Shown piece by piece: positions 1 through 64,000 of a stretch of 64,000 bases of DNA. Within the stretch, counting starts at the first letter, position 1. The number at the start of each line of letters is the position of its first letter. The stretch comes from Actinobacteria bacterium UBA2286 (GTDB taxonomy: Bacteria; Actinomycetota; Coriobacteriia; Anaerosomatales; Anaerosomataceae): positions 23,061 to 87,060 of the forward strand of contig DDWM01000047.1 of assembly GCA_002345925.1 (NCBI GenBank), read 5' to 3'. The notes below the pieces were generated by a model. It worked only from the letters and a program-made list of their open reading frames with translations, ran no database searches and had not been told where the DNA came from. The translations under genes were made by a program, and so were the position numbers.

Positions 1-219
1 TGCGGTGGTGATATGGGAGCCGTGGGTGAAGTTGATGCTCAGATCTTTCACCTCGGCGTAGTTCGCGTGGCAGTAAGTGCAGTTCTCTTTGTAGACTTCG
101 CCGCCTAGCTGAATCGTGATAGCCGATGAGGCTGCCGGCGCGATTGCGACGACGACCAGTACGACCAGTATCAGCAGAGCTCGCGAGACATGCTTGCCGG
201 AGCGTGCCTCTCTTCTCAC
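1..219 (-). CDS. c-type cytochrome, N-terminal part (gene runs off the window start)
   Basis: The minus-strand frame is open from GTG at 219 to position 1. It encodes a hydrophobic signal/anchor (LLILVVLVVVAIAPAA) followed by a CTYCH haem-binding motif. It lies 56 nt downstream of the multihaem gene on the same strand. Confidence 0.55.
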   Translation of the reverse strand, partial: MRREARSGKHVSRALLILVVLVVVAIAPAASSAITIQLGGEVYKENCTYCHANYAEVKDLSINFTHGSHITTA

Positions 220-275
220 CCTTTTCCCCTTACCTACTCGCTAATCGCGTTCGCTTCAGGGCGACTCTTCTTCGG

Positions 276-1184
276 CTACTTGCCGAATAGGTTCCCAATC
301 GACCCAAGAACGCGTCCGAAGAACACTAGGACCGGATTCTCTTCCCGCACCGCGCTCTTTCCATGAATCATGGCCGCGGCGTTCTTGATGAACTCATCGC
401 TCGCAGTGCCGTGCTGGTCGTGGCAAGCGCCCGTACCGCAGGTCTCGACGAGGTGAGTTTCATTGACCAGCGATGCCGGGTCGTCCGAGGGTAGAATGTC
501 GTGCCACCCATGGCAGTCCCAGCAAGCCGGTGCATCCTCGGCGCCGGCCTTGTAGGCAGCACCGTGGTAATAGTCATCGTAGCTGTCCCAGTAATCCTGG
601 TGGCAGCGACCGCAGATCTCATAGCCATTCTCATGCAGAGCGGCCTTGCCCGCAGGCGAATCGGTCAACTGCATGATGTCGTGGCTGCCATGGCAATCAC
701 CGCACAGCGGCTTCTTGGCCTCGGTCTCGGCGGCAGTGCCCGTTGCGTCAACAGCACGACGGTGCGCGCCTCGGCCAAAGGTCAGGAACTGCTTCTCGTG
801 ACAGTTCTTGCAAGCAAGCTTGGCTGTCGACTGCCACTTGGTGCCGTCGGTGTGCGGTGCCTTGTACGCAAAGTCGAGGTGACATCCAACACAAAGCGTC
901 TTCGCGTGGACAGACGAGTCGATTGCCTCGGCATCGATGTAGTAGCTGATCTCTTTGCCAGCCTTGAGACGCGTCAGGTTCTCGTCACCATGGCAGACCA
1001 TGCAGCCGGCTTTGCTCTCAGTAGGGAGCGTGAAGTCGAGTGCGTAGGGCGCAGTCGCCGAGATCGACGGCGTGGACGTGACAGACGGCATCGGAGTCGT
1101 GGCCGTCGCTCCAAGCGCGACAGTTGGCACGAGCACGAGCATCATCGCGGCAAGTCCCGCCGCTACCGACAACCGATTCTTCAC
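276..1184 (-). CDS. multihaem cytochrome c (6 CXXCH plus one CX4CH)
   Basis: The ORF track frame is 276..1262. Motifs seen are CMVCH, CVGCH, CKNCH, CGDCH, CGRCH, CWDCH and CGTGACH, with an N-terminal signal/anchor. I prefer GTG at 1184 as the start: GGAGG lies 11 nt upstream, and this start sits after the cytochrome b stop at 1207. The ATG at 1262 would overlap the upstream gene by 56 nt. Confidence 0.85.
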   Translation of the reverse strand: MKNRLSVAAGLAAMMLVLVPTVALGATATTPMPSVTSTPSISATAPYALDFTLPTESKAGCMVCHGDENLTRLKAGKEISYYIDAEAIDSSVHAKTLCVGCHLDFAYKAPHTDGTKWQSTAKLACKNCHEKQFLTFGRGAHRRAVDATGTAAETEAKKPLCGDCHGSHDIMQLTDSPAGKAALHENGYEICGRCHQDYWDSYDDYYHGAAYKAGAEDAPACWDCHGWHDILPSDDPASLVNETHLVETCGTGACHDQHGTASDEFIKNAAAMIHGKSAVREENPVLVFFGRVLGSIGNLFGK

Positions 1185-1206
1185 TACGCTCTTCACCTCC
1201 GGCCCT

Positions 1207-2064
1207 TCAGTCCGCTTCGGCTGCAGCAGGCAAGTGCGCCGGCGCATCCGCATGGTCGTCATCGTGGTCGTGGTGGTAAGCGTTTGGATCGACTTCGAGC
1301 TTCTTGATGCCGAAGAAGTCGAGCGTGCACGGCAAGTCGATGCCGGCCGCCAGATAGATATGCACGGTGGTCACGATAATGAAGAGCCAGTTGATCGAGT
1401 AGTGGAGCACTCGCACCCAGGCGCCTGCCATGGCAAGACCGCCAACGAGCGGAGCGAGCGACCAGCCGAGCAGAATCTCACGCGGACTCAGGCCGAAAAC
1501 GAACGGCTGTGTTAGAAGCGCGATTCCGGTTAGTCCTTGGGCGATCATCAGGACGCCGAAGAGGTCATACGCGAGCTTCTGCATGACGTTGTACTTCGCG
1601 ACGTGCGGTTTGACGTTGCTGAAGTAGGTGTAGTACGCGGCAACGCCCATTAGCGTGGCGAGGTCCTTCTTCCCGACTGCGAACTCTTTCCAGTCGCGCT
1701 CCTTGGAGAAGAACGCATACCAGAGGCGCCAGAGGAAGTTGAGGCCGACAATGACCATCGCCACGTAGTGCACATAGCGCATCGCGGTGCGTCCGCCATC
1801 GAAGAACGGGAACCGGATGTACATGCCGGAAATCCCCAGCAGCAGCATCATTACCAGGTGCTGGAAGTGAATGAACTTCGGAAGCGCGGGCGGCGCCCAG
1901 TCGTGCTTGGGCCACTGCTTGTCGATCCACTGCTTCTTGAATCTTCCAGTTGGAATGCTGACGCCAAGGTGAACAATGAAAAACACGCCGAAGACCAGAA
2001 TCTCAAGAATCACGAATATCACGTCAAGCCAGACGTTCACTTCAGCGAGAAGAATCGCCGCCAC
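1207..2064 (-). CDS. cytochrome b-like integral membrane subunit (hydrogenase/formate dehydrogenase/thiosulfate reductase b-type family-like) with a His/Asp-rich tail
   Basis: 285 aa with multiple TM helices carrying conserved His residues. It sits immediately upstream of the multihaem cytochrome gene. The C-terminus is YHHDHDDDHADAPAH. Confidence 0.6.
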   Translation of the reverse strand: MAAILLAEVNVWLDVIFVILEILVFGVFFIVHLGVSIPTGRFKKQWIDKQWPKHDWAPPALPKFIHFQHLVMMLLLGISGMYIRFPFFDGGRTAMRYVHYVAMVIVGLNFLWRLWYAFFSKERDWKEFAVGKKDLATLMGVAAYYTYFSNVKPHVAKYNVMQKLAYDLFGVLMIAQGLTGIALLTQPFVFGLSPREILLGWSLAPLVGGLAMAGAWVRVLHYSINWLFIIVTTVHIYLAAGIDLPCTLDFFGIKKLEVDPNAYHHDHDDDHADAPAHLPAAAEAD

Positions 2065-2292
2065 CCCCTACCCTCGTGCCGGGACCAGGCGCGCAAGCGC
2101 CCACCCTAGGCTCTAACTGACCACATCAAGTCATGCTTTGTGGGTCCGAACTCCGCCTTGCGCACAGGTGTTACCGGCACCTGCCCTGGACCATATCTGT
2201 GCCGCTACCGGACGGCGTGGTCGCTGGGGGTCGCATGACCTTGCCCTCACAATAGAGAGAGCACCAAACCATGTCAACGAATCGGAAACGTC

Positions 2293-2733
2293 TTACTCCT
2301 GCGGAGGGACGATCTCGACGAGTTCAATCTCGAATGTGAGCTCTTCGCCCGCGAGTGGGTGATTGAAGTCGACAGTGACATCCACGAGGTCTTCGCTGAT
2401 GCTGACGATCCGCGCAGCCATGCGTGAGCTGTCATCGGCGATTACGGTGATGATCGCGCCGATCTCAGGGGTGCTCTCGCCGAAGGCGTCGGCAGGAACA
2501 ACCTGGACGGCCTCGTCGTAGCGTGGACCATACGCCTCATCCGACGGGATCACGACGGTCTTCTTCTCGCCGACCTCAAGGCCGAGAACGGCGCTATCAA
2601 AACCCGGGATCACGTCGCCTTCACCAACCGTGAACAACAGAGGCTCGCGACCTTCACTTGCATCAAACACAGAACCGTCGGCAAGCGTGCCGCGGTAGTG
2701 GACTGTAACGGTATCACCGGAAACAACAGGCAT
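2293..2733 (-). CDS. slyD: FKBP-type peptidyl-prolyl cis-trans isomerase, SlyD-like
   Basis: 146 aa. It has the VTVHYRGTLADGSVFDAS...GEGDVIPGFD signature plus an inserted flap region, and ends in NHPLAGEELTFEIELVEI. Confidence 0.85.
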   Translation of the reverse strand: MPVVSGDTVTVHYRGTLADGSVFDASEGREPLLFTVGEGDVIPGFDSAVLGLEVGEKKTVVIPSDEAYGPRYDEAVQVVPADAFGESTPEIGAIITVIADDSSRMAARIVSISEDLVDVTVDFNHPLAGEELTFEIELVEIVPPQE

Positions 2734-2939
2734 GGGACCTCCTCGGTCAGATGAATCAGATGCCGTCTATGAAAGACGGCTCGGTCAACCCTAATCGGCT
2801 TGGGGCGGCACGTCAATGCGAGCAAAGACTCTCCACTTCCGTGCCGACTAAGGCATAATGCCGCCATAAGGCAGCGATTCTGCCCGCTAAATGTCCGAGA
2901 CCGGGATGCCTTCCGGTCATCGCTCCGGGGAGAACCTCG

Positions 2940-4157
2940 ATGCGCCTTGCGCTTCTGTTGGCCGCGCTGCTCATACTCGCCTCGCCGCTGCCGGCTGAGG
3001 CCTCCCACATCAAGATCATCTTGCGATACGACGACTACTCGCACGCGAGCGACACTGAAATCGAGCGAGCTCTCTTTGAGGCTGCCAGCGACCTTGAATG
3101 CGGAGTCCTGGTCGGGGTGATCCCGTTTGATGAATCCGTCGCCTACCCACCCGGCTCGCACGAGGTTCCGATTCTGGCCGCCTTTCACGAGCGCAAGGTG
3201 GCGCTGCTCAGGGAATACGCGTCGCGAGGAGTCGTGGAGATCGCGGTTCATGGTTTCGCCCACACCAACAACGCGGCCTCCGGCCCGAAGTCTGAGTTCG
3301 CCGGTCTCGGCGGCGAGTCGCAGGATCACCTGGTAACAGCCGGAATGGCGCACTTGGAGTCGACGTTTGGCTCGAAAGTCGGGTCCTTCATCCCTCCATA
3401 CAACCACTACGACGACCAGACACTGAAGTCGCTTGCGGGTAGCGGCTACACGCTCATCTCGGCTGGACCGGGCGGTCCGATACATCACGACAGCGGGTTG
3501 GCCTACTTGCCGAGAGGACCGCAGCCGAGTCGGCTTGAGGACGTCGTTGCAGCAGCGGTAGCGAGCGGTCACACCGACGCGACTTTGGTCCTCACCATCC
3601 ACGAGTACGACATCGCGAAGCCCGGGTCTGCTGACGGCACGACCGGGATGGCGATGCACGAGCTGGTGGACAGCCTTCACCGGGTGAACGGCATTGATGA
3701 AGTGCGGTTCATCTCCACCAGCGAGCTCCTTGAAAGCGAGGACCTGTCCCCTGCCAGGATGCAGGCGAACCGGAAGATCCGGGAGAGCTTCATCACCCGT
3801 CACCGGCTGCTTCCCGCGAGGCTGAATGCGTACCCCGTGGCGGATCTGTACTACTCGCAACAGAGCGCCAACCGCATCTACCTGGTCCAGCTCTCCGCGT
3901 TTGCTGTCCACTATGGCGCGCTGGTGCTTGCACTGACCTTGCTGGCGTGGGGCGTCTTGCGGGGAGTGTCCGGCTACGTCAAAGGCGCGGCGGTGCTTCT
4001 CGGCGGTGCATCGTTGACGGGAATCGTGGCGATGCTCACGAACACGCTGCCAAGCGAGTTCTTCCTGCCGCTGGCCGTGGTCGCATCTTGCTGCCTGGGA
4101 ATCACCGTCGGCGGCGCTATTGGCGGCCAAGAACCGACGGACGGCGCGGCCTACTGA
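2940..4157 (+). CDS. secreted/membrane-anchored polysaccharide-deacetylase-like (DUF2334-like) protein
   Basis: It has a signal peptide (MRLALLLAALLILASPLPAEA), then ILRYDDYS...HGFAHT...FIPPYNHYD motifs, and about three C-terminal TM helices. Confidence 0.6.
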   Translation: MRLALLLAALLILASPLPAEASHIKIILRYDDYSHASDTEIERALFEAASDLECGVLVGVIPFDESVAYPPGSHEVPILAAFHERKVALLREYASRGVVEIAVHGFAHTNNAASGPKSEFAGLGGESQDHLVTAGMAHLESTFGSKVGSFIPPYNHYDDQTLKSLAGSGYTLISAGPGGPIHHDSGLAYLPRGPQPSRLEDVVAAAVASGHTDATLVLTIHEYDIAKPGSADGTTGMAMHELVDSLHRVNGIDEVRFISTSELLESEDLSPARMQANRKIRESFITRHRLLPARLNAYPVADLYYSQQSANRIYLVQLSAFAVHYGALVLALTLLAWGVLRGVSGYVKGAAVLLGGASLTGIVAMLTNTLPSEFFLPLAVVASCCLGITVGGAIGGQEPTDGAAY

Positions 4158-4888
4158 GCCTCGGGCGACTCCTCAGCGGCCGGACGCAGGCCCGCAAGGT
4201 CCGCGATACGCCCCGCAATGGTCGGCTCGTCCCAAAGGCCGGGCTCCTCGCCGTACATGCCGAGAACAGACGCAGCCACTTGATAGCGCGCCTCCGGCCT
4301 GAGACCGGCGCGACGCTCCAGGTACTCGGCGGCAAGGGCCTCTCGGCGATTCTGCGCGCCACCTGCAAAGCGCAGCTCGAGCTCCCCTGAGTCGCGCACC
4401 ACGATCGTGCCCGCCACCATGTCGCCAAGCCTCTTGCTCTTGGCCGAGAGAAGCATCGCGACCAGACCGATCGCGTAGTAGCCGGGTAGCGAGTCGACGA
4501 TGCGCATCACGTTGCGGATGACGGAGTCGACCGCGTTGACCCTGGAGCCGTCGTCACGCACAACGCGGATGCCGAGGTAGCGCTTGCCCGGGGTGCGTCC
4601 GTTGCGGAACACCTCGCCGTAGACGTAGTACCCCCAGTAGCTGATGAACGCCACCGCGATGACGATGCCGATCAACCAGATAGGCGCCTCGTCGAGGTTA
4701 GCCGCGGAGAGCGCGAGGCTTACAAGAATGCCAACGCCGACCTCGGCTGCGATGATGAGCGAGATGAGGATGGTGTCGACGAGGAGCGCGGCTCCTCGCG
4801 AGCCTGCACCCGCGAGCTCGTATGCGAATGCGACGGACTCCGGCGTCTCAACCGCAACTAGATCCGGACGTCCTTCGTTCCCGCTCAA
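4151..4888 (-). CDS. RDD family membrane protein
   Basis: It has an RDD-domain pattern (GRTPGKRYLGIRVVRDDG) with flanking TM helices. I prefer the TTG start at 4888 because AAGGAGG lies 4 nt upstream. The ATG at 4933 (ORF track) has no SD. Confidence 0.8.
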   Translation of the reverse strand: MSGNEGRPDLVAVETPESVAFAYELAGAGSRGAALLVDTILISLIIAAEVGVGILVSLALSAANLDEAPIWLIGIVIAVAFISYWGYYVYGEVFRNGRTPGKRYLGIRVVRDDGSRVNAVDSVIRNVMRIVDSLPGYYAIGLVAMLLSAKSKRLGDMVAGTIVVRDSGELELRFAGGAQNRREALAAEYLERRAGLRPEARYQVAASVLGMYGEEPGLWDEPTIAGRIADLAGLRPAAEESPEAQ

Positions 4889-4965
4889 GTGCCCTCCTTG
4901 GTTCGCGCACGTGTCCCACCCGGGTGCTAGCATAGTCGAGGAATCTCACGGGCGGAAGGAAGCGT

Positions 4966-5949
4966 GTGGAGGAGCGGGAGTTCGTTGCCGGGTCCAAAGA
5001 TGTATGGGAGCGGCTCGCCGTCGCTGTTGCCGAGGCACGCGAACGCGGGATTCGCCGAATCAGCGCGACCGCGCTCAAGCAGATGCACGAGGACTACCGC
5101 CACGCTGCTGCCGACCTCGCTTACGCGCAGACGCACTATCGGGGCTCCGAGACGGTCGTATACCTGAACCGGTTGGTCGCTTTCGCGCATGGCGAGCTCT
5201 ACGGCCTTCCGCCGAGACGACTTGCCGCGATCTGGACGTTCCTCTCGGCAGGGTATCCGCGGTTGATGCGCAAGAACTGGAAGCCGATAGCCATCTCCAC
5301 TGCGATCTTTGTGGTCGCGTCCGCGCTTGGTTTCGCCCTGGCGTTCACCAACTACCCGCTGGCCCGCACGCTCTTGCCAGCGCAGTACCGCGACTCGATC
5401 GGCGACTCGATCCAGCGCGGCGGCAATGACGGCTCCAACGAGGAGATGGCGCAGTACGCGCCCGTGTTCTCGTCGTATATCACCGCGAACAACATCCAGG
5501 TCTCACTCATGGCGTTTGCGGGTGGCATGACCTTTGGCGCGCTCACCGCATACGCGCTCACGATGAACGGCCTAATGCTCGGAGTGCTTGCCGGGATGTT
5601 CACCAAAGGCGGCGGAGCGCTGGGGTTCTGGGCGCTCATCGTGCCGCACGGCGCGCTAGAGCTGCCGGCGATCATGCTGGCAGGCGCGGCGGGACTGGTG
5701 CTGGCGCGCGCGCTGCTCTTTCCAGGCGACCTCACACGCTCAGATGCGTTGCGCGCGAACTCCGGTGACGCGGTGCGACTCGTGCTTGGCGCCGTTCCGC
5801 TGCTCATCGTCGCGGGCATCATCGAAGCGTTCCTGACACCGCGCGGCGGAATCGACCCCGGGCTCAAGATCGCGTTTGGGGCAGCGGTGTTCTTGCTGCT
5901 AGTGGCGTACGTGGTGCTGCCGGGACGGAAGATCGCGCCTACTGCGTGA
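4966..5949 (+). CDS. stage II sporulation protein M-like (DUF95) membrane protein
   Basis: 327 aa with a soluble N-terminal helical part followed by about six TM helices. It is divergent from the RDD gene. This pairing is typical of actinobacterial MoxR/DUF58 neighbourhoods. Confidence 0.7.
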   Translation: MEEREFVAGSKDVWERLAVAVAEARERGIRRISATALKQMHEDYRHAAADLAYAQTHYRGSETVVYLNRLVAFAHGELYGLPPRRLAAIWTFLSAGYPRLMRKNWKPIAISTAIFVVASALGFALAFTNYPLARTLLPAQYRDSIGDSIQRGGNDGSNEEMAQYAPVFSSYITANNIQVSLMAFAGGMTFGALTAYALTMNGLMLGVLAGMFTKGGGALGFWALIVPHGALELPAIMLAGAAGLVLARALLFPGDLTRSDALRANSGDAVRLVLGAVPLLIVAGIIEAFLTPRGGIDPGLKIAFGAAVFLLLVAYVVLPGRKIAPTA

Positions 5950-6349
5950 TGAGCTGCACGTCCGGGTAGGCTCCGTGCGCCCGCGCGTCCGAACTCACAA
6001 GCGTTGCGCCGAGGAGCGCCGCGCACGCCGGTGCAAGCGCGTCGTAGAACGAACAGCCGAGGAGCCCACATTGCCGCGCGGCCTCGCGCACGACCTCGTC
6101 TGTGAGCGGAACGACGCTGACGCCGGCGTCCTCAAGCGTCTCCCATGCCGGGATGATGTCCTCGTGCGCGAAGTGTCGGCGCACGAACGCGAGTACCTCG
6201 TGAACGAAGTGCGTCGGCACCGCAATGGCGATTTCGCCGGCGACGGCTCGGTCCAGCAGCTCAAGCGCCGCCTCTCGGCCGAACTCAGGCTTGAACCACT
6301 TCACGCCGATGGACGCATCGAGAACCATCAACCGAGTTGCTGGACTCAT
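5939..6349 (-). CDS. vapC: PIN-domain ribonuclease toxin VapC
   Basis: 136 aa with a VLDASIGVKWF N-terminus and conserved acidic residues. Its ATGA overlaps the upstream RHH gene. Confidence 0.85.
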   Translation of the reverse strand: MSPATRLMVLDASIGVKWFKPEFGREAALELLDRAVAGEIAIAVPTHFVHEVLAFVRRHFAHEDIIPAWETLEDAGVSVVPLTDEVVREAARQCGLLGCSFYDALAPACAALLGATLVSSDARAHGAYPDVQLITQ

Positions 6350-6633
6350 CGCAAGGGGCTCCCGTCGCCCGTCTCCCGTACCTCGCGCAGGATTTCGAGC
6401 GAGGGCCGGTCGTCGTGGACGGTGCGCCCCTCGTCGAAATGCCGCATCCGCTCGATGGCGCCGAGAATGCGCACACGCCGCGCCTCGGCAGCGCGTTCGT
6501 CCGGCGTCTTCGTGAGGTACGTGGCAACCGACTCTTGCACGAGCTGGCTGCGCGATGTGCCGAGAGACTCGGCCTCGGCGTCGAGGCGCGTGAGCAGGTC
6601 ATCGGGAACCGAGATGGTGATCTTGGCGGTCAT
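6346..6633 (-). CDS. vapB: ribbon-helix-helix (CopG-like) antitoxin VapB
   Basis: 95 aa. MTAKITISVPDDLLTRLDAEAESLGTSRSQLVQESV is a classic RHH N-terminus. The gene is translationally coupled to vapC. Confidence 0.85.
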   Translation of the reverse strand: MTAKITISVPDDLLTRLDAEAESLGTSRSQLVQESVATYLTKTPDERAAEARRVRILGAIERMRHFDEGRTVHDDRPSLEILREVRETGDGSPLR

Positions 6634-6643
6634 GGCGCCTCCT

Positions 6644-6675
6644 GGTCATACCGGCGTTCATACCAAGAGTATGCC
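6644..6675 (-). promoter_or_regulatory. candidate VapB operator (TCATACC x2 plus an inverted GTATG copy)
   Basis: TCATACC occurs at 6646-6652 and 6658-6664, and an inverted copy (GTATGCC) at 6669-6675. The element is directly upstream of the vapB SD (6638-6643). Confidence 0.35.
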
Positions 6676-6710
6676 CGAGGGTGGAGCGCGTCAATCGGGA
6701 GCGCCTTCCC

Positions 6711-8054
6711 CTACAGCCTCCCGCGCGCCTTGATCTCCAGGTAGTGGTTGACCGCCGCCACCGAAAGCTGCTCGGGCTCCACGTCGAGTGCAAGCGCACC
6801 CCTGGCCGAGAGGACCCCGAGCGCCTCGGCCTTGTCGCGCAGCACGCCTTCGGCGACCGCAGAAGCGTACGCCTCGGCCTCGGTCGTTATCTCTTGGCGC
6901 GCGCGGGCCTCGATGACGCGGTTGCGCTGCGTGAGCACGAGCGGCAGGTGTCGCGGCGCAAGTCCGCCGAGCACGCCGAGCAGGCGCTTGGACGGCTCGG
7001 TGCCGAGGATGTCGGTGAACAGCACGATGAGCGAGCGCTTTGAGAGGCGCGCCGCCAGGTACGTGAGCGCGCGGGTGTAGTCAGGCTCCTCGACGCGTCC
7101 CTCGGCGGAATAGAGCGCCTCGAGGATCGCGAGGAACTGGCGGTGGCCCTTACGCGGCGGCAGGTACGTGATGACGTCCCGGCCAAAGACGAGCAGTCCG
7201 ACGAGGTCGCCCGCCTCGGTGCCGAGATACGCGAGCAGGAGCGCGGCGTTCACGGCTCGGTCGAGCTTGCTCATGCCGCCCACCATCGGCGTCATGAGGC
7301 GCCCGGTGTCGACGGCGATCATCACCGTCTGGGAGCGCTCCGCCTCGAAGCGGCGGATGACGGGCTTGCCCCGGCGGGCGGTCGCCTTCCAGTCGATCTC
7401 TCGGTAGGCGTCGCCGCTCTGATACTCGCGCAGCGACTCGAACTCGGTGCCCACGCCGGCGTAGCGCGCGGCTTTGATGCCGAGGTCGAGAAGCGCCCCG
7501 CGGCGCGCCAGGAGCGCGTAGCGGCGGACGGCGGTGATGTCGGGATAGACGCGGCAGGTCTCGGCAGTGGGGATGGTGAGCTGCCTGCCCGCAAGGCCGA
7601 GCGGACCGATAGCGCGCACGCCCACGTCGCCGAAGCGGAACTCGCCCCGACCGGGCGGCGTGAACGCCAGCGCGAACTCCTCCTCGGCGTGCGGTGCAAG
7701 GGCGAAGGGGCCGATCACGCGCTCGCCGGTGAAGCCGACGGGCGGCGTCTCACGCAGGGTGAGCGCGGCGGCGTATGCCGACGCGTTGCGGACCGTGAGC
7801 GTCACGGGGTTGGCGGCACCGATCGAGAGCTTCTCGGGCAATGTGCGCACGACCTCTATCTCACCCGGGCGCGGCGTGGCGCGGATGTCCGCGACCGTGA
7901 GCAGCGCGACCACGAGCAGCCACGCGCCAAGCGCAACCCACGCCCACGGCGCGGGCACAAGCGGCAGGAGCAGCACCGGGGCAGCCGTCACCAGCGCCGC
8001 GCGCGGCGTCACGTGCGGCAGCTTGCCGATGGCTGTTATGAGCCGTCCGCTCAT
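6711..8054 (-). CDS. DUF58 domain protein (vWA-like partner of MoxR)
   Basis: 447 aa with N-terminal TM helices and the REYQSGDAYREIDWKATARRGKPVIRRFEAE signature. Its ATGA overlaps moxR. Confidence 0.85.
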   Translation of the reverse strand: MSGRLITAIGKLPHVTPRAALVTAAPVLLLPLVPAPWAWVALGAWLLVVALLTVADIRATPRPGEIEVVRTLPEKLSIGAANPVTLTVRNASAYAAALTLRETPPVGFTGERVIGPFALAPHAEEEFALAFTPPGRGEFRFGDVGVRAIGPLGLAGRQLTIPTAETCRVYPDITAVRRYALLARRGALLDLGIKAARYAGVGTEFESLREYQSGDAYREIDWKATARRGKPVIRRFEAERSQTVMIAVDTGRLMTPMVGGMSKLDRAVNAALLLAYLGTEAGDLVGLLVFGRDVITYLPPRKGHRQFLAILEALYSAEGRVEEPDYTRALTYLAARLSKRSLIVLFTDILGTEPSKRLLGVLGGLAPRHLPLVLTQRNRVIEARARQEITTEAEAYASAVAEGVLRDKAEALGVLSARGALALDVEPEQLSVAAVNHYLEIKARGRL

Positions 8055-9010
8055 CTCGGTACCGGCACCTGCGCGAGCACGTCGGCGAGCACGGCATCCA
8101 CGCCGGTGCCTTCGATCTCGATCTCAGGGCGGAGCAGGATGCGGTGGCGCAGGCACGGCAGGCACGCGGTCTTCACGTCATCCGGCGTCACGAACGCGCG
8201 TCCAGCCAGAAGCGCGCGGCCCTTGGAGGCGACGAGCACGCTCACGGCAGCGCGCGGGCTTGCGCCCAGGAAGACCGCCGGATGCTCGCGCGTGGCACGA
8301 ACGATCGCCGAGACGTACCCGACGACGCCCTCGTCCACGACGACGCGGTCAAGCTCGGCGCGAGCCGCAAGGATGTCTGCCGCCGAGGCGACCTTGCGTA
8401 CACCGAGATCGTCGAGGGAGGTCATCTCCATGCCGCCGACGTGGCGCGCGAGGATCTGCAGTTCCTCCTCGGCGGTGGGGTAATTCACGAGCACCTTCTG
8501 GCCGAAGCGGTCGAGCTGCGCCTCGGGAAGCGGGTACGTGCCCTCGTACTCAACGGGGTTCTGCGTCGCGACGACCAGAAACGGCTTAGGCAGCTCATGG
8601 CCCACGCCGTCAATCGTAACCTGGCCCTCCTGCATCGCCTCGAGGAGCGCGGACTGCGTCTTCGGGGGCGTGCGGTTGATCTCGTCTGCCAGCACGATGT
8701 TGGCGAAGACCGGCCCGGGGCGCAGGAAGAACTGCTGGCGCTCCAGGTCGAAGATGTTGGTACCGACGACGTCTGCCGGCATGAGGTCGGGTGAGAACTG
8801 GATGCGCTTGAACGACATGTCGAGCGTGTGTGCGAGCGCGCGGGCTAAGAGCGTCTTCGCGGTGCCCGGCACGCCTTCGAGCAGCACGTGGCCGCCCGTG
8901 ATGAGGCCGACCAGCAGCGCATCGACCGTCTCGGCCTGCCCCACGACCGCCTTTGCGACCTCGGCGCGCACATCCGCCGCGAGCTTTTGGACCCTGTCGG
9001 TGTCAGCCAT
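8051..9010 (-). CDS. moxR: MoxR-family AAA+ ATPase
   Basis: Walker A motif is LLEGVPGTAKT, and MoxR-type motifs run throughout. The start at the ATG at 9010 (MADTDRVQKL) overlaps the upstream stop by 8 nt. The longer ORF-track N-terminus is Arg/Ser-rich and implausible. Confidence 0.9.
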   Translation of the reverse strand: MADTDRVQKLAADVRAEVAKAVVGQAETVDALLVGLITGGHVLLEGVPGTAKTLLARALAHTLDMSFKRIQFSPDLMPADVVGTNIFDLERQQFFLRPGPVFANIVLADEINRTPPKTQSALLEAMQEGQVTIDGVGHELPKPFLVVATQNPVEYEGTYPLPEAQLDRFGQKVLVNYPTAEEELQILARHVGGMEMTSLDDLGVRKVASAADILAARAELDRVVVDEGVVGYVSAIVRATREHPAVFLGASPRAAVSVLVASKGRALLAGRAFVTPDDVKTACLPCLRHRILLRPEIEIEGTGVDAVLADVLAQVPVPR

Positions 9011-10121
9011 TGATACCTTCGACCTCCCGTCGCGCGCGGGCAAGCATGCCCGCGACCTGCACGAACTCTTCTTCTGCGATCTTTTCCTTGCCGAGCAGGA
9101 CCTGCGTCCGCTCAAGTGCAACGCCAGCCGAGGGGTGCCTCTTGCGCCCCATCACCGGCGATCCATACCGTCTTGTGAGCGCGCGCGTGAGCCCATCGGC
9201 AAGCGCTTGCAGTGCCTCTCGGCGGGCACCGGCCTTGCGGTAGAGACCCGCGAGCGAGTCGATGTATGCCGAGGTGCGCGCCACGGGCGTCTCGGCGACC
9301 CCGATCGTCGGGCCGAGACGGCGTCCGTACGCGGCGAGCAAGAGCGCCACGCCGATAGCGAAGACTAGCAGCGCGGATTGTCCACCCGCGCCGAGACGCT
9401 CAAGGATGCCACCGCCTCGCGCGAAACCGTGGTGGTACTCGTCGAAGTAGACCGGACCACGCATCGCCGCGATGAGCACCGCGAGCTGCGCATTATCGGC
9501 CTTCGCGATGCCTTCGTTGGAGAGAGCATATGAGTCGGCAAGCCACACGACCTCGCCCGCGCCTACGCGCCGTACGAGCAGTGCCGAGCCGTCGCTGTCC
9601 TTGAGGACCTCGGCCCACATGCCATCCTCGGGCAGCAGTCGGGCGGAGCCCACGCTTGCCGAATCAACACCCTGGACGTAGACCGACGGCAGAATCGGTC
9701 GAAGCTCTACCGCCTGCCCAAACCGCGTGCTTGCTCTGGCGTCCAGCGCTTGCGCGAACTCGGTCACATACGGTCCCGCAAAGACGACGCGCCCGCCCTG
9801 GCGAACCCACTCGGCAAGGCGCTTGATCTCGGCAACGCTGGCAGGCTTGGCGAACGGCTGGCTTGTGGCGATTAGGACCGTGCCCGTCTCGGGCAGGCTC
9901 TCGAACTGCTGAAGCGTCTGCGGCTTGAGGCCAAGCTCGTCCAGGTAGCGATAGAAGACCTTGAAGCCCGCAGGCGCCGAGGAGAACGTTGTGGAGTCGT
10001 CGAGGCCGGACTTCACGTAACTGTTGGCGCCGACAACCGCAGCCGAGTAGAGCGCGATGACCACTAGCGTGATGGCGAGAGCGGTCAACAGCCGCGGATC
10101 GATGTTGAGCCTACGCCTCAT
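9003..10121 (-). CDS. DUF4350-like membrane-anchored protein
   Basis: 372 aa with an N-terminal TM, a large extracytoplasmic domain, a second TM and a cytoplasmic tail. Its position between DUF4129 and MoxR genes matches the conserved cluster. Confidence 0.6.
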   Translation of the reverse strand: MRRRLNIDPRLLTALAITLVVIALYSAAVVGANSYVKSGLDDSTTFSSAPAGFKVFYRYLDELGLKPQTLQQFESLPETGTVLIATSQPFAKPASVAEIKRLAEWVRQGGRVVFAGPYVTEFAQALDARASTRFGQAVELRPILPSVYVQGVDSASVGSARLLPEDGMWAEVLKDSDGSALLVRRVGAGEVVWLADSYALSNEGIAKADNAQLAVLIAAMRGPVYFDEYHHGFARGGGILERLGAGGQSALLVFAIGVALLLAAYGRRLGPTIGVAETPVARTSAYIDSLAGLYRKAGARREALQALADGLTRALTRRYGSPVMGRKRHPSAGVALERTQVLLGKEKIAEEEFVQVAGMLARARREVEGING

Positions 10122-11149
10122 TCGACATCACCTTCAAGCACGGCGGTGAGTCCAACGTACTCGACCCGTGCATCTCGGTAGCCGTCCGCGCCAGGATCCA
10201 CATGCCCGTACCACGCCGGCTCGAACGCGCCCGCAAGCGCCATCAGCGGTTCATGAACTGCTGGCCGCGCAATCTCAACATCACCGAGAAGCTCCGCGTT
10301 GGTGCGCGTGCGCGTTCTCGGCACAACGCCGCGTTCAACCAGCTCGCGCGCTGCGCCTCCAAAGAGCGCACGCACCGCCTCGCGGTGGCGCCCCTCGCCC
10401 GCCTCGGCATCGGCGAACGCCAGTGCGTCATCCGGCAGGCCCACCGCAGCAGAAACTACCGCATCGTCGGCGGTGTCGGCATCTCCTGCAGTGCGACCCA
10501 CCACTGCGCGTAAGCGACGGACGATCACGAACACGATCCACGCCACAACAAACGCGCTTATCACGAGCAGCCCGTAGAAGATGGCCCGCATCGATGTCTT
10601 CGCAGGGCCCGTGCCCAGTGCCCCGGCAACCCAGTTGAGAACCTTTTCGACTTGTTCCATGAGCCAGTCAAATAGCTGCTGCCCGCTCTCGTCTGCCTTG
10701 GTCACGCCCTCATCCGCGAGGATCTGCTTGAGTAGCGCCGCATCGCCCGAAGGCGGTGTGCCGGGCTCGCCGAGCGCAGCCTCCTGTGAGCGAAGCTGGC
10801 CGAGAAGCTCATCTGCGACGCTCTTGCGCACGTCGGGCCAGCGAGCCGAGTCAAGCCGCGCCACCACGCTCACGAGCGTCCCGTTATCGAGCGCCACCGT
10901 CTGCTCACCAAAGGTGATCGTGGCGGTGTCGGGAATGAGTTCGCGCACGGAGACCGCTACTGACTGTGCGGTCGTGGACTCGTCGATGTTGGCGAGTTCA
11001 CGCTCAACCAGCACGCGTGCCTCGGTCACACGAGACGCATACTCGGCCTGCGACAGGGTCACAGGCGCCTCGATCGCTCCGGCGCCGACCGGCGTCAGGA
11101 GCGAGACTGCCAAGACGCAGGCAGCTATGGTGCGGCGGAGGCGTCTCAT
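10118..11149 (-). CDS. DUF4129-like protein (signal peptide, central TM, C-terminal DUF4129-type region)
   Basis: 343 aa with a signal peptide, a TM at IFYGLLVISAFVVAWIVFVIV, and a C-terminal AFEPAWYGHVDP motif. It has ATGA overlaps on both sides. Confidence 0.6.
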   Translation of the reverse strand: MRRLRRTIAACVLAVSLLTPVGAGAIEAPVTLSQAEYASRVTEARVLVERELANIDESTTAQSVAVSVRELIPDTATITFGEQTVALDNGTLVSVVARLDSARWPDVRKSVADELLGQLRSQEAALGEPGTPPSGDAALLKQILADEGVTKADESGQQLFDWLMEQVEKVLNWVAGALGTGPAKTSMRAIFYGLLVISAFVVAWIVFVIVRRLRAVVGRTAGDADTADDAVVSAAVGLPDDALAFADAEAGEGRHREAVRALFGGAARELVERGVVPRTRTRTNAELLGDVEIARPAVHEPLMALAGAFEPAWYGHVDPGADGYRDARVEYVGLTAVLEGDVE

Positions 11150-12015
11150 GCCGAGGGAGTCAGCTCCCTGGCGCGAACGATAATATCCATACCCTCTTTC
11201 CTCGCCCTAAGGTCGAGGTAGAGACTGAACATCGCAAGCGGGATGAACGGAGCCGGAAGCGCGATCGCGATTCCCAGCGTGAGCCCCTCAAAGACCTTCC
11301 AGGGAACCGACAGTGGCTGGAACACAGCCTCCGGATTCTGCAGGCTGGCAACGAGCTGCCGGATGATCGCTGGCGACCCTATCGCACCCTCAAACGCGGC
11401 CGTCAACGCGCTCACCAGCAGCAAGTAGCCGATCACTCGCCAGTAGCTGCCCTTCACGAGCGCCATCGAGCGCTGGATGGCGACAACGAGATTCGCGTCC
11501 TCGACCACACAGATCACACCAGCAAGGCTGAATGCGGCCCACGCAGCGATGGCCCCCGCTCCAAGCACGAAGAACGATGCGACCGCAGCCGCTCCTATGA
11601 TCAACTCAACGACGATCACCACCAGCAGGTACCAACCGAAGCGCGCCAACCCGCCCTTGAGCACGCTCTTGCCGCTCTCGGCGGGTGCATAGAGCATCCC
11701 CGGAGCTGCGCGCAACACGCTGCTGTCGAGATATGCGCGACCAAGCGCCAGAACCTGCGCGGCCATTCCCATCACCATGTACGAGATCATCATGGTGTTG
11801 ACGAACGCCGCGCTCGGCTCGGCGGCGGTATTCACCGAGGAACCGATAAGCTCCGTGAAACCGCGCAGGTAGAAGTCCTGCCCCAGTCCAGCGATCAGCG
11901 CCGCGGGGAACACGAATATGGCCGAGACGAACAGCAGCTGCTTGTAGCTCCCCCGGTACATCGCCAGCGCATCATCGATGACCGCGCCTATGTTTCTCGG
12001 TCGAACATCCCTCAC
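11146..12015 (-). CDS. polytopic membrane protein, first gene of the MoxR operon
   Basis: 289 aa with 6-7 TM helices. It resembles the membrane domain found in glycerophosphodiester-phosphodiesterase-type proteins. It overlaps the downstream gene by 4 nt. Confidence 0.55.
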   Translation of the reverse strand: MRDVRPRNIGAVIDDALAMYRGSYKQLLFVSAIFVFPAALIAGLGQDFYLRGFTELIGSSVNTAAEPSAAFVNTMMISYMVMGMAAQVLALGRAYLDSSVLRAAPGMLYAPAESGKSVLKGGLARFGWYLLVVIVVELIIGAAAVASFFVLGAGAIAAWAAFSLAGVICVVEDANLVVAIQRSMALVKGSYWRVIGYLLLVSALTAAFEGAIGSPAIIRQLVASLQNPEAVFQPLSVPWKVFEGLTLGIAIALPAPFIPLAMFSLYLDLRARKEGMDIIVRARELTPSA

Positions 12016-12027
12016 AACGCTCCCCCT

Positions 12028-12981
12028 CTACGAACGCAGCGTTACCTCTCCCGCAACCACTGGCGTTGTGGTGTCGGGACCCCGCACGAGCAATCTGCCT
12101 GACGCGTCGATTCCCTCGACCACGCCCGATGCCACGATGGCACCCATGCGATCACGGACGACCACCTCGGAGCCACTCAGCGTGTGCCTGCTTTGGTACG
12201 CGTCCACCATCGCCGCGAATCCCGCCTCCGTGTACTCACGATACGCACGCGCCAGTCCGTCTAGCACAGCGGCCGCAACCGCCGAGGGACTCGCATCCGC
12301 GTGCTCCTCGACAAACGCCGTATCGCCGAGGGAATCCGCGGAAGCGCGCACGTTCACGCCGATGCCAGCGACTACCCACTCCACTCTATCGGTTTCTGCC
12401 GACATCTCCAGGAGGATGCCGGCCACTTTTCTTCCGTTGATGTGCACATCGTTCGGCCATTTCAGGCTGCACGGCACCCCGAGCGACTCCAGACCGTACG
12501 CCACACCAAGAGCGCACGCAGGCGCAAGCGATGCCACCTCGGTGGGCGCACACGGCGGGCGAAGCAGTGCTGATAGGTACGCGCCGCCCTCGGGCGACAC
12601 CCACGTTCTGCCGAGACGCCCCTTGCCTGCCGTCTGTCGGGACGCAACGATGGCGTTTCCCTCGGCGGCGCCCGCGCGCGCGAGCACCTTGCAGTCGTCA
12701 TTGGTGGAGCCGGTCTCCTCGGCACCTTCGATGTGCACCCAGAAAGTGTCTGTGACAAGCCGCTCGACCTCGACCGGGACCAGACCTGCAGGCAGCGAGG
12801 TAAGGTGATAACCCTCACCGCGCGCAGCATCGATGGCGTAGCCGGCCTCGCGAAGCGCCGAGATATGCTTGCCGATGGCAACGCGGCTGATGCCGAACGT
12901 GACCGCAAGCCTCTCGCCGGATATCCCGGACGATCCGGTCGCAACAAGCGCCGAGGCTATCTCGGACCTACGGCTTTTCAT
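12028..12981 (-). CDS. birA: bifunctional biotin-[acetyl-CoA-carboxylase] ligase / biotin operon repressor
   Basis: It has an N-terminal wHTH (ISGERLAVTFGISRVAIGKHISALREAGY) and a GKGRLGRTWVSPEGG ligase motif. The start is at the ATG at 12981 (MKSRRSEIA). Confidence 0.85.
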   Translation of the reverse strand: MKSRRSEIASALVATGSSGISGERLAVTFGISRVAIGKHISALREAGYAIDAARGEGYHLTSLPAGLVPVEVERLVTDTFWVHIEGAEETGSTNDDCKVLARAGAAEGNAIVASRQTAGKGRLGRTWVSPEGGAYLSALLRPPCAPTEVASLAPACALGVAYGLESLGVPCSLKWPNDVHINGRKVAGILLEMSAETDRVEWVVAGIGVNVRASADSLGDTAFVEEHADASPSAVAAAVLDGLARAYREYTEAGFAAMVDAYQSRHTLSGSEVVVRDRMGAIVASGVVEGIDASGRLLVRGPDTTTPVVAGEVTLRS

Positions 12982-13663
12982 CGGGTACGTCCGAAGAATC
13001 AGCCTTCGAGCTGTCGGAGCGCCCCGCGAGCTTCTCGACTCTGGAGCGCAGGAAACGGCTCCGGCCCCACATAAGGGAGATAACCATGACCACGAGCAGG
13101 AACATCCCGAACCAGGTGAGGTTGCGACCAATGGCAAGCGCGCGGTCGAAGTTCTCTGCGAAGATGATGCCCAGTGCAAGCATCAGCACCGTGTAGATCG
13201 TTGCGCCGATGAACATCCAGATTTCAAAGACCCAGATGCGCATCCGCGATACACCGGCGATGACCGGCACGAAGTTCTTGAATATCGCGGCAAAGCGTGA
13301 GAGTACGAGCGTCTTGTTGCCGTGCCGCTCGAAGTACTCCTCGGCAGCCGTTATGCGTTCCTCGTCGAAGAACCGTCCGCCCCATCTGAGGAGCGCTGCC
13401 TTCCCGCCGCGCGTCCCGAAAAGGAACGAGAGGTTAGCGCCTACCATCGCCCCCGCCACCGCGCACGCCGTCACAAGCACCGGATCAAGCGAGCCCTTAA
13501 CGGTCACAAAGCCGGCTGCCATCACGATCGTCTCGCCCGGCGTGGCCGAGCCGATAATGAAGAGATTCTCCGAGATGGCGAAAATGAACACGATGAGGTA
13601 GCCCCAGTCGTTCAGGGCGGCGAGAAACCAATCGAGGATCGGGACACCGGTTTGTGGGGTCAT
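12968..13663 (-). CDS. dedA: DedA/SNARE-associated family membrane protein
   Basis: DedA-type motifs are present (YLIVFIFAISENLFIIGSATPGE, RFAAIFKNFVPVIAGVSRM). The start is at the ATG at 13663, with ATGA overlap to the upstream gene. Confidence 0.85.
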   Translation of the reverse strand: MTPQTGVPILDWFLAALNDWGYLIVFIFAISENLFIIGSATPGETIVMAAGFVTVKGSLDPVLVTACAVAGAMVGANLSFLFGTRGGKAALLRWGGRFFDEERITAAEEYFERHGNKTLVLSRFAAIFKNFVPVIAGVSRMRIWVFEIWMFIGATIYTVLMLALGIIFAENFDRALAIGRNLTWFGMFLLVVMVISLMWGRSRFLRSRVEKLAGRSDSSKADSSDVPDEKP

Positions 13664-14118
13664 GAAGGCTCGCTTTCGTCGGCAGGCGCATCCGGTGAAT
13701 TCCAGTCGAGCCACATTGCGTACGTTGGGAACAGCATAGCGAATGCGACGAGCGACACGAGCAGCATGACAAAGAAATCGAGTGAACTCCTCGTTAAGAA
13801 CGATAGTACGAAGCCTAGTGGGGTTGGCGCAAACGCCAGCGCTACGAGCTTCCAAGAGAACGAGCGGGTCTCGGCCAGCTTGTCTGGTGCTTTGCGAGGA
13901 CCACGACGCTTGAGGTTCCTGCCCATTGCAACGCCCGCCGTGGCTACCGCCCACACGATGAAGCGGAGCGGCTCCTCGCCACCGGGTGCTCCCCAGAACT
14001 GGAAGCGCACAGCGAGCTGCTCGGCGGCGATCAGGACCACCAACCCGAGACCCGGAACCATCGCGGTTCTGACCCATGCGAGATAGGCGACTCTGATCCT
14101 CTCAGTTTCCTGCGTCAC
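13660..14118 (-). CDS. small membrane protein, unknown function
   Basis: 152 aa with about four TM helices. It is tightly packed in the operon. Confidence 0.5.
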   Translation of the reverse strand: MTQETERIRVAYLAWVRTAMVPGLGLVVLIAAEQLAVRFQFWGAPGGEEPLRFIVWAVATAGVAMGRNLKRRGPRKAPDKLAETRSFSWKLVALAFAPTPLGFVLSFLTRSSLDFFVMLLVSLVAFAMLFPTYAMWLDWNSPDAPADESEPS

Positions 14119-14130
14119 GGGCGCCTCACG

Positions 14131-14643
14131 TCAGTTCGCCGCGCCGAGTGTGGACGCGCTGGCCATCTGGCGCTCGTACCATTCGCGGATCTGAGCCGGG
14201 CGCGGATACATGTACGCCCAGCCAGCGACCGAGAGCGCAGCAAACGGGATGTACGGCGTCCAGCTCATGCTGAGGAAGCCGAGGACGAAACCGAGAAGGA
14301 GCGGAATCTCCGCAAGGCTCATCCCAACGACCGCAGCCATCGAGACGCGCTGCTGCGCGGCGAGATCACCCTCAAGGCGCTCGCCGTTCTTCATGTTGAC
14401 GGGCCCGGTTGCGCTAAGCAGCTTCGCCCGCAGCCTCGGAGCGAAGAGAACCACGCCGAGCGCGACGGCCCCGAAGATGGCGATTTGCAGCACCGGCACT
14501 GCGGCACCGGGCTCAACCGGATCTTCAAGCATGAACCAGAGCACGAACGTCATCACGAACAGGATCATCGGAATCATCGCGCATACGATGAACGTCTTCT
14601 GGAAGAGCTTCATATCGAGCGGCTGCCCGGGATACTCGTTCAC
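14131..14643 (-). CDS. small membrane protein, unknown function
   Basis: 170 aa with about four TM helices. It shares an LGFVL(S/G)FL helix motif with the downstream neighbour. Confidence 0.5.
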   Translation of the reverse strand: MNEYPGQPLDMKLFQKTFIVCAMIPMILFVMTFVLWFMLEDPVEPGAAVPVLQIAIFGAVALGVVLFAPRLRAKLLSATGPVNMKNGERLEGDLAAQQRVSMAAVVGMSLAEIPLLLGFVLGFLSMSWTPYIPFAALSVAGWAYMYPRPAQIREWYERQMASASTLGAAN

Positions 14644-14668
14644 GTGTCCCCCTCTAGCGCTGACTGAC

Positions 14669-15577
14669 CTACGGCTTCACTTCATCTAGCCCGAAATCGG
14701 CGGGCGGGGCAAGGGCGAGAGCACTTGAGGACACGATATCGACACCCGTGGCCGCCAGCGCGGCGAGTCGCTCAAAGCGGATTCCGCCGGATGCCTCTAT
14801 CTCGCAGGTCGCTCCCGCCTCGCGAAGCGCGCGCACCGCCGAGGCGAGCGCGGCGTCGTCGAAGTTGTCGAGCATCACGATGTCGGCACCAGCGCTAGCA
14901 GCCTCGAGCGCTTGCTCGAGCGTGTCGGCCTCGATCTCCACGCGCAGCCCGGGGGCGCCCTCGCGCGCGGCCGCGACGGCCGCGCTCACGCTCCCCGCAT
15001 GCGCGAGGTGGTTGTCCTTCACGAGCACCATGTCCCACAGCCCGGCGCGATGGTTGTGCGCGCCGCCAACCGCGACCGCGTACTTGGAGAGCGCGCGCAG
15101 CCCGGGAATCGTCTTGCGGGTGTCGTGCACGCGCAGCGTCGCGCCTGCGGCACTCTGCCACCGGCGTGCCTCGGCAGCTATGCCCGAAAGGATCATCATG
15201 AAGTCGAGTGCGGTTCGCTCGGCAGCTAGGACGAGGCGGGCATTACCCTCCACCTCAAGTACAGGTGTACCTGCCGAGACGAGCGTCCCCTCGGCAATGA
15301 GAGGGAGCAGCTCGACGTCGTCGGGCGCACCGACTGCGGCCGCTAGCATCTCGAAGACGCGGGCCGCGACCGGAAGGCCGCACACGACGGTGTCGGCGCG
15401 CGCGGCGACAACACCCGTGAAGCGAGCATCGACCGGCACGACTGCCGCCGAGGTGACGTCGCGGGCGAGCAGCTCGAAGTCGGGAAACGCCACGCGCAGG
15501 CGGCCCGGAGTGACTCCCAGGTCCTCGGCAAGCGCGGCGGCGATCAGGTCATCGATGGGAGGCAGCGGTGGCAGCAT
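14669..15577 (-). CDS. nadC: nicotinate-nucleotide pyrophosphorylase (carboxylating)
   Basis: QPRTase motifs are present (DTRKTIPGLRALSKYAVAVGGAHNHR, MLDNF). The start is at the ATG at 15577 (MLPPLPPIDD). Confidence 0.9.
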   Translation of the reverse strand: MLPPLPPIDDLIAAALAEDLGVTPGRLRVAFPDFELLARDVTSAAVVPVDARFTGVVAARADTVVCGLPVAARVFEMLAAAVGAPDDVELLPLIAEGTLVSAGTPVLEVEGNARLVLAAERTALDFMMILSGIAAEARRWQSAAGATLRVHDTRKTIPGLRALSKYAVAVGGAHNHRAGLWDMVLVKDNHLAHAGSVSAAVAAAREGAPGLRVEIEADTLEQALEAASAGADIVMLDNFDDAALASAVRALREAGATCEIEASGGIRFERLAALAATGVDIVSSSALALAPPADFGLDEVKP

Positions 15578-15582
15578 GCGGG

Positions 15583-17241
15583 TCACTCCAATCCGACGGC
15601 GACGGCGCCCGCCTCGGGAGCAACGCCCACAGGGATCTCGCGAGGCGTATCCGCGCCGCGGGTCCATGCAAGCCGCACGCGCCAGCGGTCGTCGTCGCGC
15701 ACGGGGTGATCCGAACGGAAGTGCGTGCCCCGGCTCTCCTGACGGAAACGGGCGGCGCACGCGATCAGCGCGGCGACCATCGTCATATTGCGGGCCTCCA
15801 TCGCCTCAACGGCCGGCCCGGTGTTGCCGAGAGACGCCGCTATGCCTTCGAGCTCGCAGCAGGCGGCATCGAGGCCGTCGTGGGTGCGCGTCATGCCGAC
15901 CGAGGTGCTCATCGTGCGCTCGATGTCGGAGCGGGCGATCGCGGGCTCCCCTGCAGGGCCACCCGCGCCAGCACCGGTGATGTGCGCGGCGTGAGACTGC
16001 GGGCGCTCAAGCTCAAGGGCGCGCACGATTCGCCGCGAGAAGACCAGGCCTTCCAGAAGCGAGTTGCTGGCGAGGCGGTTCGCGCCGTGCAGGCCGCTTG
16101 CGGTGACTTCTCCGCTGGCGAAAAGGCCAGGCAACGTCGAGCGCCCGTTGATGTCCACGAGCACGCCGCCGACCATGTAGTGAGCCGCAGGTGCCACCGG
16201 CAGTAAGTCGCGCGAGAGGTCGAAGCCTGCCTCAAGGCACGTCTCCCAAATCTTCGGGAATCGCTCGGCCAAGTGCTCTGCGCCGAGGTGTCGCGCATCG
16301 AGCCAGACGTTCGGCCTGCCGCAGCGCACCATGACCTTCTCGATCTCACGGCTCACGACGTCGCGCGGGGCAAGCTCGGCAAGCGGATGCACGCCGAGCA
16401 TGAAGCGCTCCTCGTTGCAGTCGAGCAGATACGCGCCGTCGCCGCGGAGGGCCTCAGTGATGAGGAACTTGGGGCTGGATGCGCTATCAAGGGCGGTCGG
16501 GTGGAACTGCACGAACTCCATATCGGCGAGCTCCGCGCCTGCGCGCCATGCCGCGGCCACGCCGTCGCCTGTCGCGATGAGCGGGTTGGTGGTGACGCGG
16601 TAGACCTGGCCGCAACCGCCGGTGGCGAGCACGGTCGCGCCTGCCAAAACCACGGTCGGCTCGGCCGCGCCGGCTTCAAGCACGAGCGCGCCAACACAGC
16701 GGCCGTTCTCGGTGAGCAGGTCGACGAGGAATGCGTCCTCCACGAGCTCGATCGCGTCGCTGCGCCTGACGATTGCCGAGAGGGTGTCTTGCACCTCGGC
16801 GCCGGTCGCGTCACCCGAGTGCAGCACGCGCGGCAGCGAGTGGCCGCCCTCGCGGGCAAGCGCAACGCGCCCGTCCGCCGAGCGGTCGAATGCCACGCCG
16901 AGCGACACGAGCTCGCCAAGCGCGTCGCCCGCTTCGCCCACGACTGCGCGAACGACGTCGGGCTCGCAGAGGCCCTGCCCGACGATGAGCGTGTCCGAGA
17001 GGTGCAGCTCGACAGAGTCGGTCTCGCCCACCGCACCGGCGATGCCGCCCTGTGCGTACCAGGTGTTGGTCTCGGAGAGCTCGCCTTTGGTCACGAGCAG
17101 CACGCGTGCGAACTGCGACGCCTGAAGCGCCGCTACCAGACCCGCGATGCCGCTGCCCACAACGAGCACGTCGCACTCACGCTTTGCGAGCGCATCGGTG
17201 TCGAAGCCGAGCAGGTATCGTGGGCCGGCAGGCGCGTTCAC
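15583..17241 (-). CDS. nadB: L-aspartate oxidase
   Basis: The FAD motif is DVLVVGSGIAGL, with succinate dehydrogenase/fumarate reductase-like flavoprotein motifs. GTG at 17241 overlaps the nadA stop (GTGA). Confidence 0.9.
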   Translation of the reverse strand: MNAPAGPRYLLGFDTDALAKRECDVLVVGSGIAGLVAALQASQFARVLLVTKGELSETNTWYAQGGIAGAVGETDSVELHLSDTLIVGQGLCEPDVVRAVVGEAGDALGELVSLGVAFDRSADGRVALAREGGHSLPRVLHSGDATGAEVQDTLSAIVRRSDAIELVEDAFLVDLLTENGRCVGALVLEAGAAEPTVVLAGATVLATGGCGQVYRVTTNPLIATGDGVAAAWRAGAELADMEFVQFHPTALDSASSPKFLITEALRGDGAYLLDCNEERFMLGVHPLAELAPRDVVSREIEKVMVRCGRPNVWLDARHLGAEHLAERFPKIWETCLEAGFDLSRDLLPVAPAAHYMVGGVLVDINGRSTLPGLFASGEVTASGLHGANRLASNSLLEGLVFSRRIVRALELERPQSHAAHITGAGAGGPAGEPAIARSDIERTMSTSVGMTRTHDGLDAACCELEGIAASLGNTGPAVEAMEARNMTMVAALIACAARFRQESRGTHFRSDHPVRDDDRWRVRLAWTRGADTPREIPVGVAPEAGAVAVGLE

Positions 17242-18161
17242 CCGAGCGCCACCATGCGCTCGACGGCGGCAAGCGCGCGCACTCGGACGTCCTCGGCAAC
17301 CGTGACTTCTCCGGTCATGTCGCGGAGGCAGTCGCGGACCTTCGTGAGCGACGTGAGCTTCATGTTGGGGCAGAGCATCTTGGGCTCGACGTTGTAGAAG
17401 CGCTTGCCGCGCGCGGCCTTGGCCAGGCCGTGCAGCAAGCCGTTCTCGGTGACGACCACGAACTCGTCGGCCGGGGAGCTCGCCACGTGGCGCAGCATGC
17501 CGCTCGTGGAGAGCACGGCGTCGGCAAGCGCGTTCACCTCGGGGCGGCATTCGGGGTGCGTGAGCACTTCGGCCAGCGGGTGGATGTCCATCATCTCGAC
17601 GACCATCTCGGGTGTGACCTCATCGTGGATCGGGCAGTAGCCGTCCCACGCGACGATCTCGACCTCAGGCAGCTGAGAAGCGACCCACGCCGCAAGGTTG
17701 CGGTCGGGTGCGAAGAGCACCTTCGGGACGCCGAGGGAGCGCACGACCTCGACGGCGTTCGCCGAAGTGCAGCAGATGTCGGTCTCGGCCTTCACTTCTG
17801 CCGAGGAGTTCACGTACGTCACGAGCGGCAGGCCGGGGTGCTCGGCCTTGAACGCGCGCGCCTGCTCTGCCGTGATCATGTCGGCCATGGGGCAGCCGGC
17901 GCCTGGCTCGGGCAGGAGCACCGTCTTGTCGGGCGAGAGGATCTTCGCGGTCTCGGCCATGAAATGCACGCCCGCAAACACGATCACCGAAGCGTCCGTG
18001 GCCGCCGCTTCGCGCGAAAGCCCGAGCGAGTCGCCCACGAACGATGCGGCGTCTTGCACCTCGGCACGCTGGTAGTTGTGCGCGATGACAACGGCGTCAC
18101 GCTCGCGCGCAAGGTGCCGGATCTCGGCCTGGATGGCGGTGATGTCTTCGCGCGGCGTCAT
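17238..18161 (-). CDS. nadA: quinolinate synthase
   Basis: 307 aa with NadA-type motifs (HFMAETAKIL, CPMADM, YVNSSAEVKA). Confidence 0.9.
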   Translation of the reverse strand: MTPREDITAIQAEIRHLARERDAVVIAHNYQRAEVQDAASFVGDSLGLSREAAATDASVIVFAGVHFMAETAKILSPDKTVLLPEPGAGCPMADMITAEQARAFKAEHPGLPLVTYVNSSAEVKAETDICCTSANAVEVVRSLGVPKVLFAPDRNLAAWVASQLPEVEIVAWDGYCPIHDEVTPEMVVEMMDIHPLAEVLTHPECRPEVNALADAVLSTSGMLRHVASSPADEFVVVTENGLLHGLAKAARGKRFYNVEPKMLCPNMKLTSLTKVRDCLRDMTGEVTVAEDVRVRALAAVERMVALG

Positions 18162-18162
18162 G

Positions 18163-19014
18163 TCAGACTCCCGTCGTAAGCTGCATGTTGTCGATAAGTC
18201 GGGTGTTGCCGAGGCGGACCGCGATGATCGCGCGCGCCGGAGAGTCGAGCGTTGCGGGCTCCGTGAGTGTCGCGAGGTCTACGACCGCGGCGTAGTCGAG
18301 CGTGGCCAGGGGCTCCTCGGCAATGCAGGCACGCATGGCTTCGGCGAGGAGCGCGATGTCGCGCTCGCCGCCGAGTGCAAGCGTCTCGGCGGTGCGAAGC
18401 GCGCGGTAGAGCGCGGTGGCCGCACGGCGCTCTTCTGGGGAAAGGTAGGCATTGCGACTGGAGAGAGCGAGACCGTCGGACTCGCGGATGATCGGACACG
18501 GCACCACGCGCACGGCCGCATCAAGGTCGCATACCATGCGCTTGATGATCGTGAGCTGCTGGAAGTCCTTCTCGCCAAAGAATGCGAGGTCCGGCTGAAC
18601 GATATTGAGAAGCTTGGAGACCACGGTGCACACGCCACCGAAGTGGCCTGGCCGGATAGCGCCTTCCCACAACTCGCCGAGCGGACCCGGCGTGACCTCC
18701 ACCTGAGCGTCGGCTGCGTACATCGACGCCGTCGTCGGCGTGAAGAGCAAGTCGGCGCCCTCGGCCTTGAGCAGCTGCATGTCATGCTCGAGGTCGCGCG
18801 GATACGCCTCGAAGTCCTCGCCGGGACCGAACTGCGTCGGGTTCACGAAGATGGAGACCGCCACGTAGTCGGCGCGCTCGCATGCCGCGCGCACGAGCGA
18901 CAGATGGCCTTCGTGCAGCGCACCCATCGTCGGGATGAGCGCGATGCGCTTTCCCTCACGTCGGGCGGCAAGAACCGCCTGACGAACTTCCTCCTTGGAG
19001 ACAACTCGCTCCAT
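18163..19014 (-). CDS. panC: pantoate--beta-alanine ligase
   Basis: PTMGALHEGHLSL and FGEKDFQQL motifs are present. Confidence 0.9.
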   Translation of the reverse strand: MERVVSKEEVRQAVLAARREGKRIALIPTMGALHEGHLSLVRAACERADYVAVSIFVNPTQFGPGEDFEAYPRDLEHDMQLLKAEGADLLFTPTTASMYAADAQVEVTPGPLGELWEGAIRPGHFGGVCTVVSKLLNIVQPDLAFFGEKDFQQLTIIKRMVCDLDAAVRVVPCPIIRESDGLALSSRNAYLSPEERRAATALYRALRTAETLALGGERDIALLAEAMRACIAEEPLATLDYAAVVDLATLTEPATLDSPARAIIAVRLGNTRLIDNMQLTTGV

Positions 19015-19016
19015 GC

Positions 19017-19898
<882 letters not shown>

Positions 19899-19919
19899 CT
19901 GTAGCTCCTTCCCGGCAGT

Positions 19920-19976
19920 CCCGGCCCCGAACGCGGGGTCCAGGCAGCCCTTAACGGGTGGGGTTGGATTATAGCA
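19920..19976 (-). promoter_or_regulatory. panB promoter (-10 TGcTATAAT) and structured ~60-nt leader
   Basis: On the minus strand TGCTATAAT lies at 19976-19968. The leader contains a 10-bp GC-rich hairpin with a single bulged A and a CGUU loop (19920-19944), ending 22 nt before the ATG. Confidence 0.4.
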
Positions 19977-20057
19977 CCGAGGAAGGAGTGGGATGCGGCG
20001 CAATCCAGTCAGGGGGCGGCGTCTTTGTCCCGTTCTCCTGGCAAGGTGGATCCGAGC

Positions 20058-20122
20058 GATACTAAATCCGTGTTTGCATACTAAAGTTCCAGCGTTTAGT
20101 ATGCCAATATGGCTTTAGTATC
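20058..20122 (+). promoter_or_regulatory. nested inverted-repeat operator (four ATACTAAA boxes) upstream of the islet regulator gene
   Basis: The boxes are GATACTAAA (20058-66), GCATACTAAA (20076-85), TTTAGTATGC (20095-104) and TTTAGTATC (20114-22). This is an AT-rich patch in GC-rich DNA. It ends 2 nt before the AGGAGG SD of the ATG at 20138. Confidence 0.6.
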
Positions 20123-20137
20123 TCAGGAGGACCGGAC

Positions 20138-21118
20138 ATGCGGCACAAGGTCAAGAGCCTCGAAACGTACCTTCGCGAGACACTGCACACGCCGATCCGT
20201 CTGGAGCACTGGCCCGGGGCGACCACGCTGCCCGCCTACCTGACAGGGCAGTACGACTTCTTCGACGGCACGGTCGGCAGCGCCCACATCCTGTTCCTGA
20301 GAAGCGCAGAAGAACCCATGCCCAGCGCAGCGAAGAAACATGAGAGTGCTCTGCAGCAGAACTGGACCGGACCTGTGGCGTTCGTTTTCGAGCGCATCAC
20401 GCCGCGCACCCGCCAGCGAATGGTCAGCGAAGGGCTGTCTTTCGTGGTGCCCGGCAATCAGGTCTACCTCCCCGCCCTCGGCGTGAACCTTCGAGAGAGG
20501 TACCGGACCCGGGTGCAGACCACAGACCGGCTGCGACCCTCGGCGCAGGTGCTGTTCTTGCACGTGCTCGCAAACCGCTCCCCCGCCCCCGGCACTCCGA
20601 GTGGCCTGGCGAGGCGGCTGGGCTACACGGCGATGGCGATGGGGCAGGCTCTGAACCAACTTGAGGATGCGAAGCTGGTCACTGTGCACAAGGAGGGTCG
20701 CGAGCGCCTGTTCGAGCTAGCAGGTGAGCCTGCCGATTTGTGGCTGCAGGCCCAACCACTGCTCGCAAGCCCCATCAGGCGCAGGCGCTACCTAACTGGC
20801 GCTGCACCGTCGGGGCGCAAGGGACTGGCATCTGGCCTCAGTGCGCTGGCCACCTACTCCGCCTTAGCAGAACCGATCGTCCCTGTGGTGGCACTCGACA
20901 GAGTCAAGGCCAAGAGCCTGCTGGAGGTTCGCGGCGTCCAGGAACTGCCCACCGCCGATGAGGCCGAACTCGCGGTGGAGGTCTGGTCCTACGAGCCGGG
21001 CCTGCTCTCGGAAGGAGCCACTGTCGACCGGCTCTCGCTCTACCTCTCTCTTCGAGACGACACCGACGAGAGGGTCCAGTCCGCGCTCGATGAGATGATG
21101 CGAGGCGTCACGTGGTAA
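20138..21118 (+). CDS. wHTH (MarR/AbiEi-like) putative antitoxin/transcriptional regulator
   Basis: 326 aa with a central winged helix (LARRLGYTAMAMGQALNQLEDAKLVTVHKEGRERLFEL). It overlaps the downstream nucleotidyltransferase gene by 7 nt. Confidence 0.55.
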   Translation: MRHKVKSLETYLRETLHTPIRLEHWPGATTLPAYLTGQYDFFDGTVGSAHILFLRSAEEPMPSAAKKHESALQQNWTGPVAFVFERITPRTRQRMVSEGLSFVVPGNQVYLPALGVNLRERYRTRVQTTDRLRPSAQVLFLHVLANRSPAPGTPSGLARRLGYTAMAMGQALNQLEDAKLVTVHKEGRERLFELAGEPADLWLQAQPLLASPIRRRRYLTGAAPSGRKGLASGLSALATYSALAEPIVPVVALDRVKAKSLLEVRGVQELPTADEAELAVEVWSYEPGLLSEGATVDRLSLYLSLRDDTDERVQSALDEMMRGVTW

Positions 21119-21885
21119 GAGGTCTGAACGTCTTCCGCGGGCGCTTCGCCGGTTTCGAGGACCGCTACGTCCTCATTGGCGGAGCTGCCGTGGAAGTGGC
21201 GATGGACGCGGCGGGCTTGCAGTTTCGCGTGACCAAGGATCTCGACATCGTCTTGCATGTCGAGGCTCTCGATGCGCAGTTCGCGAAAGCTTTCTGGGCG
21301 TTTGTCGCCGACGGAGGCTACGAGTTCCAAGAGAAGAGCACGGGCAAGCCGACGCTCTACCGATTCAGCAAGCCGACGGACGAGAGCTTCCCCTACATGC
21401 TCGAGCTGTTTTCCCGCAGGCCCGAGCTGATCGAGCCATCAGCGGACTGTCATCTCACACCTCTGCCCGTCGCCGAGCAGGTCTCGAGCCTCTCGGCAAT
21501 CCTGCTCGATGACGACTACTACGACTTCGTCCAAGAGGGCACCCGAGCGGATGGCGGATTGTCGGTGCTCGCGCCGGAGTACATCGTGCCGCTCAAGGCG
21601 CGCGCGTGGATCGACCTGACCGACCGGCACGAGCGCGGAGACGACGTCTCCCGTGGCGACATCAAGAAGCACCGCAACGACATCATCCGCCTGAGCCAGC
21701 TCATATCGCCGGGAGCGCGGATCGCACTTCCAGATGCTATCGGCGGCGACTTGAAGGAATTCGTGGCGCGGGCGTTGCACGACGGTGCCGAGCCCAGGTC
21801 CTTCGGGGTCATCGGGATGACACTGGAAGACGTGCGCTCATTGCTCGGCGCCGTATACGACCTCCCCGGGAGGGCGCCCGAGTAG
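21112..21885 (+). CDS. Pol-beta-fold nucleotidyltransferase, AbiEii/DUF1814-like putative toxin
   Basis: 257 aa. VLIGGAAVEVAMDAAGLQFRVTKDLDIVL fits the GG...x(n)...DxD nucleotidyltransferase signature. The gene is coupled to the upstream wHTH gene. Confidence 0.6.
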   Translation: MVRGLNVFRGRFAGFEDRYVLIGGAAVEVAMDAAGLQFRVTKDLDIVLHVEALDAQFAKAFWAFVADGGYEFQEKSTGKPTLYRFSKPTDESFPYMLELFSRRPELIEPSADCHLTPLPVAEQVSSLSAILLDDDYYDFVQEGTRADGGLSVLAPEYIVPLKARAWIDLTDRHERGDDVSRGDIKKHRNDIIRLSQLISPGARIALPDAIGGDLKEFVARALHDGAEPRSFGVIGMTLEDVRSLLGAVYDLPGRAPE

Positions 21886-21940
21886 AAGGCGTTCAGCTCC
21901 ACGCTGCGTACGACGCTCGCGGGGCCAACGGTGCTCGCGC

Positions 21941-22393
21941 GTGACGGTGGGGCTGATGCTCCTAGACCCCTGGATCATCGATCTTGGTGAGATCACCGGT
22001 GGTCAGATGGGCTACGCGGTACGCGTTCCCAACCCCGGGGCCTTCATCTTCCATAAGTCCCTGGTGTTCATGAAACGCAGAGACCGCCTCAAGAAGGAGA
22101 AGGACCTCTACTACATCTTCTTCGTGCTTGATACATTCCCGAAGTGGCGGGAGCTGGTTGCCGCCGAGCTTGCCAGGTTCGCCACGCGGAAGCCCGCTTG
22201 GCTGAAGAAGTCCCGAAAGAACCTTGCCGCGATCTTCGACGGCGCGGACTCCACAGGCGTGGATGCGCTACTGAATCAGAAACCTCAGACGGCATACGCC
22301 GACATGAGCGATGATCAGTTCCGCCAGTACGCGTTCTCAGTGATGTCCGACCTGATCGAGATGATGGACTCGGGACTCGCGGCCAAGAGCTAG
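21941..22393 (+). CDS. C-terminal fragment-like nucleotidyltransferase-fold family protein (probably truncated)
   Basis: 150 aa with a GTG start. It contains only the helical C-terminal type of region (FIFHKSLVFMKRRDRLKKEKDLYYIFFVL) and has no catalytic GS/DxD part. It abuts the right-hand repeat. Confidence 0.4.
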   Translation: MTVGLMLLDPWIIDLGEITGGQMGYAVRVPNPGAFIFHKSLVFMKRRDRLKKEKDLYYIFFVLDTFPKWRELVAAELARFATRKPAWLKKSRKNLAAIFDGADSTGVDALLNQKPQTAYADMSDDQFRQYAFSVMSDLIEMMDSGLAAKS

Positions 22394-22431
22394 CGCCACG
22401 CGCGCGCCTTGGTGCTGGTGGTGGCGCTCAT
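22390..22431 (-). pseudogene. panB' 5' remnant (10 panB codons, then out-of-context sequence and a stop)
   Basis: The minus strand reads ATG AGC GCC ACC ACC AGC ACC AAG GCG CGC GCG TGG CGC TAG. The first 10 codons are identical to panB codons 1-10. Confidence 0.7.
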
Positions 22432-22530
22432 CTGTAGCTACTTCCCGGCAGTCCCGGCCCCGAACGCGGGGTCCAGGCAGCCCCTAACGGGTGGGTGTTG
22501 GATTATACACCGAGGAAGGAGTGGGATGCG
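22401..22530. repeat. direct repeat copy 2 (130 bp)
   Basis: See copy 1. It includes a second copy of the leader hairpin (22453-22477) and the TATAAT box. Confidence 0.9.
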
Positions 22531-22638
22531 CGACAGAGGCGCACAGCTACAGCAGGCGAATTGGGATTCCCTCCAAGCACCATACAAACCTCCGGCAGCC
22601 TTGCCGGTAATAGATGAGAGCCGCCTAATTCTCCCATA

Positions 22639-23271
22639 CTAGGTAACCTCAGCAGGGGGTCTACCCCACAGCGCTGTGATTCCAGTCGTAGCCAAGGCTG
22701 CCATCGGCACGTCAACTACTCCCGTCATGAATATCCCAAGGTAGCTCTCTCCATTGGCGGTTGAGGAGAAGCACCCCCAGAATGCGTACATTAACGCGAG
22801 CATGAGGACAGGAAGACCGGCGACAAGCAGGCCTCGGAATCTGCCTAGCCGCGACGAGCCCGAGCTCACCGCAAACCAGGCACCCGCGAGTGACAGCACA
22901 GGGACAAGTGGAAGCAACACTGACCATGGTACCCAGAACATCAGGAAACCAAGTCCTGGTGACGCCGCCAGCCCCAAGAAACCCGCAGCCAACGCCTTCC
23001 CACCACGCCAACGTGTCGTGCGCGGCAGCAGGAGAAAGGAACCGAAAGCACTGCCCGTCGCCAGTGCGATGACGGGAGCTACAAGGCCAGAACTAGAAGG
23101 ACTCAGATTCGCCCATAGCCACAAATCAAAGAGCGCGGCCCCCGCGTAGAGGAGCGCAACGCACGCCGCAATCGGTGAATACAGGGCGAAGAAACGGAGC
23201 GCCAGTTCGCTCAGTTTGAGGCGAAATGCCTGGGATTCACCTACCCCCAAGACCGGTCTTTGATCAGCCAT
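22639..23271 (-). CDS. polytopic membrane protein, unknown function
   Basis: 210 aa with 5-6 TM helices. Its ATG is embedded in an ATGGCTGA overlap with the stop of the upstream start-less frame. Confidence 0.55.
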   Translation of the reverse strand: MADQRPVLGVGESQAFRLKLSELALRFFALYSPIAACVALLYAGAALFDLWLWANLSPSSSGLVAPVIALATGSAFGSFLLLPRTTRWRGGKALAAGFLGLAASPGLGFLMFWVPWSVLLPLVPVLSLAGAWFAVSSGSSRLGRFRGLLVAGLPVLMLALMYAFWGCFSSTANGESYLGIFMTGVVDVPMAALATTGITALWGRPPAEVT

Positions 23272-23564
23272 TCACGTATCCCTCCAGAATGCCCTTCGTC
23301 GCGCCGCGCACGGCGTCCTTATAGGACCCAGCATAGGACCAGTCATCTATTAGCCCCCAGTGGATGACATTCCACGGATGATCGAGCCAGCCGCGTTTCC
23401 CATCCAAACCCAACAGCGGTCTTCGCCCATGCCCAATGGCATCTTGTTTCGCATGTAGAGCGCGGCCAAGCAGCTCCAGCGACGCCTCGACACGACTGCG
23501 GCCGACGATATCCGACCCCCCCCCGAATGTAAAGAAACATTTTCCAGACGCATTCAGGATTCAT
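23264..23564 (-). pseudogene. frameshifted small gene interrupted at a C9/G9 homopolymer
   Basis: A 98-codon minus-strand frame (23267-23560, stop 23264-23266) is open but has no usable start codon. ATG-initiated frames (23564 or 23540) run into the G9 tract (plus-strand C9 at 23516-23524). Removing one G joins them. Confidence 0.35.
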
Positions 23565-23675
23565 CGCACAGCAGAAGGGATGTGGAGTGAGATTGGTCAA
23601 GGAGACAGGCACTGGACGTCTCCTTGTAGCGGTGAAAGATTCCTGGTATTGTTTCCTTTCTAGAAGGGAACACTC

Positions 23676-24992
23676 ATGGACATGCTCGAGCAACTGATCG
23701 TTGATTTCCAGGAACGCCCACTCCCCGTGGTCAGTCAACGACTTACGACGATGCCAGACGCGCCGAACATGGCCCGGGTCATCATAGGAATGCGCCGGTC
23801 AGGCAAGACGTACCTGCTCTTTCAAGAGATGCAGCGCCTTGTGGAAGCGGGTGTCGAGAAGAACCGACTCCTCTACGTCAACTTCGAAGATGACCGCCTG
23901 CAGCCACTTGGGCCCAACGCGCTGGACTTGACCCTCGAGACCTTCTACCGGCTGAATCCCGCGGCCCGTTCCGAAGGCGCATATCTCTTCCTGGACGAGA
24001 TCCAGGCGGTGGACGGCTGGTCGCGCTTCGCGCGGCGAGTCCTCGATACCGAGTCGGCCCGTCTTTATGTATCAGGGTCGTCGGCCAAGATGCTCTCGAC
24101 CGAGGTCGCCACGGAGTTCCGCGGACGCGGCTATGCGGTTGAACTGCTGCCGCTGAGCTTCGCGGAGGCGCTGCTGTACTCGGGTACCGCGCTGCCAACG
24201 GGAAGACCCGGGGCGCGCATGCGGTCGCAACTGGAAGCAGCATTCAAAGACTATCTGCGAGTCGGCGGATTCCCCGACGTGCAAGGATTGGCCGAGGTCG
24301 AGCGCATCCAGACCCTTCAAGACTATGTCCAGCTTGTTCTGCTGCGGGACATCATCGATCGCCACGAGGTCAGGAATGTCCACGCCGTGCGATTCTTTGC
24401 GCTCGCACTCCTGCAATCGTCCGGTTCGCTCACCTCGGTGAACAGACTGGCAAACGACCTGAAGTCGCGGGGCATCGCAGTTGGGAAGGATACCCTGTAC
24501 GACCTTCTCGACTACTTCACCGACGCATTCTTGCTGTTCACGGTGCCCGTCTTCGACCGCTCACTACGGGTTCGAGAGGCGAATCCTCGGAAGGTGTACG
24601 CGGTCGACCCCGGGCTCGCATTCGCAGTCTCGCCCGCTGGTGTCTCAAACCTGGGTGCTCGACTTGAGAACTGCGTGTACCTTGAGCTGCGTCGGCGCTT
24701 GCGGGGCACGCGTGATGGTGCCATCTCGTACTACTCCACGGCCGCAGGCAACGAAGTCGACTTCATCGTAGGCGACCCCGGGACCGACCAGACGTCTCAA
24801 TTGGTGCAGGTATGCGTGGACATATCGAGAGCTGACACCCGTGAACGCGAAGTCCAGGCACTGGAAGATGCAATGAGGGAAACAGGACTGCGCGAATCGA
24901 CGATTGTGACGATGTATCAGTCCGAAACCATTGCAGTAGACGGCGGCGTCATCCACGCTGTGCCCGCGTGGGCCTGGATGTTGGGGATCTAA
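23676..24992 (+). CDS. AAA-family ATPase with a C-terminal DUF4143-type domain
   Basis: 438 aa with Walker A (GMRRSGKT) and Walker B (LFLDEIQ), followed by a C-terminal nuclease-like region typical of the AAA_14/DUF4143 architecture. Confidence 0.8.
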   Translation: MDMLEQLIVDFQERPLPVVSQRLTTMPDAPNMARVIIGMRRSGKTYLLFQEMQRLVEAGVEKNRLLYVNFEDDRLQPLGPNALDLTLETFYRLNPAARSEGAYLFLDEIQAVDGWSRFARRVLDTESARLYVSGSSAKMLSTEVATEFRGRGYAVELLPLSFAEALLYSGTALPTGRPGARMRSQLEAAFKDYLRVGGFPDVQGLAEVERIQTLQDYVQLVLLRDIIDRHEVRNVHAVRFFALALLQSSGSLTSVNRLANDLKSRGIAVGKDTLYDLLDYFTDAFLLFTVPVFDRSLRVREANPRKVYAVDPGLAFAVSPAGVSNLGARLENCVYLELRRRLRGTRDGAISYYSTAAGNEVDFIVGDPGTDQTSQLVQVCVDISRADTREREVQALEDAMRETGLRESTIVTMYQSETIAVDGGVIHAVPAWAWMLGI

Positions 24993-25005
24993 GCGCGGCG
25001 AGCAG

Positions 25006-25428
25006 CTAGAGTATGCGAACCGCCACGCTCTCCCCGACCGCACGCGCAAGCCGTCGATCAGCGGTCACAAGCTCGCACTTGAGCGCCTCGGCAAGCGCAA
25101 CGTAGGCGGCGTCAAAGGTCGAGAGTCCGCGCTCGGCCACAAGCTCGGCTGCTCGGACCATCAGCGCCTCGTCAGGCGAGACCAGCATCAGGTCCACCCC
25201 GAAGAGCGCGCGAATCGCATCAGACAACGCCGGCGACACACGCCCTGGTCGGCGCAGGACGTTCAGGACCTCATGCACCAGCAGCGCCGGTGCCGCCAGG
25301 CGAATCACGCCCTGGATATGCTGCTCCAGCAGATCATCCGCCGCGACCACGCCATCTTCGCCGTCTGTGATGAACCACTTCACGGCGATGCTCGCGTCAA
25401 CGACCAGCAGCGGTGACTCAGCGGTCAT
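25006..25428 (-). CDS. vapC: PIN-domain toxin VapC (paralogue of 5939..6349)
   Basis: 140 aa with an LVVDASIAVKWF N-terminus. It overlaps the upstream RHH gene by 11 nt. Confidence 0.85.
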   Translation of the reverse strand: MTAESPLLVVDASIAVKWFITDGEDGVVAADDLLEQHIQGVIRLAAPALLVHEVLNVLRRPGRVSPALSDAIRALFGVDLMLVSPDEALMVRAAELVAERGLSTFDAAYVALAEALKCELVTADRRLARAVGESVAVRIL

Positions 25429-25699
25429 GGCGGGAGCTCTCGGCAGCGCGAGCCTCGGCCACCAACGATGCGGTGTCGGATGAACCGATTCCGATATCGG
25501 CGCCGATGCGCTTCATTCGCTTGGCGGCGGCGGTCGCTCTCAAGCGCCGTGCCTCGGCCTCGCGGTCAGTCTGCGAGCGCGCGATGTAGCGCACCGAGGC
25601 CTCCTGGATCAGCCCGCTGCGCGTGATGCCGAGCAGCTCTGCCTCGGAGTCGATCTGCTCCAGCAGTTGCTGCGGCATCGAGATGTTGAGCTTGGTCAT
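25418..25699 (-). CDS. vapB: ribbon-helix-helix antitoxin VapB (paralogue of 6346..6633)
   Basis: 93 aa with MTKLNISMPQQLLEQIDSEAELLGITRSGLIQEA. Confidence 0.8.
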   Translation of the reverse strand: MTKLNISMPQQLLEQIDSEAELLGITRSGLIQEASVRYIARSQTDREAEARRLRATAAAKRMKRIGADIGIGSSDTASLVAEARAAESSRHDR

Positions 25700-25754
25700 G
25701 GGTCACTCCTGGTAGAGAATTCGCTTCACCACCAACATACCACACCACGGCGGA

Positions 25755-26156
25755 CTAACCCAGTACCTCTGCGACCTTCAGTATCCGAATGCCCTCGAAC
25801 GTCCCGAGCTCCATCAGGTGCCGGTCCCCAGAGACGATCGCATCCGCCCCGCCCGCTACCGCACATTCAAGCACCCGATTGTCGGGCTCGTCGGAGATCA
25901 CGTGGATGCTCGGCTCAGGGCGAACTATCTCGGCGATGCGGCACAACTGTCCTATCGCTTCGCGGACATGCGCGTCATCGAATCCGAGTACGTCGTAGAG
26001 CTTCTCGGCCTCTTCGGCGAGGATCGCAGGCGATGTGACAAGGTCGAACTCGCCTGCGATCACCGCGCGCATCAGTGAGGCAGGTTTGCCGCCAACGCCA
26101 TACGCGGAGATGTAGACGTTCGTGTCGAGGACGAGCTTACGCACCGCGGGACTCAT
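25755..26156 (-). CDS. PIN-family toxin component
   Basis: 133 aa with LVLDTNVYISA and DEPDNRVLECAVAGGADAIVSGDRHL motifs. Confidence 0.8.
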   Translation of the reverse strand: MSPAVRKLVLDTNVYISAYGVGGKPASLMRAVIAGEFDLVTSPAILAEEAEKLYDVLGFDDAHVREAIGQLCRIAEIVRPEPSIHVISDEPDNRVLECAVAGGADAIVSGDRHLMELGTFEGIRILKVAEVLG

Positions 26157-26388
26157 GGATCAGGCGCTCCACATCCTCTTCGGTGCGGATGCTGCGCTCG
26201 CGCGCGCGTTTGGAGCCGTACTCCCCCAACTCCTCAAACACCTGCAGCTCATGCTCGCGCTTGTACACGCGGACCATCTCGCGGAAGAGCTGGCTCTTGC
26301 TGATTCCGGCCACCGTTGCCATGCGTTCGATGTCGGCGGCAAGCTCAGGCGTGACCGAGAACCCGATCGTCGTCGCAGTGCGTGCCAT
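26137..26388 (-). CDS. ribbon-helix-helix (CopG-like) antitoxin
   Basis: 83 aa with GFSVTPELAADIERMATVAGISKSQLFREMV. It overlaps the PIN gene by 20 nt. Confidence 0.75.
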   Translation of the reverse strand: MARTATTIGFSVTPELAADIERMATVAGISKSQLFREMVRVYKREHELQVFEELGEYGSKRARERSIRTEEDVERLIHESRGA

Positions 26389-26467
26389 CGCTGAATCACC
26401 CGTTTCAAACGGTTTACAACGTCGGATTGAGTGTAGCCGGCTGCGCTCGCGCAGGCAAGTGCGGCCG

Positions 26468-27829
26468 CTACCCCCGCGTGCGCGCCTCGGCTAGCGCTTG
26501 GCGCGCAGCGACGGCGTTTTCTCTCGGCACCATGAGGCGGATCGTCTCGGCAGCACCGTAGGCCGGCATGCCGGGAGACCCGAAGATCGGTGGCGGGTCG
26601 ATCACGGCCGGAATCCCCGCCGACTGCAGTACGCCGAGATGGATCTGCAGCTGCATCGATCCACCGTACCCCACAAGCCCGCCTTGTTGCACAGTCAGGA
26701 TCGTCACCCATGCGGATTCGTCCTCGACTGGCCCGCTCTCGACCGCCGGCACGTACGGCTCAGGGAACTCCATCGGCGGGGGTCCATCGGCATCGTCGCC
26801 CGCGCTCACCGTTGCGCGCGTGAAACCTGGCACCGCGCCAAGCACGCCGGTGATACGCCCAAGCGTGGCGCGCACAGCCGAGATTGCCGAGCCGTCGGGC
26901 ATCGTGACCGTCGGGTCCACCTCAAGCAGCGGCACGACCACGAACGCCCGCTCGAGCATGCGGGGGTGCGGGATCGTGAGATCGGGGCGCACCCACTCTT
27001 CGTCGCCAAAGAGCAGGATGTCCAGATCGATCGTCCGGGGACCGTACCGTTCTTCGCGCACCCTGCCGAGGGAGTCCTCGATGTTTTGAAGCGCCGCTAG
27101 CAACTGATCCGCCTGAAGCTCGGTCGCTACGACAGCGACGGCGTTGGCGTACGCCGCCTGCTCCACGCCACCCCACGGCTCCGACTCGTAGACGCGCGAG
27201 ACCGCAAGCCCTTCGGTCGCGGGAATCGCGCCTATCGCGCGCAGCGCCTCGGCCAGGTTCTCCGAACGGTCACCCAGGTTCGAGCCAAGCCCGATGTACG
27301 CGAGCGTCTTGTGTCTTTGCTCCTCAAGCATCGGCCAGCCGAGAAGCGCTCGCCAACCGCTGGGCATCTTCTCAGTCCCGACGGAAATCGGGATCACCGG
27401 CGAGTCCGGCCCGCGGACCGCAGCCTCGGCCGCCGCAAGCGCCTCGGGGTCGTCGACCCCGGACTCGTCCCACTGCGCTTCGGGTTCGTCGTCCCAGGAC
27501 TCATCGTCGGCGAACTCGGGCAGATCGACGATTTCTCCCGGCTCCGCCCACGCAAGCTTCACGCCCGGAGGCGACTCTTCACCCAGCAACTCGCGGGCGG
27601 CGGCGAGATCGCCTGCGACCACCTTCAGCTTGAAATGCGGGTTGCTGAAGATGCTCGTCACGCCAAGGCGGGAGTCGTAGGGATCCCACAGCACGCCGAT
27701 CCCGGCCGCCGTGAGCTCCTCGGCTACTGCACTCAGCATGATCGCGTCACCGGCATCCTCGGCTACGACCACCCAATCCGGCATGTCCTCCCAGGAACTC
27801 ACGCGCTCTCCCCCTCGATCGCTCGCCAC
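26468..27829 (-). CDS. folK: 2-amino-4-hydroxy-6-hydroxymethyldihydropteridine diphosphokinase (HPPK) with N- and C-terminal DUF2007-like extensions
   Basis: The central HPPK core runs AYIGLGSNLGDR ... GPRTIDLDILLF ... HPRMLERAFVVVPL. It is flanked by ~190-aa and ~110-aa extensions. The start is uncertain: 27829 overlaps folP, and ATG at 27784 is an alternative. Confidence 0.85.
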   Translation of the reverse strand: MASDRGGERVSSWEDMPDWVVVAEDAGDAIMLSAVAEELTAAGIGVLWDPYDSRLGVTSIFSNPHFKLKVVAGDLAAARELLGEESPPGVKLAWAEPGEIVDLPEFADDESWDDEPEAQWDESGVDDPEALAAAEAAVRGPDSPVIPISVGTEKMPSGWRALLGWPMLEEQRHKTLAYIGLGSNLGDRSENLAEALRAIGAIPATEGLAVSRVYESEPWGGVEQAAYANAVAVVATELQADQLLAALQNIEDSLGRVREERYGPRTIDLDILLFGDEEWVRPDLTIPHPRMLERAFVVVPLLEVDPTVTMPDGSAISAVRATLGRITGVLGAVPGFTRATVSAGDDADGPPPMEFPEPYVPAVESGPVEDESAWVTILTVQQGGLVGYGGSMQLQIHLGVLQSAGIPAVIDPPPIFGSPGMPAYGAAETIRLMVPRENAVAARQALAEARTRG

Positions 27830-28641
27830 ATGCGGAGCACCCGCACGGTCTCATTCACGTCATGCACCCGCACGATGTCGGCGCCATGCGCGGCCGACCA
27901 TGCAGCTATCGCAAGGCTGCCCTCAAGCCGCTGCTTCGGGTCTGGCTCACCAAGCACCATGCCGATGAGGCTCTTGCGCGACGACCCCACCAGCACGGGG
28001 TACCCGTATGTCGCAAGCTCGTGCAGCCGCCGCAGCAACTCCAGATTCTGCTCAAGCGTCTTACCAAAGCCGATTCCCGGGTCGATGCAGATGCGCTCGT
28101 GCGCAACGCCAAGCTCCTCCAGCGTGCGCGCTCTGCCGAGTAGATAGCGGCCCACATCATCGACGACGTCACCGTAGCGCGGCTCGGCCTGCATGGTCTT
28201 CGGCTCGCCGAGCATGTGCATGATGACAAGACCTGCATCGCAATCGAGCGCGACGTTGATCATCTCGGCATCTCGGAAGCCGGAAACGTCGTTCACGATG
28301 CTCGCGCCAGCTTCAACCGCCGCACGCGCGACGCTTGCGTGACGGGTGTCCACCGAGACCGGCACGCCGAAGTCGCGAGCGAGCGTGCTCACAACAGGGC
28401 GCACGCGCGCGATCTCCTCGGCGGGTGAGACCTCGTCGGCGCCGGGGCGCGTGGACTCTCCGCCCACGTCGATGATCGCGGCTCCGTCGGCCACCATCTG
28501 CCGACCATGCTCAACCGCCGAGATGGGATCTTCGAACTCGCCGCCATCGGAGAAGGAGTCGGGCGTGACGTTCAGCACGCCCATGACGAGCGTGGCATCA
28601 AGCGGCAGCTCGAAGCGGCCACAGCGCCAGATACGATCCAC
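27799..28641 (-). CDS. folP: dihydropteroate synthase
   Basis: VMGVLNVTPDSFSDGG and DIGGESTRPG-type motifs are present. GTG at 28641 is the first start codon after the folE stop (28647). Confidence 0.9.
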   Translation of the reverse strand: MDRIWRCGRFELPLDATLVMGVLNVTPDSFSDGGEFEDPISAVEHGRQMVADGAAIIDVGGESTRPGADEVSPAEEIARVRPVVSTLARDFGVPVSVDTRHASVARAAVEAGASIVNDVSGFRDAEMINVALDCDAGLVIMHMLGEPKTMQAEPRYGDVVDDVGRYLLGRARTLEELGVAHERICIDPGIGFGKTLEQNLELLRRLHELATYGYPVLVGSSRKSLIGMVLGEPDPKQRLEGSLAIAAWSAAHGADIVRVHDVNETVRVLRMWRAIEGESA

Positions 28642-28646
28642 CGGCG

Positions 28647-29231
28647 CTACGCCCCCTTGATGAGCGACATCGCCTCGGCACGCGTTGCGATGTTTCTGGC
28701 GAAGATGCCGCGAACGGCAGAGGTCGCGGTGATCGCGCCGGCTTTCTGGACGCCGCGCATCGACATGCAGAGGTGCTCGGCCTCGATGACGACCATCACG
28801 CCTTGTGGGTCGAGATGCTCGACGATGGTGTCCGCGATCTGCGACGTGAGGCGCTCTTGCACCTGCGGGCGCTTCGCGAAAACGTCGACCACGCGGGCAA
28901 GCTTGGATAGACCACAGATGCGACCATCCTTGCTCGGGATATACGCCACGTGTGCGCGGCCTATGAATGGCAACAAGTGGTGCTCGCACACCGAGTAGAG
29001 CGGGATGTCCCGGATGAGCACCATCTCCTGATGACCCTCGTTGAAGGTCACGCGGAAGTGCTCGGCGGCGTCTTGATTGAGGCCCGAGAAGATCTCCTCG
29101 TACATGCTGGCGACACGGCGAGGCGTGTCGAGCAGGCCTTCCCGGCCAGGATCCTCGCCAACGCCTTCGAGGATGAGACGCACGCCTTGCTCTATCTTCT
29201 CGCGATCCATGACCCGCTCCCGTGAACGCAA
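28647..29231 (-). CDS. folE: GTP cyclohydrolase I
   Basis: 194 aa with [10 protein letters not shown] and HLCMSMRGV motifs. Confidence 0.9.
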
Positions 29232-29232
29232 A

Positions 29233-29260
29233 TGGGGGACACTGCTCTCACAGTATCCCC
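29233..29260 (-). terminator. 11-bp hairpin between the tadC stop and the folE start (terminator/attenuator-like)
   Basis: The minus-strand RNA is GGGGGAUACUG-UGAGAG-CAGUGUCCCCC, followed by AUUUGCGUU. It ends 2 nt before the folE ATG region. The U-tract is weak. Confidence 0.4.
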
Positions 29261-29291
29261 CATCGGGAGGTGTCGCTGGTAGTCGCGAGTG

Positions 29292-30221
29292 CTACGGGAT
29301 GAGTCCGAAGGCGCGGCCGATGGACACAAGCGCCGGGCCGAGGACCACGATCAGCGTAGCGGGCAGGATGCAGAGCACGAGCGGGAAGACGATCTTGACT
29401 GGTGCCTTCTGGGCGATCTCCTCGGCACGCTGACGACGCTTGACTCGCATCTCTTTCGCTTGCGAGCGCAAGACGTTCGAGACGCTGATGCCGAATACAT
29501 CCGCCTGGACCATCGAGGTCACAAACGTGGAGACCTCGGGCACGTCTGTCCGTTCAGAGAGGTGACGGTACGCGTCTGTGCGCGGGATGCCGGCCTGGAT
29601 CTCCTGCAACATGCGCGCGAACTCCTCGGCGAGCGGACCGTGGCTGTTCGCGACGAGCTTTGCGACAGCTTGATCGAAGCCGAGACCCGCCTCAACGCTG
29701 ATGGTCAGCATGTCGAGCATGTCAGGCAATGCGCGCCTGATGGCGAGCTGTCGCTTGTTGACAGCCGACCACAGCGCGATGTCGGGCACGAAGAATCCGG
29801 CAGCGGCAGCAACCAGGCTCACGAGAAGCACTGTGCCACCGAAGCCGCGCAGCAAGCCGTACAAGATCACGCATGTGCCGTACGCAACGACGGCACAAAT
29901 CGCCTTGTATGTGAGGAACCCACTGACTTCCATGCCGCGCGGATTCCCCGCCTTGGCCAGCCGTACCCGCAGCCGCTCTACGTACGCGTCTGGAACAAGC
30001 GCGCGTAGTCCGCCGAGAATCGACGAACCCAAAGGGCGGGTGACGCGCTCTCCAAACGGCTTGAGCACCGGCGATGCGTCGGACACCTGCGAGCGCTCGT
30101 ATGCGCTGAGGCCCGCCAGGCGACGCTTCACGCGCCGCTCCCCCGAGAAGAGCAGATCGAAGACCGTGAACGCGAGCAGCGCCGCCCCAGCGCCAGCAAG
30201 AAGGATTGCGAGAGTGTCCAT
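29292..30221 (-). CDS. tadC: Tad pilus inner-membrane platform protein TadC (T2SS F-domain)
   Basis: 309 aa with a T2SSF-type domain and three TM helices. It is adjacent to the tadB-like gene. Confidence 0.8.
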   Translation of the reverse strand: MDTLAILLAGAGAALLAFTVFDLLFSGERRVKRRLAGLSAYERSQVSDASPVLKPFGERVTRPLGSSILGGLRALVPDAYVERLRVRLAKAGNPRGMEVSGFLTYKAICAVVAYGTCVILYGLLRGFGGTVLLVSLVAAAAGFFVPDIALWSAVNKRQLAIRRALPDMLDMLTISVEAGLGFDQAVAKLVANSHGPLAEEFARMLQEIQAGIPRTDAYRHLSERTDVPEVSTFVTSMVQADVFGISVSNVLRSQAKEMRVKRRQRAEEIAQKAPVKIVFPLVLCILPATLIVVLGPALVSIGRAFGLIP

Positions 30222-32135
30222 CTATATCTCCACCTTCGTGACGCGATTGAGCCACACCGCACCGACAAGCAACAGAACGCCGCCGCCAATTGCGAGCACC
30301 CACCCGAAGACGGCGGTCAGCATACCCGACATGTAGGTCGGGTTCACGAGCAGGATCGCCGCAAGCTCAACAAACGGCAGGAACAGCAGTATCCCTCCCG
30401 AGAGCCGGCCCTCGGCTGTGAGTGAACTGACATGCCGCTTGAGCTCGGCGCGCTCCCGCATCGTCGCCGCGACAATGTCGAGCACCTCGGCCAGGTTGCC
30501 GCCCACCTCTCGCTGAATCGCGATTGCCGAGACGGCCCACGCGAAGTCCTCGCTGCGGATCCGGTCGACCATGTGCTCAAGCGCTCGCTCGATCGGAAGC
30601 CCAAGCCGCGTCTCTGTCTGCGCGCGCCCAAACTCACCTGAGGCCGGTTGCGCCATCTGCTCGGCAACGAGTCCCACAGCCTGCAGGAATCCCCAGCCTG
30701 CCCGAAGCGAGCCGGCCAGCAGGTTCAGGACCTCCGGAAGCTGCTCCTCGAAAGCGGCGCGCCGCTTCTCGATACGGTTCTGCAGAAGCAGTAGCGGCAC
30801 GACCACGGCCACCAGTGCAACGATGATCGTTATGGCCAACGATCTTGTGACGAGCATCGCGAAGAGTCCAGAGGCAAACACCAGGACGAGGTGCAGGTAT
30901 ATGTACTCGGCAGGGCGAATCGGCAGTCCGGCGCGCTCCAAACGCTCGTGCATCATGCGCGTGAAACCCCATCTGCCCGCCACGTATCCGACAGCACCGC
31001 GCATCTTCGCCTGCAGCGCTGCGGGCGTTCCGGGGACGTCGGCGTCAGCTCCATCTCCCTCTGTGCCCAGCTGGTCGTAGAACTCGAGCCGCTCCAGTCC
31101 AAGAGACCGGCGCTGCAGCAGCAAGAAGACACCCCAAGCCAGGAGCATTGCCGAGGAGAATACCAACACGACCGCCAATATCCCCAGCAGCAGGTTCGGA
31201 CTAGGGGGGTCAAGCACCGGGCCGGTCGCCGCTGCGGCGTACAGCGGATTCGGTATCGTGAGGCCGCCAGTTGCCGTCTTATCGCCGAGGGATGCGGTGA
31301 CCTCTACCTCAAGGTCTTTCGTATTGGGACTGAGGCTCTTGTACGTGACCAGATACTGAAGCCCGATCTCCTGCGAGAGCGCCTCATAGATTGACAGGAG
31401 TTCGCCGGAGTCCGCTGCGGCGACAGCCCTGCCGCCCGTCTCGGCAGCAAGCGAGCTGAGTGCCCGCGGATCCCACTCCTTCGATCGGAGCGTTACCGCG
31501 TATACCGCCGCGCCCGACGCTTTGAGCCGCTCGAGTGCCGTCTGGAAGCTGGCGACGCTCACAGTGTCACCGCCGTCGGACAGCAACACAACGCTGCTCT
31601 GGCGCTCGCTGTTGTCAGTTGCAAGCGCAGCCGCGCGTACAAGCGCGTCGTGCACCGCCGTTTCACCGGATGGCTTGAGACCATCAAGCGCCGACAGGAG
31701 AGCTTCCCGGTCATCGGTGAAGCCTTGCCTGACGTTCGGCTCGAAGGCGAAAGTCACGACCGCGGTTCGGTCTCCCGGCCTCATCGCGTCGATGAAGGCG
31801 CGGCCCGCAACGGTCGCGTCCTTGAGCGCTGCTCCCTTCATGCTCCCGCTGGTATCTATCACAAGCACAACGTCAACAGGCTCGCGCGCCGCGTCGGCCG
31901 GACTGCGCACGTCGGTGACATCGGCATCAACGCCGTTCTCTTGCACACGAAACGATGGAGTGTCCGGTCCGGCGCCGAGAACACCGCCTGGAAGCGTCAC
32001 AGATAGCGTCACGCCAGGAGGTTCGGTGATGTCCTCAACACGCACACCAAGCGTGCCGTCTGCGGCGAGCGCCGGCACGGGCACAACCATCAGAACCGCC
32101 ACGAAGAGCGCGATAAGTCTGCGCACTGTGCTCAC
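30222..32135 (-). CDS. tadB: fusion of an extracytoplasmic von Willebrand A domain with the TadB platform domain
   Basis: It has a signal peptide, a vWA MIDAS motif (VVLVIDTSGSMKG), TM helices, and a T2SSF domain in the C-terminal ~300 aa. Confidence 0.8.
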   Translation of the reverse strand: MSTVRRLIALFVAVLMVVPVPALAADGTLGVRVEDITEPPGVTLSVTLPGGVLGAGPDTPSFRVQENGVDADVTDVRSPADAAREPVDVVLVIDTSGSMKGAALKDATVAGRAFIDAMRPGDRTAVVTFAFEPNVRQGFTDDREALLSALDGLKPSGETAVHDALVRAAALATDNSERQSSVVLLSDGGDTVSVASFQTALERLKASGAAVYAVTLRSKEWDPRALSSLAAETGGRAVAAADSGELLSIYEALSQEIGLQYLVTYKSLSPNTKDLEVEVTASLGDKTATGGLTIPNPLYAAAATGPVLDPPSPNLLLGILAVVLVFSSAMLLAWGVFLLLQRRSLGLERLEFYDQLGTEGDGADADVPGTPAALQAKMRGAVGYVAGRWGFTRMMHERLERAGLPIRPAEYIYLHLVLVFASGLFAMLVTRSLAITIIVALVAVVVPLLLLQNRIEKRRAAFEEQLPEVLNLLAGSLRAGWGFLQAVGLVAEQMAQPASGEFGRAQTETRLGLPIERALEHMVDRIRSEDFAWAVSAIAIQREVGGNLAEVLDIVAATMRERAELKRHVSSLTAEGRLSGGILLFLPFVELAAILLVNPTYMSGMLTAVFGWVLAIGGGVLLLVGAVWLNRVTKVEI

Positions 32136-33499
32136 CGCCTCGCGGGAGGCTCGTAAGCGAACACTTCTGCAGGCAGATGAATGCCCAGATCTTCCAGATG
32201 CGCCGCGAACTTGGGACGCAGCCCCGTGCCTTTCAGTTGGCCAAGAGACCGGCCATCATCGTCCACGCCCATGGTGAAGTCGTAGTAGAAGATGTCCTGG
32301 AGTACGACGGTGTCGCCCTCCATCCCCTCAACCTCGGCTATCTGCACGATTTTTCGCGAGCCGTCCCGCAGACGCTGTAGCTGGACGATCATGTGAAGGG
32401 CCGAGGATGTCTGCTCCCGAATCGCGCGGATCGGCAGGTCGTAGCCACTCAGCAGCACCATCGTCTCAAGGCGCGCGAGGGAGTCTCTCGGCGAGTTGGC
32501 GTGAATGGTCGACAGAGAGCCCTCGTGACCGGTGTTCATCGCCTGGAGCATGTCGAGTGCCTCGGCTCCACGCACCTCACCGACGACGATACGGTCGGGA
32601 CGCATACGCAGCGCGTTGCGGACGAGGTCGCGGATGGAAATCTGGCCTTTGCCTTCAATGTTCGGCGGGCGCGATTCCAGTCTCAGCACATGACTCTGGC
32701 CTAGGCGCAGCTCCGCCGCGTCCTCGATGGTCACGATCCGTTCATCGTCAGGCACGAACGCCGACACGACGTTCAGAAGCGTGGTCTTGCCGGTACCCGT
32801 ACCTCCCGAGATCAGGATATTGAGACGGCCGTGAACGCACGCTTTCAGGAACTCGGCAGCGTGGGCATCGAGGGTCCCGAATGTGATCAGGTCATCGATC
32901 GTGTACGGCTCCTGCGAGAACTTCCGGATCGTCAGCATTGGACCGTTGATCGCCAGCGGATGGATGATCGCGTTCACGCGCGACCCATCAGGAAGCCGCG
33001 CGTCCACCATCGGTGACGATTCATCGATTCGGCGACCGACCTGTCCGACGATCTTGTCGATGATGCGCATGAGGTGCGCCTCATCGATGAAACGCTGTCC
33101 TGTGAGATAGAGGCGTCCGCGACGCTCGACGTAAACCGTGTCGGCGTTATTGACCATCACCTCGGTGACTTCCGGATCGCTGAGCAGCGCCTGCAGCGGC
33201 CCATAACCGAGTATGTTGTCGATCACATCGGCTGAGATCTCACGCCGATCCGATGCGGACAGCGGCGTACTCTCTCGTCCAAGCAGCTCGCGGAGCTTGG
33301 CCTCGATTGAGGACCGCATCGCGGCCTCGTCGAGGTCTGGCATAGACAACTCTGTGCCCATCTCCTCGATTAGCAGATAGTGCAGACTGCGCTTGATCGC
33401 ATCCTTCACACTCTCGGCAATCTGCTCGGTCGCTCTGTCACGTTCCTCCACTACCTGCACAGTGCCCTCGGTCTGCCCTAGTCTCTCTCTAAGCGACAC
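32132..33499 (-). CDS. cpaF: Tad pilus secretion ATPase CpaF/TadA
   Basis: Walker A is [41 protein letters not shown] is the typical CpaF signature. Confidence 0.92.
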
Positions 33500-34640
33500 T
33501 GCTGCTCACCTCCTCGCATCCCGCTGCGATGTTCTTCGCCAAATCTCCCAGGGCATGAGCGACGCCTGAACGCGGCGCATCCAAGACAACGGGGATGCCT
33601 CTATTCACGGACCGCGGGACAAGCCTGTCACTTGGTAGCTCCGCCACCACCGGAGCGTTGATCGTGCGCTCAGCCTCGCCCGGGTCAAGCCATACCTTGC
33701 TATCTGCCCTGTTGATCACAAGGCGGATGAGACCGTTGTCGTATCCCATTTGCGCAAGCTTCTGTAGTGAGACCCTCACATTCTTGATGCTGGCAACATC
33801 CATGGTCGCGACCGCGTAGACCGCGTCGCTGTTGTCGATGGCGGCCAGAACGACGTCGTCCAGCGCGGCGGACGTGTCGATCACAACAACATCCGCAATC
33901 TGGCTCAGCAGGCTGATAATCGCGTTGATGCGGTTGACTGTGACAACCTCCGCATCCTCCGGATGCACGGGAGCAAGCAGCACCTGCAGCCCGGAGGAAT
34001 GCGGCGTCAGAAAGCCACGGAGCATCTCGGCGTCCAGCCGGTCGAAGGACTGGATCGCCTCGAAGATCGTCCGCTCGGGAACCAGATCGAGCATGATGCC
34101 AACGTCCCCGAACTGCAGATCCAGGTCGACCAGCACGGTCTTGAGGCCAAGCTTGGCGAGCGCAACGCCGACATTGCACGAGATCACCGTCTTGCCTACA
34201 CCACCCTTTGTGCTGAACACCGTGACGACTCTGCCGCGCGAGGGCACAGACACGGGGTGCGCCTCTTCCAGGCGTGGCCCCGAGGTCGCCAGTGCGGCCT
34301 GAATCGCGCGAACCACCTCACCAAATTGCTGATCCATCGGTACGACATCGTGCACACCCGCGCGCATCGCGCGCCGCAGCAAGTCGGTGGACTCCTCAGA
34401 GCTGACCAGAACGATCGCGACCGCACCGTCGGGTCTGAGTGTCTCGGCAAACTCGACGGCAACCGCCGGAGCTACGGATGACCCCAGCACGAGCACGTCG
34501 GGGCGACGCAGCGGAAGCAGCGCACTCGCCTCCTCAAGGGTTCGCACCTCATCGCAACGCACGTCCGTTTCGCCTTCAAGGAGTGCGCGTAGGCGACGAC
34601 AGAACCGGGCGTCCGAATCAGCTATGAGAACCAGACCCAT
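33489..34640 (-). CDS. cpaE: CpaE/TadZ-like: receiver-like domain plus a ParA/MinD-type ATPase
   Basis: It has an N-terminal REC-like fold and a deviant Walker A (FSTKGGVGKT). Confidence 0.8.
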   Translation of the reverse strand: MGLVLIADSDARFCRRLRALLEGETDVRCDEVRTLEEASALLPLRRPDVLVLGSSVAPAVAVEFAETLRPDGAVAIVLVSSEESTDLLRRAMRAGVHDVVPMDQQFGEVVRAIQAALATSGPRLEEAHPVSVPSRGRVVTVFSTKGGVGKTVISCNVGVALAKLGLKTVLVDLDLQFGDVGIMLDLVPERTIFEAIQSFDRLDAEMLRGFLTPHSSGLQVLLAPVHPEDAEVVTVNRINAIISLLSQIADVVVIDTSAALDDVVLAAIDNSDAVYAVATMDVASIKNVRVSLQKLAQMGYDNGLIRLVINRADSKVWLDPGEAERTINAPVVAELPSDRLVPRSVNRGIPVVLDAPRSGVAHALGDLAKNIAAGCEEVSSSVA

Positions 34641-34649
34641 GGAATCCCC

Positions 34650-35420
34650 CTATTTGTAGATGGTCTTTATGTTGCGACCCGGCGTCCCGGGAAGCTCGGT
34701 TTCAGTAGTAGGAAGCAGCGCGAGCCAAACAGAGCCCTGGCGCTCGGCAAACACGAGCTTCTCTACATCCTCAGGCTTCAGGGCCAGCGTGACCGTTGGC
34801 GACTGAGCGACCTCGCCCGTATTCGTCCCCCGAGCTCCGGTCGTGATCGCTCCGTCTTGCCCCGTGTCGCCGGGGCCGGTTCCCGTGCCCGTATCCAAAC
34901 CGACAGCTAGTACGCGTGCCTTCGGCAACAGAATCCTCGACTCTGCGTCCTTGCCATTGGGGCCAGGATCGAACGTCGCGGTGACAAGCACCCAGTCGCC
35001 TGACTTCAGCATTCCGCCAACGCATGTGACGTCATCAGCAGGAATGGAGACAGCCACGAATCCGTCGGGGATCGCAAATGATAGTCCCGCCTCGCTCGGG
35101 AACTGGAACCGCGCCCGTGTGACCTGCTCTCCCCTACTCAGCGTCGCCGCGAGCACCTGCCCCTCGATTCCGCGCACCGAAGAGACTGCACTTGCGGAGA
35201 CATACCGCTGCGGAACCTCCTGCATCTGGATGAACCCATCCTTGAGAGCCTCCTCTGCGGTCATGCCACGAGGCACGTCCTGCATGGCCACAAGCACCTG
35301 AACCGGCTCGGCCTCTTGTGTTAGTCGCGCCGTCGCTCCACGCAGGTACTGCGCGGTCACGAGCGCAGCCGCGACTCCTAGAATCACAGCAGCAATGAGG
35401 ATGAATACTCTCGACCGCAT
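34650..35420 (-). CDS. cpaB: Flp pilus assembly protein CpaB (SAF domain)
   Basis: The start is at the ATG at 35420 (MRSRVFILIAAVILGV). It has an N-terminal TM and a SAF-like VLVAMQDVPRGM segment. Confidence 0.8.
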   Translation of the reverse strand: MRSRVFILIAAVILGVAAALVTAQYLRGATARLTQEAEPVQVLVAMQDVPRGMTAEEALKDGFIQMQEVPQRYVSASAVSSVRGIEGQVLAATLSRGEQVTRARFQFPSEAGLSFAIPDGFVAVSIPADDVTCVGGMLKSGDWVLVTATFDPGPNGKDAESRILLPKARVLAVGLDTGTGTGPGDTGQDGAITTGARGTNTGEVAQSPTVTLALKPEDVEKLVFAERQGSVWLALLPTTETELPGTPGRNIKTIYK

Positions 35421-35439
35421 AGCGCACTCCTTCTTCAGG

Positions 35440-37059
35440 TCACTCCGGCGCCACGAGCCGGATAGTCTGCACGTAGAGTCCGTCGGGGCGCACGTCCGAG
35501 AGTGCATCCGAGGGAGCAACATATTCGATGAAGCGTCCGACGATCTTGTCTTTGGCAAGGTTGGAGCCGGGTTCGATGAAGAACGCCGCAAGGCTCACAA
35601 CGCGCATGGGCGACTTGCCTGTCACAACCTGCATCTTCTCAACGACCGGCACGTACACAACACGTGATGTTCCGGGCCGGCCGAGCGCCTCCCACTGGCT
35701 GAAGGTCAAGACGTCACCGGCGAACCGATCATCCAGCGCCTTCTCAGTGCTCGGCCCGGAAAGGGTTCCCGGCTCGGTCCAGACGGTGTCCCCGATATGG
35801 ACGACGAAGGGGAACTCCTCGGCCAGGTAGTGATAGTAGGCGGGCGGTTTGTAGCCCGGGTCTGAGGTGATGTCGTACTCCGCAGGGTCCTGCGGATCAC
35901 GCCAATTTGGCGGGTGCCTGAGCGACGCGAGGTCGATGGCGCAGAAGTTGCCGACCTCCCCCGCACCCCCAACTACCTTGAGTTCGTATTCGTTCCCGTA
36001 CACGTATTCGTTCAGCTGTACTGACACCGTGACCGCTTCACCGGGACCCGCCACGTAGCGCGCAAGCGTGATGTCGGAGATAGGGTACGTCGAGCGGCGC
36101 ACGAGAAGCATCGCTGCATCAGTGACGGTGGTCTTCCCGACGCTCACGTCGACCGGGAACGACGTCCACAGATCGTCGACAGTGGGTACACTGAGTGCGA
36201 TTGACCAGAGGTTCGGCTGTCCAGAGACAGCTGAGAGCTTAAGGTTCTTCCCGTTGAATCGTGCGTCGGGCTTGTCTGCAGCGCGAACGTAGAGCCGAAC
36301 GGCTGCTCCTGAACCAGAAGTCACAACGTACTTGTCGAGGTAGACGTCCTCGATCGCACAGCCCACTGGCGGCACAAAGACGGCGGCCGCACCTGAGACC
36401 TGCTCTGGCACGCCGTTCGGGTAGCTGCTTGTTCCGTCGGGATACGCAGTCTGCGAGTTGTATGCCGTGACGTCCACCTGATACCCGTCAAGCGAGCGTG
36501 TCGAGGGGGTAACGATACTGCCCTGCCACATACCGCCGCCACGGTCGCTAAGCCACACTTCCGGACCGCCTGCGATGCGCGCCGAAACCTTGGTCGCGTG
36601 CACAACCGGCACCGACCACGGCACCATGCCACGCATGCCCGTGAGGTAGGCGACCTGCGCCCTGGCTCGAGCCTGCACGGGCGCGGTCTGCAACCCGAGG
36701 ACGCGTGCGAAGAAGAGCGGAGACTCCTTCTCCACGGCCACCTGGACGTACTGGTCGGTCACCACCGTGTCCGGCGGATCGCTGAGCATCACCAGACCGT
36801 CGCCAGGCTTAGAAGCATTCTGAGCGGCGAACGACTCTGCCTCAATCAGTGCAGCAGCATGACTACCACCATCAGCTAGGATGCGGCAACCCGCAAGAGC
36901 ACCAGCGTCGGCGGCTGTTTGGAGCTGTCGACGAACGCTCAAGAGATAGCCCACGTCCACAGCTATGGCCGCGAACAACACAAGAACAACTATGAGAATG
37001 GCAACCGTGACAGCGACTCCGCCATCATCGCGCCGAATAAGCGACTTCATTACAATCAC
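35440..37059 (-). CDS. TadG-like minor pilin / pilus-associated large protein
   Basis: The N-terminus (GGVAVTVAILIVVLVLFAAIAVDVGYLLSVRRQLQTAADAGALAG) matches the TadG N-terminal pseudopilin-like motif. 539 aa. Confidence 0.7.
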   Translation of the reverse strand: MIVMKSLIRRDDGGVAVTVAILIVVLVLFAAIAVDVGYLLSVRRQLQTAADAGALAGCRILADGGSHAAALIEAESFAAQNASKPGDGLVMLSDPPDTVVTDQYVQVAVEKESPLFFARVLGLQTAPVQARARAQVAYLTGMRGMVPWSVPVVHATKVSARIAGGPEVWLSDRGGGMWQGSIVTPSTRSLDGYQVDVTAYNSQTAYPDGTSSYPNGVPEQVSGAAAVFVPPVGCAIEDVYLDKYVVTSGSGAAVRLYVRAADKPDARFNGKNLKLSAVSGQPNLWSIALSVPTVDDLWTSFPVDVSVGKTTVTDAAMLLVRRSTYPISDITLARYVAGPGEAVTVSVQLNEYVYGNEYELKVVGGAGEVGNFCAIDLASLRHPPNWRDPQDPAEYDITSDPGYKPPAYYHYLAEEFPFVVHIGDTVWTEPGTLSGPSTEKALDDRFAGDVLTFSQWEALGRPGTSRVVYVPVVEKMQVVTGKSPMRVVSLAAFFIEPGSNLAKDKIVGRFIEYVAPSDALSDVRPDGLYVQTIRLVAPE

Positions 37060-37517
37060 TCGATTCGCATGGTTGCAGTGCTTCTAAGGAGAAACGTCCC
37101 GTCGGAAGTCCCGAATATCTCCTGCATGAGCGGTGTGAACACCGGTACTTCATGGGTGACGGTGACCGTAGCCGCATCACCCACGTCGCCGATGCCGGGA
37201 TCCTCAGGATTGACGATGATGTCCGCATCCGTGAGTTCGAGACCTGGCGAAGACTGAGCCGCTTTGTATCTCACGGTACCCGGCGTTGAAACGGATCCCG
37301 CCGGATACTCTAGAGCGACCCATCGCACGCCTTCACGCGCGGCGTGAGTGAGCTCGACCCACTGGAAGAAAAGAAACCCGAATTGGATGATGCCAACGAG
37401 CAAGATGACGAGCATGCCCGAGACAAGAGCAAACTCGACTGCAGCGGCACCGTCATCGGCACCCGCTCTCTTACGTCGCCACAAAGTAAGCACCCCCCAC
37501 CGAACAGCCGAACCCAT
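37056..37517 (-). CDS. tadE: TadE-like pseudopilin
   Basis: The GAAAVEFALVSGMLVILLVGIIQFG motif is present. The start is at the ATG at 37517. Confidence 0.75.
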   Translation of the reverse strand: MGSAVRWGVLTLWRRKRAGADDGAAAVEFALVSGMLVILLVGIIQFGFLFFQWVELTHAAREGVRWVALEYPAGSVSTPGTVRYKAAQSSPGLELTDADIIVNPEDPGIGDVGDAATVTVTHEVPVFTPLMQEIFGTSDGTFLLRSTATMRIE

Positions 37518-37554
37518 CCGGGGACCCGAATTCGGGTCCCCGGATACATATCGA

Positions 37555-37737
37555 CTACGCCGCGATGAGCTTGTCCAAGACTGTCTGGAACAGAGCTGCG
37601 AGCTCATCACCAATCAAGAAGACGACCGTCAGAATGGCAACAGCGATCGCGGCGACCATGATGCCGTACTCGACTGCTGTAGCTCCCTCCTCAGCCTTGC
37701 TGTGATCGAGGGCCCACGCATAGAACTTGAGCAACAT
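37555..37737 (-). CDS. flp: Flp-family type IVb pilin
   Basis: 60 aa. EEGATAVEYGIMVAAIAVAIL is the Flp G/xxxxEY processing-site and hydrophobic-core motif. A strong SD (GGAGGGAGG) lies upstream. Confidence 0.85.
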   Translation of the reverse strand: MLLKFYAWALDHSKAEEGATAVEYGIMVAAIAVAILTVVFLIGDELAALFQTVLDKLIAA

Positions 37738-37872
37738 GCGAATACACCTCCCTCCAAATCCCCCTGGCTAGGACGACACTGCTAAGAACGTCCCCGTCAT
37801 CTAGGAGGAGACACATCAGTCGAAAGGATGACCCAGGTCTGAGCCGGGTTCATACGGAGGGATGAGGCTGAG

Positions 37873-38517
37873 TCACTCCGTGGGGGTGGGTGGATGAACG
37901 AGGCCGCGACGCATCGCATCGACGACCGCATGCGTGCGATCGCCTTGCCCGAGCTTCCGCAGGATATGGCTGACGTGCGTCTTCACCGTGGGCTCGGATA
38001 TCCAGAGTGCTCGTGCGATTTCGCGATTGCTCGCCCCTCGAGCCATGATCGCGAGCACGTCCATCTCTCGCTCCGAGAGCCCGGGGTCATCAGACTCGAC
38101 TCCCGGGGTGCCATGTATGACACGTCTAGCTATGGCACTGTCGAGCACCGTCTGTCCTTCAAATACGTTCCTGATCGATTCAACGAGCGCTGACGGGCTT
38201 GTGTCCTTCATAAGGTAGCCGACCGCCCCTGCGGACAGAACACCAAAGATCTCGTCGTCCTCGTCATAGCTCGTCAGGATGATCACCTTCAGCTGTGGCC
38301 AAGCGTCGAGCATGCTGCGGCACGCTTCCAGACCACCTATCCCTGGCATGTGCAGGTCAAGCAACACCACATCCGGCTCAGCTGTCTCAAGGAGCATCAA
38401 TGCATCTTCTCCGCACGCAGCCTCACCGACCACACACATGTCGTGCTCGGACTCTAGCGATGTTCGGAGCGCATAGCGAACCAGCTCATGATCATCGACT
38501 ACAACCACTCGTATCAT
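37873..38517 (-). CDS. NarL/LuxR-family response regulator
   Basis: The REC domain begins MIRVVVVDDHELV and there is a C-terminal LuxR HTH (LSEREMDVLAIMARGASNREIA). The start is at the ATG at 38517. Confidence 0.9.
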   Translation of the reverse strand: MIRVVVVDDHELVRYALRTSLESEHDMCVVGEAACGEDALMLLETAEPDVVLLDLHMPGIGGLEACRSMLDAWPQLKVIILTSYDEDDEIFGVLSAGAVGYLMKDTSPSALVESIRNVFEGQTVLDSAIARRVIHGTPGVESDDPGLSEREMDVLAIMARGASNREIARALWISEPTVKTHVSHILRKLGQGDRTHAVVDAMRRGLVHPPTPTE

Positions 38518-38530
38518 CTGGCGACCTTCC

Positions 38531-39763
38531 TCATGCGGGAATGTACGCCCTAACGGCACACCCCTGGCCGATTGCAGACACGATGCCAACCTCGCCACCT
38601 GCACGCTGTACACGTTGCTGGAGTCCCTGCAGGCCCATGCCGCTGCCCGCATCGCTCTCTGCTAGCGCGTGCTCCACATCAAAGCCGCAGCCGTCATCTT
38701 CCACGGTGAGGCTGACGCCCTCAGACAGATACTCCAGCGCAACGCGGATGTTGCTCGCGCCGGAATGCTTCACGGCGTTCGTTGTCGCCTCGCGGGCTAC
38801 ACGATAGACACAGGTCTCAAGCTCTGCACCAACATGCCTTGCTTCACCGTTCACGACAAGACTCACCTCGCGAGTCCCATCGTTTGCGATTTCGTGCAAC
38901 CAATACTCGATGGCGCCCACAAGCCCCAATTCCTGCAGCTTTGCGGGGCGAAGGTCGTAAATGTAGCGACGAATCTCCCCCTGGCTCCCCGCTAGGAGCT
39001 CCTGGATCTCGGAAATCTGACTCACAACCCGCGCTGGATCTCGCATCACCTGTCGCTTGCACACCTCGAGCGACAGCGAGATTGAGAAGAGTGACTGCGC
39101 AATACCATCGTGCATTTCGCGCGAGATCCTCTCGCGTTCGCTGGAAAGCAGCGCATAGCGAGACTCCTCGGCGAGTCGGGCATTCTCGATAGAGGCCGCA
39201 GCGAAGGCACCAAGGATCGAAAGGAATGCGGTCTGCTCGCCACGAAGCCTATGCGTCACGGAGTTGATGACACACAGAACCCCGAGCGGCCGATCCTGAA
39301 CCCTCACGGGGACGGCCATGCACCACGCGCCGACCCCTTCATCGACTTCAAAGAACGGTTGTCCGTCGGCAAACACCCGGTCGGCCGCGCCTGGAAGCCA
39401 CCCTCCCCACCACGCCTCATCGTGCTCCGCACGAGAACCGCGCACCATGATGCTCGATCCATCAAGCTGGAGTGCGTCGGCTGAGTCATCAACCAGACAC
39501 AGCACGACCTTCTCGGTGCCGGTGAAGCGCTTGGCTGCATCAACGATGATGCCGAGAACATCGTGAACCGTCCGCGCCGAAGACGTTTGAGCGGCCACCG
39601 CGTTGAGTGCATTGATGAGTGCGTTATGGCTCGCGGGTCCGTCCGGAACATACCGCGCGCGAACCTGTCCACGAAGCAGCCTCAATGGCAGCATCCGCAG
39701 GAAGTCCTTCGCTCTCGTCGCTCGAACGACCATTACGCGGGGCCCCCCTCCGCGCGTCGCCAT
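38531..39763 (-). CDS. cytoplasmic GAF-domain sensor histidine kinase (HisKA_3 type)
   Basis: It has a GAF-like N-terminal half, an H-box (RERISREMHDGIAQSL) and HATPase_c motifs. No TM helices are present. Confidence 0.85.
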   Translation of the reverse strand: MATRGGGPRVMVVRATRAKDFLRMLPLRLLRGQVRARYVPDGPASHNALINALNAVAAQTSSARTVHDVLGIIVDAAKRFTGTEKVVLCLVDDSADALQLDGSSIMVRGSRAEHDEAWWGGWLPGAADRVFADGQPFFEVDEGVGAWCMAVPVRVQDRPLGVLCVINSVTHRLRGEQTAFLSILGAFAAASIENARLAEESRYALLSSERERISREMHDGIAQSLFSISLSLEVCKRQVMRDPARVVSQISEIQELLAGSQGEIRRYIYDLRPAKLQELGLVGAIEYWLHEIANDGTREVSLVVNGEARHVGAELETCVYRVAREATTNAVKHSGASNIRVALEYLSEGVSLTVEDDGCGFDVEHALAESDAGSGMGLQGLQQRVQRAGGEVGIVSAIGQGCAVRAYIPA

Positions 39764-39899
39764 GCCACACTAGTATGCCCCGATAAGCCGATTCACACCA
39801 ACTCAAGCGCGACGTATTCATGCCAAACCTAAGGAGCCGCCCATATCGAACGGCACTTCGCTGGGCAGGCTGAGGACATCTTCGGAGAGCCGACAACGC

Positions 39900-40808
39900 C
39901 TACGTCATCCGGTCGGCGACTGCCGCGACGATGCCTCGGGCGGCGGTCAGTCCCGGGGCGGCTTCCACTAGCAGCACCCCGGCGCTCTCGCCGGTGGCTA
40001 GGCGCTGCAGCACCGAAGCAAGCGTTGGGTCGAACGGAATCTCGCCGAGAAGCTCAAGGCCCTCTGCGGCAACGCGCGCCCGGATCCGCTCGGCACCACG
40101 CTCTGAGAGGTCTGCCTTGTTGAGCACCACCGCGACCTTCACGTTCAGGCGACGCGCAAGCGCCACGAGTCGCAGTAAGTCGGATTCACCTGAAAGCGTG
40201 GGCTCGGTGACGGCGACCAGCAGGTCGGTGTTAGTGATGGACGCGATAACCGGACAGCCAACGCCGGGAGGTCCGTCTATCAAGAGGAGCTCCGCATCGC
40301 TTTCCTCGGCCATGGTCTTGGCACGGGAACGGACCTCCGTGACGAGCTTGCCCGAGAGATCCTCCCCTGGGCCAAGCTGACCGAAGGAGACCGGCCCGAC
40401 CGCAGATGTGCCAGCGAACACCTCGCCGGCGCTTTTCTTCTGCATCGAGATCGCGTGGTATCCGCAGCTCGGCACACATGCGCCACACCCCTCGCATAGC
40501 CAGGGATCCACACGGTACGCGGGCGACTCCTCGTCCCGCTTCGGGCGCACGAGCGCGTCGAAGCGGCATGCGCGCAGACACACCCCACACCCGCGACACG
40601 CGATGGGATCTATGAACGCCTCGGCCCCGCCGGAGAAGCTCTCGGATGCAGTCGTGGTGACCGAAAGTGCGATAGGCAGATTCGACGCCTCTACGTCGCA
40701 GTCGGCGAGCACCAGACGATGGTTCTCCGCGAGCATCACCGCAGCGAGCGCGGTGAGGGTCGTCTTGCCTGTACCGCCCTTGCCGGAGGCGAACACTATG
40801 CTCTTCAC
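39900..40808 (-). CDS. MinD-superfamily P-loop ATPase with an inserted 2x[4Fe-4S] ferredoxin domain (COG1149-like)
   Basis: Walker A is ASGKGGTGKT. The Cys clusters are CRGCGVCLRAC and CEGCGACVPSC. GTG at 40808 overlaps the upstream stop (GTGA). Confidence 0.8.
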   Translation of the reverse strand: MKSIVFASGKGGTGKTTLTALAAVMLAENHRLVLADCDVEASNLPIALSVTTTASESFSGGAEAFIDPIACRGCGVCLRACRFDALVRPKRDEESPAYRVDPWLCEGCGACVPSCGYHAISMQKKSAGEVFAGTSAVGPVSFGQLGPGEDLSGKLVTEVRSRAKTMAEESDAELLLIDGPPGVGCPVIASITNTDLLVAVTEPTLSGESDLLRLVALARRLNVKVAVVLNKADLSERGAERIRARVAAEGLELLGEIPFDPTLASVLQRLATGESAGVLLVEAAPGLTAARGIVAAVADRMT

Positions 40809-41719
40809 TCTGCCTCCACGGTCAATTGAGCGATACCGTCCCAGATGGCGTCGAACCACCCGGCAGCATCGGGATGCGAATCGAGCACCAGCCCGCCGTC
40901 GGCGTAGGCCTCGGCAATCGAGCGGTCGAACGGGATGCGCGCGAGAACAGAAACGCCTGCATCTAGCAGGTACGCGTCCAGGTCTGCACTACCCGCACCG
41001 TCGCGGTTGATGACAACGCCCATTGGGATTCCCAGATCTCTGCCGAGACGAACCGCCAGGTCCAGGTCGTGAAGGCCGAACGGAGTCGGCTCTGTGACGA
41101 GCACTAGCATATCGACTCCGTGCGTCGCTGCGACAGCCGAACAGGCAACACCGGGAGACGCATCGAGAATGGTGATGTTTCGGGAGAACACGTCGGCCTG
41201 ACGCCTTGCGGCTCTGATGACGTTGGTCGCCTTGACGTCGCCGATCTCCAACCGCCCCGTAACCATCTTGATGCCCCCCGGGTCGGCGACGCCAACGGGG
41301 ACCGCACCCCATTCGACGTCGCCGACCCGCTGAGGAACCTCGGTTATCGCTGCGGTCGGACATACAGTCGTGCACAAGCCGCAGCCGTGACACAGTTCGG
41401 CGAACACAACAACGGTGTCGCCGAGCAGTCGAATCGCTCCGTACGCGCACGCGTCGCGGCATTTCCCGCACGAGGTGCATGCAGCCTGATCGACGGTTGC
41501 GAGCGGGAAGGTCACCTCTCGGCTGTCGAGGGTCTCAGGCGCGAGGAATAGCGCGTCGTTCGGCGCCTCCACATCGCAATCAACAAGCACTGTCGGGACA
41601 CCTGCCCTTGCGGTCGCAACCGCAAGGTTGGTGGCGACCAGCGTCTTGCCGGTGCCGCCTTTTCCCGATGCTATGGCGATCGTCAGTCGACGTCCCGGCA
41701 ACATGCCGTGCTCGACCAT
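40805..41719 (-). CDS. MinD-superfamily P-loop ATPase with an inserted 2x[4Fe-4S] ferredoxin domain (COG1149-like), paralogue
   Basis: Walker A is ASGKGGTGKT. The Cys clusters are CTSCGKCRDAC and CHGCGLCTTVCP. Confidence 0.8.
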   Translation of the reverse strand: MVEHGMLPGRRLTIAIASGKGGTGKTLVATNLAVATARAGVPTVLVDCDVEAPNDALFLAPETLDSREVTFPLATVDQAACTSCGKCRDACAYGAIRLLGDTVVVFAELCHGCGLCTTVCPTAAITEVPQRVGDVEWGAVPVGVADPGGIKMVTGRLEIGDVKATNVIRAARRQADVFSRNITILDASPGVACSAVAATHGVDMLVLVTEPTPFGLHDLDLAVRLGRDLGIPMGVVINRDGAGSADLDAYLLDAGVSVLARIPFDRSIAEAYADGGLVLDSHPDAAGWFDAIWDGIAQLTVEAE

Positions 41720-41722
41720 CGG

Positions 41723-42106
41723 CTAGTGCCCGCCGCAGACGTCGCCCGGCTCGATGATGGCGACTTCGCCGGCGATGAGTGCCGCGACCGCGTCGCTCAC
41801 CATGGGACGCTCGTTGTCGAAGTAGACCGTGATACCGACGTCATTGAAGCCAGCAAGCGGACGACCGCCGATTCCGGCTACTACCAGCGCGGTCACGCCT
41901 TCGCCGGCAAGCAGCTGAACCGGCTGCAGGCATCCACCCTCGACGTGCGGCGGATTAGCCACGATACGAACTCCGGCGACAGCACCATCGGCGATATCGA
42001 TCACCGTGAAGCAGTCACAGTGCCCGAAGTGCCCGGAGCGCTCGACATCCATACCGCCCTCGCCGTTGGAGGGCACTGCCAGCACGATCTTCCCATTCTC
42101 GGCCAT
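41723..42106 (-). CDS. NifX/NifB-C-terminal-like (dinitrogenase FeMo-cofactor-binding fold) small protein
   Basis: 127 aa. SGHFGHCDCFTVIDI ... ALVVAGIGGRPLAGF is typical of COG1433-type proteins. Confidence 0.75.
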   Translation of the reverse strand: MAENGKIVLAVPSNGEGGMDVERSGHFGHCDCFTVIDIADGAVAGVRIVANPPHVEGGCLQPVQLLAGEGVTALVVAGIGGRPLAGFNDVGITVYFDNERPMVSDAVAALIAGEVAIIEPGDVCGGH

Positions 42107-42130
42107 GTGAATTCCTTTCTCGTGCCAGCC

Positions 42131-42490
42131 TTAGCCGGCGTGGGCTTCGCCCGCTTCTGTGAGTTCTTCAAGCGATCCTGCGGCGAACGCCGCGATCGCG
42201 TCACGCACCGTCATTCCTGCACCGTTGTAACCACGGACCCCGGCAACCCCCAGAGCGGCAAAAGCCTTAGGGCCGAGATGACCCGTGATGACCGTCTTGG
42301 CCCCGTGGTCGGAAACGATCTCCGCCGAGGCGATACCCGCACCCTGCAGTGCGTTGCGGTTAGTAGCGTTCTCGATTGACTCAAGCGAGTCGTTTTCGGT
42401 ATCGGCAACGATGAAGTACATCGCGCGGCCGAAGCGTTCGTCGACGCGATCGTCCAATCCCGGTCCGAATGCAGAGACGACTACCTTCAT
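42131..42490 (-). CDS. NifX/NifB-C-terminal-like small protein, paralogue
   Basis: ERFGRAMYFIVADTEN ... TVITGHLGPKAFAAL motifs are present. The ATG at 42490 overlaps the upstream stop (ATGA). Confidence 0.75.
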   Translation of the reverse strand: MKVVVSAFGPGLDDRVDERFGRAMYFIVADTENDSLESIENATNRNALQGAGIASAEIVSDHGAKTVITGHLGPKAFAALGVAGVRGYNGAGMTVRDAIAAFAAGSLEELTEAGEAHAG

Positions 42491-42696
42491 CGCGTCCACC
42501 GCCGACCAAGACCCTGACCCATACCCGCGCCGCGCCCCACACCGCGCCCCAGACCGCGTCCACGACCGAGACCGAGGCCGCGACCGAAGCCGAAACCGGT
42601 GCGATTCTCATCCGTCGCGATAGCCATGCACGCCCCGCGGCCACCACCTGTAAGCGGACCCTTGCCTTCCGGACCCGTAGCATTACGTCCTGGCAT
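42487..42696 (-). CDS. DUF5320-like Gly/Arg-rich small protein
   Basis: 69 aa: MPGRNATGPEGKGPLTGGGRGAC... followed by GFGFGRGLGLGRGRGLGRGVGRGAG. AAGGAGG lies 7 nt upstream of the ATG at 42696. Confidence 0.65.
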   Translation of the reverse strand: MPGRNATGPEGKGPLTGGGRGACMAIATDENRTGFGFGRGLGLGRGRGLGRGVGRGAGMGQGLGRRWTR

Positions 42697-43135
42697 CGTT
42701 CGTACCTCCTTCTGTCTCTGCGCTCTCCCCACCAGGGAAGACGGCTTTAACCTCATCGATGAGGACTTCGAGCACCCTGCGGCGCTCCTCCAGGTGAGCC
42801 AGCCAATGGCCAAGCAACACCCGTCCCTCATCGGTCAGCTTGTAGGCACGACGCTGTGGACCCGAGTCTCCGTCTTCCCACGTTGAGATGACGGTTCCCG
42901 CAGCCTCGAAACGCCGGAGCATCCGGTACAGACCGCCGGGATCAGGCGTAAGCTCCCCGTCAGTCATCTCCTCGATGATGCGGACGAGGTCGTAGCCGTG
43001 GGCCTCAGAGCGCGCAAGTGCCGCCAGAATCGTCGGCTCCAGCAAGCTACCCCGTCCAACACCGACACCCCGACCACGACCGCCGCCTTCGCAGCAGCGT
43101 CGTCGTACAGGCTCAGGGTGTGATAGGTCTTCCAT
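42683..43135 (-). CDS. PadR-family transcriptional regulator with a Cys/Gly/Arg-rich N-terminal extension
   Basis: PadR wHTH: ILAALARSEAHGYDLVRIIEEMTDGELTPDPGGLYRMLRRFEAAGTV. The start is at the ATG at 43135 with an AAGGAG SD. Confidence 0.85.
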   Translation of the reverse strand: MEDLSHPEPVRRRCCEGGGRGRGVGVGRGSLLEPTILAALARSEAHGYDLVRIIEEMTDGELTPDPGGLYRMLRRFEAAGTVISTWEDGDSGPQRRAYKLTDEGRVLLGHWLAHLEERRRVLEVLIDEVKAVFPGGESAETEGGTNDART

Positions 43136-43155
43136 AGTGACTCCTTGTGCGTTGC

Positions 43156-43181
43156 TGACATCTATATGTATATGACATCTA
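43156..43181 (-). promoter_or_regulatory. AT-rich repeat element (TGACATCTA-N8-TGACATCTA) in the PadR operon promoter, candidate PadR operator
   Basis: It lies 21-46 nt upstream of the PadR ATG. It contains alternating ATGT/ACAT half-sites like those reported for PadR-family operators, and overlaps plausible -10 hexamers. Confidence 0.4.
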
Positions 43182-43211
43182 GGTGTGCAAAGCAAGCTCT
43201 ACCAACATGGA

Positions 43212-43246
43212 GGCACAAGAAAGGGCGCCGCTTTCGCGACGCCCTT
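43212..43246 (-). terminator. intrinsic terminator after ftsH
   Basis: The minus-strand RNA is AAGGGCGUCGC-GAAA-GCGGCGCCCUU (11 bp, GNRA loop) followed by UUUCUUGUG. It lies 24 nt after the ftsH stop. Confidence 0.65.
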
Positions 43247-43269
43247 GCAGGATTCTATTAGCTTACGCG

Positions 43270-45252
43270 CTACGCCGTTGTGACTCCGCTAGGACCCGAC
43301 GCCGGCGGCACATCAAGCAGCGGACGCGAGTCCTCTGGCTCCTTGGGCGACTCCTCGACAGCTGCCGCGTCGTCATCCTTAGGGGGCTCTGCGGCCTGCT
43401 GCGCCGCCTCCTTCACCAAGAACTCCGCCCAGGTGCCATTGAGCAGCGCCTCAAGCTCTTCCTTGTCGACCGTCTCGCGCTCAACAAGCACGTCGGCCAT
43501 AAGATCGAGCTGCTCGCGACGCGCGGTCAAGATCTTGAACGCCTTGTCAAAGCCCTCGTCGATCATGCGCCGGACTTCCTTGTCGATCTCAAACGCGATC
43601 TCCTGGCTGTAGTTAGGAGTATTGGAGAAGTCCCTGCCGAGGAACACCTCGTGCTCCTGCTCGCCGAGCGTCATCGGTCCGAGCTTCTCGCTCATGCCGT
43701 ATCGTGTGATCATCTGACGGGCGAGCTTGGTCGCGCGCTCGATGTCGTTGCTGGCACCGGTCGTGATGTCGCCGATGGCGATCTCCTCGGCGACTCTTCC
43801 GCCCAGGAGCATCGCGATTTCATCAAGCATCTCACCGCGCGCATTCAGGAACTTGTCTTCCATCGGCAGCGCGAGCGTGTAGCCAAGCGCCTTCCCGCGG
43901 GAGATCACGCTGATCTTGTGAATCGGATCGGTATCGGGGAGCACGTGACCGACAAGCGCGTGTCCGGCCTCGTGGTAAGCGATGATCCGCTTCTCTTTTT
44001 CCGAGATGAGCCTGCTCTTCTTCTCGGGACCAGCGATAACGCGCTCGATCGACTCCTCGAGCTCGATCATCTCGACTTGCTTCTTGCCATGACGTGCTGC
44101 AAGCAGTGCGGCCTCGTTCACCATGTTGGCCAGGTCTGCGCCGGTGAAGCCCGGTGTGCGACGTGCGATGACCTCGAGGTCGACCGCATCTGACACCGGC
44201 TTGCCACGCGAATGTATCTTGAGGATTTCGTGGCGTCCCTTGCGGTCAGGGCGATCAACGGTGACCTGGCGATCAAAGCGACCAGGGCGCAGTAGCGCCG
44301 AGTCGAGCACGTCGGGGCGGTTGGTCGCAGCCATGACGATGACGTTGTCCTTGAGGTCAAAACCGTCCATCTCAACCAGAAGCTGGTTGAGCGTCTGCTC
44401 CCGCTCGTCGTGCCCGCCGCCGAGACCCGCACCACGCATGCGACCGACAGCGTCGAGCTCATCGATGAAGACGATGCAGGGGCTTGCAGCCTTTGCCTGC
44501 TCGAAGAGGTCGCGGACACGGCTGGCACCGACACCGACGAACATCTCGACGAAGTCGGAACCCGCGATTGTGAAGAACGGTACGCCGGCTTCGCCCGCGA
44601 CAGCGCGCGCAAGCAGCGTCTTGCCGGTTCCGGGAGGGCCCACGAGCAAGACACCCTTCGGGATCTTCGCGCCAAGCGCCTGGAACTTGCCGGGATTCGC
44701 CAGGAATTCCTTGATCTCCTGCAGCTCCTCGACAGCCTCTTCAACGCCTGCAACATCCTTGAAGGTGATTCTCGGCTGGTCGCGCGTGAGGCGCTTTGCC
44801 CGCGACTTGCCGAACTGCATCACCTTGGAGTTGCCGCCCTGCATCTGATTGATGAAGAAGAACATCACACCGACGATAAGGACGATCGGCACGATCTGGA
44901 TGAGCAGCGTCAGCCACCAGCTGGTGTCTTGGTTGTTCACCGTCGTGCCCTCAAGCGGTGGATTCTCGGCAATGAGGGTCGCGAACGAATCCTCGCCGAG
45001 GTACGTCGTCGTGTAGTCTAGCTCTTCTTTCTTGGCCTTGGCAGCGGAGTCTGCGTAGTAAGACCCGATTACCGCCTGCGTCTTGCGCTGCACGTCGGCA
45101 GTGATTACGCGTTCGGACTTGAGCGCGGTCACGAACTCGCTGTATGAGAGCTGCGAGACTTTGGCACTCGAGTCGAAGTTGTTGGCCACAAAGAGCAGCG
45201 CCACTACTATGAGCAGTAGATACAGCAGCGCGGTTCTCAAGTTCTTGTTCAC
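43270..45252 (-). CDS. ftsH: ATP-dependent zinc metalloprotease FtsH
   Basis: 660 aa with two TM helices, an AAA module ([11 protein letters not shown]) and the HEAGH zinc motif. Confidence 0.97.
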
Positions 45253-45276
45253 AAATCACACCCCTTGTCAGGCGGT

Positions 45277-45816
45277 CTAGTTGGAGTAGACCTCCGGTTT
45301 GAGCACCCCGATGTACGGGAGGTTGCGGTACAACTCGGCATAATCAAGGCCGTATCCCACGACGAACTCATCGGGAATCTCAAATCCTGTGTACTTGCAA
45401 TCAATCGGCACCCGTTGCTTACCCGGTTTGCAGAGCAGCGTCACGACTTCCAGGCTCCGCGGCTTGCGCGAGGCAAGGTTGCGGAGCAGATACTTGAGCG
45501 TGAGTCCGGTGTCGAGGATATCCTCAACGACCAGAACATCGCGTCCCTCGATGACCTCGTCGAGATCCTTGATGATTCGAACGACACCAGATGACTTCGT
45601 GGAGCTGCCGTACGACGATACAGCCATGAAGTCGATCTCCACGGGACCGTCGATCGCGCGAGAGAGATCGGCGACAAAGAGCGAAGCGCCCCGCAATACT
45701 GCAACGAGCAAGAGCGTGCGACCCTCATAATCGGCCGCAATCTGAGCACCCAGCTCGCGAACGCGCTGCTGGATCTGTTCTTCGGTGTAAACGACTTGCT
45801 TGACGTCCGGGTGCAT
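45277..45816 (-). CDS. hpt: hypoxanthine phosphoribosyltransferase
   Basis: The PRPP-binding motif is [14 protein letters not shown]. The start is at the ATG at 45816. Confidence 0.9.
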
Positions 45817-45865
45817 ATTCCGACGCGTCCTTTCAGTCCCCCGCCCGACCATCTCATCCGGTCGG

Positions 45866-47272
45866 TCAGCTGCCAACTTCCGGTCTGTACCACGAGAGCG
45901 TCAGAACGCGGCGCGTCTCGGCAGTCACCTTGCATCGCTCATCCAGCCGAACGCCCGCGACCCATACGATACCTGCTCCGTCACGAACGACGGGGGTGCC
46001 GGCGCGAAGCCGTTTCGGAACCTTCACATCTGTGAGCAGATCTTGCAGCTTTTTCGTGCCGCTCATACCGAGCGGCGTCATCCTGTCGCCGTCTCTCGGC
46101 CCATCGACCGTGAGCACACCGCTGAGCGTGTCCGCGTCTATGAACGCCGAGAACGGGTCATCGGTCAGGTCTCCGGGTGCAGCAAGCGCGGCCTCGATCG
46201 AGCCAACCACGCCGAGGTCGCACCTACCAGGCCATTCGAGCAAACAGGGTGCCACCGACGGGGAAACGTCGTCCCGCCGGAAAACATATAGTCTACCGTA
46301 CTCGTCGGTCGCACGCAGACCGAATGGCAGGTCGTGTGCGAATCCTTCGACAGACAGACCCTCCATCAGCGCTTCGATGTGCGCCGCTTCAAGACGCGAG
46401 GCATCCGGGAACGCGCGCAACAACGCCTCGCGGATGGTGCGGCGCGCCATAGGACGCGAGAGAGTGCGCATCTGCGGGGACTCAAAGACGAGTCGGCCGT
46501 CCTCGATGCTCGCGAAGTCCCGCGAGAATGCCGAGGCCATCTCCGAGAGAAGCGAGTCCTCCTCAGTGATGATGCGGACGTTGCGCGCAAGAGTCTCGGC
46601 AAACGCGGGGTTGCGGGTCTGCGCCAGCGGCAGCAAGTCGTGCCGCACCCACGAGCGCAACCGGGAGGTGTCGGCGTTGGTGGCATCTTCGCGCCACGAC
46701 TGTCCGAGGTCCTCGAGGTAGCTCACGATCTCCTCGCGACGCGCGCCGATAAGCGGGCGCACTACCCGGCCGCGAACCGGCGCGATGGCCCGAAGGCCGC
46801 CTGGGCCTGCTCCGGTGACGAGCCGCATGAGGAACGTCTCGGCCTGGTCGTCGAGTGTGTGCGCGACAGCGATGCGGCCACGAAGCGGCGAGAACCCGAG
46901 CGCCTCACAGCGCGAATCGACCTCGCTGTCCGCGAAGCGATAGCGGATGCGGCGGCCAGCATCTTCCAGGTTGAGGCCCTCGGCCTCGGCATACGCACCG
47001 ACATCGAAGCGAACGACGGTGCAAGGTACGTCGAGCGACTCGCATAGCGCCTCGACCGAGGCGGCGTCGCCGTCGGATGCATCGCCGCGCAGCATGTGGT
47101 TCACGTGCAGCACTGAGAGGCCCGCGAACTGGCCGACATCCCCCGAGGCAAGCAGCCGCAACATAGCGACGCTGTCGGCGCCGCCTGAAACGAGCGCAAG
47201 CACAACTGAGCCTGCGGGCAGCATCTCGTGCTCGGCGATGGCGACGCGGGCGGTTTGGGTTAGCGGGTTCAT
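45866..47272 (-). CDS. tilS: tRNA(Ile)-lysidine synthase
   Basis: The PP-loop is [10 protein letters not shown]. The start is at the ATG at 47272 (MNPLTQTA). Confidence 0.9.
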
Positions 47273-47312
47273 GCTCACAGGGTACGGGGTACGCGGGCCG
47301 CGCGCCACCCGC

Positions 47313-48068
47313 TCACGCGGTAGTCGCGGAATCCGCAACGGTCACAGCCGCTTCGATCTGTCCGAGCACTGAATCGGCCAACACGGCGAGCATCGCCGCC
47401 GGAATAGCACCCTCCAGCACGTACGCCATGTTCTGGACCGCAAGCCCGCCGATGATCGGCACGCCGAGACCTCCGGTTCCAATTGCCGCTCCAACGGTCG
47501 CCGTCCCTATATTGATCGCAACCGAGGTGCGAACACCGCTGACGATCACGCGGGCAGCGAGCGGCAGCTCGACACGCATCAGGCGCTGCGTCGGGCTCAT
47601 CCCCATTCCCTCGGCGGCATCGAGCACGTCGCGCGGAACCGACTCGATTCCGGCTATCGTGCCGCCCACTACCGGGAAGAGGCCGTAGATCGAAAGCGCC
47701 ATGACGGTTGGCCAGAAGCCAAAGCCGAGCACCGGCATCGCAAGCGCCAGCACCGCGATCGGCGGAAACGTCTGTCCGAGGTCGGTTGCTGCGATCACGA
47801 GCGAGCGGAACTCGGTGCCGCTTCGCCGCGTCACGAAGATGCCAAGCGGAATGCCGATAGCGATCGTCACCGCGCTCGAGACCCCGACAAGCGCAAGATG
47901 CTGTAAGACGAACGCTGCCAGGGAGTCCCTCGGCATAAGGACGATCGGCTGAGCCGGGAAGAGCGCGCTCAGCAGCCATTCCCAGAACCCCTGCGCGCTC
48001 ACAAGCCACGCGAAGGCAGCTGCTGCCAGCGCGACAAGTGCGAGGTTCATTCGGCGTCGGGAGTTCAC
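47313..48068 (-). CDS. osmoprotectant (glycine betaine/choline-type) ABC transporter permease
   Basis: 251 aa with a BPD-type permease fold. It forms an operon with a CBS-domain ATPase and an OpuC-type binding protein. Confidence 0.85.
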   Translation of the reverse strand: MNSRRRMNLALVALAAAAFAWLVSAQGFWEWLLSALFPAQPIVLMPRDSLAAFVLQHLALVGVSSAVTIAIGIPLGIFVTRRSGTEFRSLVIAATDLGQTFPPIAVLALAMPVLGFGFWPTVMALSIYGLFPVVGGTIAGIESVPRDVLDAAEGMGMSPTQRLMRVELPLAARVIVSGVRTSVAINIGTATVGAAIGTGGLGVPIIGGLAVQNMAYVLEGAIPAAMLAVLADSVLGQIEAAVTVADSATTA

Positions 48069-49195
48069 ACCGCACCCTCCGGAGGCAGATTGGAGATATG
48101 CTCGTCGCCCTCGGTCATCGCTTCCTCCACGGCCGCAAAAGTGACCTCGCCGAGCAGCACATCGTTCTTGTTGGTGACAGCGATGCTGCGGAAACCGAGT
48201 CCGAGCATTCGAGAGAGAGCGTCGCGCAGACTGTCGTCTGGACGCACGGATGCATCCGCCGCTACGACGCGGGTGAGAGCGTCCTCAGGGACAGCGCCTT
48301 CATCCAGCCCGCGAGTGTCGACCCACCCGATGAGGCGGCCATCCGGCTCGACCACGTACGCAAACCGGCGCCGACCTGCGCCGACTTGCAGCGTCAGCAG
48401 GTCCGCGCCTTCAAGAACCGTCGCCGGTGAGCGCATGACGTCTTCAACTCGCACGCGCACGAGTCGCTTGAGCGCGCGGTCAGCACCCACGAAATCGTGC
48501 ACGAACTTGTTCGCGGGGTGGTTGAGAACCTCCTCGGGCGTGTCGAACTGCTGGAGCTTGCCGTCACGCATGATGGCGATCTTATCGGCAAGGCGGATCG
48601 CCTCGTCGATATCGTGCGTGACGAAGATGACGGTCTTCTTCAGCTCACGCTGGATGCGGCCGAACTCGGCCTGTAGTCGCTCGCGGTTGAGCGGGTCGAC
48701 CGCGCCGAACGGCTCATCCATGAGCAGCACCGGCGGATCGGCTGCAAGCGCGCGAGCGACGCCAACGCGCTGCGCCTCGCCGCCTGAGAGCTGACGCGGG
48801 TACTTGCCCCGGTACACTTCCGGGTCCAACCCGACGAGGGTCAGGAGCTCATCGACCCGCTCGGCCATACGGGACTTCTCCCAGCCGAGTAGGCGGGGCA
48901 CCACGCAGATGTTGCCGGCGACTGTGAAATGCGGGAAGAGCCCAATCGACTGGATGACATAGCCTAGGCTACGGCGGAGCTCCTCGACGGGCACAGACAA
49001 GATGTCGCTGTCATTGACGAAGATATGGCCGGACGTGGGCTCGATGAGACGATTGATCATCCGGAGCGTCGTGGTCTTGCCACAGCCCGACGGACCGATG
49101 AGCACGCAGACTTCACCCTCGGCGATCTCGAGTGACAGCGAGTCCACGGCCGTTGTGTCGCCATACCGGCGCGTAAGGTCCTCAAGCCGGATCAT
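48065..49195 (-). CDS. osmoprotectant ABC transporter ATP-binding protein with tandem CBS domains
   Basis: Walker A is GPSGCGKTT and the ABC signature is LSGGEAQRV. The C-terminal CBS pair is typical of OpuCA/ProV. Confidence 0.9.
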   Translation of the reverse strand: MIRLEDLTRRYGDTTAVDSLSLEIAEGEVCVLIGPSGCGKTTTLRMINRLIEPTSGHIFVNDSDILSVPVEELRRSLGYVIQSIGLFPHFTVAGNICVVPRLLGWEKSRMAERVDELLTLVGLDPEVYRGKYPRQLSGGEAQRVGVARALAADPPVLLMDEPFGAVDPLNRERLQAEFGRIQRELKKTVIFVTHDIDEAIRLADKIAIMRDGKLQQFDTPEEVLNHPANKFVHDFVGADRALKRLVRVRVEDVMRSPATVLEGADLLTLQVGAGRRRFAYVVEPDGRLIGWVDTRGLDEGAVPEDALTRVVAADASVRPDDSLRDALSRMLGLGFRSIAVTNKNDVLLGEVTFAAVEEAMTEGDEHISNLPPEGAV

Positions 49196-50403
49196 GCGCG
49201 GACTCCTTCCGGGGTGAGCGCTCGTCCGAGCGCGGAGAGCGCGACGTCGGCGATTACCGCTAGTGCGATCACCGGCAGCGCGCCAAGCAAGATGAGGTCG
49301 GGCGCGAACTGCCCGAGGCCTTCGAAGATGAGGATGCCAAGGTTGCGCGCGCCCGCGAAGACTGTAAGCGTCGTGATGCCGATAAGGAGCACGGCGGCAG
49401 TGCGAACACCTTCGACGATCAGCGGCAGCGCTAGCGGGAACTCAACGCGCCACAGCAGCTGCCACGAGCTCATTCCCATCCCGCGACCGGCATCGATGAC
49501 AGCCGGGTCTACCTCGGCAAGACCGACGTATGTGTTGCGTACGATCGGGAGAAGCGCATAAAGCGTGAGGGCGATGAGGCCGGGAGCTGCGCCGATTCCG
49601 CGCACGCCGAGGTCTCGCAGCCATGGAACCGCGACGCCGAGGGCAGCAAGCGGTGCGATCAGCAGGCCGAGGAGAGCCAAGCTGGGCACCGTTTGGATGA
49701 TGCCGGTCACACCGAGTGCGACCGCTCGGACGTGCTTGTTGCGAGTCGCCCATAGCCCGAGCGGCACCCCCAGGAGCAACCCGAAGCCGAGACCCGCGCC
49801 CGACAGCGCGAGATGTCCGCCGAGCAGCGACCAGAACGAGCTGGCGCGCACCTCGAACTCGCGGGCGAGCGAGATGCGATCGAGGCCGCCCCACATGAAC
49901 GCCGCGATCACGGCTCCCGCGACCAACACCATCGGCCCCGCCCAGCGCACCAGCTTCTGGCGTCGCTCCTCGCCACCTGAGAAGCCGAGGATCGCCGTGC
50001 CGGCGAGCAGCACCCACACGCCTGAACCGAGCGATACGCGAGCAACTGCGGCTTGGTCGGCCAGCAGCGCAGTTGATGCGGCGCCGAGCCCCCAGGCCAG
50101 CGCTCCCACTAGCCCGTAGCCGCTCGCCGATGAGGATGCCGAGCGCGCCCTCGCCGTTGGAGCCACAGCCGAGAGGAACCCGACAGCCACGAGCAGGAAC
50201 AACAGATACGCCCATGGTCCCGCTGCGGCTACCGAGTACTCGGTGCCAGGCACAAGCCGGTTAGGACGCAACTCTACGAAGGGCAGCGCAGTGACGCCCG
50301 CGAGTGCGACCATCGCACCCACGAGCGCCACTCGATCATATCGAGTCTGGGCGCTTTGCTCGGCCACGCTACTTGATAAGCCCCTTCGATTGGAGATATT
50401 CAC
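49192..50403 (-). CDS. osmoprotectant ABC transporter permease with a ~190-aa N-terminal multi-TM extension
   Basis: The C-terminal half is a standard permease domain. The N-terminal half adds about five extra TM helices. The start is uncertain (ATG 50403, GTG 50364 or ATG 50313). Confidence 0.75.
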   Translation of the reverse strand: MNISNRRGLSSSVAEQSAQTRYDRVALVGAMVALAGVTALPFVELRPNRLVPGTEYSVAAAGPWAYLLFLLVAVGFLSAVAPTARARSASSSASGYGLVGALAWGLGAASTALLADQAAVARVSLGSGVWVLLAGTAILGFSGGEERRQKLVRWAGPMVLVAGAVIAAFMWGGLDRISLAREFEVRASSFWSLLGGHLALSGAGLGFGLLLGVPLGLWATRNKHVRAVALGVTGIIQTVPSLALLGLLIAPLAALGVAVPWLRDLGVRGIGAAPGLIALTLYALLPIVRNTYVGLAEVDPAVIDAGRGMGMSSWQLLWRVEFPLALPLIVEGVRTAAVLLIGITTLTVFAGARNLGILIFEGLGQFAPDLILLGALPVIALAVIADVALSALGRALTPEGVRA

Positions 50404-51334
50404 GAGCTACGGTCTTTGGGTCGGCGCCATCAACGGCGACCCGACCATTGAGCTCCTGCAGCGTCTCAATCGTGAGACCCTGGAACACCGGATCAAGAAT
50501 GGTCGCGATTTCCGGGTACTCCGTCATGACGTCGCCACGGACCAGCGGCGCAGCCTCGTACACCGGCCAGATGCTCTTGGGATCGCCGAGCGTCACAAGA
50601 CCAAGCGCCGAGAGGCTACCGTCGGTGCCGTACGCCATCGCGGCGTTCGCGCCATTGGTACCCTGCGCAGCAGCGGCCTCAGTCTGCGCGGTGTCGCCAC
50701 CGGAGAGCACGATGAGCTGATCGGCGTTCAGCTTGAAGCCGTACGCCGCCTCGATCGCCGGAACCCCGTCTTCGGTGCGGTCGACGAACTCCTGCGAGGC
50801 CACCAGCTTCACTGCGCCACCCTTGTTGATGTAAGCGGCCCAGTCAGCGAGCGTCGTGATGTTCTCGCTCGTGGACAGCGCGCCCGGAATGGCAATGGCC
50901 CACGTGTTGTTGGCAGGCGCACGCTCGAGCCAGACGATGTCATTCTGCTCTGCATCGAGCTTCTTGACCGTGTCGAACGCCGCCTGTGCGTCCTTGCTCA
51001 CGCCGGGGTCGATCGTCGTGCCCGTGAAGTACTGGGTGAGAGCTGTCCCGGTGTACTCGGGGTACATGTCGATCTCGCCGGCGAGCAGCGCCTTGCGAAC
51101 GACCTCGGTGGTGCCGGTCTTGGTCTTGTCCACGACATCGAAACCGTTCTCCTCGAGCATCGCGACCATGATCTGACCGAGAACCCCGCCTTCTGTGTCG
51201 ATCTTGGAGCCGACGGTGACCGTGCCCTTGGGCTCTGCCATGTCTCCGGTGTCAGTGGTTGTACTGGTGCCGCATCCGGCAACCGTGAGTGCCAGCGCGA
51301 AGACGACCGCCAGCGCCATTACCCGCTTCAACAT
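50369..51334 (-). CDS. glycine betaine/osmoprotectant ABC transporter substrate-binding lipoprotein
   Basis: The lipobox is LALTVAGCGT, with an OpuCC-type VGSKIDTEGGVLGQIMVAMLEENGF motif. The start is at the ATG at 51334. Confidence 0.85.
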   Translation of the reverse strand: MLKRVMALAVVFALALTVAGCGTSTTTDTGDMAEPKGTVTVGSKIDTEGGVLGQIMVAMLEENGFDVVDKTKTGTTEVVRKALLAGEIDMYPEYTGTALTQYFTGTTIDPGVSKDAQAAFDTVKKLDAEQNDIVWLERAPANNTWAIAIPGALSTSENITTLADWAAYINKGGAVKLVASQEFVDRTEDGVPAIEAAYGFKLNADQLIVLSGGDTAQTEAAAAQGTNGANAAMAYGTDGSLSALGLVTLGDPKSIWPVYEAAPLVRGDVMTEYPEIATILDPVFQGLTIETLQELNGRVAVDGADPKTVAREYLQSKGLIK

Positions 51335-51583
51335 GATTTCCTCCTCCATGTTGGACGGCGCGCCTAAGCGTCGTCCGATACGTGTTCATACCCGTTGTGA
51401 CTTCGGTATGCCGCTTCAGACTGTGAGAATCTGGGACATATCAGCAGAATTATAACCCGGCTTTATACTTTTTATCATGTGGAACAATCTTTCGGAGCCC
51501 AGGAACAACCTGTTGCTGGCGTTCCTCGGCGGGGGAAACTAGACTGGTTGGGTTCGTGCCCGACATAGCTGATCGGAGTTCCT

Positions 51584-52693
51584 GTGACATCCTTCTACCT
51601 TACAGACCTCGCGCTTGAGCCTATTGCCGCCAAGGTCATGGCAGGCGAACGCCTCACTCGCGAAGACGGCTTGACGCTTTACGCAAGCAACGACTTGCTC
51701 GGCATCGGCCAGATGGCCGATCACGTTCGCCGTACGATCAATGGCGATCGCGTGCATTTCATGGTGAATCGCCACATCAACCCGACCAACATCTGCGAGA
51801 ACCGCTGCAAGTTCTGCGCGTTCTCCCGCAGCAAGGGCCAGGACGGCGCTTACGAGATGACGCTCGACGAGATCGTCAAAGCTGCCGAGGAGGCCGTGCC
51901 CGAGGGCGCACACGAGGTGCACATCGTTGGCGGCCTGCACCCCGACTGGCCGTTCGAGTTCTACCTCGACATGATGCGCCGCCTTCGCGCTGCTCTGCCG
52001 CCGCACGTGATCATCCAGGCGTTCACCGCCGTTGAGATCGAGTTCTACTCGCAGATCAGCGAGCTCTCCACGCTCGAGGTGCTGCGCCAGCTGAAAGAAG
52101 CCGGGCTCGACTCCATGCCGGGCGGCGGCGCCGAGATCTTCTCGGACAGGACGCGCATGGCTGCCTGGGACAAGAAGACCTCGGCGGACGACTGGCTCCG
52201 AATCCACGGCGAGGCGCACTCGCTTGGCATCAAGACGAACTGCACGATGCTATACGGTCACATCGAGACCCTCGAAGAGCGCGTCGATCACCTCGTCCGC
52301 CTACGCGAGCAGCAGGACGTAAGCGGCGGCTTCCTCGCGTTCATCCCGCTCGCCTTCCACCCGCTCAACACCGAGCTTGCCGACCTGCCCGGCACGACCG
52401 GCTTCGATGATCTCAAGACGCTCGCGATCGCGCGCCTGATGCTCGACAACATCGGGCACATCAAGGCGTTTTGGATCATGGTCGGCATGAAAGTCGCGCA
52501 GCTCTCCACGGCGTTCGGTGTTGACGACCTCGACGGCACAGTCGTCGAGGAGCGCATCACGCACATGGCCGGCGCGGTCACGCCTGAGGCGCTCAGCAAA
52601 GAGGATCTTCTCGGCATGATCCGTGAGACCGGACACGTGCCGGTTGAGCGCGACACGCTGTACAAAGTGATTCGCGTCTACGACGAGGTGTAA
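51584..52693 (+). CDS. mqnE: aminofutalosine synthase (radical SAM, MqnE-type)
   Basis: The radical SAM motif is CENRCKFCAF. HIVGGLHPDWPFEFY, AFTAVEIEF, TMLYGHIET and GGFLAFIPLAFHP are features I associate with MqnE rather than MqnC. GTG start with a GGAG SD. Confidence 0.75.
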   Translation: MTSFYLTDLALEPIAAKVMAGERLTREDGLTLYASNDLLGIGQMADHVRRTINGDRVHFMVNRHINPTNICENRCKFCAFSRSKGQDGAYEMTLDEIVKAAEEAVPEGAHEVHIVGGLHPDWPFEFYLDMMRRLRAALPPHVIIQAFTAVEIEFYSQISELSTLEVLRQLKEAGLDSMPGGGAEIFSDRTRMAAWDKKTSADDWLRIHGEAHSLGIKTNCTMLYGHIETLEERVDHLVRLREQQDVSGGFLAFIPLAFHPLNTELADLPGTTGFDDLKTLAIARLMLDNIGHIKAFWIMVGMKVAQLSTAFGVDDLDGTVVEERITHMAGAVTPEALSKEDLLGMIRETGHVPVERDTLYKVIRVYDEV

Positions 52694-52696
52694 ACC

Positions 52697-53527
52697 ATGC
52701 TGCGTCCGCGCCTCGGCCATATCCAGTTCATCAACTGCCTGCCTCTGTACTACGGCATGGTGAAGAACGACGTGCTCCTCGACGTCGACCTGGTGAAAGC
52801 GAACCCGGCCGACCTAGCAGCAGAGCTGCTTGACGGACGTCTCGACGTGGCACCGATTCCGGCTATAGAGTACGCGCGGCACGCAGACAAGTTCGTGCTG
52901 CTGCCGGATATCGCGATCTCATCAGAAGGTGAGGTCCAGTCGATACTCCTGGTCTCGAAGGTACCTGCCGAGGAGCTCTCGGGCTGCACCGTGGCGCTTA
53001 CCGACACCTCGCGCACTTCGCAGGTGCTCGCGCGCGTGCTCATCGCGAAGCGCTGGGGCGCAGAGGCAACGTACACCGAGATGCCGCCGGACTTGCCGGC
53101 GATGCTTCGGGATGCCGACGCCGCGCTGCTCATCGGTGACGAGGCACTCCGCGCGTACTGGGACCACCCCGAGGGGCTCTACACGTACGACCTCGGCACC
53201 GAATGGACAACGTGGACCGACCTGCCGATGGTGTACGCCGTATGGGCTGTGCGCCGCACATATGCCGAGGAGAACCCGGCCGCAGTGCAGGCCGTCGCCG
53301 ACGCGCTGACGAACTCACTCTCCTACTGCCGCGGCCACCTCGACGATATCAGCGAGTACGCCGCGCGCTGGGAGCAGTTTCCCGCCGAGAAATTCCGCAG
53401 CTACTTCGACGCGCTGCGCTTCCGCTTCCAGCCGCAATTCCGCGAAGGTCTCGCGCGCTATCTGGCCGAGGCGGTCGCTATCGGACAGCTCGATGCGGTT
53501 CCGACGATTGAGGTGTTCGGCGAATGA
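52697..53527 (+). CDS. mqnA: chorismate dehydratase (futalosine pathway)
   Basis: LGHIQFINCLPLYYG and the periplasmic-binding-protein-like fold are typical of MqnA. Confidence 0.8.
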   Translation: MLRPRLGHIQFINCLPLYYGMVKNDVLLDVDLVKANPADLAAELLDGRLDVAPIPAIEYARHADKFVLLPDIAISSEGEVQSILLVSKVPAEELSGCTVALTDTSRTSQVLARVLIAKRWGAEATYTEMPPDLPAMLRDADAALLIGDEALRAYWDHPEGLYTYDLGTEWTTWTDLPMVYAVWAVRRTYAEENPAAVQAVADALTNSLSYCRGHLDDISEYAARWEQFPAEKFRSYFDALRFRFQPQFREGLARYLAEAVAIGQLDAVPTIEVFGE

Positions 53528-54735
53528 GCGAGCGCATGGGAGGTCCGCCGGTAGGAATCGGCGGCTCAGACAGTCCTCGCTTCGGCGCTGACGCGCCTTC
53601 GCTGCGGAACTCGCCGACGACTCCCACCGGCGACCTCCGCCAGCTTCACGGGCTGGCGTTTGCGGCGGCGCGTGGGGAGCATCGACTCTCGGCGGAAGAG
53701 GCGCTTGAGCTGCTGGCTCATGCCGACATGCTTGCGCTTGGGGCGGCGGCTAGTGCTATGCGCGACCGGCTGCACCCGGAGCGCGAGGCCACGTTCATCG
53801 TGGACCGCAACGTCAACTACACCAACGTGTGCGTGAGCGGCTGCCGGTTCTGCGCGTTTTTCCGCGATAGCAGCGACGCTGACGCTTACTTGCTCTCGGC
53901 AGAGGACCTGTACGCCAAGGTGGAAGAAACGCTCGCGCTCGAGGGCACCGCGATCCTGCTACAGGGCGGCCTGCATCCCGACCTCGGCATCGAGTGGTAC
54001 GAGAACATGCTGCGCGAGCTCAAGGCGCGCTACCCCATCCACGTGCACGGCTTCGGCCCGCCGGAGATGGTGCACATCGCGAAGGTCTCAGGCATCAGCA
54101 CGCGCGAGGTGCTTCAGCGATTGCGCGACGCCGGCCTGGACTCGCTGCCGGGTGGCGGCGCCGAGATCCTGGTGGACAGCGTGCGCTCTCACGTCTCGCC
54201 CAAGAAGGCGACGAGCGACCAGTGGCTTGACGTGATGCGTGAAGCACACGACCTCGGCATGTCGACGACCGCCACCATGATGTTCGGCGGCACGGAAAGC
54301 GTGGAGGACCGCGTCGCGCATATGCAGCGCGTACGTGAGGTCCAGGACGAAGCTGCCGAGAAGGACGCTGTCGGCTTCCGCGCGTTCATCCCCTGGAGCT
54401 TCCAGCCCGGCAACACCGAGCTTGCCGAAGGTGAGTTCACCGGTGCTGCGGCCAGCGGCTGGGAGTACCTGCGCACGCTAGCGGTCTCGCGTCTCTTCCT
54501 CGATAACGTCGCCAACATTCAGGCGTCCTGGGTCACCCAGGGTCCCAAGATCGGGCAGGTCGCGCTGTGCTTTGGCGCAAACGACATGGGCTCCACGATG
54601 ATCGAGGAGAACGTGGTCGCCTCGGCGGGCACGCACTTCATGCTCGCGCGCGAGGAGCTGGTGCGCCTCATCGAAGATGCGGGCTTCACGCCGGTGCAGC
54701 GCGACACACTCTACCGAGAGGTGCGCAGGTTCTAG
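53524..54735 (+). CDS. mqnC: cyclic dehypoxanthinyl futalosine synthase (radical SAM, MqnC-type)
   Basis: Motifs seen are IVDRNVNYTNVCVSGCRFCAF, GGLHPDLGIEWY, PGGGAEIL and ATMMFGG. The gene is ATGA-coupled to mqnA. The N-terminal ~40 aa may be over-called. Confidence 0.75.
   Translation: MSERMGGPPVGIGGSDSPRFGADAPSLRNSPTTPTGDLRQLHGLAFAAARGEHRLSAEEALELLAHADMLALGAAASAMRDRLHPEREATFIVDRNVNYTNVCVSGCRFCAFFRDSSDADAYLLSAEDLYAKVEETLALEGTAILLQGGLHPDLGIEWYENMLRELKARYPIHVHGFGPPEMVHIAKVSGISTREVLQRLRDAGLDSLPGGGAEILVDSVRSHVSPKKATSDQWLDVMREAHDLGMSTTATMMFGGTESVEDRVAHMQRVREVQDEAAEKDAVGFRAFIPWSFQPGNTELAEGEFTGAAASGWEYLRTLAVSRLFLDNVANIQASWVTQGPKIGQVALCFGANDMGSTMIEENVVASAGTHFMLAREELVRLIEDAGFTPVQRDTLYREVRRF
54703..54735. 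repeat. 33-bp direct repeat copy 1 (last 10 codons plus the stop of mqnC)
   Basis: GAC ACA CTC TAC CGA GAG GTG CGC AGG TTC TAG. It matches 57124-57156 at 30/33 positions. Confidence 0.85.
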
Positions 54736-54871
54736 CAGTCCTGACCGTCTGACGCGTATCCACTCCCGGCTGGAAAACGCTGCTATTCTGGCGCGCCTCG
54801 GACTATACTCGGCACAGTGCGTCTCGAACGGTGGGGTTCAGTCGCTTTTCAAGGTCCTAGGGGGAATCACA

Positions 54872-57124
54872 GTGCGCAGAGTCACGCTGGTGTTCGTATT
54901 GGCGGCTATCCTGATGCTCGCACTGCCGAGCGCGGCGCACGCAGCAGATATATATGTGAGCACCACCGGGAGCGATGCGCTCGGTGCGGGCACGGAAGCC
55001 TCTCCTTTCGCGACGATCCAATATGCGATCGACACCGCCGTCGGGAACTTGGACCCCTCTGACAACGTACATGTCGCGGCCGGCGAGTACACCGGCAACA
55101 TCACGATGAAAGACTGCGTCTCACTCTACGGTGCGGGATCTGCCGAAACGACTATCACAGGTACGGGAGCCGGGTCGGTCGTGACGATCAACAGCATCGG
55201 CACGGGGGAAACGCTTTCGGGCTTCACGATCTCCGGCGGCATCGCGCCCAGCTTCGGTGGCGGCATCTACTGCGACTCCTCCTCGCCGACGATCGAGGGC
55301 TGCACCATCTCGGGCAACACCGCGTCTTATGGCGGCGGCGTCTTCTGCATCCTCTCTTCGCCGACGATCGAGGGCTGCACCATCTCAGACAACAGCGCGG
55401 ATTACGGCGGCGGCATCTGGTGCACCTTCTCCTCGCTGACGGTCACGGACTGCACCATCTCGGGCAATCGCGCGACCATGGGTGGCGGCATCTACTGCAC
55501 CTCATCCTCGCCGACGATCACGGACTGCACCATCTCGGGCAACAGCGCGGCTTTCGACGGCGGCGGCATCTTCTGCTACGACTCCTCGCCGACGATCACG
55601 GACTGCACCATCTCAGACAACACCGAGTCCTCCTACGGTGGCGGCATCTTCTGCTGGTACTCCTCGCCGACGATCACGAACTGCACCATCTCAGACAACA
55701 GCGCGGTCGCCGGCAGCGGCATCTGCTGCCACTACTCCTCGCCGACGATCACGGACTGCACCATCTCAGACAACAGCGCGGATTACGGCGGCGGCATCTG
55801 GTGCACCTTCTCCTCGCTGACGGTCACGGACTGCACCATCTCGGGCAACGGCGGCCTCCAAGGTGGCGGCATCTTCTGCGGCGACTCCTCGCTAGTTATC
55901 ACGAACTGCACCATCTCGGACAACACCGCGGCTTCCGGCGGCGGCATCTACTGCCGGTCCTCCTCGCCGACGATCACGAACTGCATCGTGTGGAACAACG
56001 GCGACGACCTCTATAACTGCATTGCCACCTACTCATGCATCTCTACTGCCGGAGACGCCACAGGCGATGGCAACATCACCGACGATCCTCGATTCGTGGA
56101 TGCGACAAACGACGACTACCGCCTGCAGTCCGGCTCGCCGTGCATCGACACTGCGACGTCCGAGGGAGCCCCGGCCACAGACATCGACGGAGTCGTGCGA
56201 CCCCAGTGCGCGGGCTACGACATGGGCGCGCACGAGTACTACGTGGTATCCGATCCGACGCTCTCCTCGGCGACGCATACCGAGGGCGTCTGGTCTAACA
56301 ACAAGACCGTGACCGTCGACATCACTGCGGCCACCGGCACCGCTCCAGCTGCAGCAGGCTATGCGATCTCGATAAGCCAAAACGCCACCGCCTACCCAGC
56401 CACCACAATCACCCAGGACGCCTCAGCCCAAAGCTTCAGCTTCGATGCTGCCACTGATGGCACCTGGTACGTCAACGTCGCCACCCTCGATGTGTTCGAC
56501 TGCTGGTCTGAGGGCGTCTCATTCGGACCGATCGTGATCGATACGACCACCCCGGTCACCACTGCGTCCGTCACTGATTCGACTGGCGAGGCGACCGTCC
56601 GGTTCACATCCTCTGATGCCATGTCCGGTGTTGCAGCTATCTACTGCACGGTTGACGGAGGAGCGGTAGGCAGCGGCAGCTCGGTCGTGGCGAGCGGGAC
56701 AGGTACGCATACGATCGTCTACTGGGCATCAGACAAAGCCGGCAACGTCGAGCTCTCCCATACACTGGCGGTTGAGATCGCCGCACCCGCGGCGGGTGGG
56801 ACCGATACAACACCGGACGACACCGATGCCAGCGACGGTGGCGGGACCGCGGAAAGTGAGGGGGCCGCAGTCGCATCTCCCGACGGCGAGGGCAAGGATA
56901 CAGCGTCAGCGGACGTATCCGAGACCGTAGTCGCCTCTTCCGAGGACGACGGTACCGAGGAAGCAGCCGGAGGAGCATTGCCAGTCGCGGACGGGCAGGC
57001 TGCTCCTGCCGATGAGCAGAACGAGAGCGGTTCTCTCGGCTGGATACCGTGGGCGGTGCTCGGCCTGGTCGCGCTTCTCGGCGGGTTTGGCGCATGGCAA
57101 GTGCTCGCGAGGCCTCGACCGTAG
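54872..57124 (+). CDS. secreted right-handed parallel beta-helix repeat protein with an acidic stalk and a C-terminal TM anchor
   Basis: The GTG at 54872 has GGGGGA 7 nt upstream. The signal peptide ends in AHA/AD. A DUF1565-like N-terminus (IYVSTTGSD...SPFATIQYAID) is followed by ten ~25-aa GGGI(Y/F/W)C..SSPTI..CTIS.N coils. There is also a VYWASDKAGNVE Ig-like motif, an Asp/Glu/Gly/Thr-rich region, and a TM helix plus RPRP tail. Confidence 0.8.
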   Translation: MRRVTLVFVLAAILMLALPSAAHAADIYVSTTGSDALGAGTEASPFATIQYAIDTAVGNLDPSDNVHVAAGEYTGNITMKDCVSLYGAGSAETTITGTGAGSVVTINSIGTGETLSGFTISGGIAPSFGGGIYCDSSSPTIEGCTISGNTASYGGGVFCILSSPTIEGCTISDNSADYGGGIWCTFSSLTVTDCTISGNRATMGGGIYCTSSSPTITDCTISGNSAAFDGGGIFCYDSSPTITDCTISDNTESSYGGGIFCWYSSPTITNCTISDNSAVAGSGICCHYSSPTITDCTISDNSADYGGGIWCTFSSLTVTDCTISGNGGLQGGGIFCGDSSLVITNCTISDNTAASGGGIYCRSSSPTITNCIVWNNGDDLYNCIATYSCISTAGDATGDGNITDDPRFVDATNDDYRLQSGSPCIDTATSEGAPATDIDGVVRPQCAGYDMGAHEYYVVSDPTLSSATHTEGVWSNNKTVTVDITAATGTAPAAAGYAISISQNATAYPATTITQDASAQSFSFDAATDGTWYVNVATLDVFDCWSEGVSFGPIVIDTTTPVTTASVTDSTGEATVRFTSSDAMSGVAAIYCTVDGGAVGSGSSVVASGTGTHTIVYWASDKAGNVELSHTLAVEIAAPAAGGTDTTPDDTDASDGGGTAESEGAAVASPDGEGKDTASADVSETVVASSEDDGTEEAAGGALPVADGQAAPADEQNESGSLGWIPWAVLGLVALLGGFGAWQVLARPRP
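55256..56011 (+). repeat. ten tandem ~75-78-bp coding repeats (beta-helix coils) with a 381-bp higher-order period
   Basis: Units start at 55256, 55331 ... 55937. A 93-bp stretch is identical between 55375-55467 and 55756-55848. Confidence 0.9.
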
Positions 57125-57156
57125 ACACTCTCTATCGCGAGGTGCGCAGGTTCTAG
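57124..57156. repeat. 33-bp direct repeat copy 2 (orphan mqnC 3' end)
   Basis: GAC ACT CTC TAT CGC GAG GTG CGC AGG TTC TAG. It starts on the last base of the beta-helix gene stop codon. Confidence 0.85.
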
Positions 57157-57259
57157 GATTTGCAGCCCGAACCCGAACACCCATCATTTCTCCCCGATAA
57201 CAGCTCCCCGACCGCCCGGAACGGGTACCCTAGGGTTGGACAAACAAAGGGAGTTGAAC

Positions 57260-58534
57260 ATGGAATCTAAGACAGCCAGCGCGTGCACCCAGCCAAGTAC
57301 CAAGCGGCGCGTCGTCATCGCCGGCGGAGGCTATGCCGGTACAACGCTCGCAGTCCGCCTCGGCAAAGCACTACGTGAAGCCGACGATGTCGAAATCCTG
57401 CTCATAGAGCCGAATCCTTGTCAGCAAGCGCTCTCCGAGCTTGACCTTGTGGCTGTTGGCCCCGCCCGCGCCGAATTCTGCGAGTTGTGGCTGCCGACGC
57501 TCTTCAAGGACCTACCTGTGACCGTCTGTTACAACAGGGTTCACGAGGTCAAGCCGAACGATCACGTGCTTACCGTCGGGCCGCGCAACGGCCCGCATGA
57601 GGATGTACCGTACTGGCGTCTCGTGCTCGCCACAGGCGCAATCGCCTTCGTACCGCCCGTTCCGGGACTGGCCGAGCATGCTGTCACCATGTGGTCTGTC
57701 GCAGACGCTCAGGAGCTGCAGCGCCGGATTGAGGCGCAATTCCGTGCGGCGGCGATGATCGCGGACCGTGACGCACGGGTGAAGGCTCTGTCGTTCGTGG
57801 TCATCGGCGGCGGTGCTACCGGCATCGAGATCGTTGGCACCCTCGGCCAGATGCTGCCGAAGCGCATGCTCGACGCGGGTCTCGACCCGGCCGACCTGCG
57901 AATCAGCGTCATCGAAGGTCGCCCTGATGTCCTCTACGACCTCTCAGACACACTGCGCAAGCGTGCCCACAAGCGTCTGGAGCACCTTGGCATCAAGCTC
58001 TACACCGGCTCGATGGTATCGGCGGTCGAAGCGGGACTCGTGCGTCTTGCGGACGGCACCGAGGTTAACGCGAGCGTGCTCGTGTTCTGCGGTGGCGCCA
58101 AGGCCGACCCGGACGCGATTTCCTGGAGCATGGAGGCTGACCCCTCCGGCAGGCTCGTGGTAGATGCGATGTGCCGGGCAGTGGGACACGAGGATATCTA
58201 CGCGACGGGCGACGTAGCCGCATTCCGCGACCCGAAGAACGGTCGCACTCTCCCGATGTTGGCCCAGTTTGCCATCAGGGAATCCGAGCACACTGCGGAC
58301 AACATACTGCGCGAGGCGCGAGGCCAGGCGCTCACCCCGTTCATACCGAATATGCACGGTGAGTTCGTCAGTATCGGGCCGAGCTACGGTGTCGGATGGG
58401 CTTTCAAGATCAACCTGGTTGGGCTTCCGGCCATCGTCATGAAGCGACTGACGTACTTGATGTACTGGTTCTCGGTGGGTGGCATCAAGCTCACCTGGAA
58501 GCGCACCAAAGAGATGCTCTCTATGCAGCGCTAG
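57260..58534 (+). CDS. ndh: type II NADH:quinone oxidoreductase (NDH-2 family)
   Basis: It has two dinucleotide folds (VVIAGGGYAGT, FVVIGGGATGIE). The ATG at 57260 has GGGAG 6 nt upstream. Confidence 0.85.
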   Translation: MESKTASACTQPSTKRRVVIAGGGYAGTTLAVRLGKALREADDVEILLIEPNPCQQALSELDLVAVGPARAEFCELWLPTLFKDLPVTVCYNRVHEVKPNDHVLTVGPRNGPHEDVPYWRLVLATGAIAFVPPVPGLAEHAVTMWSVADAQELQRRIEAQFRAAAMIADRDARVKALSFVVIGGGATGIEIVGTLGQMLPKRMLDAGLDPADLRISVIEGRPDVLYDLSDTLRKRAHKRLEHLGIKLYTGSMVSAVEAGLVRLADGTEVNASVLVFCGGAKADPDAISWSMEADPSGRLVVDAMCRAVGHEDIYATGDVAAFRDPKNGRTLPMLAQFAIRESEHTADNILREARGQALTPFIPNMHGEFVSIGPSYGVGWAFKINLVGLPAIVMKRLTYLMYWFSVGGIKLTWKRTKEMLSMQR

Positions 58535-58582
58535 CGCGCATCATGTCACAGAGGTCGGGTACCCTGTAGCCAAGGAGGAACC

Positions 58583-59425
58583 ATGACGACAACAGGAGTG
58601 CCCCGCGCCGAGTTCGGCGTTTGCGGCGGCAGCGGAACGCTATCATTCGCATTCCCGGCAGGGCTGGAAGACGATCGGGTTGAAGTGCTGGCCGAGGACC
58701 TGTTCTTCGACACGCCGTTTGGACGCTCGCCGTCATTCACGCACTTTCGCGTGACCGGCACGAGCGGCGCGCGCGAGGCGCTCGCCGTGAAGATGCACGG
58801 TTGGCGGCGCGGAGTGAAGCGGGCGGATGCCAGCCTGCAGACGTTCTGGGTCTTCCACGAGGCCGGCGTTCGCAAGGTGCTTGCCGACGGAGGCGTGGGC
58901 TCACTGAACCATCTGCTGGACCCGCGAGACGTATTAGTGCCAACCGACTTCGTAGATCTCACAATGAAGCAAGACATCTACGTCCGAGGCGATCACCTAC
59001 TGATCATGCGTCAGCCGATCTGTCCGGATCTTCATGGCCACCTATTCTCCTCGGCAAGTGAGCGCTTCGCGCGCGTCTTCCGACGCGGCTCATATCTGGT
59101 GACTGACGGTCCAAGATTCGAGACACCGGCCGAAGTCGACTATATGAAGCGACTTGGCGCGGATGTGATCGGGCAGTCGCTCTCACCCGAGGTCTTCCTC
59201 GCACGCGACATAGGTGCCTGCTACGCCGGCATCTACATGGTTGTGAACTACGGCGAGGGCGTCGTGAAGGAGTGGGAACACAAGGAGCTCAAGGCTATCT
59301 TCTTCGAGGAAGCGGCCAACGTCGCCAGGTGTGTTGTTGATGCAATCGCAGACGCCGACCTTGATGCCGCATGCGGCTGCATGGATATGCGTAAGCCGAG
59401 CCTACTGAACCTACCGCAGGAGTGA
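58583..59425 (+). CDS. purine nucleoside phosphorylase family, MTA/MTI (5'-deoxy-nucleoside) phosphorylase-like
   Basis: 280 aa. GPRFETPAEVDYMKRLGADVIGQSLSPEV and the overall MtnP-like layout are present. AAGGAGG SD. Confidence 0.75.
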   Translation: MTTTGVPRAEFGVCGGSGTLSFAFPAGLEDDRVEVLAEDLFFDTPFGRSPSFTHFRVTGTSGAREALAVKMHGWRRGVKRADASLQTFWVFHEAGVRKVLADGGVGSLNHLLDPRDVLVPTDFVDLTMKQDIYVRGDHLLIMRQPICPDLHGHLFSSASERFARVFRRGSYLVTDGPRFETPAEVDYMKRLGADVIGQSLSPEVFLARDIGACYAGIYMVVNYGEGVVKEWEHKELKAIFFEEAANVARCVVDAIADADLDAACGCMDMRKPSLLNLPQE

Positions 59426-59429
59426 GCGC

Positions 59430-60728
59430 ATGATCGTCAGCGGCGAATGGCTGCTACCGGTCGTGGGCGATCCGATTCGGCGCGGGGCAGTGCGAATCAC
59501 CGGGTCGCGAATCAGCGAGATCGGCACTTTCGAGGCTCTGAGGCGCGCGTATCCGAAAGAAGCGACGCACGACCATCCCGGATGCGTCATCACACCTGGT
59601 CTCGTAAACGGGCACACGCACTTGTCCCTTTCGTCCATGCTCGGGCTGTTGCCGCCCGGAGAGTTCTCGACCTGGATAGCCAAGGTGGCCCCGGCAGTAC
59701 AGGCGCTTGACCACGACGATTTCGCGGATGCCGCCGCTTACGGCGCGCTAGAGTGTCTTCGCTCGGGCGTTACGGCCGTCGGCGACATCGCATACGGCCC
59801 CGAGGCTCCGGCCGCGGCGGCTGACACCGGAATCGGTGGGGTCTTCTTCTGGGAAATTCTTGGCATGACAGCCGAGCAGCTTCCTGAAGCGCTGGCGTCA
59901 CGCGACTTCCCGACCGAGAACATGTCTTGCGGCGGCCGAACTCTCTGCGGCATAAGCCCGCACACGCCTTACACCGCAGGACCAGGGTTGATTCGGGCGG
60001 CATACGACTACGCAAGCGAACACGGCTACGCGTTTGCGATCCATGCTGCCGAATCAACCGCCGAGGCAAGGCTTCTCATGGCCGGAGAGGGGCCGCTCAG
60101 ACAGTCGGCAGGACGACTCGCACCTGACTTCGTCGCCCCTGGTATGGGGACGGTGCGGTACCTCGAACACCTCGGGGCGCTCCGTGACACTATTGCGGTG
60201 CACTGCGTCCAGCTCATGTCCGGCGAGCCGGAGCTGCTCGCCGCGCACGCACGAGGCGCTGTACTGTGCCCCCGCTCAAATCGCTACCTCCTGAATGGTA
60301 AGCCGCCGGTAGCCGCGCTCGTGCGAGCTGGCGTCCGCCTCGGACTAGGAACCGATTCACTTGCGAGCAACGAGACTCTAGACCTCTTTGAGGAGGCCAG
60401 AGAGCTTCTCGCTATCGATCCCGGTCTCTCAGCGTCCAGAGTGCTCGCCATCATGACGCTTGAAGGCGCGCAGGTCCTCGGCATCGACCGGGACTACGGT
60501 TCGTTTGAAAGCGGCAAGTACGCCGATATCATCGCGGTGGAAATCGGCGATACGAACGACCCGGCTTCAGCATTCATACGCGAGGGCTCGCCCGCGCGAG
60601 TGCGCTCGGTCATCACCGGTGGAGTCTGGCGTCTCATAGACGGCCGCATGGCGTTCCTCACAAAAGACATCGAACACAGAAGCGCCCGGGTCACCGAAAA
60701 GGCAGCCCGGGCGCTCCGTACAAGTTAG
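59430..60728 (+). CDS. amidohydrolase-superfamily nucleoside deaminase (MtaD/DadD/aminofutalosine deaminase-like)
   Basis: The metal ligands are in PGLVNGHTHL. HAAES and GTDS motifs are typical of the MTA/SAH/AFL deaminase subgroup. Confidence 0.75.
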   Translation: MIVSGEWLLPVVGDPIRRGAVRITGSRISEIGTFEALRRAYPKEATHDHPGCVITPGLVNGHTHLSLSSMLGLLPPGEFSTWIAKVAPAVQALDHDDFADAAAYGALECLRSGVTAVGDIAYGPEAPAAAADTGIGGVFFWEILGMTAEQLPEALASRDFPTENMSCGGRTLCGISPHTPYTAGPGLIRAAYDYASEHGYAFAIHAAESTAEARLLMAGEGPLRQSAGRLAPDFVAPGMGTVRYLEHLGALRDTIAVHCVQLMSGEPELLAAHARGAVLCPRSNRYLLNGKPPVAALVRAGVRLGLGTDSLASNETLDLFEEARELLAIDPGLSASRVLAIMTLEGAQVLGIDRDYGSFESGKYADIIAVEIGDTNDPASAFIREGSPARVRSVITGGVWRLIDGRMAFLTKDIEHRSARVTEKAARALRTS

Positions 60729-60736
60729 TTCGGTTT

Positions 60737-61444
60737 CTACGACTCGCCGAGGTACGTCTTCCGGACCTGCTCGTTGTGGAGCAGCTCTTTCCCGGGACCC
60801 TCGAGTGCGATCGAACCAACCTCGAGCACATAGCCGCGATGCGCTACAGAGAGCGCCATGGCGGCGTTCTGCTCGACCAGGAGGATGGTGATGCCCTCTT
60901 TGTTGAGCTTCTCGATGATCCCAAAGATGGTCTCAACGATGACCGGAGCCAGACCCATCGAAGGCTCATCAAGCATGAGCAACTTCGGGCGAGCCATGAT
61001 GGCGCGACCCATGGCAAGCATCTGCTGCTCGCCACCGGACAGCGTGCCGCCCTTCTGAGAGAGGCGTTCTTTGAGGCGTGGGAACAGTGTGAACACCTGC
61101 TCGGTGTCCTCTTTGATACCGTCGACGTCCTTGCGAAGGAATGCGCCCATCTCAAGGTTCTCGGCAACGGTCATTCGAGGAAATATGTGCCGTCCCTCTG
61201 GTACCTGAATGATGCCCTTGGCCGTGACCTTGTGAGGGAGCATGCCTGAGACGACTTCCCCGTTGAGGGTAACCGAGCCCTCAGTGGGCGTAAGCTGACC
61301 TGAGATGGTCTTGAGAGTCGTCGACTTTCCGGCACCGTTCGCGCCGATGAGCGTGACGATCTCGCCCTCATTCACCTCGAGGCTGATGCCCTTGAGCGCC
61401 TCGATCTGGCCATAATGCGTGTGGAGGTTCTCGACCTTAAGCAC
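60737..61444 (-). CDS. livF: branched-chain amino acid ABC transporter ATP-binding protein
   Basis: Walker A is GANGAGKST and the signature is LSGGEQQML. LivF-type, 235 aa. Confidence 0.9.
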   Translation of the reverse strand: MLKVENLHTHYGQIEALKGISLEVNEGEIVTLIGANGAGKSTTLKTISGQLTPTEGSVTLNGEVVSGMLPHKVTAKGIIQVPEGRHIFPRMTVAENLEMGAFLRKDVDGIKEDTEQVFTLFPRLKERLSQKGGTLSGGEQQMLAMGRAIMARPKLLMLDEPSMGLAPVIVETIFGIIEKLNKEGITILLVEQNAAMALSVAHRGYVLEVGSIALEGPGKELLHNEQVRKTYLGES

Positions 61445-61458
61445 TTCGAAATCCTTCC

Positions 61459-62241
61459 TTATGCCTGAGCCAGCATGGCCTCGGCACCTTTGCCGAGATA
61501 TGCTTCGATGACTTTCGGATGCCGTTGGATCTCTGCGGGCAGGCCCTCGGCAATCAGCTCACCGAAGTCGAGCACGTAGATGCGATCCGCAATATCCATG
61601 ACGACTTTCATGTCGTGCTCGATCAGCAAGACCGTTACACCAGTCTCGCGAATCTTGCGCACAAGCTGGGTAAGCCGCGCGCTTTCCTGCGGGTTCATGC
61701 CTGCTGCCGGCTCGTCGAGCAAGATGAGCTTGGGCTCGGTTGCGAGCGCGCGGGCGATCTCCAAACGGCGCTGGGCACCATAAGGGAGGTTCTTAGCCAG
61801 CTCGTTCGCCTTGTCGACCAGACCAACGAACCGCAAGCGATTCAGGGCCTCGTCGATGGTGTGCTGTTCTTCACGCTTGAACCTCGGGGTGCGAAGAACC
61901 GCGCCGAGCGGACCGTTGTTGGTCCGGATATGGCGGCCCACCATGACGTTCTCAAGCGTCGTCATGTTCGCGAACAACCTGATGTTCTGGAACGTCCGGG
62001 CAATACCCATCGCACAGATCTGATGGGCCTTCTTGCCTGCCACGGGAGTACCCTGGAAGAGCAGCTCGCCCTCTGTGGGCTTGTAGATGCCCGTGAGCAA
62101 GTTGAAGAACGTCGTCTTGCCCGCACCGTTAGGGCCGATGAGGGCGACTATCTCCCCTTCATCGATATGCATCTCGAGACCGCTCAGCGCCTTGAGGCCA
62201 CCGAACGCCATCGTTATGTTCTTTGCTTCTACAAGAGCCAT
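61459..62241 (-). CDS. livG: branched-chain amino acid ABC transporter ATP-binding protein
   Basis: GPNGAGKTTFFN and LPYGAQRRLEIARAL motifs are present. The start is at the ATG at 62241. Confidence 0.9.
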   Translation of the reverse strand: MALVEAKNITMAFGGLKALSGLEMHIDEGEIVALIGPNGAGKTTFFNLLTGIYKPTEGELLFQGTPVAGKKAHQICAMGIARTFQNIRLFANMTTLENVMVGRHIRTNNGPLGAVLRTPRFKREEQHTIDEALNRLRFVGLVDKANELAKNLPYGAQRRLEIARALATEPKLILLDEPAAGMNPQESARLTQLVRKIRETGVTVLLIEHDMKVVMDIADRIYVLDFGELIAEGLPAEIQRHPKVIEAYLGKGAEAMLAQA

Positions 62242-62270
62242 GGTTCTCAAGCCTTCCTTGCTACGGGACC

Positions 62271-63479
62271 CTACAGGTCGTGGTCGGCCGTGTCGGTCTT
62301 GTTTTGGGCCTCCCACAGCGACTGGCTCTCCTCGTCACGGATCTTCGCATCATCTGGATGGAGTTCCATGGCGCGACGTGCCGAGGGCCAAATGCCCTGT
62401 GGTCGCACCGCCATCATGATGACCATCACCAGACCGAAGACCAGGTAGCGGTAGTTACTGACGAGCGACGCCTGCCCGGGGTCGAGCGGCAGGATGCCGG
62501 ACTGCGCCAGGCCACGAATCAGCTCCGGGATACCCTGGATGATGATCGCACCGATGATTGCGCCGGGAATCGAGCCCATACCGCCGAGAACAACGATGCA
62601 GACAACGAACACCGACTCCATGAACGTGAAGGATTCAGGGCTGACGAACTGCTGGAAGTTGGCGAATGTGAGACCAGCAACACCACCCCACACAGCTCCG
62701 AGCGAGAACGCCCACAGCTTGGCGCTGGTGATGTTGATGCCCACAGAAGCCGCCGCAACCTCGTCCTCACGCATCGCGGTCCACGAACGACCCAGGCGCG
62801 AGTCATCCAGACGGCGAACGACGAAGATCGTTAGCAGACAGAGCAACACCGCAATGAAGTACCAGTACAAGTTGTTAGAGAACCGGAAGTTGAAGTTCTC
62901 ACCGATACTGAAGACGGCGTTGTCCCGAAGCCAGACGAGACCGGCCGGGTCAGGAATGAACTGACCTGCGCGGGGCAGACCCGCTGCACCGTTCGTGAGT
63001 CCGAACACATCGTTCGTGATCAGGATTCGCACGATCTCACCAAAACCGAGCGTCACGATAGCGAGGTAGTCACCGCGAAGCCGGAGGACCGGCGTACCCA
63101 AAGCTATGCCCGTAGCCGCCGCAGCCAGCGCTGCGACAGGCAGTGCGGCGAAGTACACGTACGGTCCAAAGGACTCGCCGAACAACTTGAGCATCACGTC
63201 GCCAACGAGCACGCCGACATAGGCACCCATCGCGTAAAACGCGATGTATCCCAGGTCGAGCAGTCCCGCAAAGCCGACCACGATGTTCAGACCGAGCGCC
63301 AGCATGACGTACAGGCCGACGACGCCCATGATGCGTACCAAGAAGAGCTGGCCGATTCCCTGGAAGAAGATCGGAACGAACACCACGAGTGCCGCGATGA
63401 TCATGTAGATGATCTTCTGCTTGGTCGTCAACTTGCGTCCACTGACGATTGTTTTGATATCCACTTTACTTCCGCCCAT
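62271..63479 (-). CDS. livM: branched-chain amino acid ABC transporter permease
   Basis: 402 aa, polytopic, with a LivM-type C-terminal extension. Confidence 0.88.
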   Translation of the reverse strand: MGGSKVDIKTIVSGRKLTTKQKIIYMIIAALVVFVPIFFQGIGQLFLVRIMGVVGLYVMLALGLNIVVGFAGLLDLGYIAFYAMGAYVGVLVGDVMLKLFGESFGPYVYFAALPVAALAAAATGIALGTPVLRLRGDYLAIVTLGFGEIVRILITNDVFGLTNGAAGLPRAGQFIPDPAGLVWLRDNAVFSIGENFNFRFSNNLYWYFIAVLLCLLTIFVVRRLDDSRLGRSWTAMREDEVAAASVGINITSAKLWAFSLGAVWGGVAGLTFANFQQFVSPESFTFMESVFVVCIVVLGGMGSIPGAIIGAIIIQGIPELIRGLAQSGILPLDPGQASLVSNYRYLVFGLVMVIMMAVRPQGIWPSARRAMELHPDDAKIRDEESQSLWEAQNKTDTADHDL

Positions 63480-63482
63480 GGT

Positions 63483-64000
63483 TTACACCTTCTCCACGAC
63501 GGACTCGCCGAGCAAACCGCCCGGCCGGAAGATCAGGACGAGGATGAGGATGGCAAAAGCCACAACATCCTTGTAGCCGGCGCTCAGGAAGCCGGCAGCC
63601 AGGGACTCGAGAATCCCGAGAACGAAGCCGCCGAGCATAGCGCCACGAAGGTTGCCGATACCGCCAATAACCGCTGCGGTGAAAGACTTGATACCGGGCA
63701 GAAAGCCCATGTCGAACTTCACGGAACCGTAGTACATGCCGTGGAAGACGCCAGCGATACCACCAAGCGCGGGGCCGATGAAGAATGCCAGCGCGATGAC
63801 CTGGTTGATATCGATGCCCATGAGGCCAGCTGCCTCACGGTCCTGCGAAGTTGCCCGCATGGCCTTACCGATTCTCGTCTTGGACACAAATGTGTCGAGA
63901 ACTGCCAGTAGCAGGAGAGTAGTCACAAGGATGAGGATCTGTAGTGAGTTCACCGTGACGCCACCGGCGTCGATCACGGTCACGACTGGCATGACCGAGG
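63483..64000 (-). CDS. livH: branched-chain amino acid ABC transporter permease, C-terminal part (gene continues beyond the window end)
   Basis: It has a LivH-type sequence to the stop at 63483. The frame is still open at 64000, so the ATG at 63992 is probably internal. Confidence 0.85.
   Translation of the reverse strand, partial: SVMPVVTVIDAGGVTVNSLQILILVTTLLLLAVLDTFVSKTRIGKAMRATSQDREAAGLMGIDINQVIALAFFIGPALGGIAGVFHGMYYGSVKFDMGFLPGIKSFTAAVIGGIGNLRGAMLGGFVLGILESLAAGFLSAGYKDVVAFAILILVLIFRPGGLLGESVVEKV

Follow-up and report, generated by a model that had tools for sequence, protein, structure and literature searches.

The six-gene operon at positions 39900–43135 on the minus strand is, judged by its sequence, an actinobacterial version of the described anaerobe-specific orange protein (ORP) complex, in which two iron-sulfur ATPases go with small carriers of metal sulfide. 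According to the open reading frame calls in the window, that is, the whole stretch of 64,000 nucleotides (64 kb) analysed, its tightly coupled genes encode a PadR regulator, a DUF5320 protein, two Nitro_FeMo-Co (NifX-fold) proteins and two MinD/NifH-like ATPases. The operon is probably an ORP system in which the ATPase pair and the NifX-fold carriers buffer, mobilise or transfer metal-sulfide clusters.

The order of transcription is padR, DUF5320, NifX-like 1, NifX-like 2, ATPase 1 and ATPase 2. The padR stop and the DUF5320 start overlap by 14 nt (42683–42696), an ATGA overlap (42487–42490) joins DUF5320 and NifX-like 1, the next two gaps are 24 nt (NifX-like 1 to NifX-like 2) and 3 nt (NifX-like 2 to ATPase 1), and a GTGA overlap (40805–40808) joins the two ATPase genes. 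All six genes and junctions of the operon proposed in an earlier sequence-only reading were recovered, on the minus strand. Its span, 39900–43195, holds for the six genes but not for the start of padR: the TTG at 43195 is the less probable choice, and the most likely start is the ATG at 43135 (150 aa), which has AAGGAG 6 nt upstream. The locus is identical in two public assemblies, and independent gene calls agree on the five genes downstream of padR, the length of PadR being 150 aa in one assembly and 120 aa in the other. The source is an uncultured MAG. Recurrence of this gene set in dozens of phyla shows that the arrangement is not due to chance.

Four of the window proteins, namely the two ATPases, the ORP-type carrier and NifX-like 2, are reciprocal best hits to L084, a Desulfovibrio-type metagenomic ORP locus with the order DUF134 / Gly-Arg-rich Cys protein / ORP / A1 / A2 / N2. 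The orthology to the ORP system is drawn through this metagenomic locus only. ATPase 1 pairs with A1 (202 vs 116 bits) and ATPase 2 with A2 (205 vs 124 bits); NifX-like 1 is 47% identical to the ORP of L084, itself 75% identical to D. gigas ORP, and NifX-like 2 is 43% identical to the protein following the ATPases. The ORP system of D. vulgaris Hildenborough and D. gigas includes Orp3, Orp4, Orp5, Orp8 and Orp9/MrpORP: the pair of ferredoxin-type ATPases is Orp3 and Orp4, ORP itself is Orp8, and Orp9/MrpORP has a NifX-like domain. In D. vulgaris, Orp3, Orp4 and Orp8 co-purify, with Fe-S absorbance (PMC6345978, PMC8359166). Expression of the orp genes is confined to low redox potential and ceases when the culture is sparged, which the authors suggest removes H2S (PMC8359166). 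The natural ligand of ORP is debated (PMC8359166). The claim of the sequence-only reading that no substrate, cofactor or phenotype had been assigned to these families is contradicted by this literature and by the thioferrate of IssA (PMC6345978, PMC8359166, PMC5524996). That reading regarded the operon as a candidate for an unexplored system of metallocluster assembly or delivery, and named a published functional characterisation as what would refute this. Metal-cluster handling is still plausible, but the system is not unexplored, as such a characterisation exists for the ORP complex.

In the window as in Desulfovibrio, two MinD-like ATPases are paralogues and carry two [4Fe-4S] ferredoxin motifs apiece; the ORP carrier, of the Nitro_FeMo-Co fold, lacks Cys, and a Cys/His 'Di-Nase' domain shows the HFGHC motif. 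Both systems are restricted to anaerobes. The two divergent operons of Desulfovibrio correspond to a single one headed by padR in the window, and PadR with a palindromic operator stands in place of sigma-54, of the PAS Fe-S enhancer-binding protein OrpR and of IHF. The Di-Nase protein of the window stands alone, whereas in Orp9/MrpORP the Di-Nase is fused to an Mrp/NBP35 P-loop domain absent here. Further, a DUF5320 gene is present in the window operon.

Conservation was assessed across 79 loci anchored on the ATPase and spread over many different phyla. The A2 type is present in 77 of them, some NifX type in 73, the ORP type in 69 and the Di-Nase type in 43, while DUF5320 is found in 32 and PadR in 10. 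The earlier statement that these families co-cluster in anaerobes holds, and the ATPase pair is nearly universal in these loci. OrpR-like regulators occur in 17 loci, although none is present in the window operon, and in many loci a third, Mrp-like ATPase or a fusion of Mrp with Di-Nase is present. Recurrent neighbours are metal- or sulfur-related: FeoB, ZIP, DUF364, a Fur regulator, Pyr_redox and the OrpR-like regulator. Going by annotation only, the Palaeococcus 'CobQ' genes would belong to the same ATPase family.

ATPase 1 (40805–41719, minus strand, 304 aa) is of the A1 type as in L084 and is taken to be Orp3/Orp4-like; ATPase 2 (39900–40808, minus strand, 302 aa, GTG start) is its A2-type paralogue, with 35% identity. 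The Pfam search yields CbiA, ParA and Fer4 for both and, for the other four products, PadR, DUF5320 and twice Nitro_FeMo-Co, in agreement with the families assigned earlier from the letters. The architecture is that of a MinD/NifH-like P-loop protein with an inserted 2x[4Fe-4S] ferredoxin domain: each ATPase has GKGGTGKT and two CxxCxxCxxxC motifs, and GKGGTGKT, DCD, the eight ferredoxin cysteines and PGxxC are invariant. The cysteine of D..PG..C, which follows the Walker B/switch II aspartate, presumably has the same spacing as Asp125...Cys132 of NifH. A natural A1-A2 fusion is found in one lineage. The pair is an ancient duplication held together across many phyla.

The AlphaFold2 model of ATPase 1 resembles MinD, FlhG, NifH and BchL at a TM-score of about 0.45–0.5. 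The assignment as the MinD cell-division ATPase was rejected, as the scores are below both TIGRFAM equivalog cut-offs (TIGR01969, 69 bits vs 201.75; TIGR01968, 33 vs 212.9) and no Min partners are seen in the window or in the related loci. A broader explanation, an anaerobe-specific positioning or cell-division system of the MinD/ParA kind in which the ATPases would place some structure within the cell, with the small proteins as regulators or cargo, is very unlikely. It would agree with the likeness of the fold to MinD, FlhG and FleN, and with the conserved C-terminal helix of ATPase 1 with its aromatic residues (WFxxLW). Moreover, D. vulgaris cells lose orp expression and become morphologically defective when the orp regulator is inactivated, MrpORP has a polar location, and the authors proposed that the system is linked to cell division (PMC6345978, PMC8359166). 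However, such defects could stem indirectly from disturbed Fe-S metabolism. Partners of the MinC/MinE or ParB kind are not seen with the pair in the 79 loci, where it is constantly joined by NifX-fold carriers of metal clusters and by genes related to metals or sulfur, and the presence of eight invariant ferredoxin cysteines in each subunit suggests redox chemistry. The ATPases share with Mrp/NBP35/ApbC the deviant Walker A P-loop and, as we infer for the window, a role in Fe-S handling, but they have the ferredoxin insert and lack the Mrp CxxC bridging motif; no Mrp-type gene is present in the operon.

NifX-like 1 (42131–42490, minus strand, 119 aa) is the ORP-type, Orp8-like carrier. It has no cysteines and no tail, its pI is 4.8, and RFGR, GAG and GxxGPxA are conserved. 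In the PDB it is matched best by D. gigas ORP (2WFB, E = 5.8e-22), with MTH1175 second (E = 2.6e-18). NifX-like 2 (41723–42106, minus strand, 127 aa) is the Cys/His protein of the Di-Nase type with the motif HFGHC...H54...C124. Across 37 relatives, the residues H26, F27, G28, C30, H54 and C124 are retained. Within NCBIfam MrpORP, the protein matches the C-terminal domain (positions 266–363, E = 1.1e-10), far below the family cut-off. The two proteins score 76.3 and 66.0 bits with the Nitro_FeMo-Co profile (PF02579), and their PDB matches are ORP, MTH1175, TM1290, TM1816 and PH0822; neither NafY nor NifX is among the latter, and NifB is seen only at E = 0.0013, far below the cut-off.

It is hardly probable that the operon matures a nitrogenase-like cofactor (of the NifB-co or FeMo-co type) for a client enzyme encoded elsewhere, with the ATPases acting like NifH and the NifX-like proteins as cofactor carriers. 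What speaks for it is the Nitro_FeMo-Co fold of the carriers, the NifH/BchL-like ATPases, and a radical SAM gene that recurs in 14 of the 79 loci. The window system and NifH with the NifX/NafY carriers both pair small carriers of this fold with a SIMIBI-class dimeric Fe-S ATPase, the dimer being predicted for the window. On the other hand, nifB, nifEN, nifDK or a homologous scaffold was found neither in the window nor recurrently in the 79 loci, the carriers match ORP and MTH1175 rather than NifX or NafY, and instead of the bridging intersubunit cluster of NifH the ATPases have the ferredoxin insert and are two paralogues that would form a heterodimer. The remark that the operon lacks nif context holds true, as neither nitrogenase nor molybdenum genes are seen among the annotated ORFs of the window. 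The carriers themselves were considered as NifX, NafY or NifB-C nitrogenase cofactor carriers and rejected, with no nif genes in the window and the closest PDB matches elsewhere.

The DUF5320 gene (42487–42696, minus strand) encodes a protein of 69 aa (PF17253, 35.4 bits vs the cut-off of 27) with 24 Gly, 11 Arg and one Cys, and a pI of 12.0. Its N-terminal motif is MPxxNxTGPxGxGPxTGxGxGxC, followed by Gly/Arg repeats; the family-level motif, MPxxDxTGPxGxGPxTGxGxGxC, and its single invariant Cys are seen in the alignment. About 3,090 representatives of the family are retrieved at E<=1e-10. In other phyla, ORP-type carriers bear fused (GMGR)n tails and a helix matching DUF5320 (HMM E-values down to 1e-12; hhalign probability 98%, E = 1.2e-13). 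The likeness among the Gly/Arg regions is partly compositional. The helix common to the fused tails is absent from the DUF5320 protein of the window. DUF5320 as a recurrent component of ORP loci is not discussed in the searchable ORP papers, and we found no mention in the searchable literature of its Gly/Arg region and helix as tails on ORP-type carriers.

These tails are reminiscent of IssA (SipA), a related NifX-fold protein of Pyrococcus furiosus that stores thioferrate (PMC5524996). For IssA, the literature describes thioferrate nanoparticles and induction by sulfide when iron is present. IssA has the same globular domain as the window carriers (IPR003731/PF02579), and its structural template is MTH1175, the second match of the window ORP-type protein (PMC5524996). 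In both systems an anionic inorganic metal-sulfide is presumably bound non-covalently, and both contain a cationic Gly/Arg-rich segment with a single Cys. In IssA this segment is a tail of the same polypeptide, whereas in the window the carrier is tailless and acidic and the basic DUF5320 protein is encoded by a separate, translationally coupled gene; the fused carrier tails of other phyla have the IssA-like architecture (PMC5524996). No ATPase partners are described in the IssA paper (PMC5524996). The ORP-type protein of the window was not accepted as IssA, as the cationic Gly-rich tail with a Cys in the same chain and the high pI are absent.

The ligand could also be of another kind, although we consider this unlikely: the ORP-type protein would specifically bind the 'orange' [S2MoS2CuS2MoS2]3- cluster, and the operon would be a Mo/W-Cu thiometallate system by which thiomolybdate and copper are detoxified or trafficked in sulfidic habitats, the ATPases giving reducing power. 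In the N-terminal motif of DUF5320 a conserved Met often stands beside the Cys, and by general chemistry both residues would be soft ligands for Cu(I). The nearest solved relative of the carrier is D. gigas ORP, and ORP homologues hold this cluster non-covalently (PMC6345978). Still, neither the window nor the recurrent neighbours in the 79 loci yielded genes for Mo/W transport, molybdopterin or copper, such neighbours including iron-related genes instead (FeoB, Fur, DUF364), and the Thermococcales relatives respond to sulfide plus iron (PMC5524996).

Under the preferred explanation, metal-sulfide handling by an ORP system, the two ATPases would form an ATP-dependent heterodimer through the signature lysine of the deviant Walker A motif, by analogy with MinD and NifH, and its four [4Fe-4S] clusters would supply the small NifX-fold proteins with electrons or Fe-S units. 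The natural A1-A2 fusion and the translational coupling of the genes lend indirect support to a physical complex like that of Orp3, Orp4 and Orp8. The acidic ORP-type protein, which has no Cys, would hold an anionic inorganic metal-sulfide (Fe-S or thiometallate) non-covalently, as do ORP and IssA, and the Cys/His protein would carry, as an intermediate, a small Fe-S cluster of the conventional kind. The strongly basic DUF5320 peptide would assist by charge neutralisation and by its single Cys. The net role would be buffering, mobilisation or transfer of metal-sulfide clusters under sulfidic, low-potential conditions, and not synthesis of the nitrogenase cofactor.

The padR gene (42683–43135, minus strand) encodes the PadR-family repressor (PF03551, 65.7 bits, E = 3.8e-18). 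Its N-terminus has Cys-Cys and a Gly/Arg tail (RRRCCEGGGRGRGVGVGRG), and all ten cluster-linked PadRs have an N-terminal tail with Cys and Gly/Arg or basic residues; no mention of this tail was found in the searchable literature. The closest PDB relative is TM0937 (2ESH), the Gly/Arg segment being included in the alignment. A tentative and rather speculative suggestion is that ORP and IssA are two faces of one ancient inorganic metal-sulfide module, where an element made of Cys and Gly/Arg repeats grips anionic iron-sulfide or thiometallate chains, the ATPases are the engine and PadR is the sensor. If so, the element occurs in three forms, the free DUF5320 protein, the tails fused to ORP/IssA-type carriers and the N-terminal tail of the cluster-linked PadRs; the paired ferredoxin-ATPases would be the missing ATP- and electron-driven engine that loads or mobilises a mineral-like store, and PadR a previously undescribed direct sensor of metal-sulfide species.

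PadR would repress the operon from a putative palindromic PadR-type operator, CTAGATGT-N5-ACATATAG (43162–43182), and its Cys-Cys/Gly-Arg tail would sense the same kind of metal-sulfide ligand, or the redox state, leading to release. A strict consensus scan of the operon head yielded no promoter, but in relatives TTGACA-N17-TATAGT surrounds the same palindrome, and alignment with them suggests a putative sigma-70-type promoter (43161–43190, minus strand; TTGCAC or TGCACA, a 17–18 nt spacer, TATAGA) that overlaps the operator, the latter lying between the putative -35 and -10 boxes. Hallmarks of the PadR family are seen here, that is, the winged-helix PadR domain and a palindrome near its own promoter with the ATGT/ACAT core, at which binding is predicted. 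We found no mention of a conserved palindromic operator over the promoter in the searchable literature. The palindrome has a single match in the 64-kb window (0.03 expected by chance). A copy with at most three mismatches is situated about 30–70 nt upstream of padR in all seven loci with close Coriobacteriia-type PadR relatives, and elsewhere in 1.03 Mb of loci there are only two further matches, each with three mismatches.

The six genes lie on the minus strand at 39900–43135, with exactly the junctions described in the sequence-only reading. The padR gene (42683–43135) comes first; its longest ORF reaches 43195, and AAGGAG is situated 6 nt 5' of the ATG at 43135. It is followed by the genes for the DUF5320 protein (42487–42696, 69 aa), NifX-like 1 (42131–42490, 119 aa), NifX-like 2 (41723–42106, 127 aa), ATPase 1 (40805–41719, 304 aa) and ATPase 2 (39900–40808, 302 aa, GTG start). 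From padR onwards, successive genes overlap by 14 nt, overlap in ATGA, are 24 nt and then 3 nt apart, and overlap in GTGA. The Pfam search assigns all the proposed families, each above the curated cut-off. The identical locus is present in two public metagenome assemblies, whose gene calls agree except for PadR (150 aa vs 120 aa). Among named relatives, an unclassified Actinomycetota MAG is nearest (93% identity in ATPase 1), and the remaining close matches are mostly from Coriobacteriia MAGs.

The best solved relative of NifX-like 1 is the orange protein (ORP) of Desulfovibrio gigas (PDB 2WFB, E 5.8e-22), followed by MTH1175 (2.6e-18). For NifX-like 2, the match is to the NCBIfam MrpORP family, in its C-terminal Di-Nase domain (E 1.1e-10). 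Its motif HFGHC...H54...C124, with positions near-invariant among 37 relatives, is the counterpart of the CxHFGHCE...CDH motifs described in PMC6345978 for the MrpORP Di-Nase domain, which binds Fe-S. The closest metagenomic relative found with the D. gigas ORP sequence as query shares 75% identity with it and is encoded in locus L084. The gene order there is DUF134, a 112-aa Gly-Arg-Gln-rich Cys protein, ORP, two ATPases, an HFGHC-type NifX protein and a Zn-ribbon protein. With their L084 counterparts, four window proteins form reciprocal best-hit pairs: ATPase 1 with the A1-type ATPase (40% identity, 202 against 116 bits), ATPase 2 with the A2-type paralogue (44%, 205 against 124 bits), NifX-like 1 with ORP (47%) and NifX-like 2 with the HFGHC-type protein (43%). 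Therefore, as judged from sequence comparison, the window carries an ORP-type operon. No Pfam hit is recorded for the 112-aa Gly/Gln/Arg-repeat protein with Cys, the product of the L084 gene preceding ORP (7414–7752); its composition is DUF5320-like, the DUF5320 N-terminal motif is missing, and it may occupy the Orp7 position. For D. vulgaris, the prediction is that Orp7 (DVU2107) would be a small protein rich in Gly/Arg and Orp5 (DVU2105) would belong to the HFGHC Di-Nase type.

The ORP complex is rich in Fe-S clusters and widespread in strict anaerobes, and its expression is confined to very low redox potential. According to PMC6345978 and PMC8359166, Orp3 and Orp4 of D. vulgaris are paralogous ATPases with two [4Fe-4S] ferredoxin motifs each, Orp8 is homologous to ORP and Orp5 to a small [2Fe-2S] protein, and Orp9/MrpORP is a two-domain carrier; in ORP homologues, a [S2MoS2CuS2MoS2] cluster is bound non-covalently. 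The same papers report that Orp3, Orp4 and Orp8 co-purify, that orp expression needs the Fe-S redox sensor OrpR, and that its loss leads to morphological defects. Expression is seen only at about −425 mV and is abolished by sparging, with H2S removal suggested by the authors as the reason (PMC8359166). In Archaeoglobus, high constitutive expression of the NifX/CbiA genes AF2378–2380 is described in the literature. An Eggerthella paper matched "orange protein" only through the Sypro Orange stain and was set aside.

Given the published Desulfovibrio complex (PMC6345978, PMC8359166), the view of the operon as an unexplored system with no known cofactor or phenotype has to be abandoned, while the family assignments behind it stand, as does the absence of nif genes. 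Categorically the operon is nothing new: it is a compact, single-promoter version of the ORP system with a simple repressor and operator. It differs from the known system in that PadR controls it, the Di-Nase protein stands alone and the DUF5320 protein is minimal. Literature searches for COG1149 and COG1433 returned nothing relevant, and DUF5320 has only passing mentions, in two papers, in the searchable literature. DUF5320 as a component, the tail linking ORP- and IssA-type proteins, and the PadR tail with its operator are likewise not in the searchable papers; all three are predicted from comparative analysis.

An ATPase profile scan, with one genome per species, gave at least 560 matching stretches, of which the best 80 loci were retained; since these are the best matches to ATPase 1, the sample is biased. 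They span Coriobacteriia, Chloroflexota, Desulfobacterota, Planctomycetota, Bipolaricaulota, Thermotogae, Aminicenantes, Altiarchaeota, Bathyarchaeia and others. Seventy-nine of them are anchored on an A1-type gene and serve as the base for all counts. The ORFs were classified by pairwise HMMER (phmmer) scores and a strict DUF5320 motif. The A2-type paralogue is present in 77 of these 79 loci, almost always directly 3' of A1, and a NifX-fold gene of any kind in 73; the ORP type is found in 69, the Di-Nase type in 43 and both together in 39. DUF5320 is seen in 32 loci and PadR in 10, and many contain a third, Mrp-like ATPase or an Mrp–Di-Nase fusion of the MrpORP type. The comparison shows a constant core formed by the ATPase pair and the ORP-type carrier, DUF5320 being a frequent component.

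Other recurrent neighbours in the same 79 loci were found by clustering and Pfam. The commonest (19 loci) is a Cys-rich Zn_ribbon_8 (FmdB-like) protein, about 84 aa long, whose C-terminal tail is rich in Cys (e.g. L044 4037–4291, L084 10669–10917, L086 10651–10905). Next come an OrpR-like sigma-54 activator (17), an MBL-fold protein (15), DUF134, ARMT1/DUF89 and radical SAM proteins (14 each), a methyltransferase (12), a pyridine-nucleotide disulfide oxidoreductase (10), DUF364/DUF4213 (8) and FeoB (5). The regulators vary by locus between PadR, DUF134 and OrpR-like proteins, with Fur in one DUF5320-anchored locus. Neither recurrent nitrogenase genes nor any single client pathway was found in the 79 loci. 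The annotated window ORFs outside the operon include no nitrogenase or molybdenum genes, and a nitrogenase context was rejected. A nitrogenase-like cofactor pathway would here have to operate without a scaffold or client gene. Specificity for Mo/Cu thiometallates is possible, but the gene cluster has no Mo, W or Cu genes alongside it.

Both ATPase types share, near-universally, GKGGTGKT, two CxxCxxCxxxC motifs and a Cys seven residues past the Walker B Asp. Their pairing is ancient, and in one lineage they are fused: a Lentisphaerales MAG encodes a natural A1–linker–A2 protein, P0076 (L091 4261–5836), with a linker of about 30 aa, seen in two assemblies. This locus also encodes an OrpR-like regulator, a NifX-fold protein, DUF5320 and an ARMT1-like protein. 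The AF2 model of P0076 has an unfolded second half (pLDDT <50); in the MAFFT alignment every homologue was on the first half. The AF2 model of ATPase 1, of moderate confidence (pLDDT 74), resembles MinD, FlhG, NifH, BchL, CooC and ApbC about equally (Foldseek, TM ~0.45–0.5); these matches are of the generic MinD/NifH class, and none of the solved relatives so retrieved has the ferredoxin insert. A MinD-like positioning role for the ATPases would be consistent with the Desulfovibrio phenotype, but fits poorly with the constant presence of metal-carrier partners. The C-terminus of ATPase 1 (40805–40870) forms a conserved aromatic helix, HPxxxxWFxxLW, also present in the orthologues, which by analogy with MinD could serve in membrane targeting or partner binding.

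The DUF5320 family has about 3,090 representatives at E<=1e-10. The best 150 of them are all small, some with tandem duplications of the N-terminal motif. An invariant N-terminal MPxxDxTGPxGxGPxTGxGxGxC is followed by Gly/Arg/aromatic repeats and usually by a C-terminal helix; the window protein (pI 12.0) has no such helix. Independently looked-up DUF5320 genes adjoin DUF134, NifX-fold genes and the ATPase pair. The homologue search from the window protein returned stand-alone small proteins and zero fusions. Fused tails were found by scanning the fetched loci: ORP-type carriers of Chloroflexota, Desulfobacterota, Planctomycetota and others end in a (GMGR)n tail and a helix (e.g. L021 6862–7452, L054 7352–7954). 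These tails match the DUF5320 HMM at positions ~25–94, with E down to 1e-12, and the terminal 30-residue helix matches that of DUF5320 in a profile–profile comparison (98% probability, E 1.2e-13). The tailed carriers have the architecture of IssA, the thioferrate storage protein of Pyrococcus furiosus, and its uncharacterised "IssX" relatives: the same globular domain is followed by a Gly-rich, cationic tail that contains a single Cys and, as proposed in PMC5524996, would wrap anionic (FeS2-)n chains. Research on ORP and research on IssA probably deal with one machinery; if so, it gives a handle on the buffering of iron sulfide or thiometallates by anaerobes. In L057 (7772–8002) and six other loci, small proteins of about 76 aa have a DUF5320-like N-terminus (MPRGDGTG...GRGAG) and a zinc-ribbon at the C-terminus; they adjoin the ATPase pair on its upstream side.

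Fe-S content and complex formation are known from Desulfovibrio, and non-covalent binding of metal sulfides from ORP and IssA. In the mechanism that we propose, an A1/A2 heterodimer would use ATP to let its ferredoxin inserts reduce or transfer metal-sulfide units, which would be held by the acidic, Cys-less ORP carrier; the basic DUF5320 protein would act as counter-ion and ligand, and the Cys/His Di-Nase protein as an Fe-S intermediate.

All ten cluster-linked PadRs have an N-terminal tail with Cys and Gly/Arg or basic residues, e.g. RRRCCEGGGRGRG, RPCCRRAGGGGRG, HRRCCGVGRGRGGGRG and GRGRGCRGAGRGRG; ligand sensing by this tail is our hypothesis. Upstream of the window padR is a palindrome, CTAGATGT-N5-ACATATAG (43162–43182), the sole match in the window, with 0.03 expected by chance. 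A copy with at most 3 mismatches is found about 30–70 nt 5' of padR in 7/7 loci with close (Coriobacteriia-type) PadR relatives, in several of them exactly between TTGACA and TATAGT; elsewhere, 1.03 Mb of loci contain only two 3-mismatch matches. PadR would repress its own operon from this putative operator at 43162–43182. A strict sigma-70 consensus scan found no promoter, terminator-like sites were at chance level only, and Rfam detected no riboswitch or other RNA element. Just past the ftsH stop, and missed by the consensus scan, an 11-bp G+C-rich hairpin with a GAAA loop, AAGGGCGTCGC-GAAA-GCGGCGCCCTT (43221–43246), is followed by TCTTGTG. It looks like the ftsH terminator, and therefore the PadR operon would have its own promoter.

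By ORF annotation, tilS-hpt-ftsH lies upstream of the operon and a kinase/regulator pair and a Tad pilus cluster downstream. The pair, a GAF-HisKA_3 histidine kinase and a LuxR-type response regulator (37873–39763), is co-directional and lies about 135–200 nt 3' of ATPase 2, with no obvious terminator in between; because other loci do not conserve it beside the cluster, it was excluded from the system. The Flp/Tad cluster (29292–37737) is complete: Flp, TadE, Tad, RcpC, a CpaE-like ATPase fused to a response regulator, a T2SSE ATPase and VWA/T2SSF. The window ORFs beyond the operon are housekeeping genes, including NAD, folate, biotin-ligase, MoxR and futalosine genes. A MoxR AAA ATPase gene forms a cluster with DUF58 (VWA), DUF4350 and DUF4129 genes (6711–11149). 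Two small adjacent gene pairs at 25006–26156 resemble, from their translations, PIN (VapC)-type toxins with ribbon-helix-helix antitoxins. At 51584–54735, radical-SAM CofH/MqnC-like genes flank a gene whose N-terminus resembles MqnA by eye, which suggests the futalosine route to menaquinone.

Follow-up and report, generated by a model that had tools for sequence, protein, structure and literature searches.

Evidence for a lineage-specific insertion of a beta-helix surface protein gene, bracketed by a 33-bp duplication, at the 3' end of mqnC

Positions 54736–57123 of the window, the 64,000-nt stretch of DNA that was analysed, almost certainly represent a lineage-specific insertion with a 33-bp target duplication, as judged by comparison with related genomes. 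The inserted segment consists of a 136-nt leader and one beta-helix gene. The upstream copy of the duplicated segment keeps mqnC intact, and the downstream copy is a slowly decaying functionless relic. The insertion scar around the surface protein gene is real and unusually well documented, yet it is an ordinary kind of genome change.

The mqnC gene (53524–54735, forward strand) codes for an intact, 403-aa cyclic dehypoxanthinyl futalosine synthase, assigned on the basis of its ORF, Pfam domains Radical_SAM and CofH_C, and the source names of close homologues. Its last 10 codons and TAG (54703–54735, forward strand, GACACACTCTACCGAGAGGTGCGCAGGTTCTAG) recur at 57124–57156 on the same strand (GACACTCTCTATCGCGAGGTGCGCAGGTTCTAG), where they are now non-coding. 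The copies are identical at 30 of 33 positions and both translate as DTLYREVRRF*; the differences (ACA/ACT, TAC/TAT, and CGA/CGC) all affect third codon positions and are all synonymous. Alignment and translation thus bear out the repeat as described in an earlier sequence-only reading of this DNA. The second copy was also said to start on the last base of the beta-helix gene stop codon, and the orphan does open on the G of that TAG (57122–57124). Counted from start to start, the copies are 2421 nt (3 × 807) apart. Their edges are sharp, with identity dropping at once beyond either end; a candidate continuation of the repeat past the TAG (CAGTCCTGACC vs CAGCCCGAACC, at a 6-nt offset) matched at 8 of 11 positions and was judged not significant.

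A search allowing up to three mismatches detected the 33-mer at exactly two sites in 64 kb, while 100 dinucleotide-preserving shuffles yielded no matches at the same threshold. Among 167 mqnC loci from many phyla, a second direct copy of the mqnC 3' end was present in this species alone, and a degenerate pattern for the DTLYREVRRF peptide occurred once in each relative's locus and twice in this species only, which excludes that the 33-mer is a common motif. The left junction (260 nt) and the right junction (200 nt) are both present, without a single mismatch, in contigs of three further samples (ENA ERZ27315058, JGI 3300040971, and JGI 3300002702), one of which spans the whole cassette; mis-assembly at the junctions, a concern raised earlier, is thereby excluded. 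Contig breaks within the repetitive beta-helix gene in the two JGI assemblies would be in line with an artefact, but the recovery of both junctions in independent samples, the shuffled controls, and a junction common to a third lineage already refute the notion that the repeat pair is a chance similarity or an assembly artefact, and its probability is negligible.

Related genomes contain the empty site. In the sister species (L181, L182, and L183), whose DNA is about 88–90% identical to the window, mqnC ends with a single 33-mer and is followed by a 109-nt spacer and then by ndh. Alignment with blastn splits exactly at the repeat: positions 1–2982 of L181 correspond to window positions 51755–54736, and positions 2949–9831 correspond to 57124–64000, the lone 33-mer of the sister aligning to both window copies. 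In the window, homology to the sister's spacer is present only after the orphan 33-mer, at 57157–57259 (forward strand), and is followed by a gene for an ndh-like pyridine nucleotide-disulphide oxidoreductase (57260–58534, forward strand), the ancestral downstream neighbour of mqnC. The orphan adjoins the ancestral spacer and therefore sits at the original mqnC terminus. In five more distant relatives ndh also directly follows mqnC, and the mqnC–ndh spacer in relatives measures 42–190 nt. The earlier proposal that a cassette entered at the mqnC 3' end and parted mqnC from ndh thus agrees with the mqnC–ndh junctions of the sister and of the more distant relatives, where the cassette is missing. 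The third lineage (lineage T, P0368) has the same cassette-end/orphan junction; as read from the sequences, the insertion of 2,388 bp is older than the split between this species and at least one other lineage. Other inserts found at the same junctions in relatives (a 5.7-kb insert at three loci, a toxin–antitoxin-like insert at one, and an MBOAT insert at another) were searched for flanking repeats, and none were found.

The orphan copy in the third lineage carries a 1-nt deletion, which shifts the frame, and a non-synonymous AGG>AGT change; the orphan is therefore a decaying relic. In the window, the ACT and TAT codons of the orphan are rare in mqnC itself (ACT is used for one of 21 Thr residues and TAT for none of seven Tyr residues) and fit AT-biased decay better than a functional allele. 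If all three changes occurred in an unconstrained copy, an all-synonymous outcome has a probability of 0.0125–0.04, and if two did, 0.05–0.12; the three synonymous differences are thus weak evidence of past coding constraint on the orphan. The earlier claim that the orphan once encoded the same peptide accordingly stands as far as its location at the ancestral terminus is concerned, while the argument from synonymous changes carries little weight. One could suppose that the orphan was kept for a function, for example as an ndh promoter or operator or as an RNA element that once overlapped the mqnC 3' end. The ancestral spacer is short enough for ndh signals to overlap the end of mqnC, and fewer changes between lineages are seen in the orphan than in the adjoining spacer. 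We nevertheless regard such a function as very improbable, given the deletion in lineage T and the free variation of third codon positions of the 33-mer in relatives, which reveals no nucleotide-level constraint beyond coding. At the 33-mers, no unusual RNA fold (z = +0.26 and +0.44), no Rfam match, and no promoter or terminator consensus were found, and an RNA element or terminator was rejected as an explanation for the repeat on these grounds.

The inserted segment begins with the leader (54736–54871, forward strand), which has no homology to the sister's mqnC–ndh spacer. The cassette had been thought to carry its own promoter region; this was not borne out, since neither a σ70-like promoter nor a terminator consensus was found in the 136 nt. 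The beta-helix gene occupies 54872–57124 on the forward strand and shares the G of its TAG with the orphan repeat. The mechanical ORF begins at 54677, within mqnC; the start is most plausibly the GTG at 54872, which gives a predicted secreted protein of 750 aa. The protein matches Pfam families PF13229 (1.8e-37) and PF02415, and contains choice-of-anchor-Q and OmpL47-type domains, about ten 25-aa coils, and an acidic linker. An N-terminal signal peptide and a C-terminal hydrophobic membrane anchor are predicted from the sequence. The protein is thus a putative right-handed parallel beta-helix surface protein with Beta_helix/PMP-type repeats and signals for secretion and anchoring. The coils are encoded by a 75-nt tandem repeat array (55251–55985, forward strand, 9.7 copies), the copy number of which varies between assemblies, accounting for a 51-aa difference. 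Close homologues outside this species were not found in a search limited by the repeat-dominated query, and the C-terminal half gave a weak domain match on one plasmid only. The GC3 of the gene is 0.79, similar to that of flanking genes. The gene of a lineage-specific, repeat-variable surface protein now lies between mqnC and ndh, and may share transcripts with genes for menaquinone synthesis and respiration.

Neither the cassette nor the rest of the 64 kb contains an integrase, transposase, reverse transcriptase, or tRNA gene. Pfam searches of the products of the cassette genes and of every other large ORF in the window, combined with precomputed Pfam tables of same-species contigs, revealed no tyrosine or serine recombinase within or beside the insert. 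The locus presents a clean, datable natural case of a single accessory gene entering the interior of a conserved biosynthetic gene cluster in the absence of visible mobile-element machinery, with both junctions, the empty site, and the decaying scar all at hand for study.

A second event of the same kind was found at the 5' end of panB, where a cassette is bracketed by a ~131-nt duplication and the sister has an empty site. The functional copy A (19868–19997, reverse strand) comprises the panB promoter region, the leader, and the first 32 nt of panB; the orphan copy B (22401–22530, reverse strand) comprises the panB upstream region and the first 32 nt. A gapped alignment of the two copies shows two substitutions and two to three single-nucleotide indels. 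Between them, a cassette of 2,403 bp (19998–22400, forward strand) contains a 140-nt leader and three genes, which code for a MarR-like HTH protein (326 aa), an AbiEii-like protein (257 aa), and an NTP_transf_8 fragment (150 aa). A further lineage-specific island (22531–26460, no strand assigned) lies between folK and panB; it contains two RHH/PIN pairs, a PDC-S01-type ATPase, and a membrane protein, and is flanked by a 7–8-nt G[CT]CGC[AG]C repeat. The duplicated block ends at the far end of the folK–panB spacer, where this other lineage-specific DNA begins. Retro-insertion of an mRNA was considered and rejected, as the leader of the panB cassette has operator-like palindromes and, ahead of the gene, a likely promoter.

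The two events have a common geometry: the duplicated block is met at its outer edge by the leader end of the cassette, and the stop-codon end is joined 32–33 nt inside the target gene. The cassettes are alike in size (2,388 bp at mqnC and 2,403 bp at panB), end 0 and 7 nt after a stop codon, respectively, and have host-like GC3 values (0.79–0.82); the lengths of the duplications differ. Neither terminal inverted repeats or shared termini of the cassettes, nor a motif common to both repeats or to the cassette ends, were detected above shuffled controls, and neither cassette had a match in the loci of relatives. Over the ~35 kb of the window alignable with the sister, the two duplication-bracketed loci are the sole structural differences, and gene-terminus duplications may therefore be of use, as a marker, for tracing homology-anchored gene capture across the genomes of uncultivated Actinomycetota.

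As to mechanism, we tentatively favour homology-anchored capture from a related donor, through single-crossover insertion-duplication or an HFIR-like event, as a plausible but far from assured explanation. DNA from a relative in which the beta-helix gene was already positioned directly behind mqnC would have entered the cell and been captured via mqnC homology. A trimmed fragment could have circularised with 33 nt of mqnC retained and integrated by a single (Campbell-type) crossover; alternatively, in an HFIR-like event, the far end of the fragment could have undergone illegitimate joining to the resident mqnC at a point 33 nt within the gene. Both routes would produce one "native" junction (mqnC stop/leader) and one illegitimate junction (beta-helix stop/33 nt inside mqnC), and the duplication would equal the retained homology in length. 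The panB cassette would be a second product of the same process. Both duplicated blocks are bounded where sequence conserved between lineages ends, which is the mqnC stop codon in one case and the edge of the folK–panB spacer in the other; the mqnC duplication may stop exactly at the stop codon because donor–recipient homology ends there. Host-like GC3 would fit a related donor, and no transposase stagger of fixed length resembles duplications of 33 and ~131 nt. The sequence directly 3' of mqnC and 5' of panB varies among relatives, and donors with other neighbours therefore exist; the postulated donor arrangement itself (mqnC–leader–beta-helix, no orphan) was not found in a search limited by the repeat-dominated query. 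Against capture, 33 nt, of which only 18 nt are now perfectly identical, is very short for a RecA-dependent crossover. The differences between the repeats need no homeologous donor and would fit post-insertion decay. The model also leaves the ~2.4-kb size of both cassettes, and their ends 0–7 nt past stop codons, unexplained.

Experimental precedents exist. When E. coli received DNA with one homologous end, the insert was flanked by a 109–950-bp duplication of the homologous segment in 56 of 60 recombinants; these duplications resulted from a single crossover with a molecule that had been partly degraded and had re-circularised, and classical HFIR accounted for only 4 of the 60 (PMC3240628). 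The main E. coli outcome resembles the events described here in that a stretch of the target is directly duplicated on either side of the insert, the length of the duplication differs between events, a dedicated recombinase gene is absent, and one junction is in register while the other is illegitimate. It differs in that only 33 nt of homology was retained in one of our cases, and in that these events are natural, old, and species-fixed; classical HFIR, moreover, yields an insertion and a deletion rather than a duplication. Displaced orphan 3' ends in T6SS/Rhs loci were given the same explanation, with HFIR as the proposed route (PMC5361080). In such Rhs, CDI, and T6SS loci, as at mqnC, incoming DNA that is anchored in a conserved gene supplies a new gene, and the resident 3' end is left further downstream as an orphan. 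At mqnC, unlike in those systems, the two copies specify an identical 10-residue tip and not a new toxin tip. The insertion is in a housekeeping gene for biosynthesis and displaced only 33 nt, and its cargo is a beta-helix protein with no toxin/immunity logic.

A true target-site duplication from a staggered break would also produce sharp-edged direct repeats that stem from one ancestral copy, with no recombinase, no terminal inverted repeats, and no need for a particular donor arrangement. Nicks 33 nt apart (131 nt at panB) would have been filled in and a free fragment ligated by an NHEJ-type reaction, or replication would have switched templates, copied 2.4 kb from elsewhere, and re-entered 33 nt behind its exit point. 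The short repeat flanking the island at the panB site is compatible with break repair as well. We consider this origin somewhat doubtful: the mqnC duplication has its outer limit precisely at the final base of the stop codon, which would happen at roughly 1 in 100 positions if cuts were random, the panB edge falls within a few nt of the conserved-spacer edge, again a coincidence under random cuts, and fragment ends 0 and 7 nt after stop codons would need chance. Staggers of 33 and 131 nt are atypical of any known bacterial break or transposase. Transposon and IS insertions are likewise flanked by direct repeats of the target, but their transposases make fixed staggers of 2–14 nt, far below the lengths observed here, and terminal inverted repeats and a transposase are lacking in our case.

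At gene ends, the classic integrase signature is an identity block of tens to more than 100 nt that reaches the end of the target gene, as at tRNA, tmRNA, and protein-gene att sites. The 33-mer and the 131-mer could be att-type blocks of this sort, in which case the cassettes would be satellites that lack an integrase, or what is left of stripped integrative elements, mobilised by recombinases from other loci, with the element-borne copy rebuilding the gene end. The blocks do reach the ends of the target genes, mqnC and panB are both intact, and sister-species assemblies break exactly at the 33-mer, which would fit presence/absence polymorphism. Prophages, ICEs/AICEs, and genomic islands in gene 3' ends similarly reconstitute the gene and leave a direct repeat at the far end of the insert. 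Site-specific integration is nevertheless unlikely in our estimation. No integrase is encoded in either cassette or in the 64 kb, the mqnC cassette is a single-gene 2.4-kb insert wholly filled by leader and ORF, with no space for remnants, and the blocks share no motif, so that two different recombinases would be needed. The end of mqnC is not a recurrent att site in the loci surveyed, and the orphan decays by an indel in the third lineage.

A broader reading was also considered, in which both events reflect one directional cassette-capture process, either free of recombinase genes or acting in trans. Such a process would repeatedly deliver units of ~2.4 kb, each running from promoter to stop codon, to the ends of conserved genes, join the stop-codon end ~32–33 nt inside the target, and duplicate 33–131 nt of the target, perhaps reversibly via the repeats. 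We judge it improbable; if true, the assembly breaks at the 33-mer in the "empty" sister would reflect presence/absence polymorphism.

No recombination tract is visible in the flanking genes, which counts against capture from a donor, and nothing unusual was seen around mqnC. The window and the sister are more alike on the panB side (identity about 0.95 vs about 0.87); a donor recombination tract was rejected as its cause, as the same region is also more conserved relative to a second relative, which indicates constraint. No relatives of the panB-cassette regulator were found in viral contigs. The HTH and NTase pair of that cassette also occurs on plasmids, where it offers no flanking clues; there it lies between IS elements and is therefore mobile cargo.

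The last ten codons of mqnC and its TAG stop codon (GACACACTCTACCGAGAGGTGCGCAGGTTCTAG, 54703–54735) recur at 57124–57156 as an orphan copy (GACACTCTCTATCGCGAGGTGCGCAGGTTCTAG) whose first base is also the last base of the TAG that ends the beta-helix gene, with a copy-to-copy spacing of 2421 nt. The duplication of the mqnC 3′ end proposed in the sequence-only reading was confirmed: the two 33-mers are identical at 30 of 33 positions, both encode DTLYREVRRF*, and each of the three mismatches is synonymous and falls at a third codon position. The edges of the repeat are sharp, with similarity lost abruptly on either side, and a search of the window for sites with up to three mismatches returned just these two copies (0 in 100 shuffles). 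Contigs from other samples were retrieved by exact look-up of MqnC and Ndh. Both junctions (260 nt on the left and 200 nt on the right) were found with zero mismatches in contigs from three other samples, and the whole inserted segment was spanned by one of these contigs, of 281 kb, which argues against mis-assembly. That the repeat pair is an artefact is thus extremely improbable.

The mqnC–ndh junction was compared with that of a sister species, represented by HGW-Actinobacteria-6 and matching metagenome contigs (87–90% DNA identity across aligned flanks). In three sister loci (L181, L182, and L183), the segment between the window's two copies is absent: mqnC ends with a single 33-mer (GACACGCTCTACCGCGAGATCCGCAGGTTCTAG), and a 109-nt spacer separates the gene from ndh. 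The blastn alignment is split precisely at the repeat (L181 1–2982 corresponds to window 51755–54736, and L181 2949–9831 to window 57124–64000), so both window copies align to the single sister 33-mer. Each has four differences from it, and the two have three between them. The 103 nt 3′ of the orphan copy are clearly homologous to the sister spacer; no homology to this spacer was found in the 136 nt 3′ of the mqnC stop codon. The empty sister site, together with spacer homology that begins only after the orphan copy, indicates that 54736–57123 (2,388 bp) is an insertion with a 33-bp target duplication, and that the orphan copy sits at the position of the ancestral mqnC terminus. The earlier proposal that a cassette was inserted at the mqnC 3′ end is therefore supported in its main reading.

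In more distant relatives (L005, L085, L086, L088, and L012), mqnC is directly followed by ndh. Other relatives carry unrelated inserts at this place: 5.7 kb in L084 (9096–14777), L004 (from 9204), and L180 (from 10045), and a toxin-antitoxin-like pair with a lipoprotein gene in L006 (9141–10809). In all of these distant relatives, with or without inserts, the mqnC end occurs only once, and no other locus with a duplicated end was found among 167 mqnC loci. The DNA behind mqnC contains, in some relatives, an amino-acid-kinase-like gene and genes for SDR, radical SAM, GNAT, and Cys-rich proteins, and in another an RHH and GNAT pair.

Around the mqnC start (53455–53755, from the end of mqnA through codon ~77 of mqnC), identity to the sister drops to 0.72–0.75, compared to ~0.9 elsewhere in the gene. 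Since mqnC gene calls in relatives begin at differing points, the N-terminal extension is possibly untranslated.

The inserted cassette consists of a leader (54736–54871) and the beta-helix gene, whose start is most plausibly GTG 54872. The 750-aa product has a signal peptide, about ten 25-residue coils (PF13229, PMP repeats), choice-of-anchor-Q and OmpL47-type domains, an acidic linker, and a C-terminal membrane anchor. The 75-nt tandem repeat array within the gene (window 55251–55985; compare L001 9349–11751) differs in copy number between assemblies and is the break point of two JGI assemblies. In an ENA contig, the protein is 51 residues longer (two extra coils) and elsewhere 100% identical. 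The difference reflects either real length variation of the surface protein or repeat collapse.

A third lineage is seen solely via a member of the Ndh cluster, P0368 (from a Logan contig), which is identical to the window Ndh at 412 of 424 positions. Its called ORF begins MASAREASTV-DTL-IARCAVSS, which corresponds to the frame-1 reading of the window from the beta-helix 3′ end into the orphan copy; relative to the window, this orphan copy has lost 1 nt and carries AGT in place of AGG. The two lineages that share the cassette-end/orphan junction are about as distant as the window and the sister. A junction common to lineages so far apart indicates that the insertion at mqnC is old and was retained, with the orphan copy free to take frameshifts. 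In the window (57096–57262), the frame of the P0368 ORF stays open from the beta-helix TAG to the start of ndh, and gene callers therefore yield Ndh ORFs with extra N-terminal sequence (478 aa in P0368, and 432 aa from TTG 57236 in the window).

The states unique to the window orphan copy, ACT and TAT, are rare in mqnC (ACT at 1/21 Thr and TAT at 0/7 Tyr codons), as would be expected if GC-rich third positions were decaying from GC to AT. It had also been argued from the synonymy of the differences that the orphan copy once encoded the same peptide. All three differences are indeed synonymous, but random changes would all be synonymous with a probability of 0.0125–0.04 for three changes and 0.05–0.12 for two, and so this argument for past coding is suggestive at best. 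A present function of the orphan copy is very unlikely, as the region lacks a notable RNA fold, an Rfam match, and promoter or terminator consensus sequences.

A window-wide repeat scan revealed a second event, at panB. Here, a 130-nt direct repeat (~131–135 nt when gaps are allowed, the copies then differing by two substitutions and two to three single-base indels) is formed by copy A (19868–19997), which spans the promoter region and leader of panB along with the gene's first 32 nt, and an orphan copy B (22401–22530). Between them lies a second cassette (19998–22400, 2,403 bp) with a 140-nt leader and genes for a MarR-like HTH protein, an AbiEii-like protein, and an NTP_transf_8 fragment. 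A pairing of the HTH gene with a ~255-aa gene is also found on plasmids, e.g., in Shinella between IS256 and IS21 elements. The sister has an empty site (folK, a 104-nt spacer, and panB), and every cassette junction is present again in two other assemblies. Wherever A and B differ, the derived state is in orphan B; the changes include a weakened ribosome-binding site and altered spacing at the −10 box. Palindromes repeated around the likely promoter in the cassette leader (ATACTAAA / TTTAGTAT, window 20050–20125) resemble operator sites of the neighbouring HTH protein.

A further lineage-specific island of 3.9 kb (22531–26460), part of this second locus, lies between folK and panB. It contains two toxin-antitoxin-like RHH/PIN pairs, an AAA_14/DUF4143 ATPase matching the PADLOC candidate defence family PDC-S01 (1.2e-98), and a membrane protein, and is bracketed by a 7–8-nt G[CT]CGC[AG]C repeat, where the sister has one GGTCGCGC. 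The panB leader (19896–19997, minus strand) is ~99% identical to the sister, compared to ~88–90% overall. It folds better than shuffled sequences (z = −2.3; 4/200), with an upstream CUCCUUCC pairing with the ribosome-binding site GGAAGGAG, and matches no Rfam family; a translational control element is possible. In the relative L176 (6246–9000), an MBOAT gene and a gene for a 356-aa protein lie upstream of panB.

The two loci, 35 kb apart, are the only structural differences seen between the window and the sister, with no other indels of at least 12 nt across ~35 kb of further aligned sequence, and they have the same geometry. In both, the leader end of the cassette meets the duplicated block at its outer boundary, which lies directly after the stop codon at mqnC and at the far end of the conserved spacer at panB. 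The other cassette end lies 0 nt (mqnC) or 7 nt (panB) past the last stop codon and adjoins a point 33 or 32 nt, respectively, inside the target gene, a functional copy of which is kept. The cassettes are of nearly equal size, with host-like GC3. No flanking repeats were found at the inserts of L084, L004, L180, L006, and L176. The junctions behind mqnC and upstream of panB are hot spots of change in gene content.

We infer that DNA of a related donor, captured via homology with a conserved gene, fits best. In the donor, the cassette would already have been next to mqnC (or the panB spacer). A fragment could have re-circularised with a short remnant of the conserved gene and then integrated through a single crossover; otherwise, joining in the style of homology-facilitated illegitimate recombination (HFIR) could have landed the far end illegitimately just inside the resident gene. 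Such capture would give variable duplication lengths, constant geometry, host-like composition, and neither enzymes nor end motifs, with blocks stopping exactly where sequence conservation between lineages stops. Against it count the 33 nt, very short for a crossover; moreover, no donor was found and no recombination tract is visible. It also leaves the equal cassette sizes and stop-codon-tight ends unexplained. True target duplication by a staggered break or template switch would account for the repeats without a donor and is possible, if on the whole doubtful. Site-specific integration by a recombinase encoded elsewhere is unlikely. Integrase, transposase, reverse transcriptase, and tRNA genes are all missing from the 64-kb window, with Pfam tables of contigs of the same species consulted as well; terminal inverted repeats are likewise lacking, and neither the two repeats nor the cassette ends have a motif in common.

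Homology capture has a direct experimental precedent. In E. coli given DNA with one homologous end, 56 of 60 products were single-crossover events with 109–950-bp duplications of the homologous segment, and classical HFIR products were few (PMC3240628); these products are akin to the mqnC event, an insertion with duplication of a gene terminus. Likewise akin is the displacement of 3′ ends in T6SS/Rhs loci, where HFIR-like displacement is the accepted explanation of orphan 3′ ends (PMC5361080). The mqnC feature is the scar that an old insertion of one gene, specific to the lineage and of an already known general kind, has left; both the second event of identical geometry and the lack of any mobile-element machinery add to its interest.

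Three sister records, perhaps not all from independent assemblies, are interrupted precisely at the single 33-mer, while three others (L181–L183) continue through it. The 3′ contig ends of L178 and L179 lie 7 nt into the 33-mer, the 5′ end of L187 lies 1 nt ahead of it, and in the JGI scaffold L185 (6879–6888) ten Ns replace its first 30 nt. Exactly these breaks would result from a population with both empty and occupied sites in which the proximal copy differs slightly, a hint that they may reflect presence/absence polymorphism of an insert in the sister.
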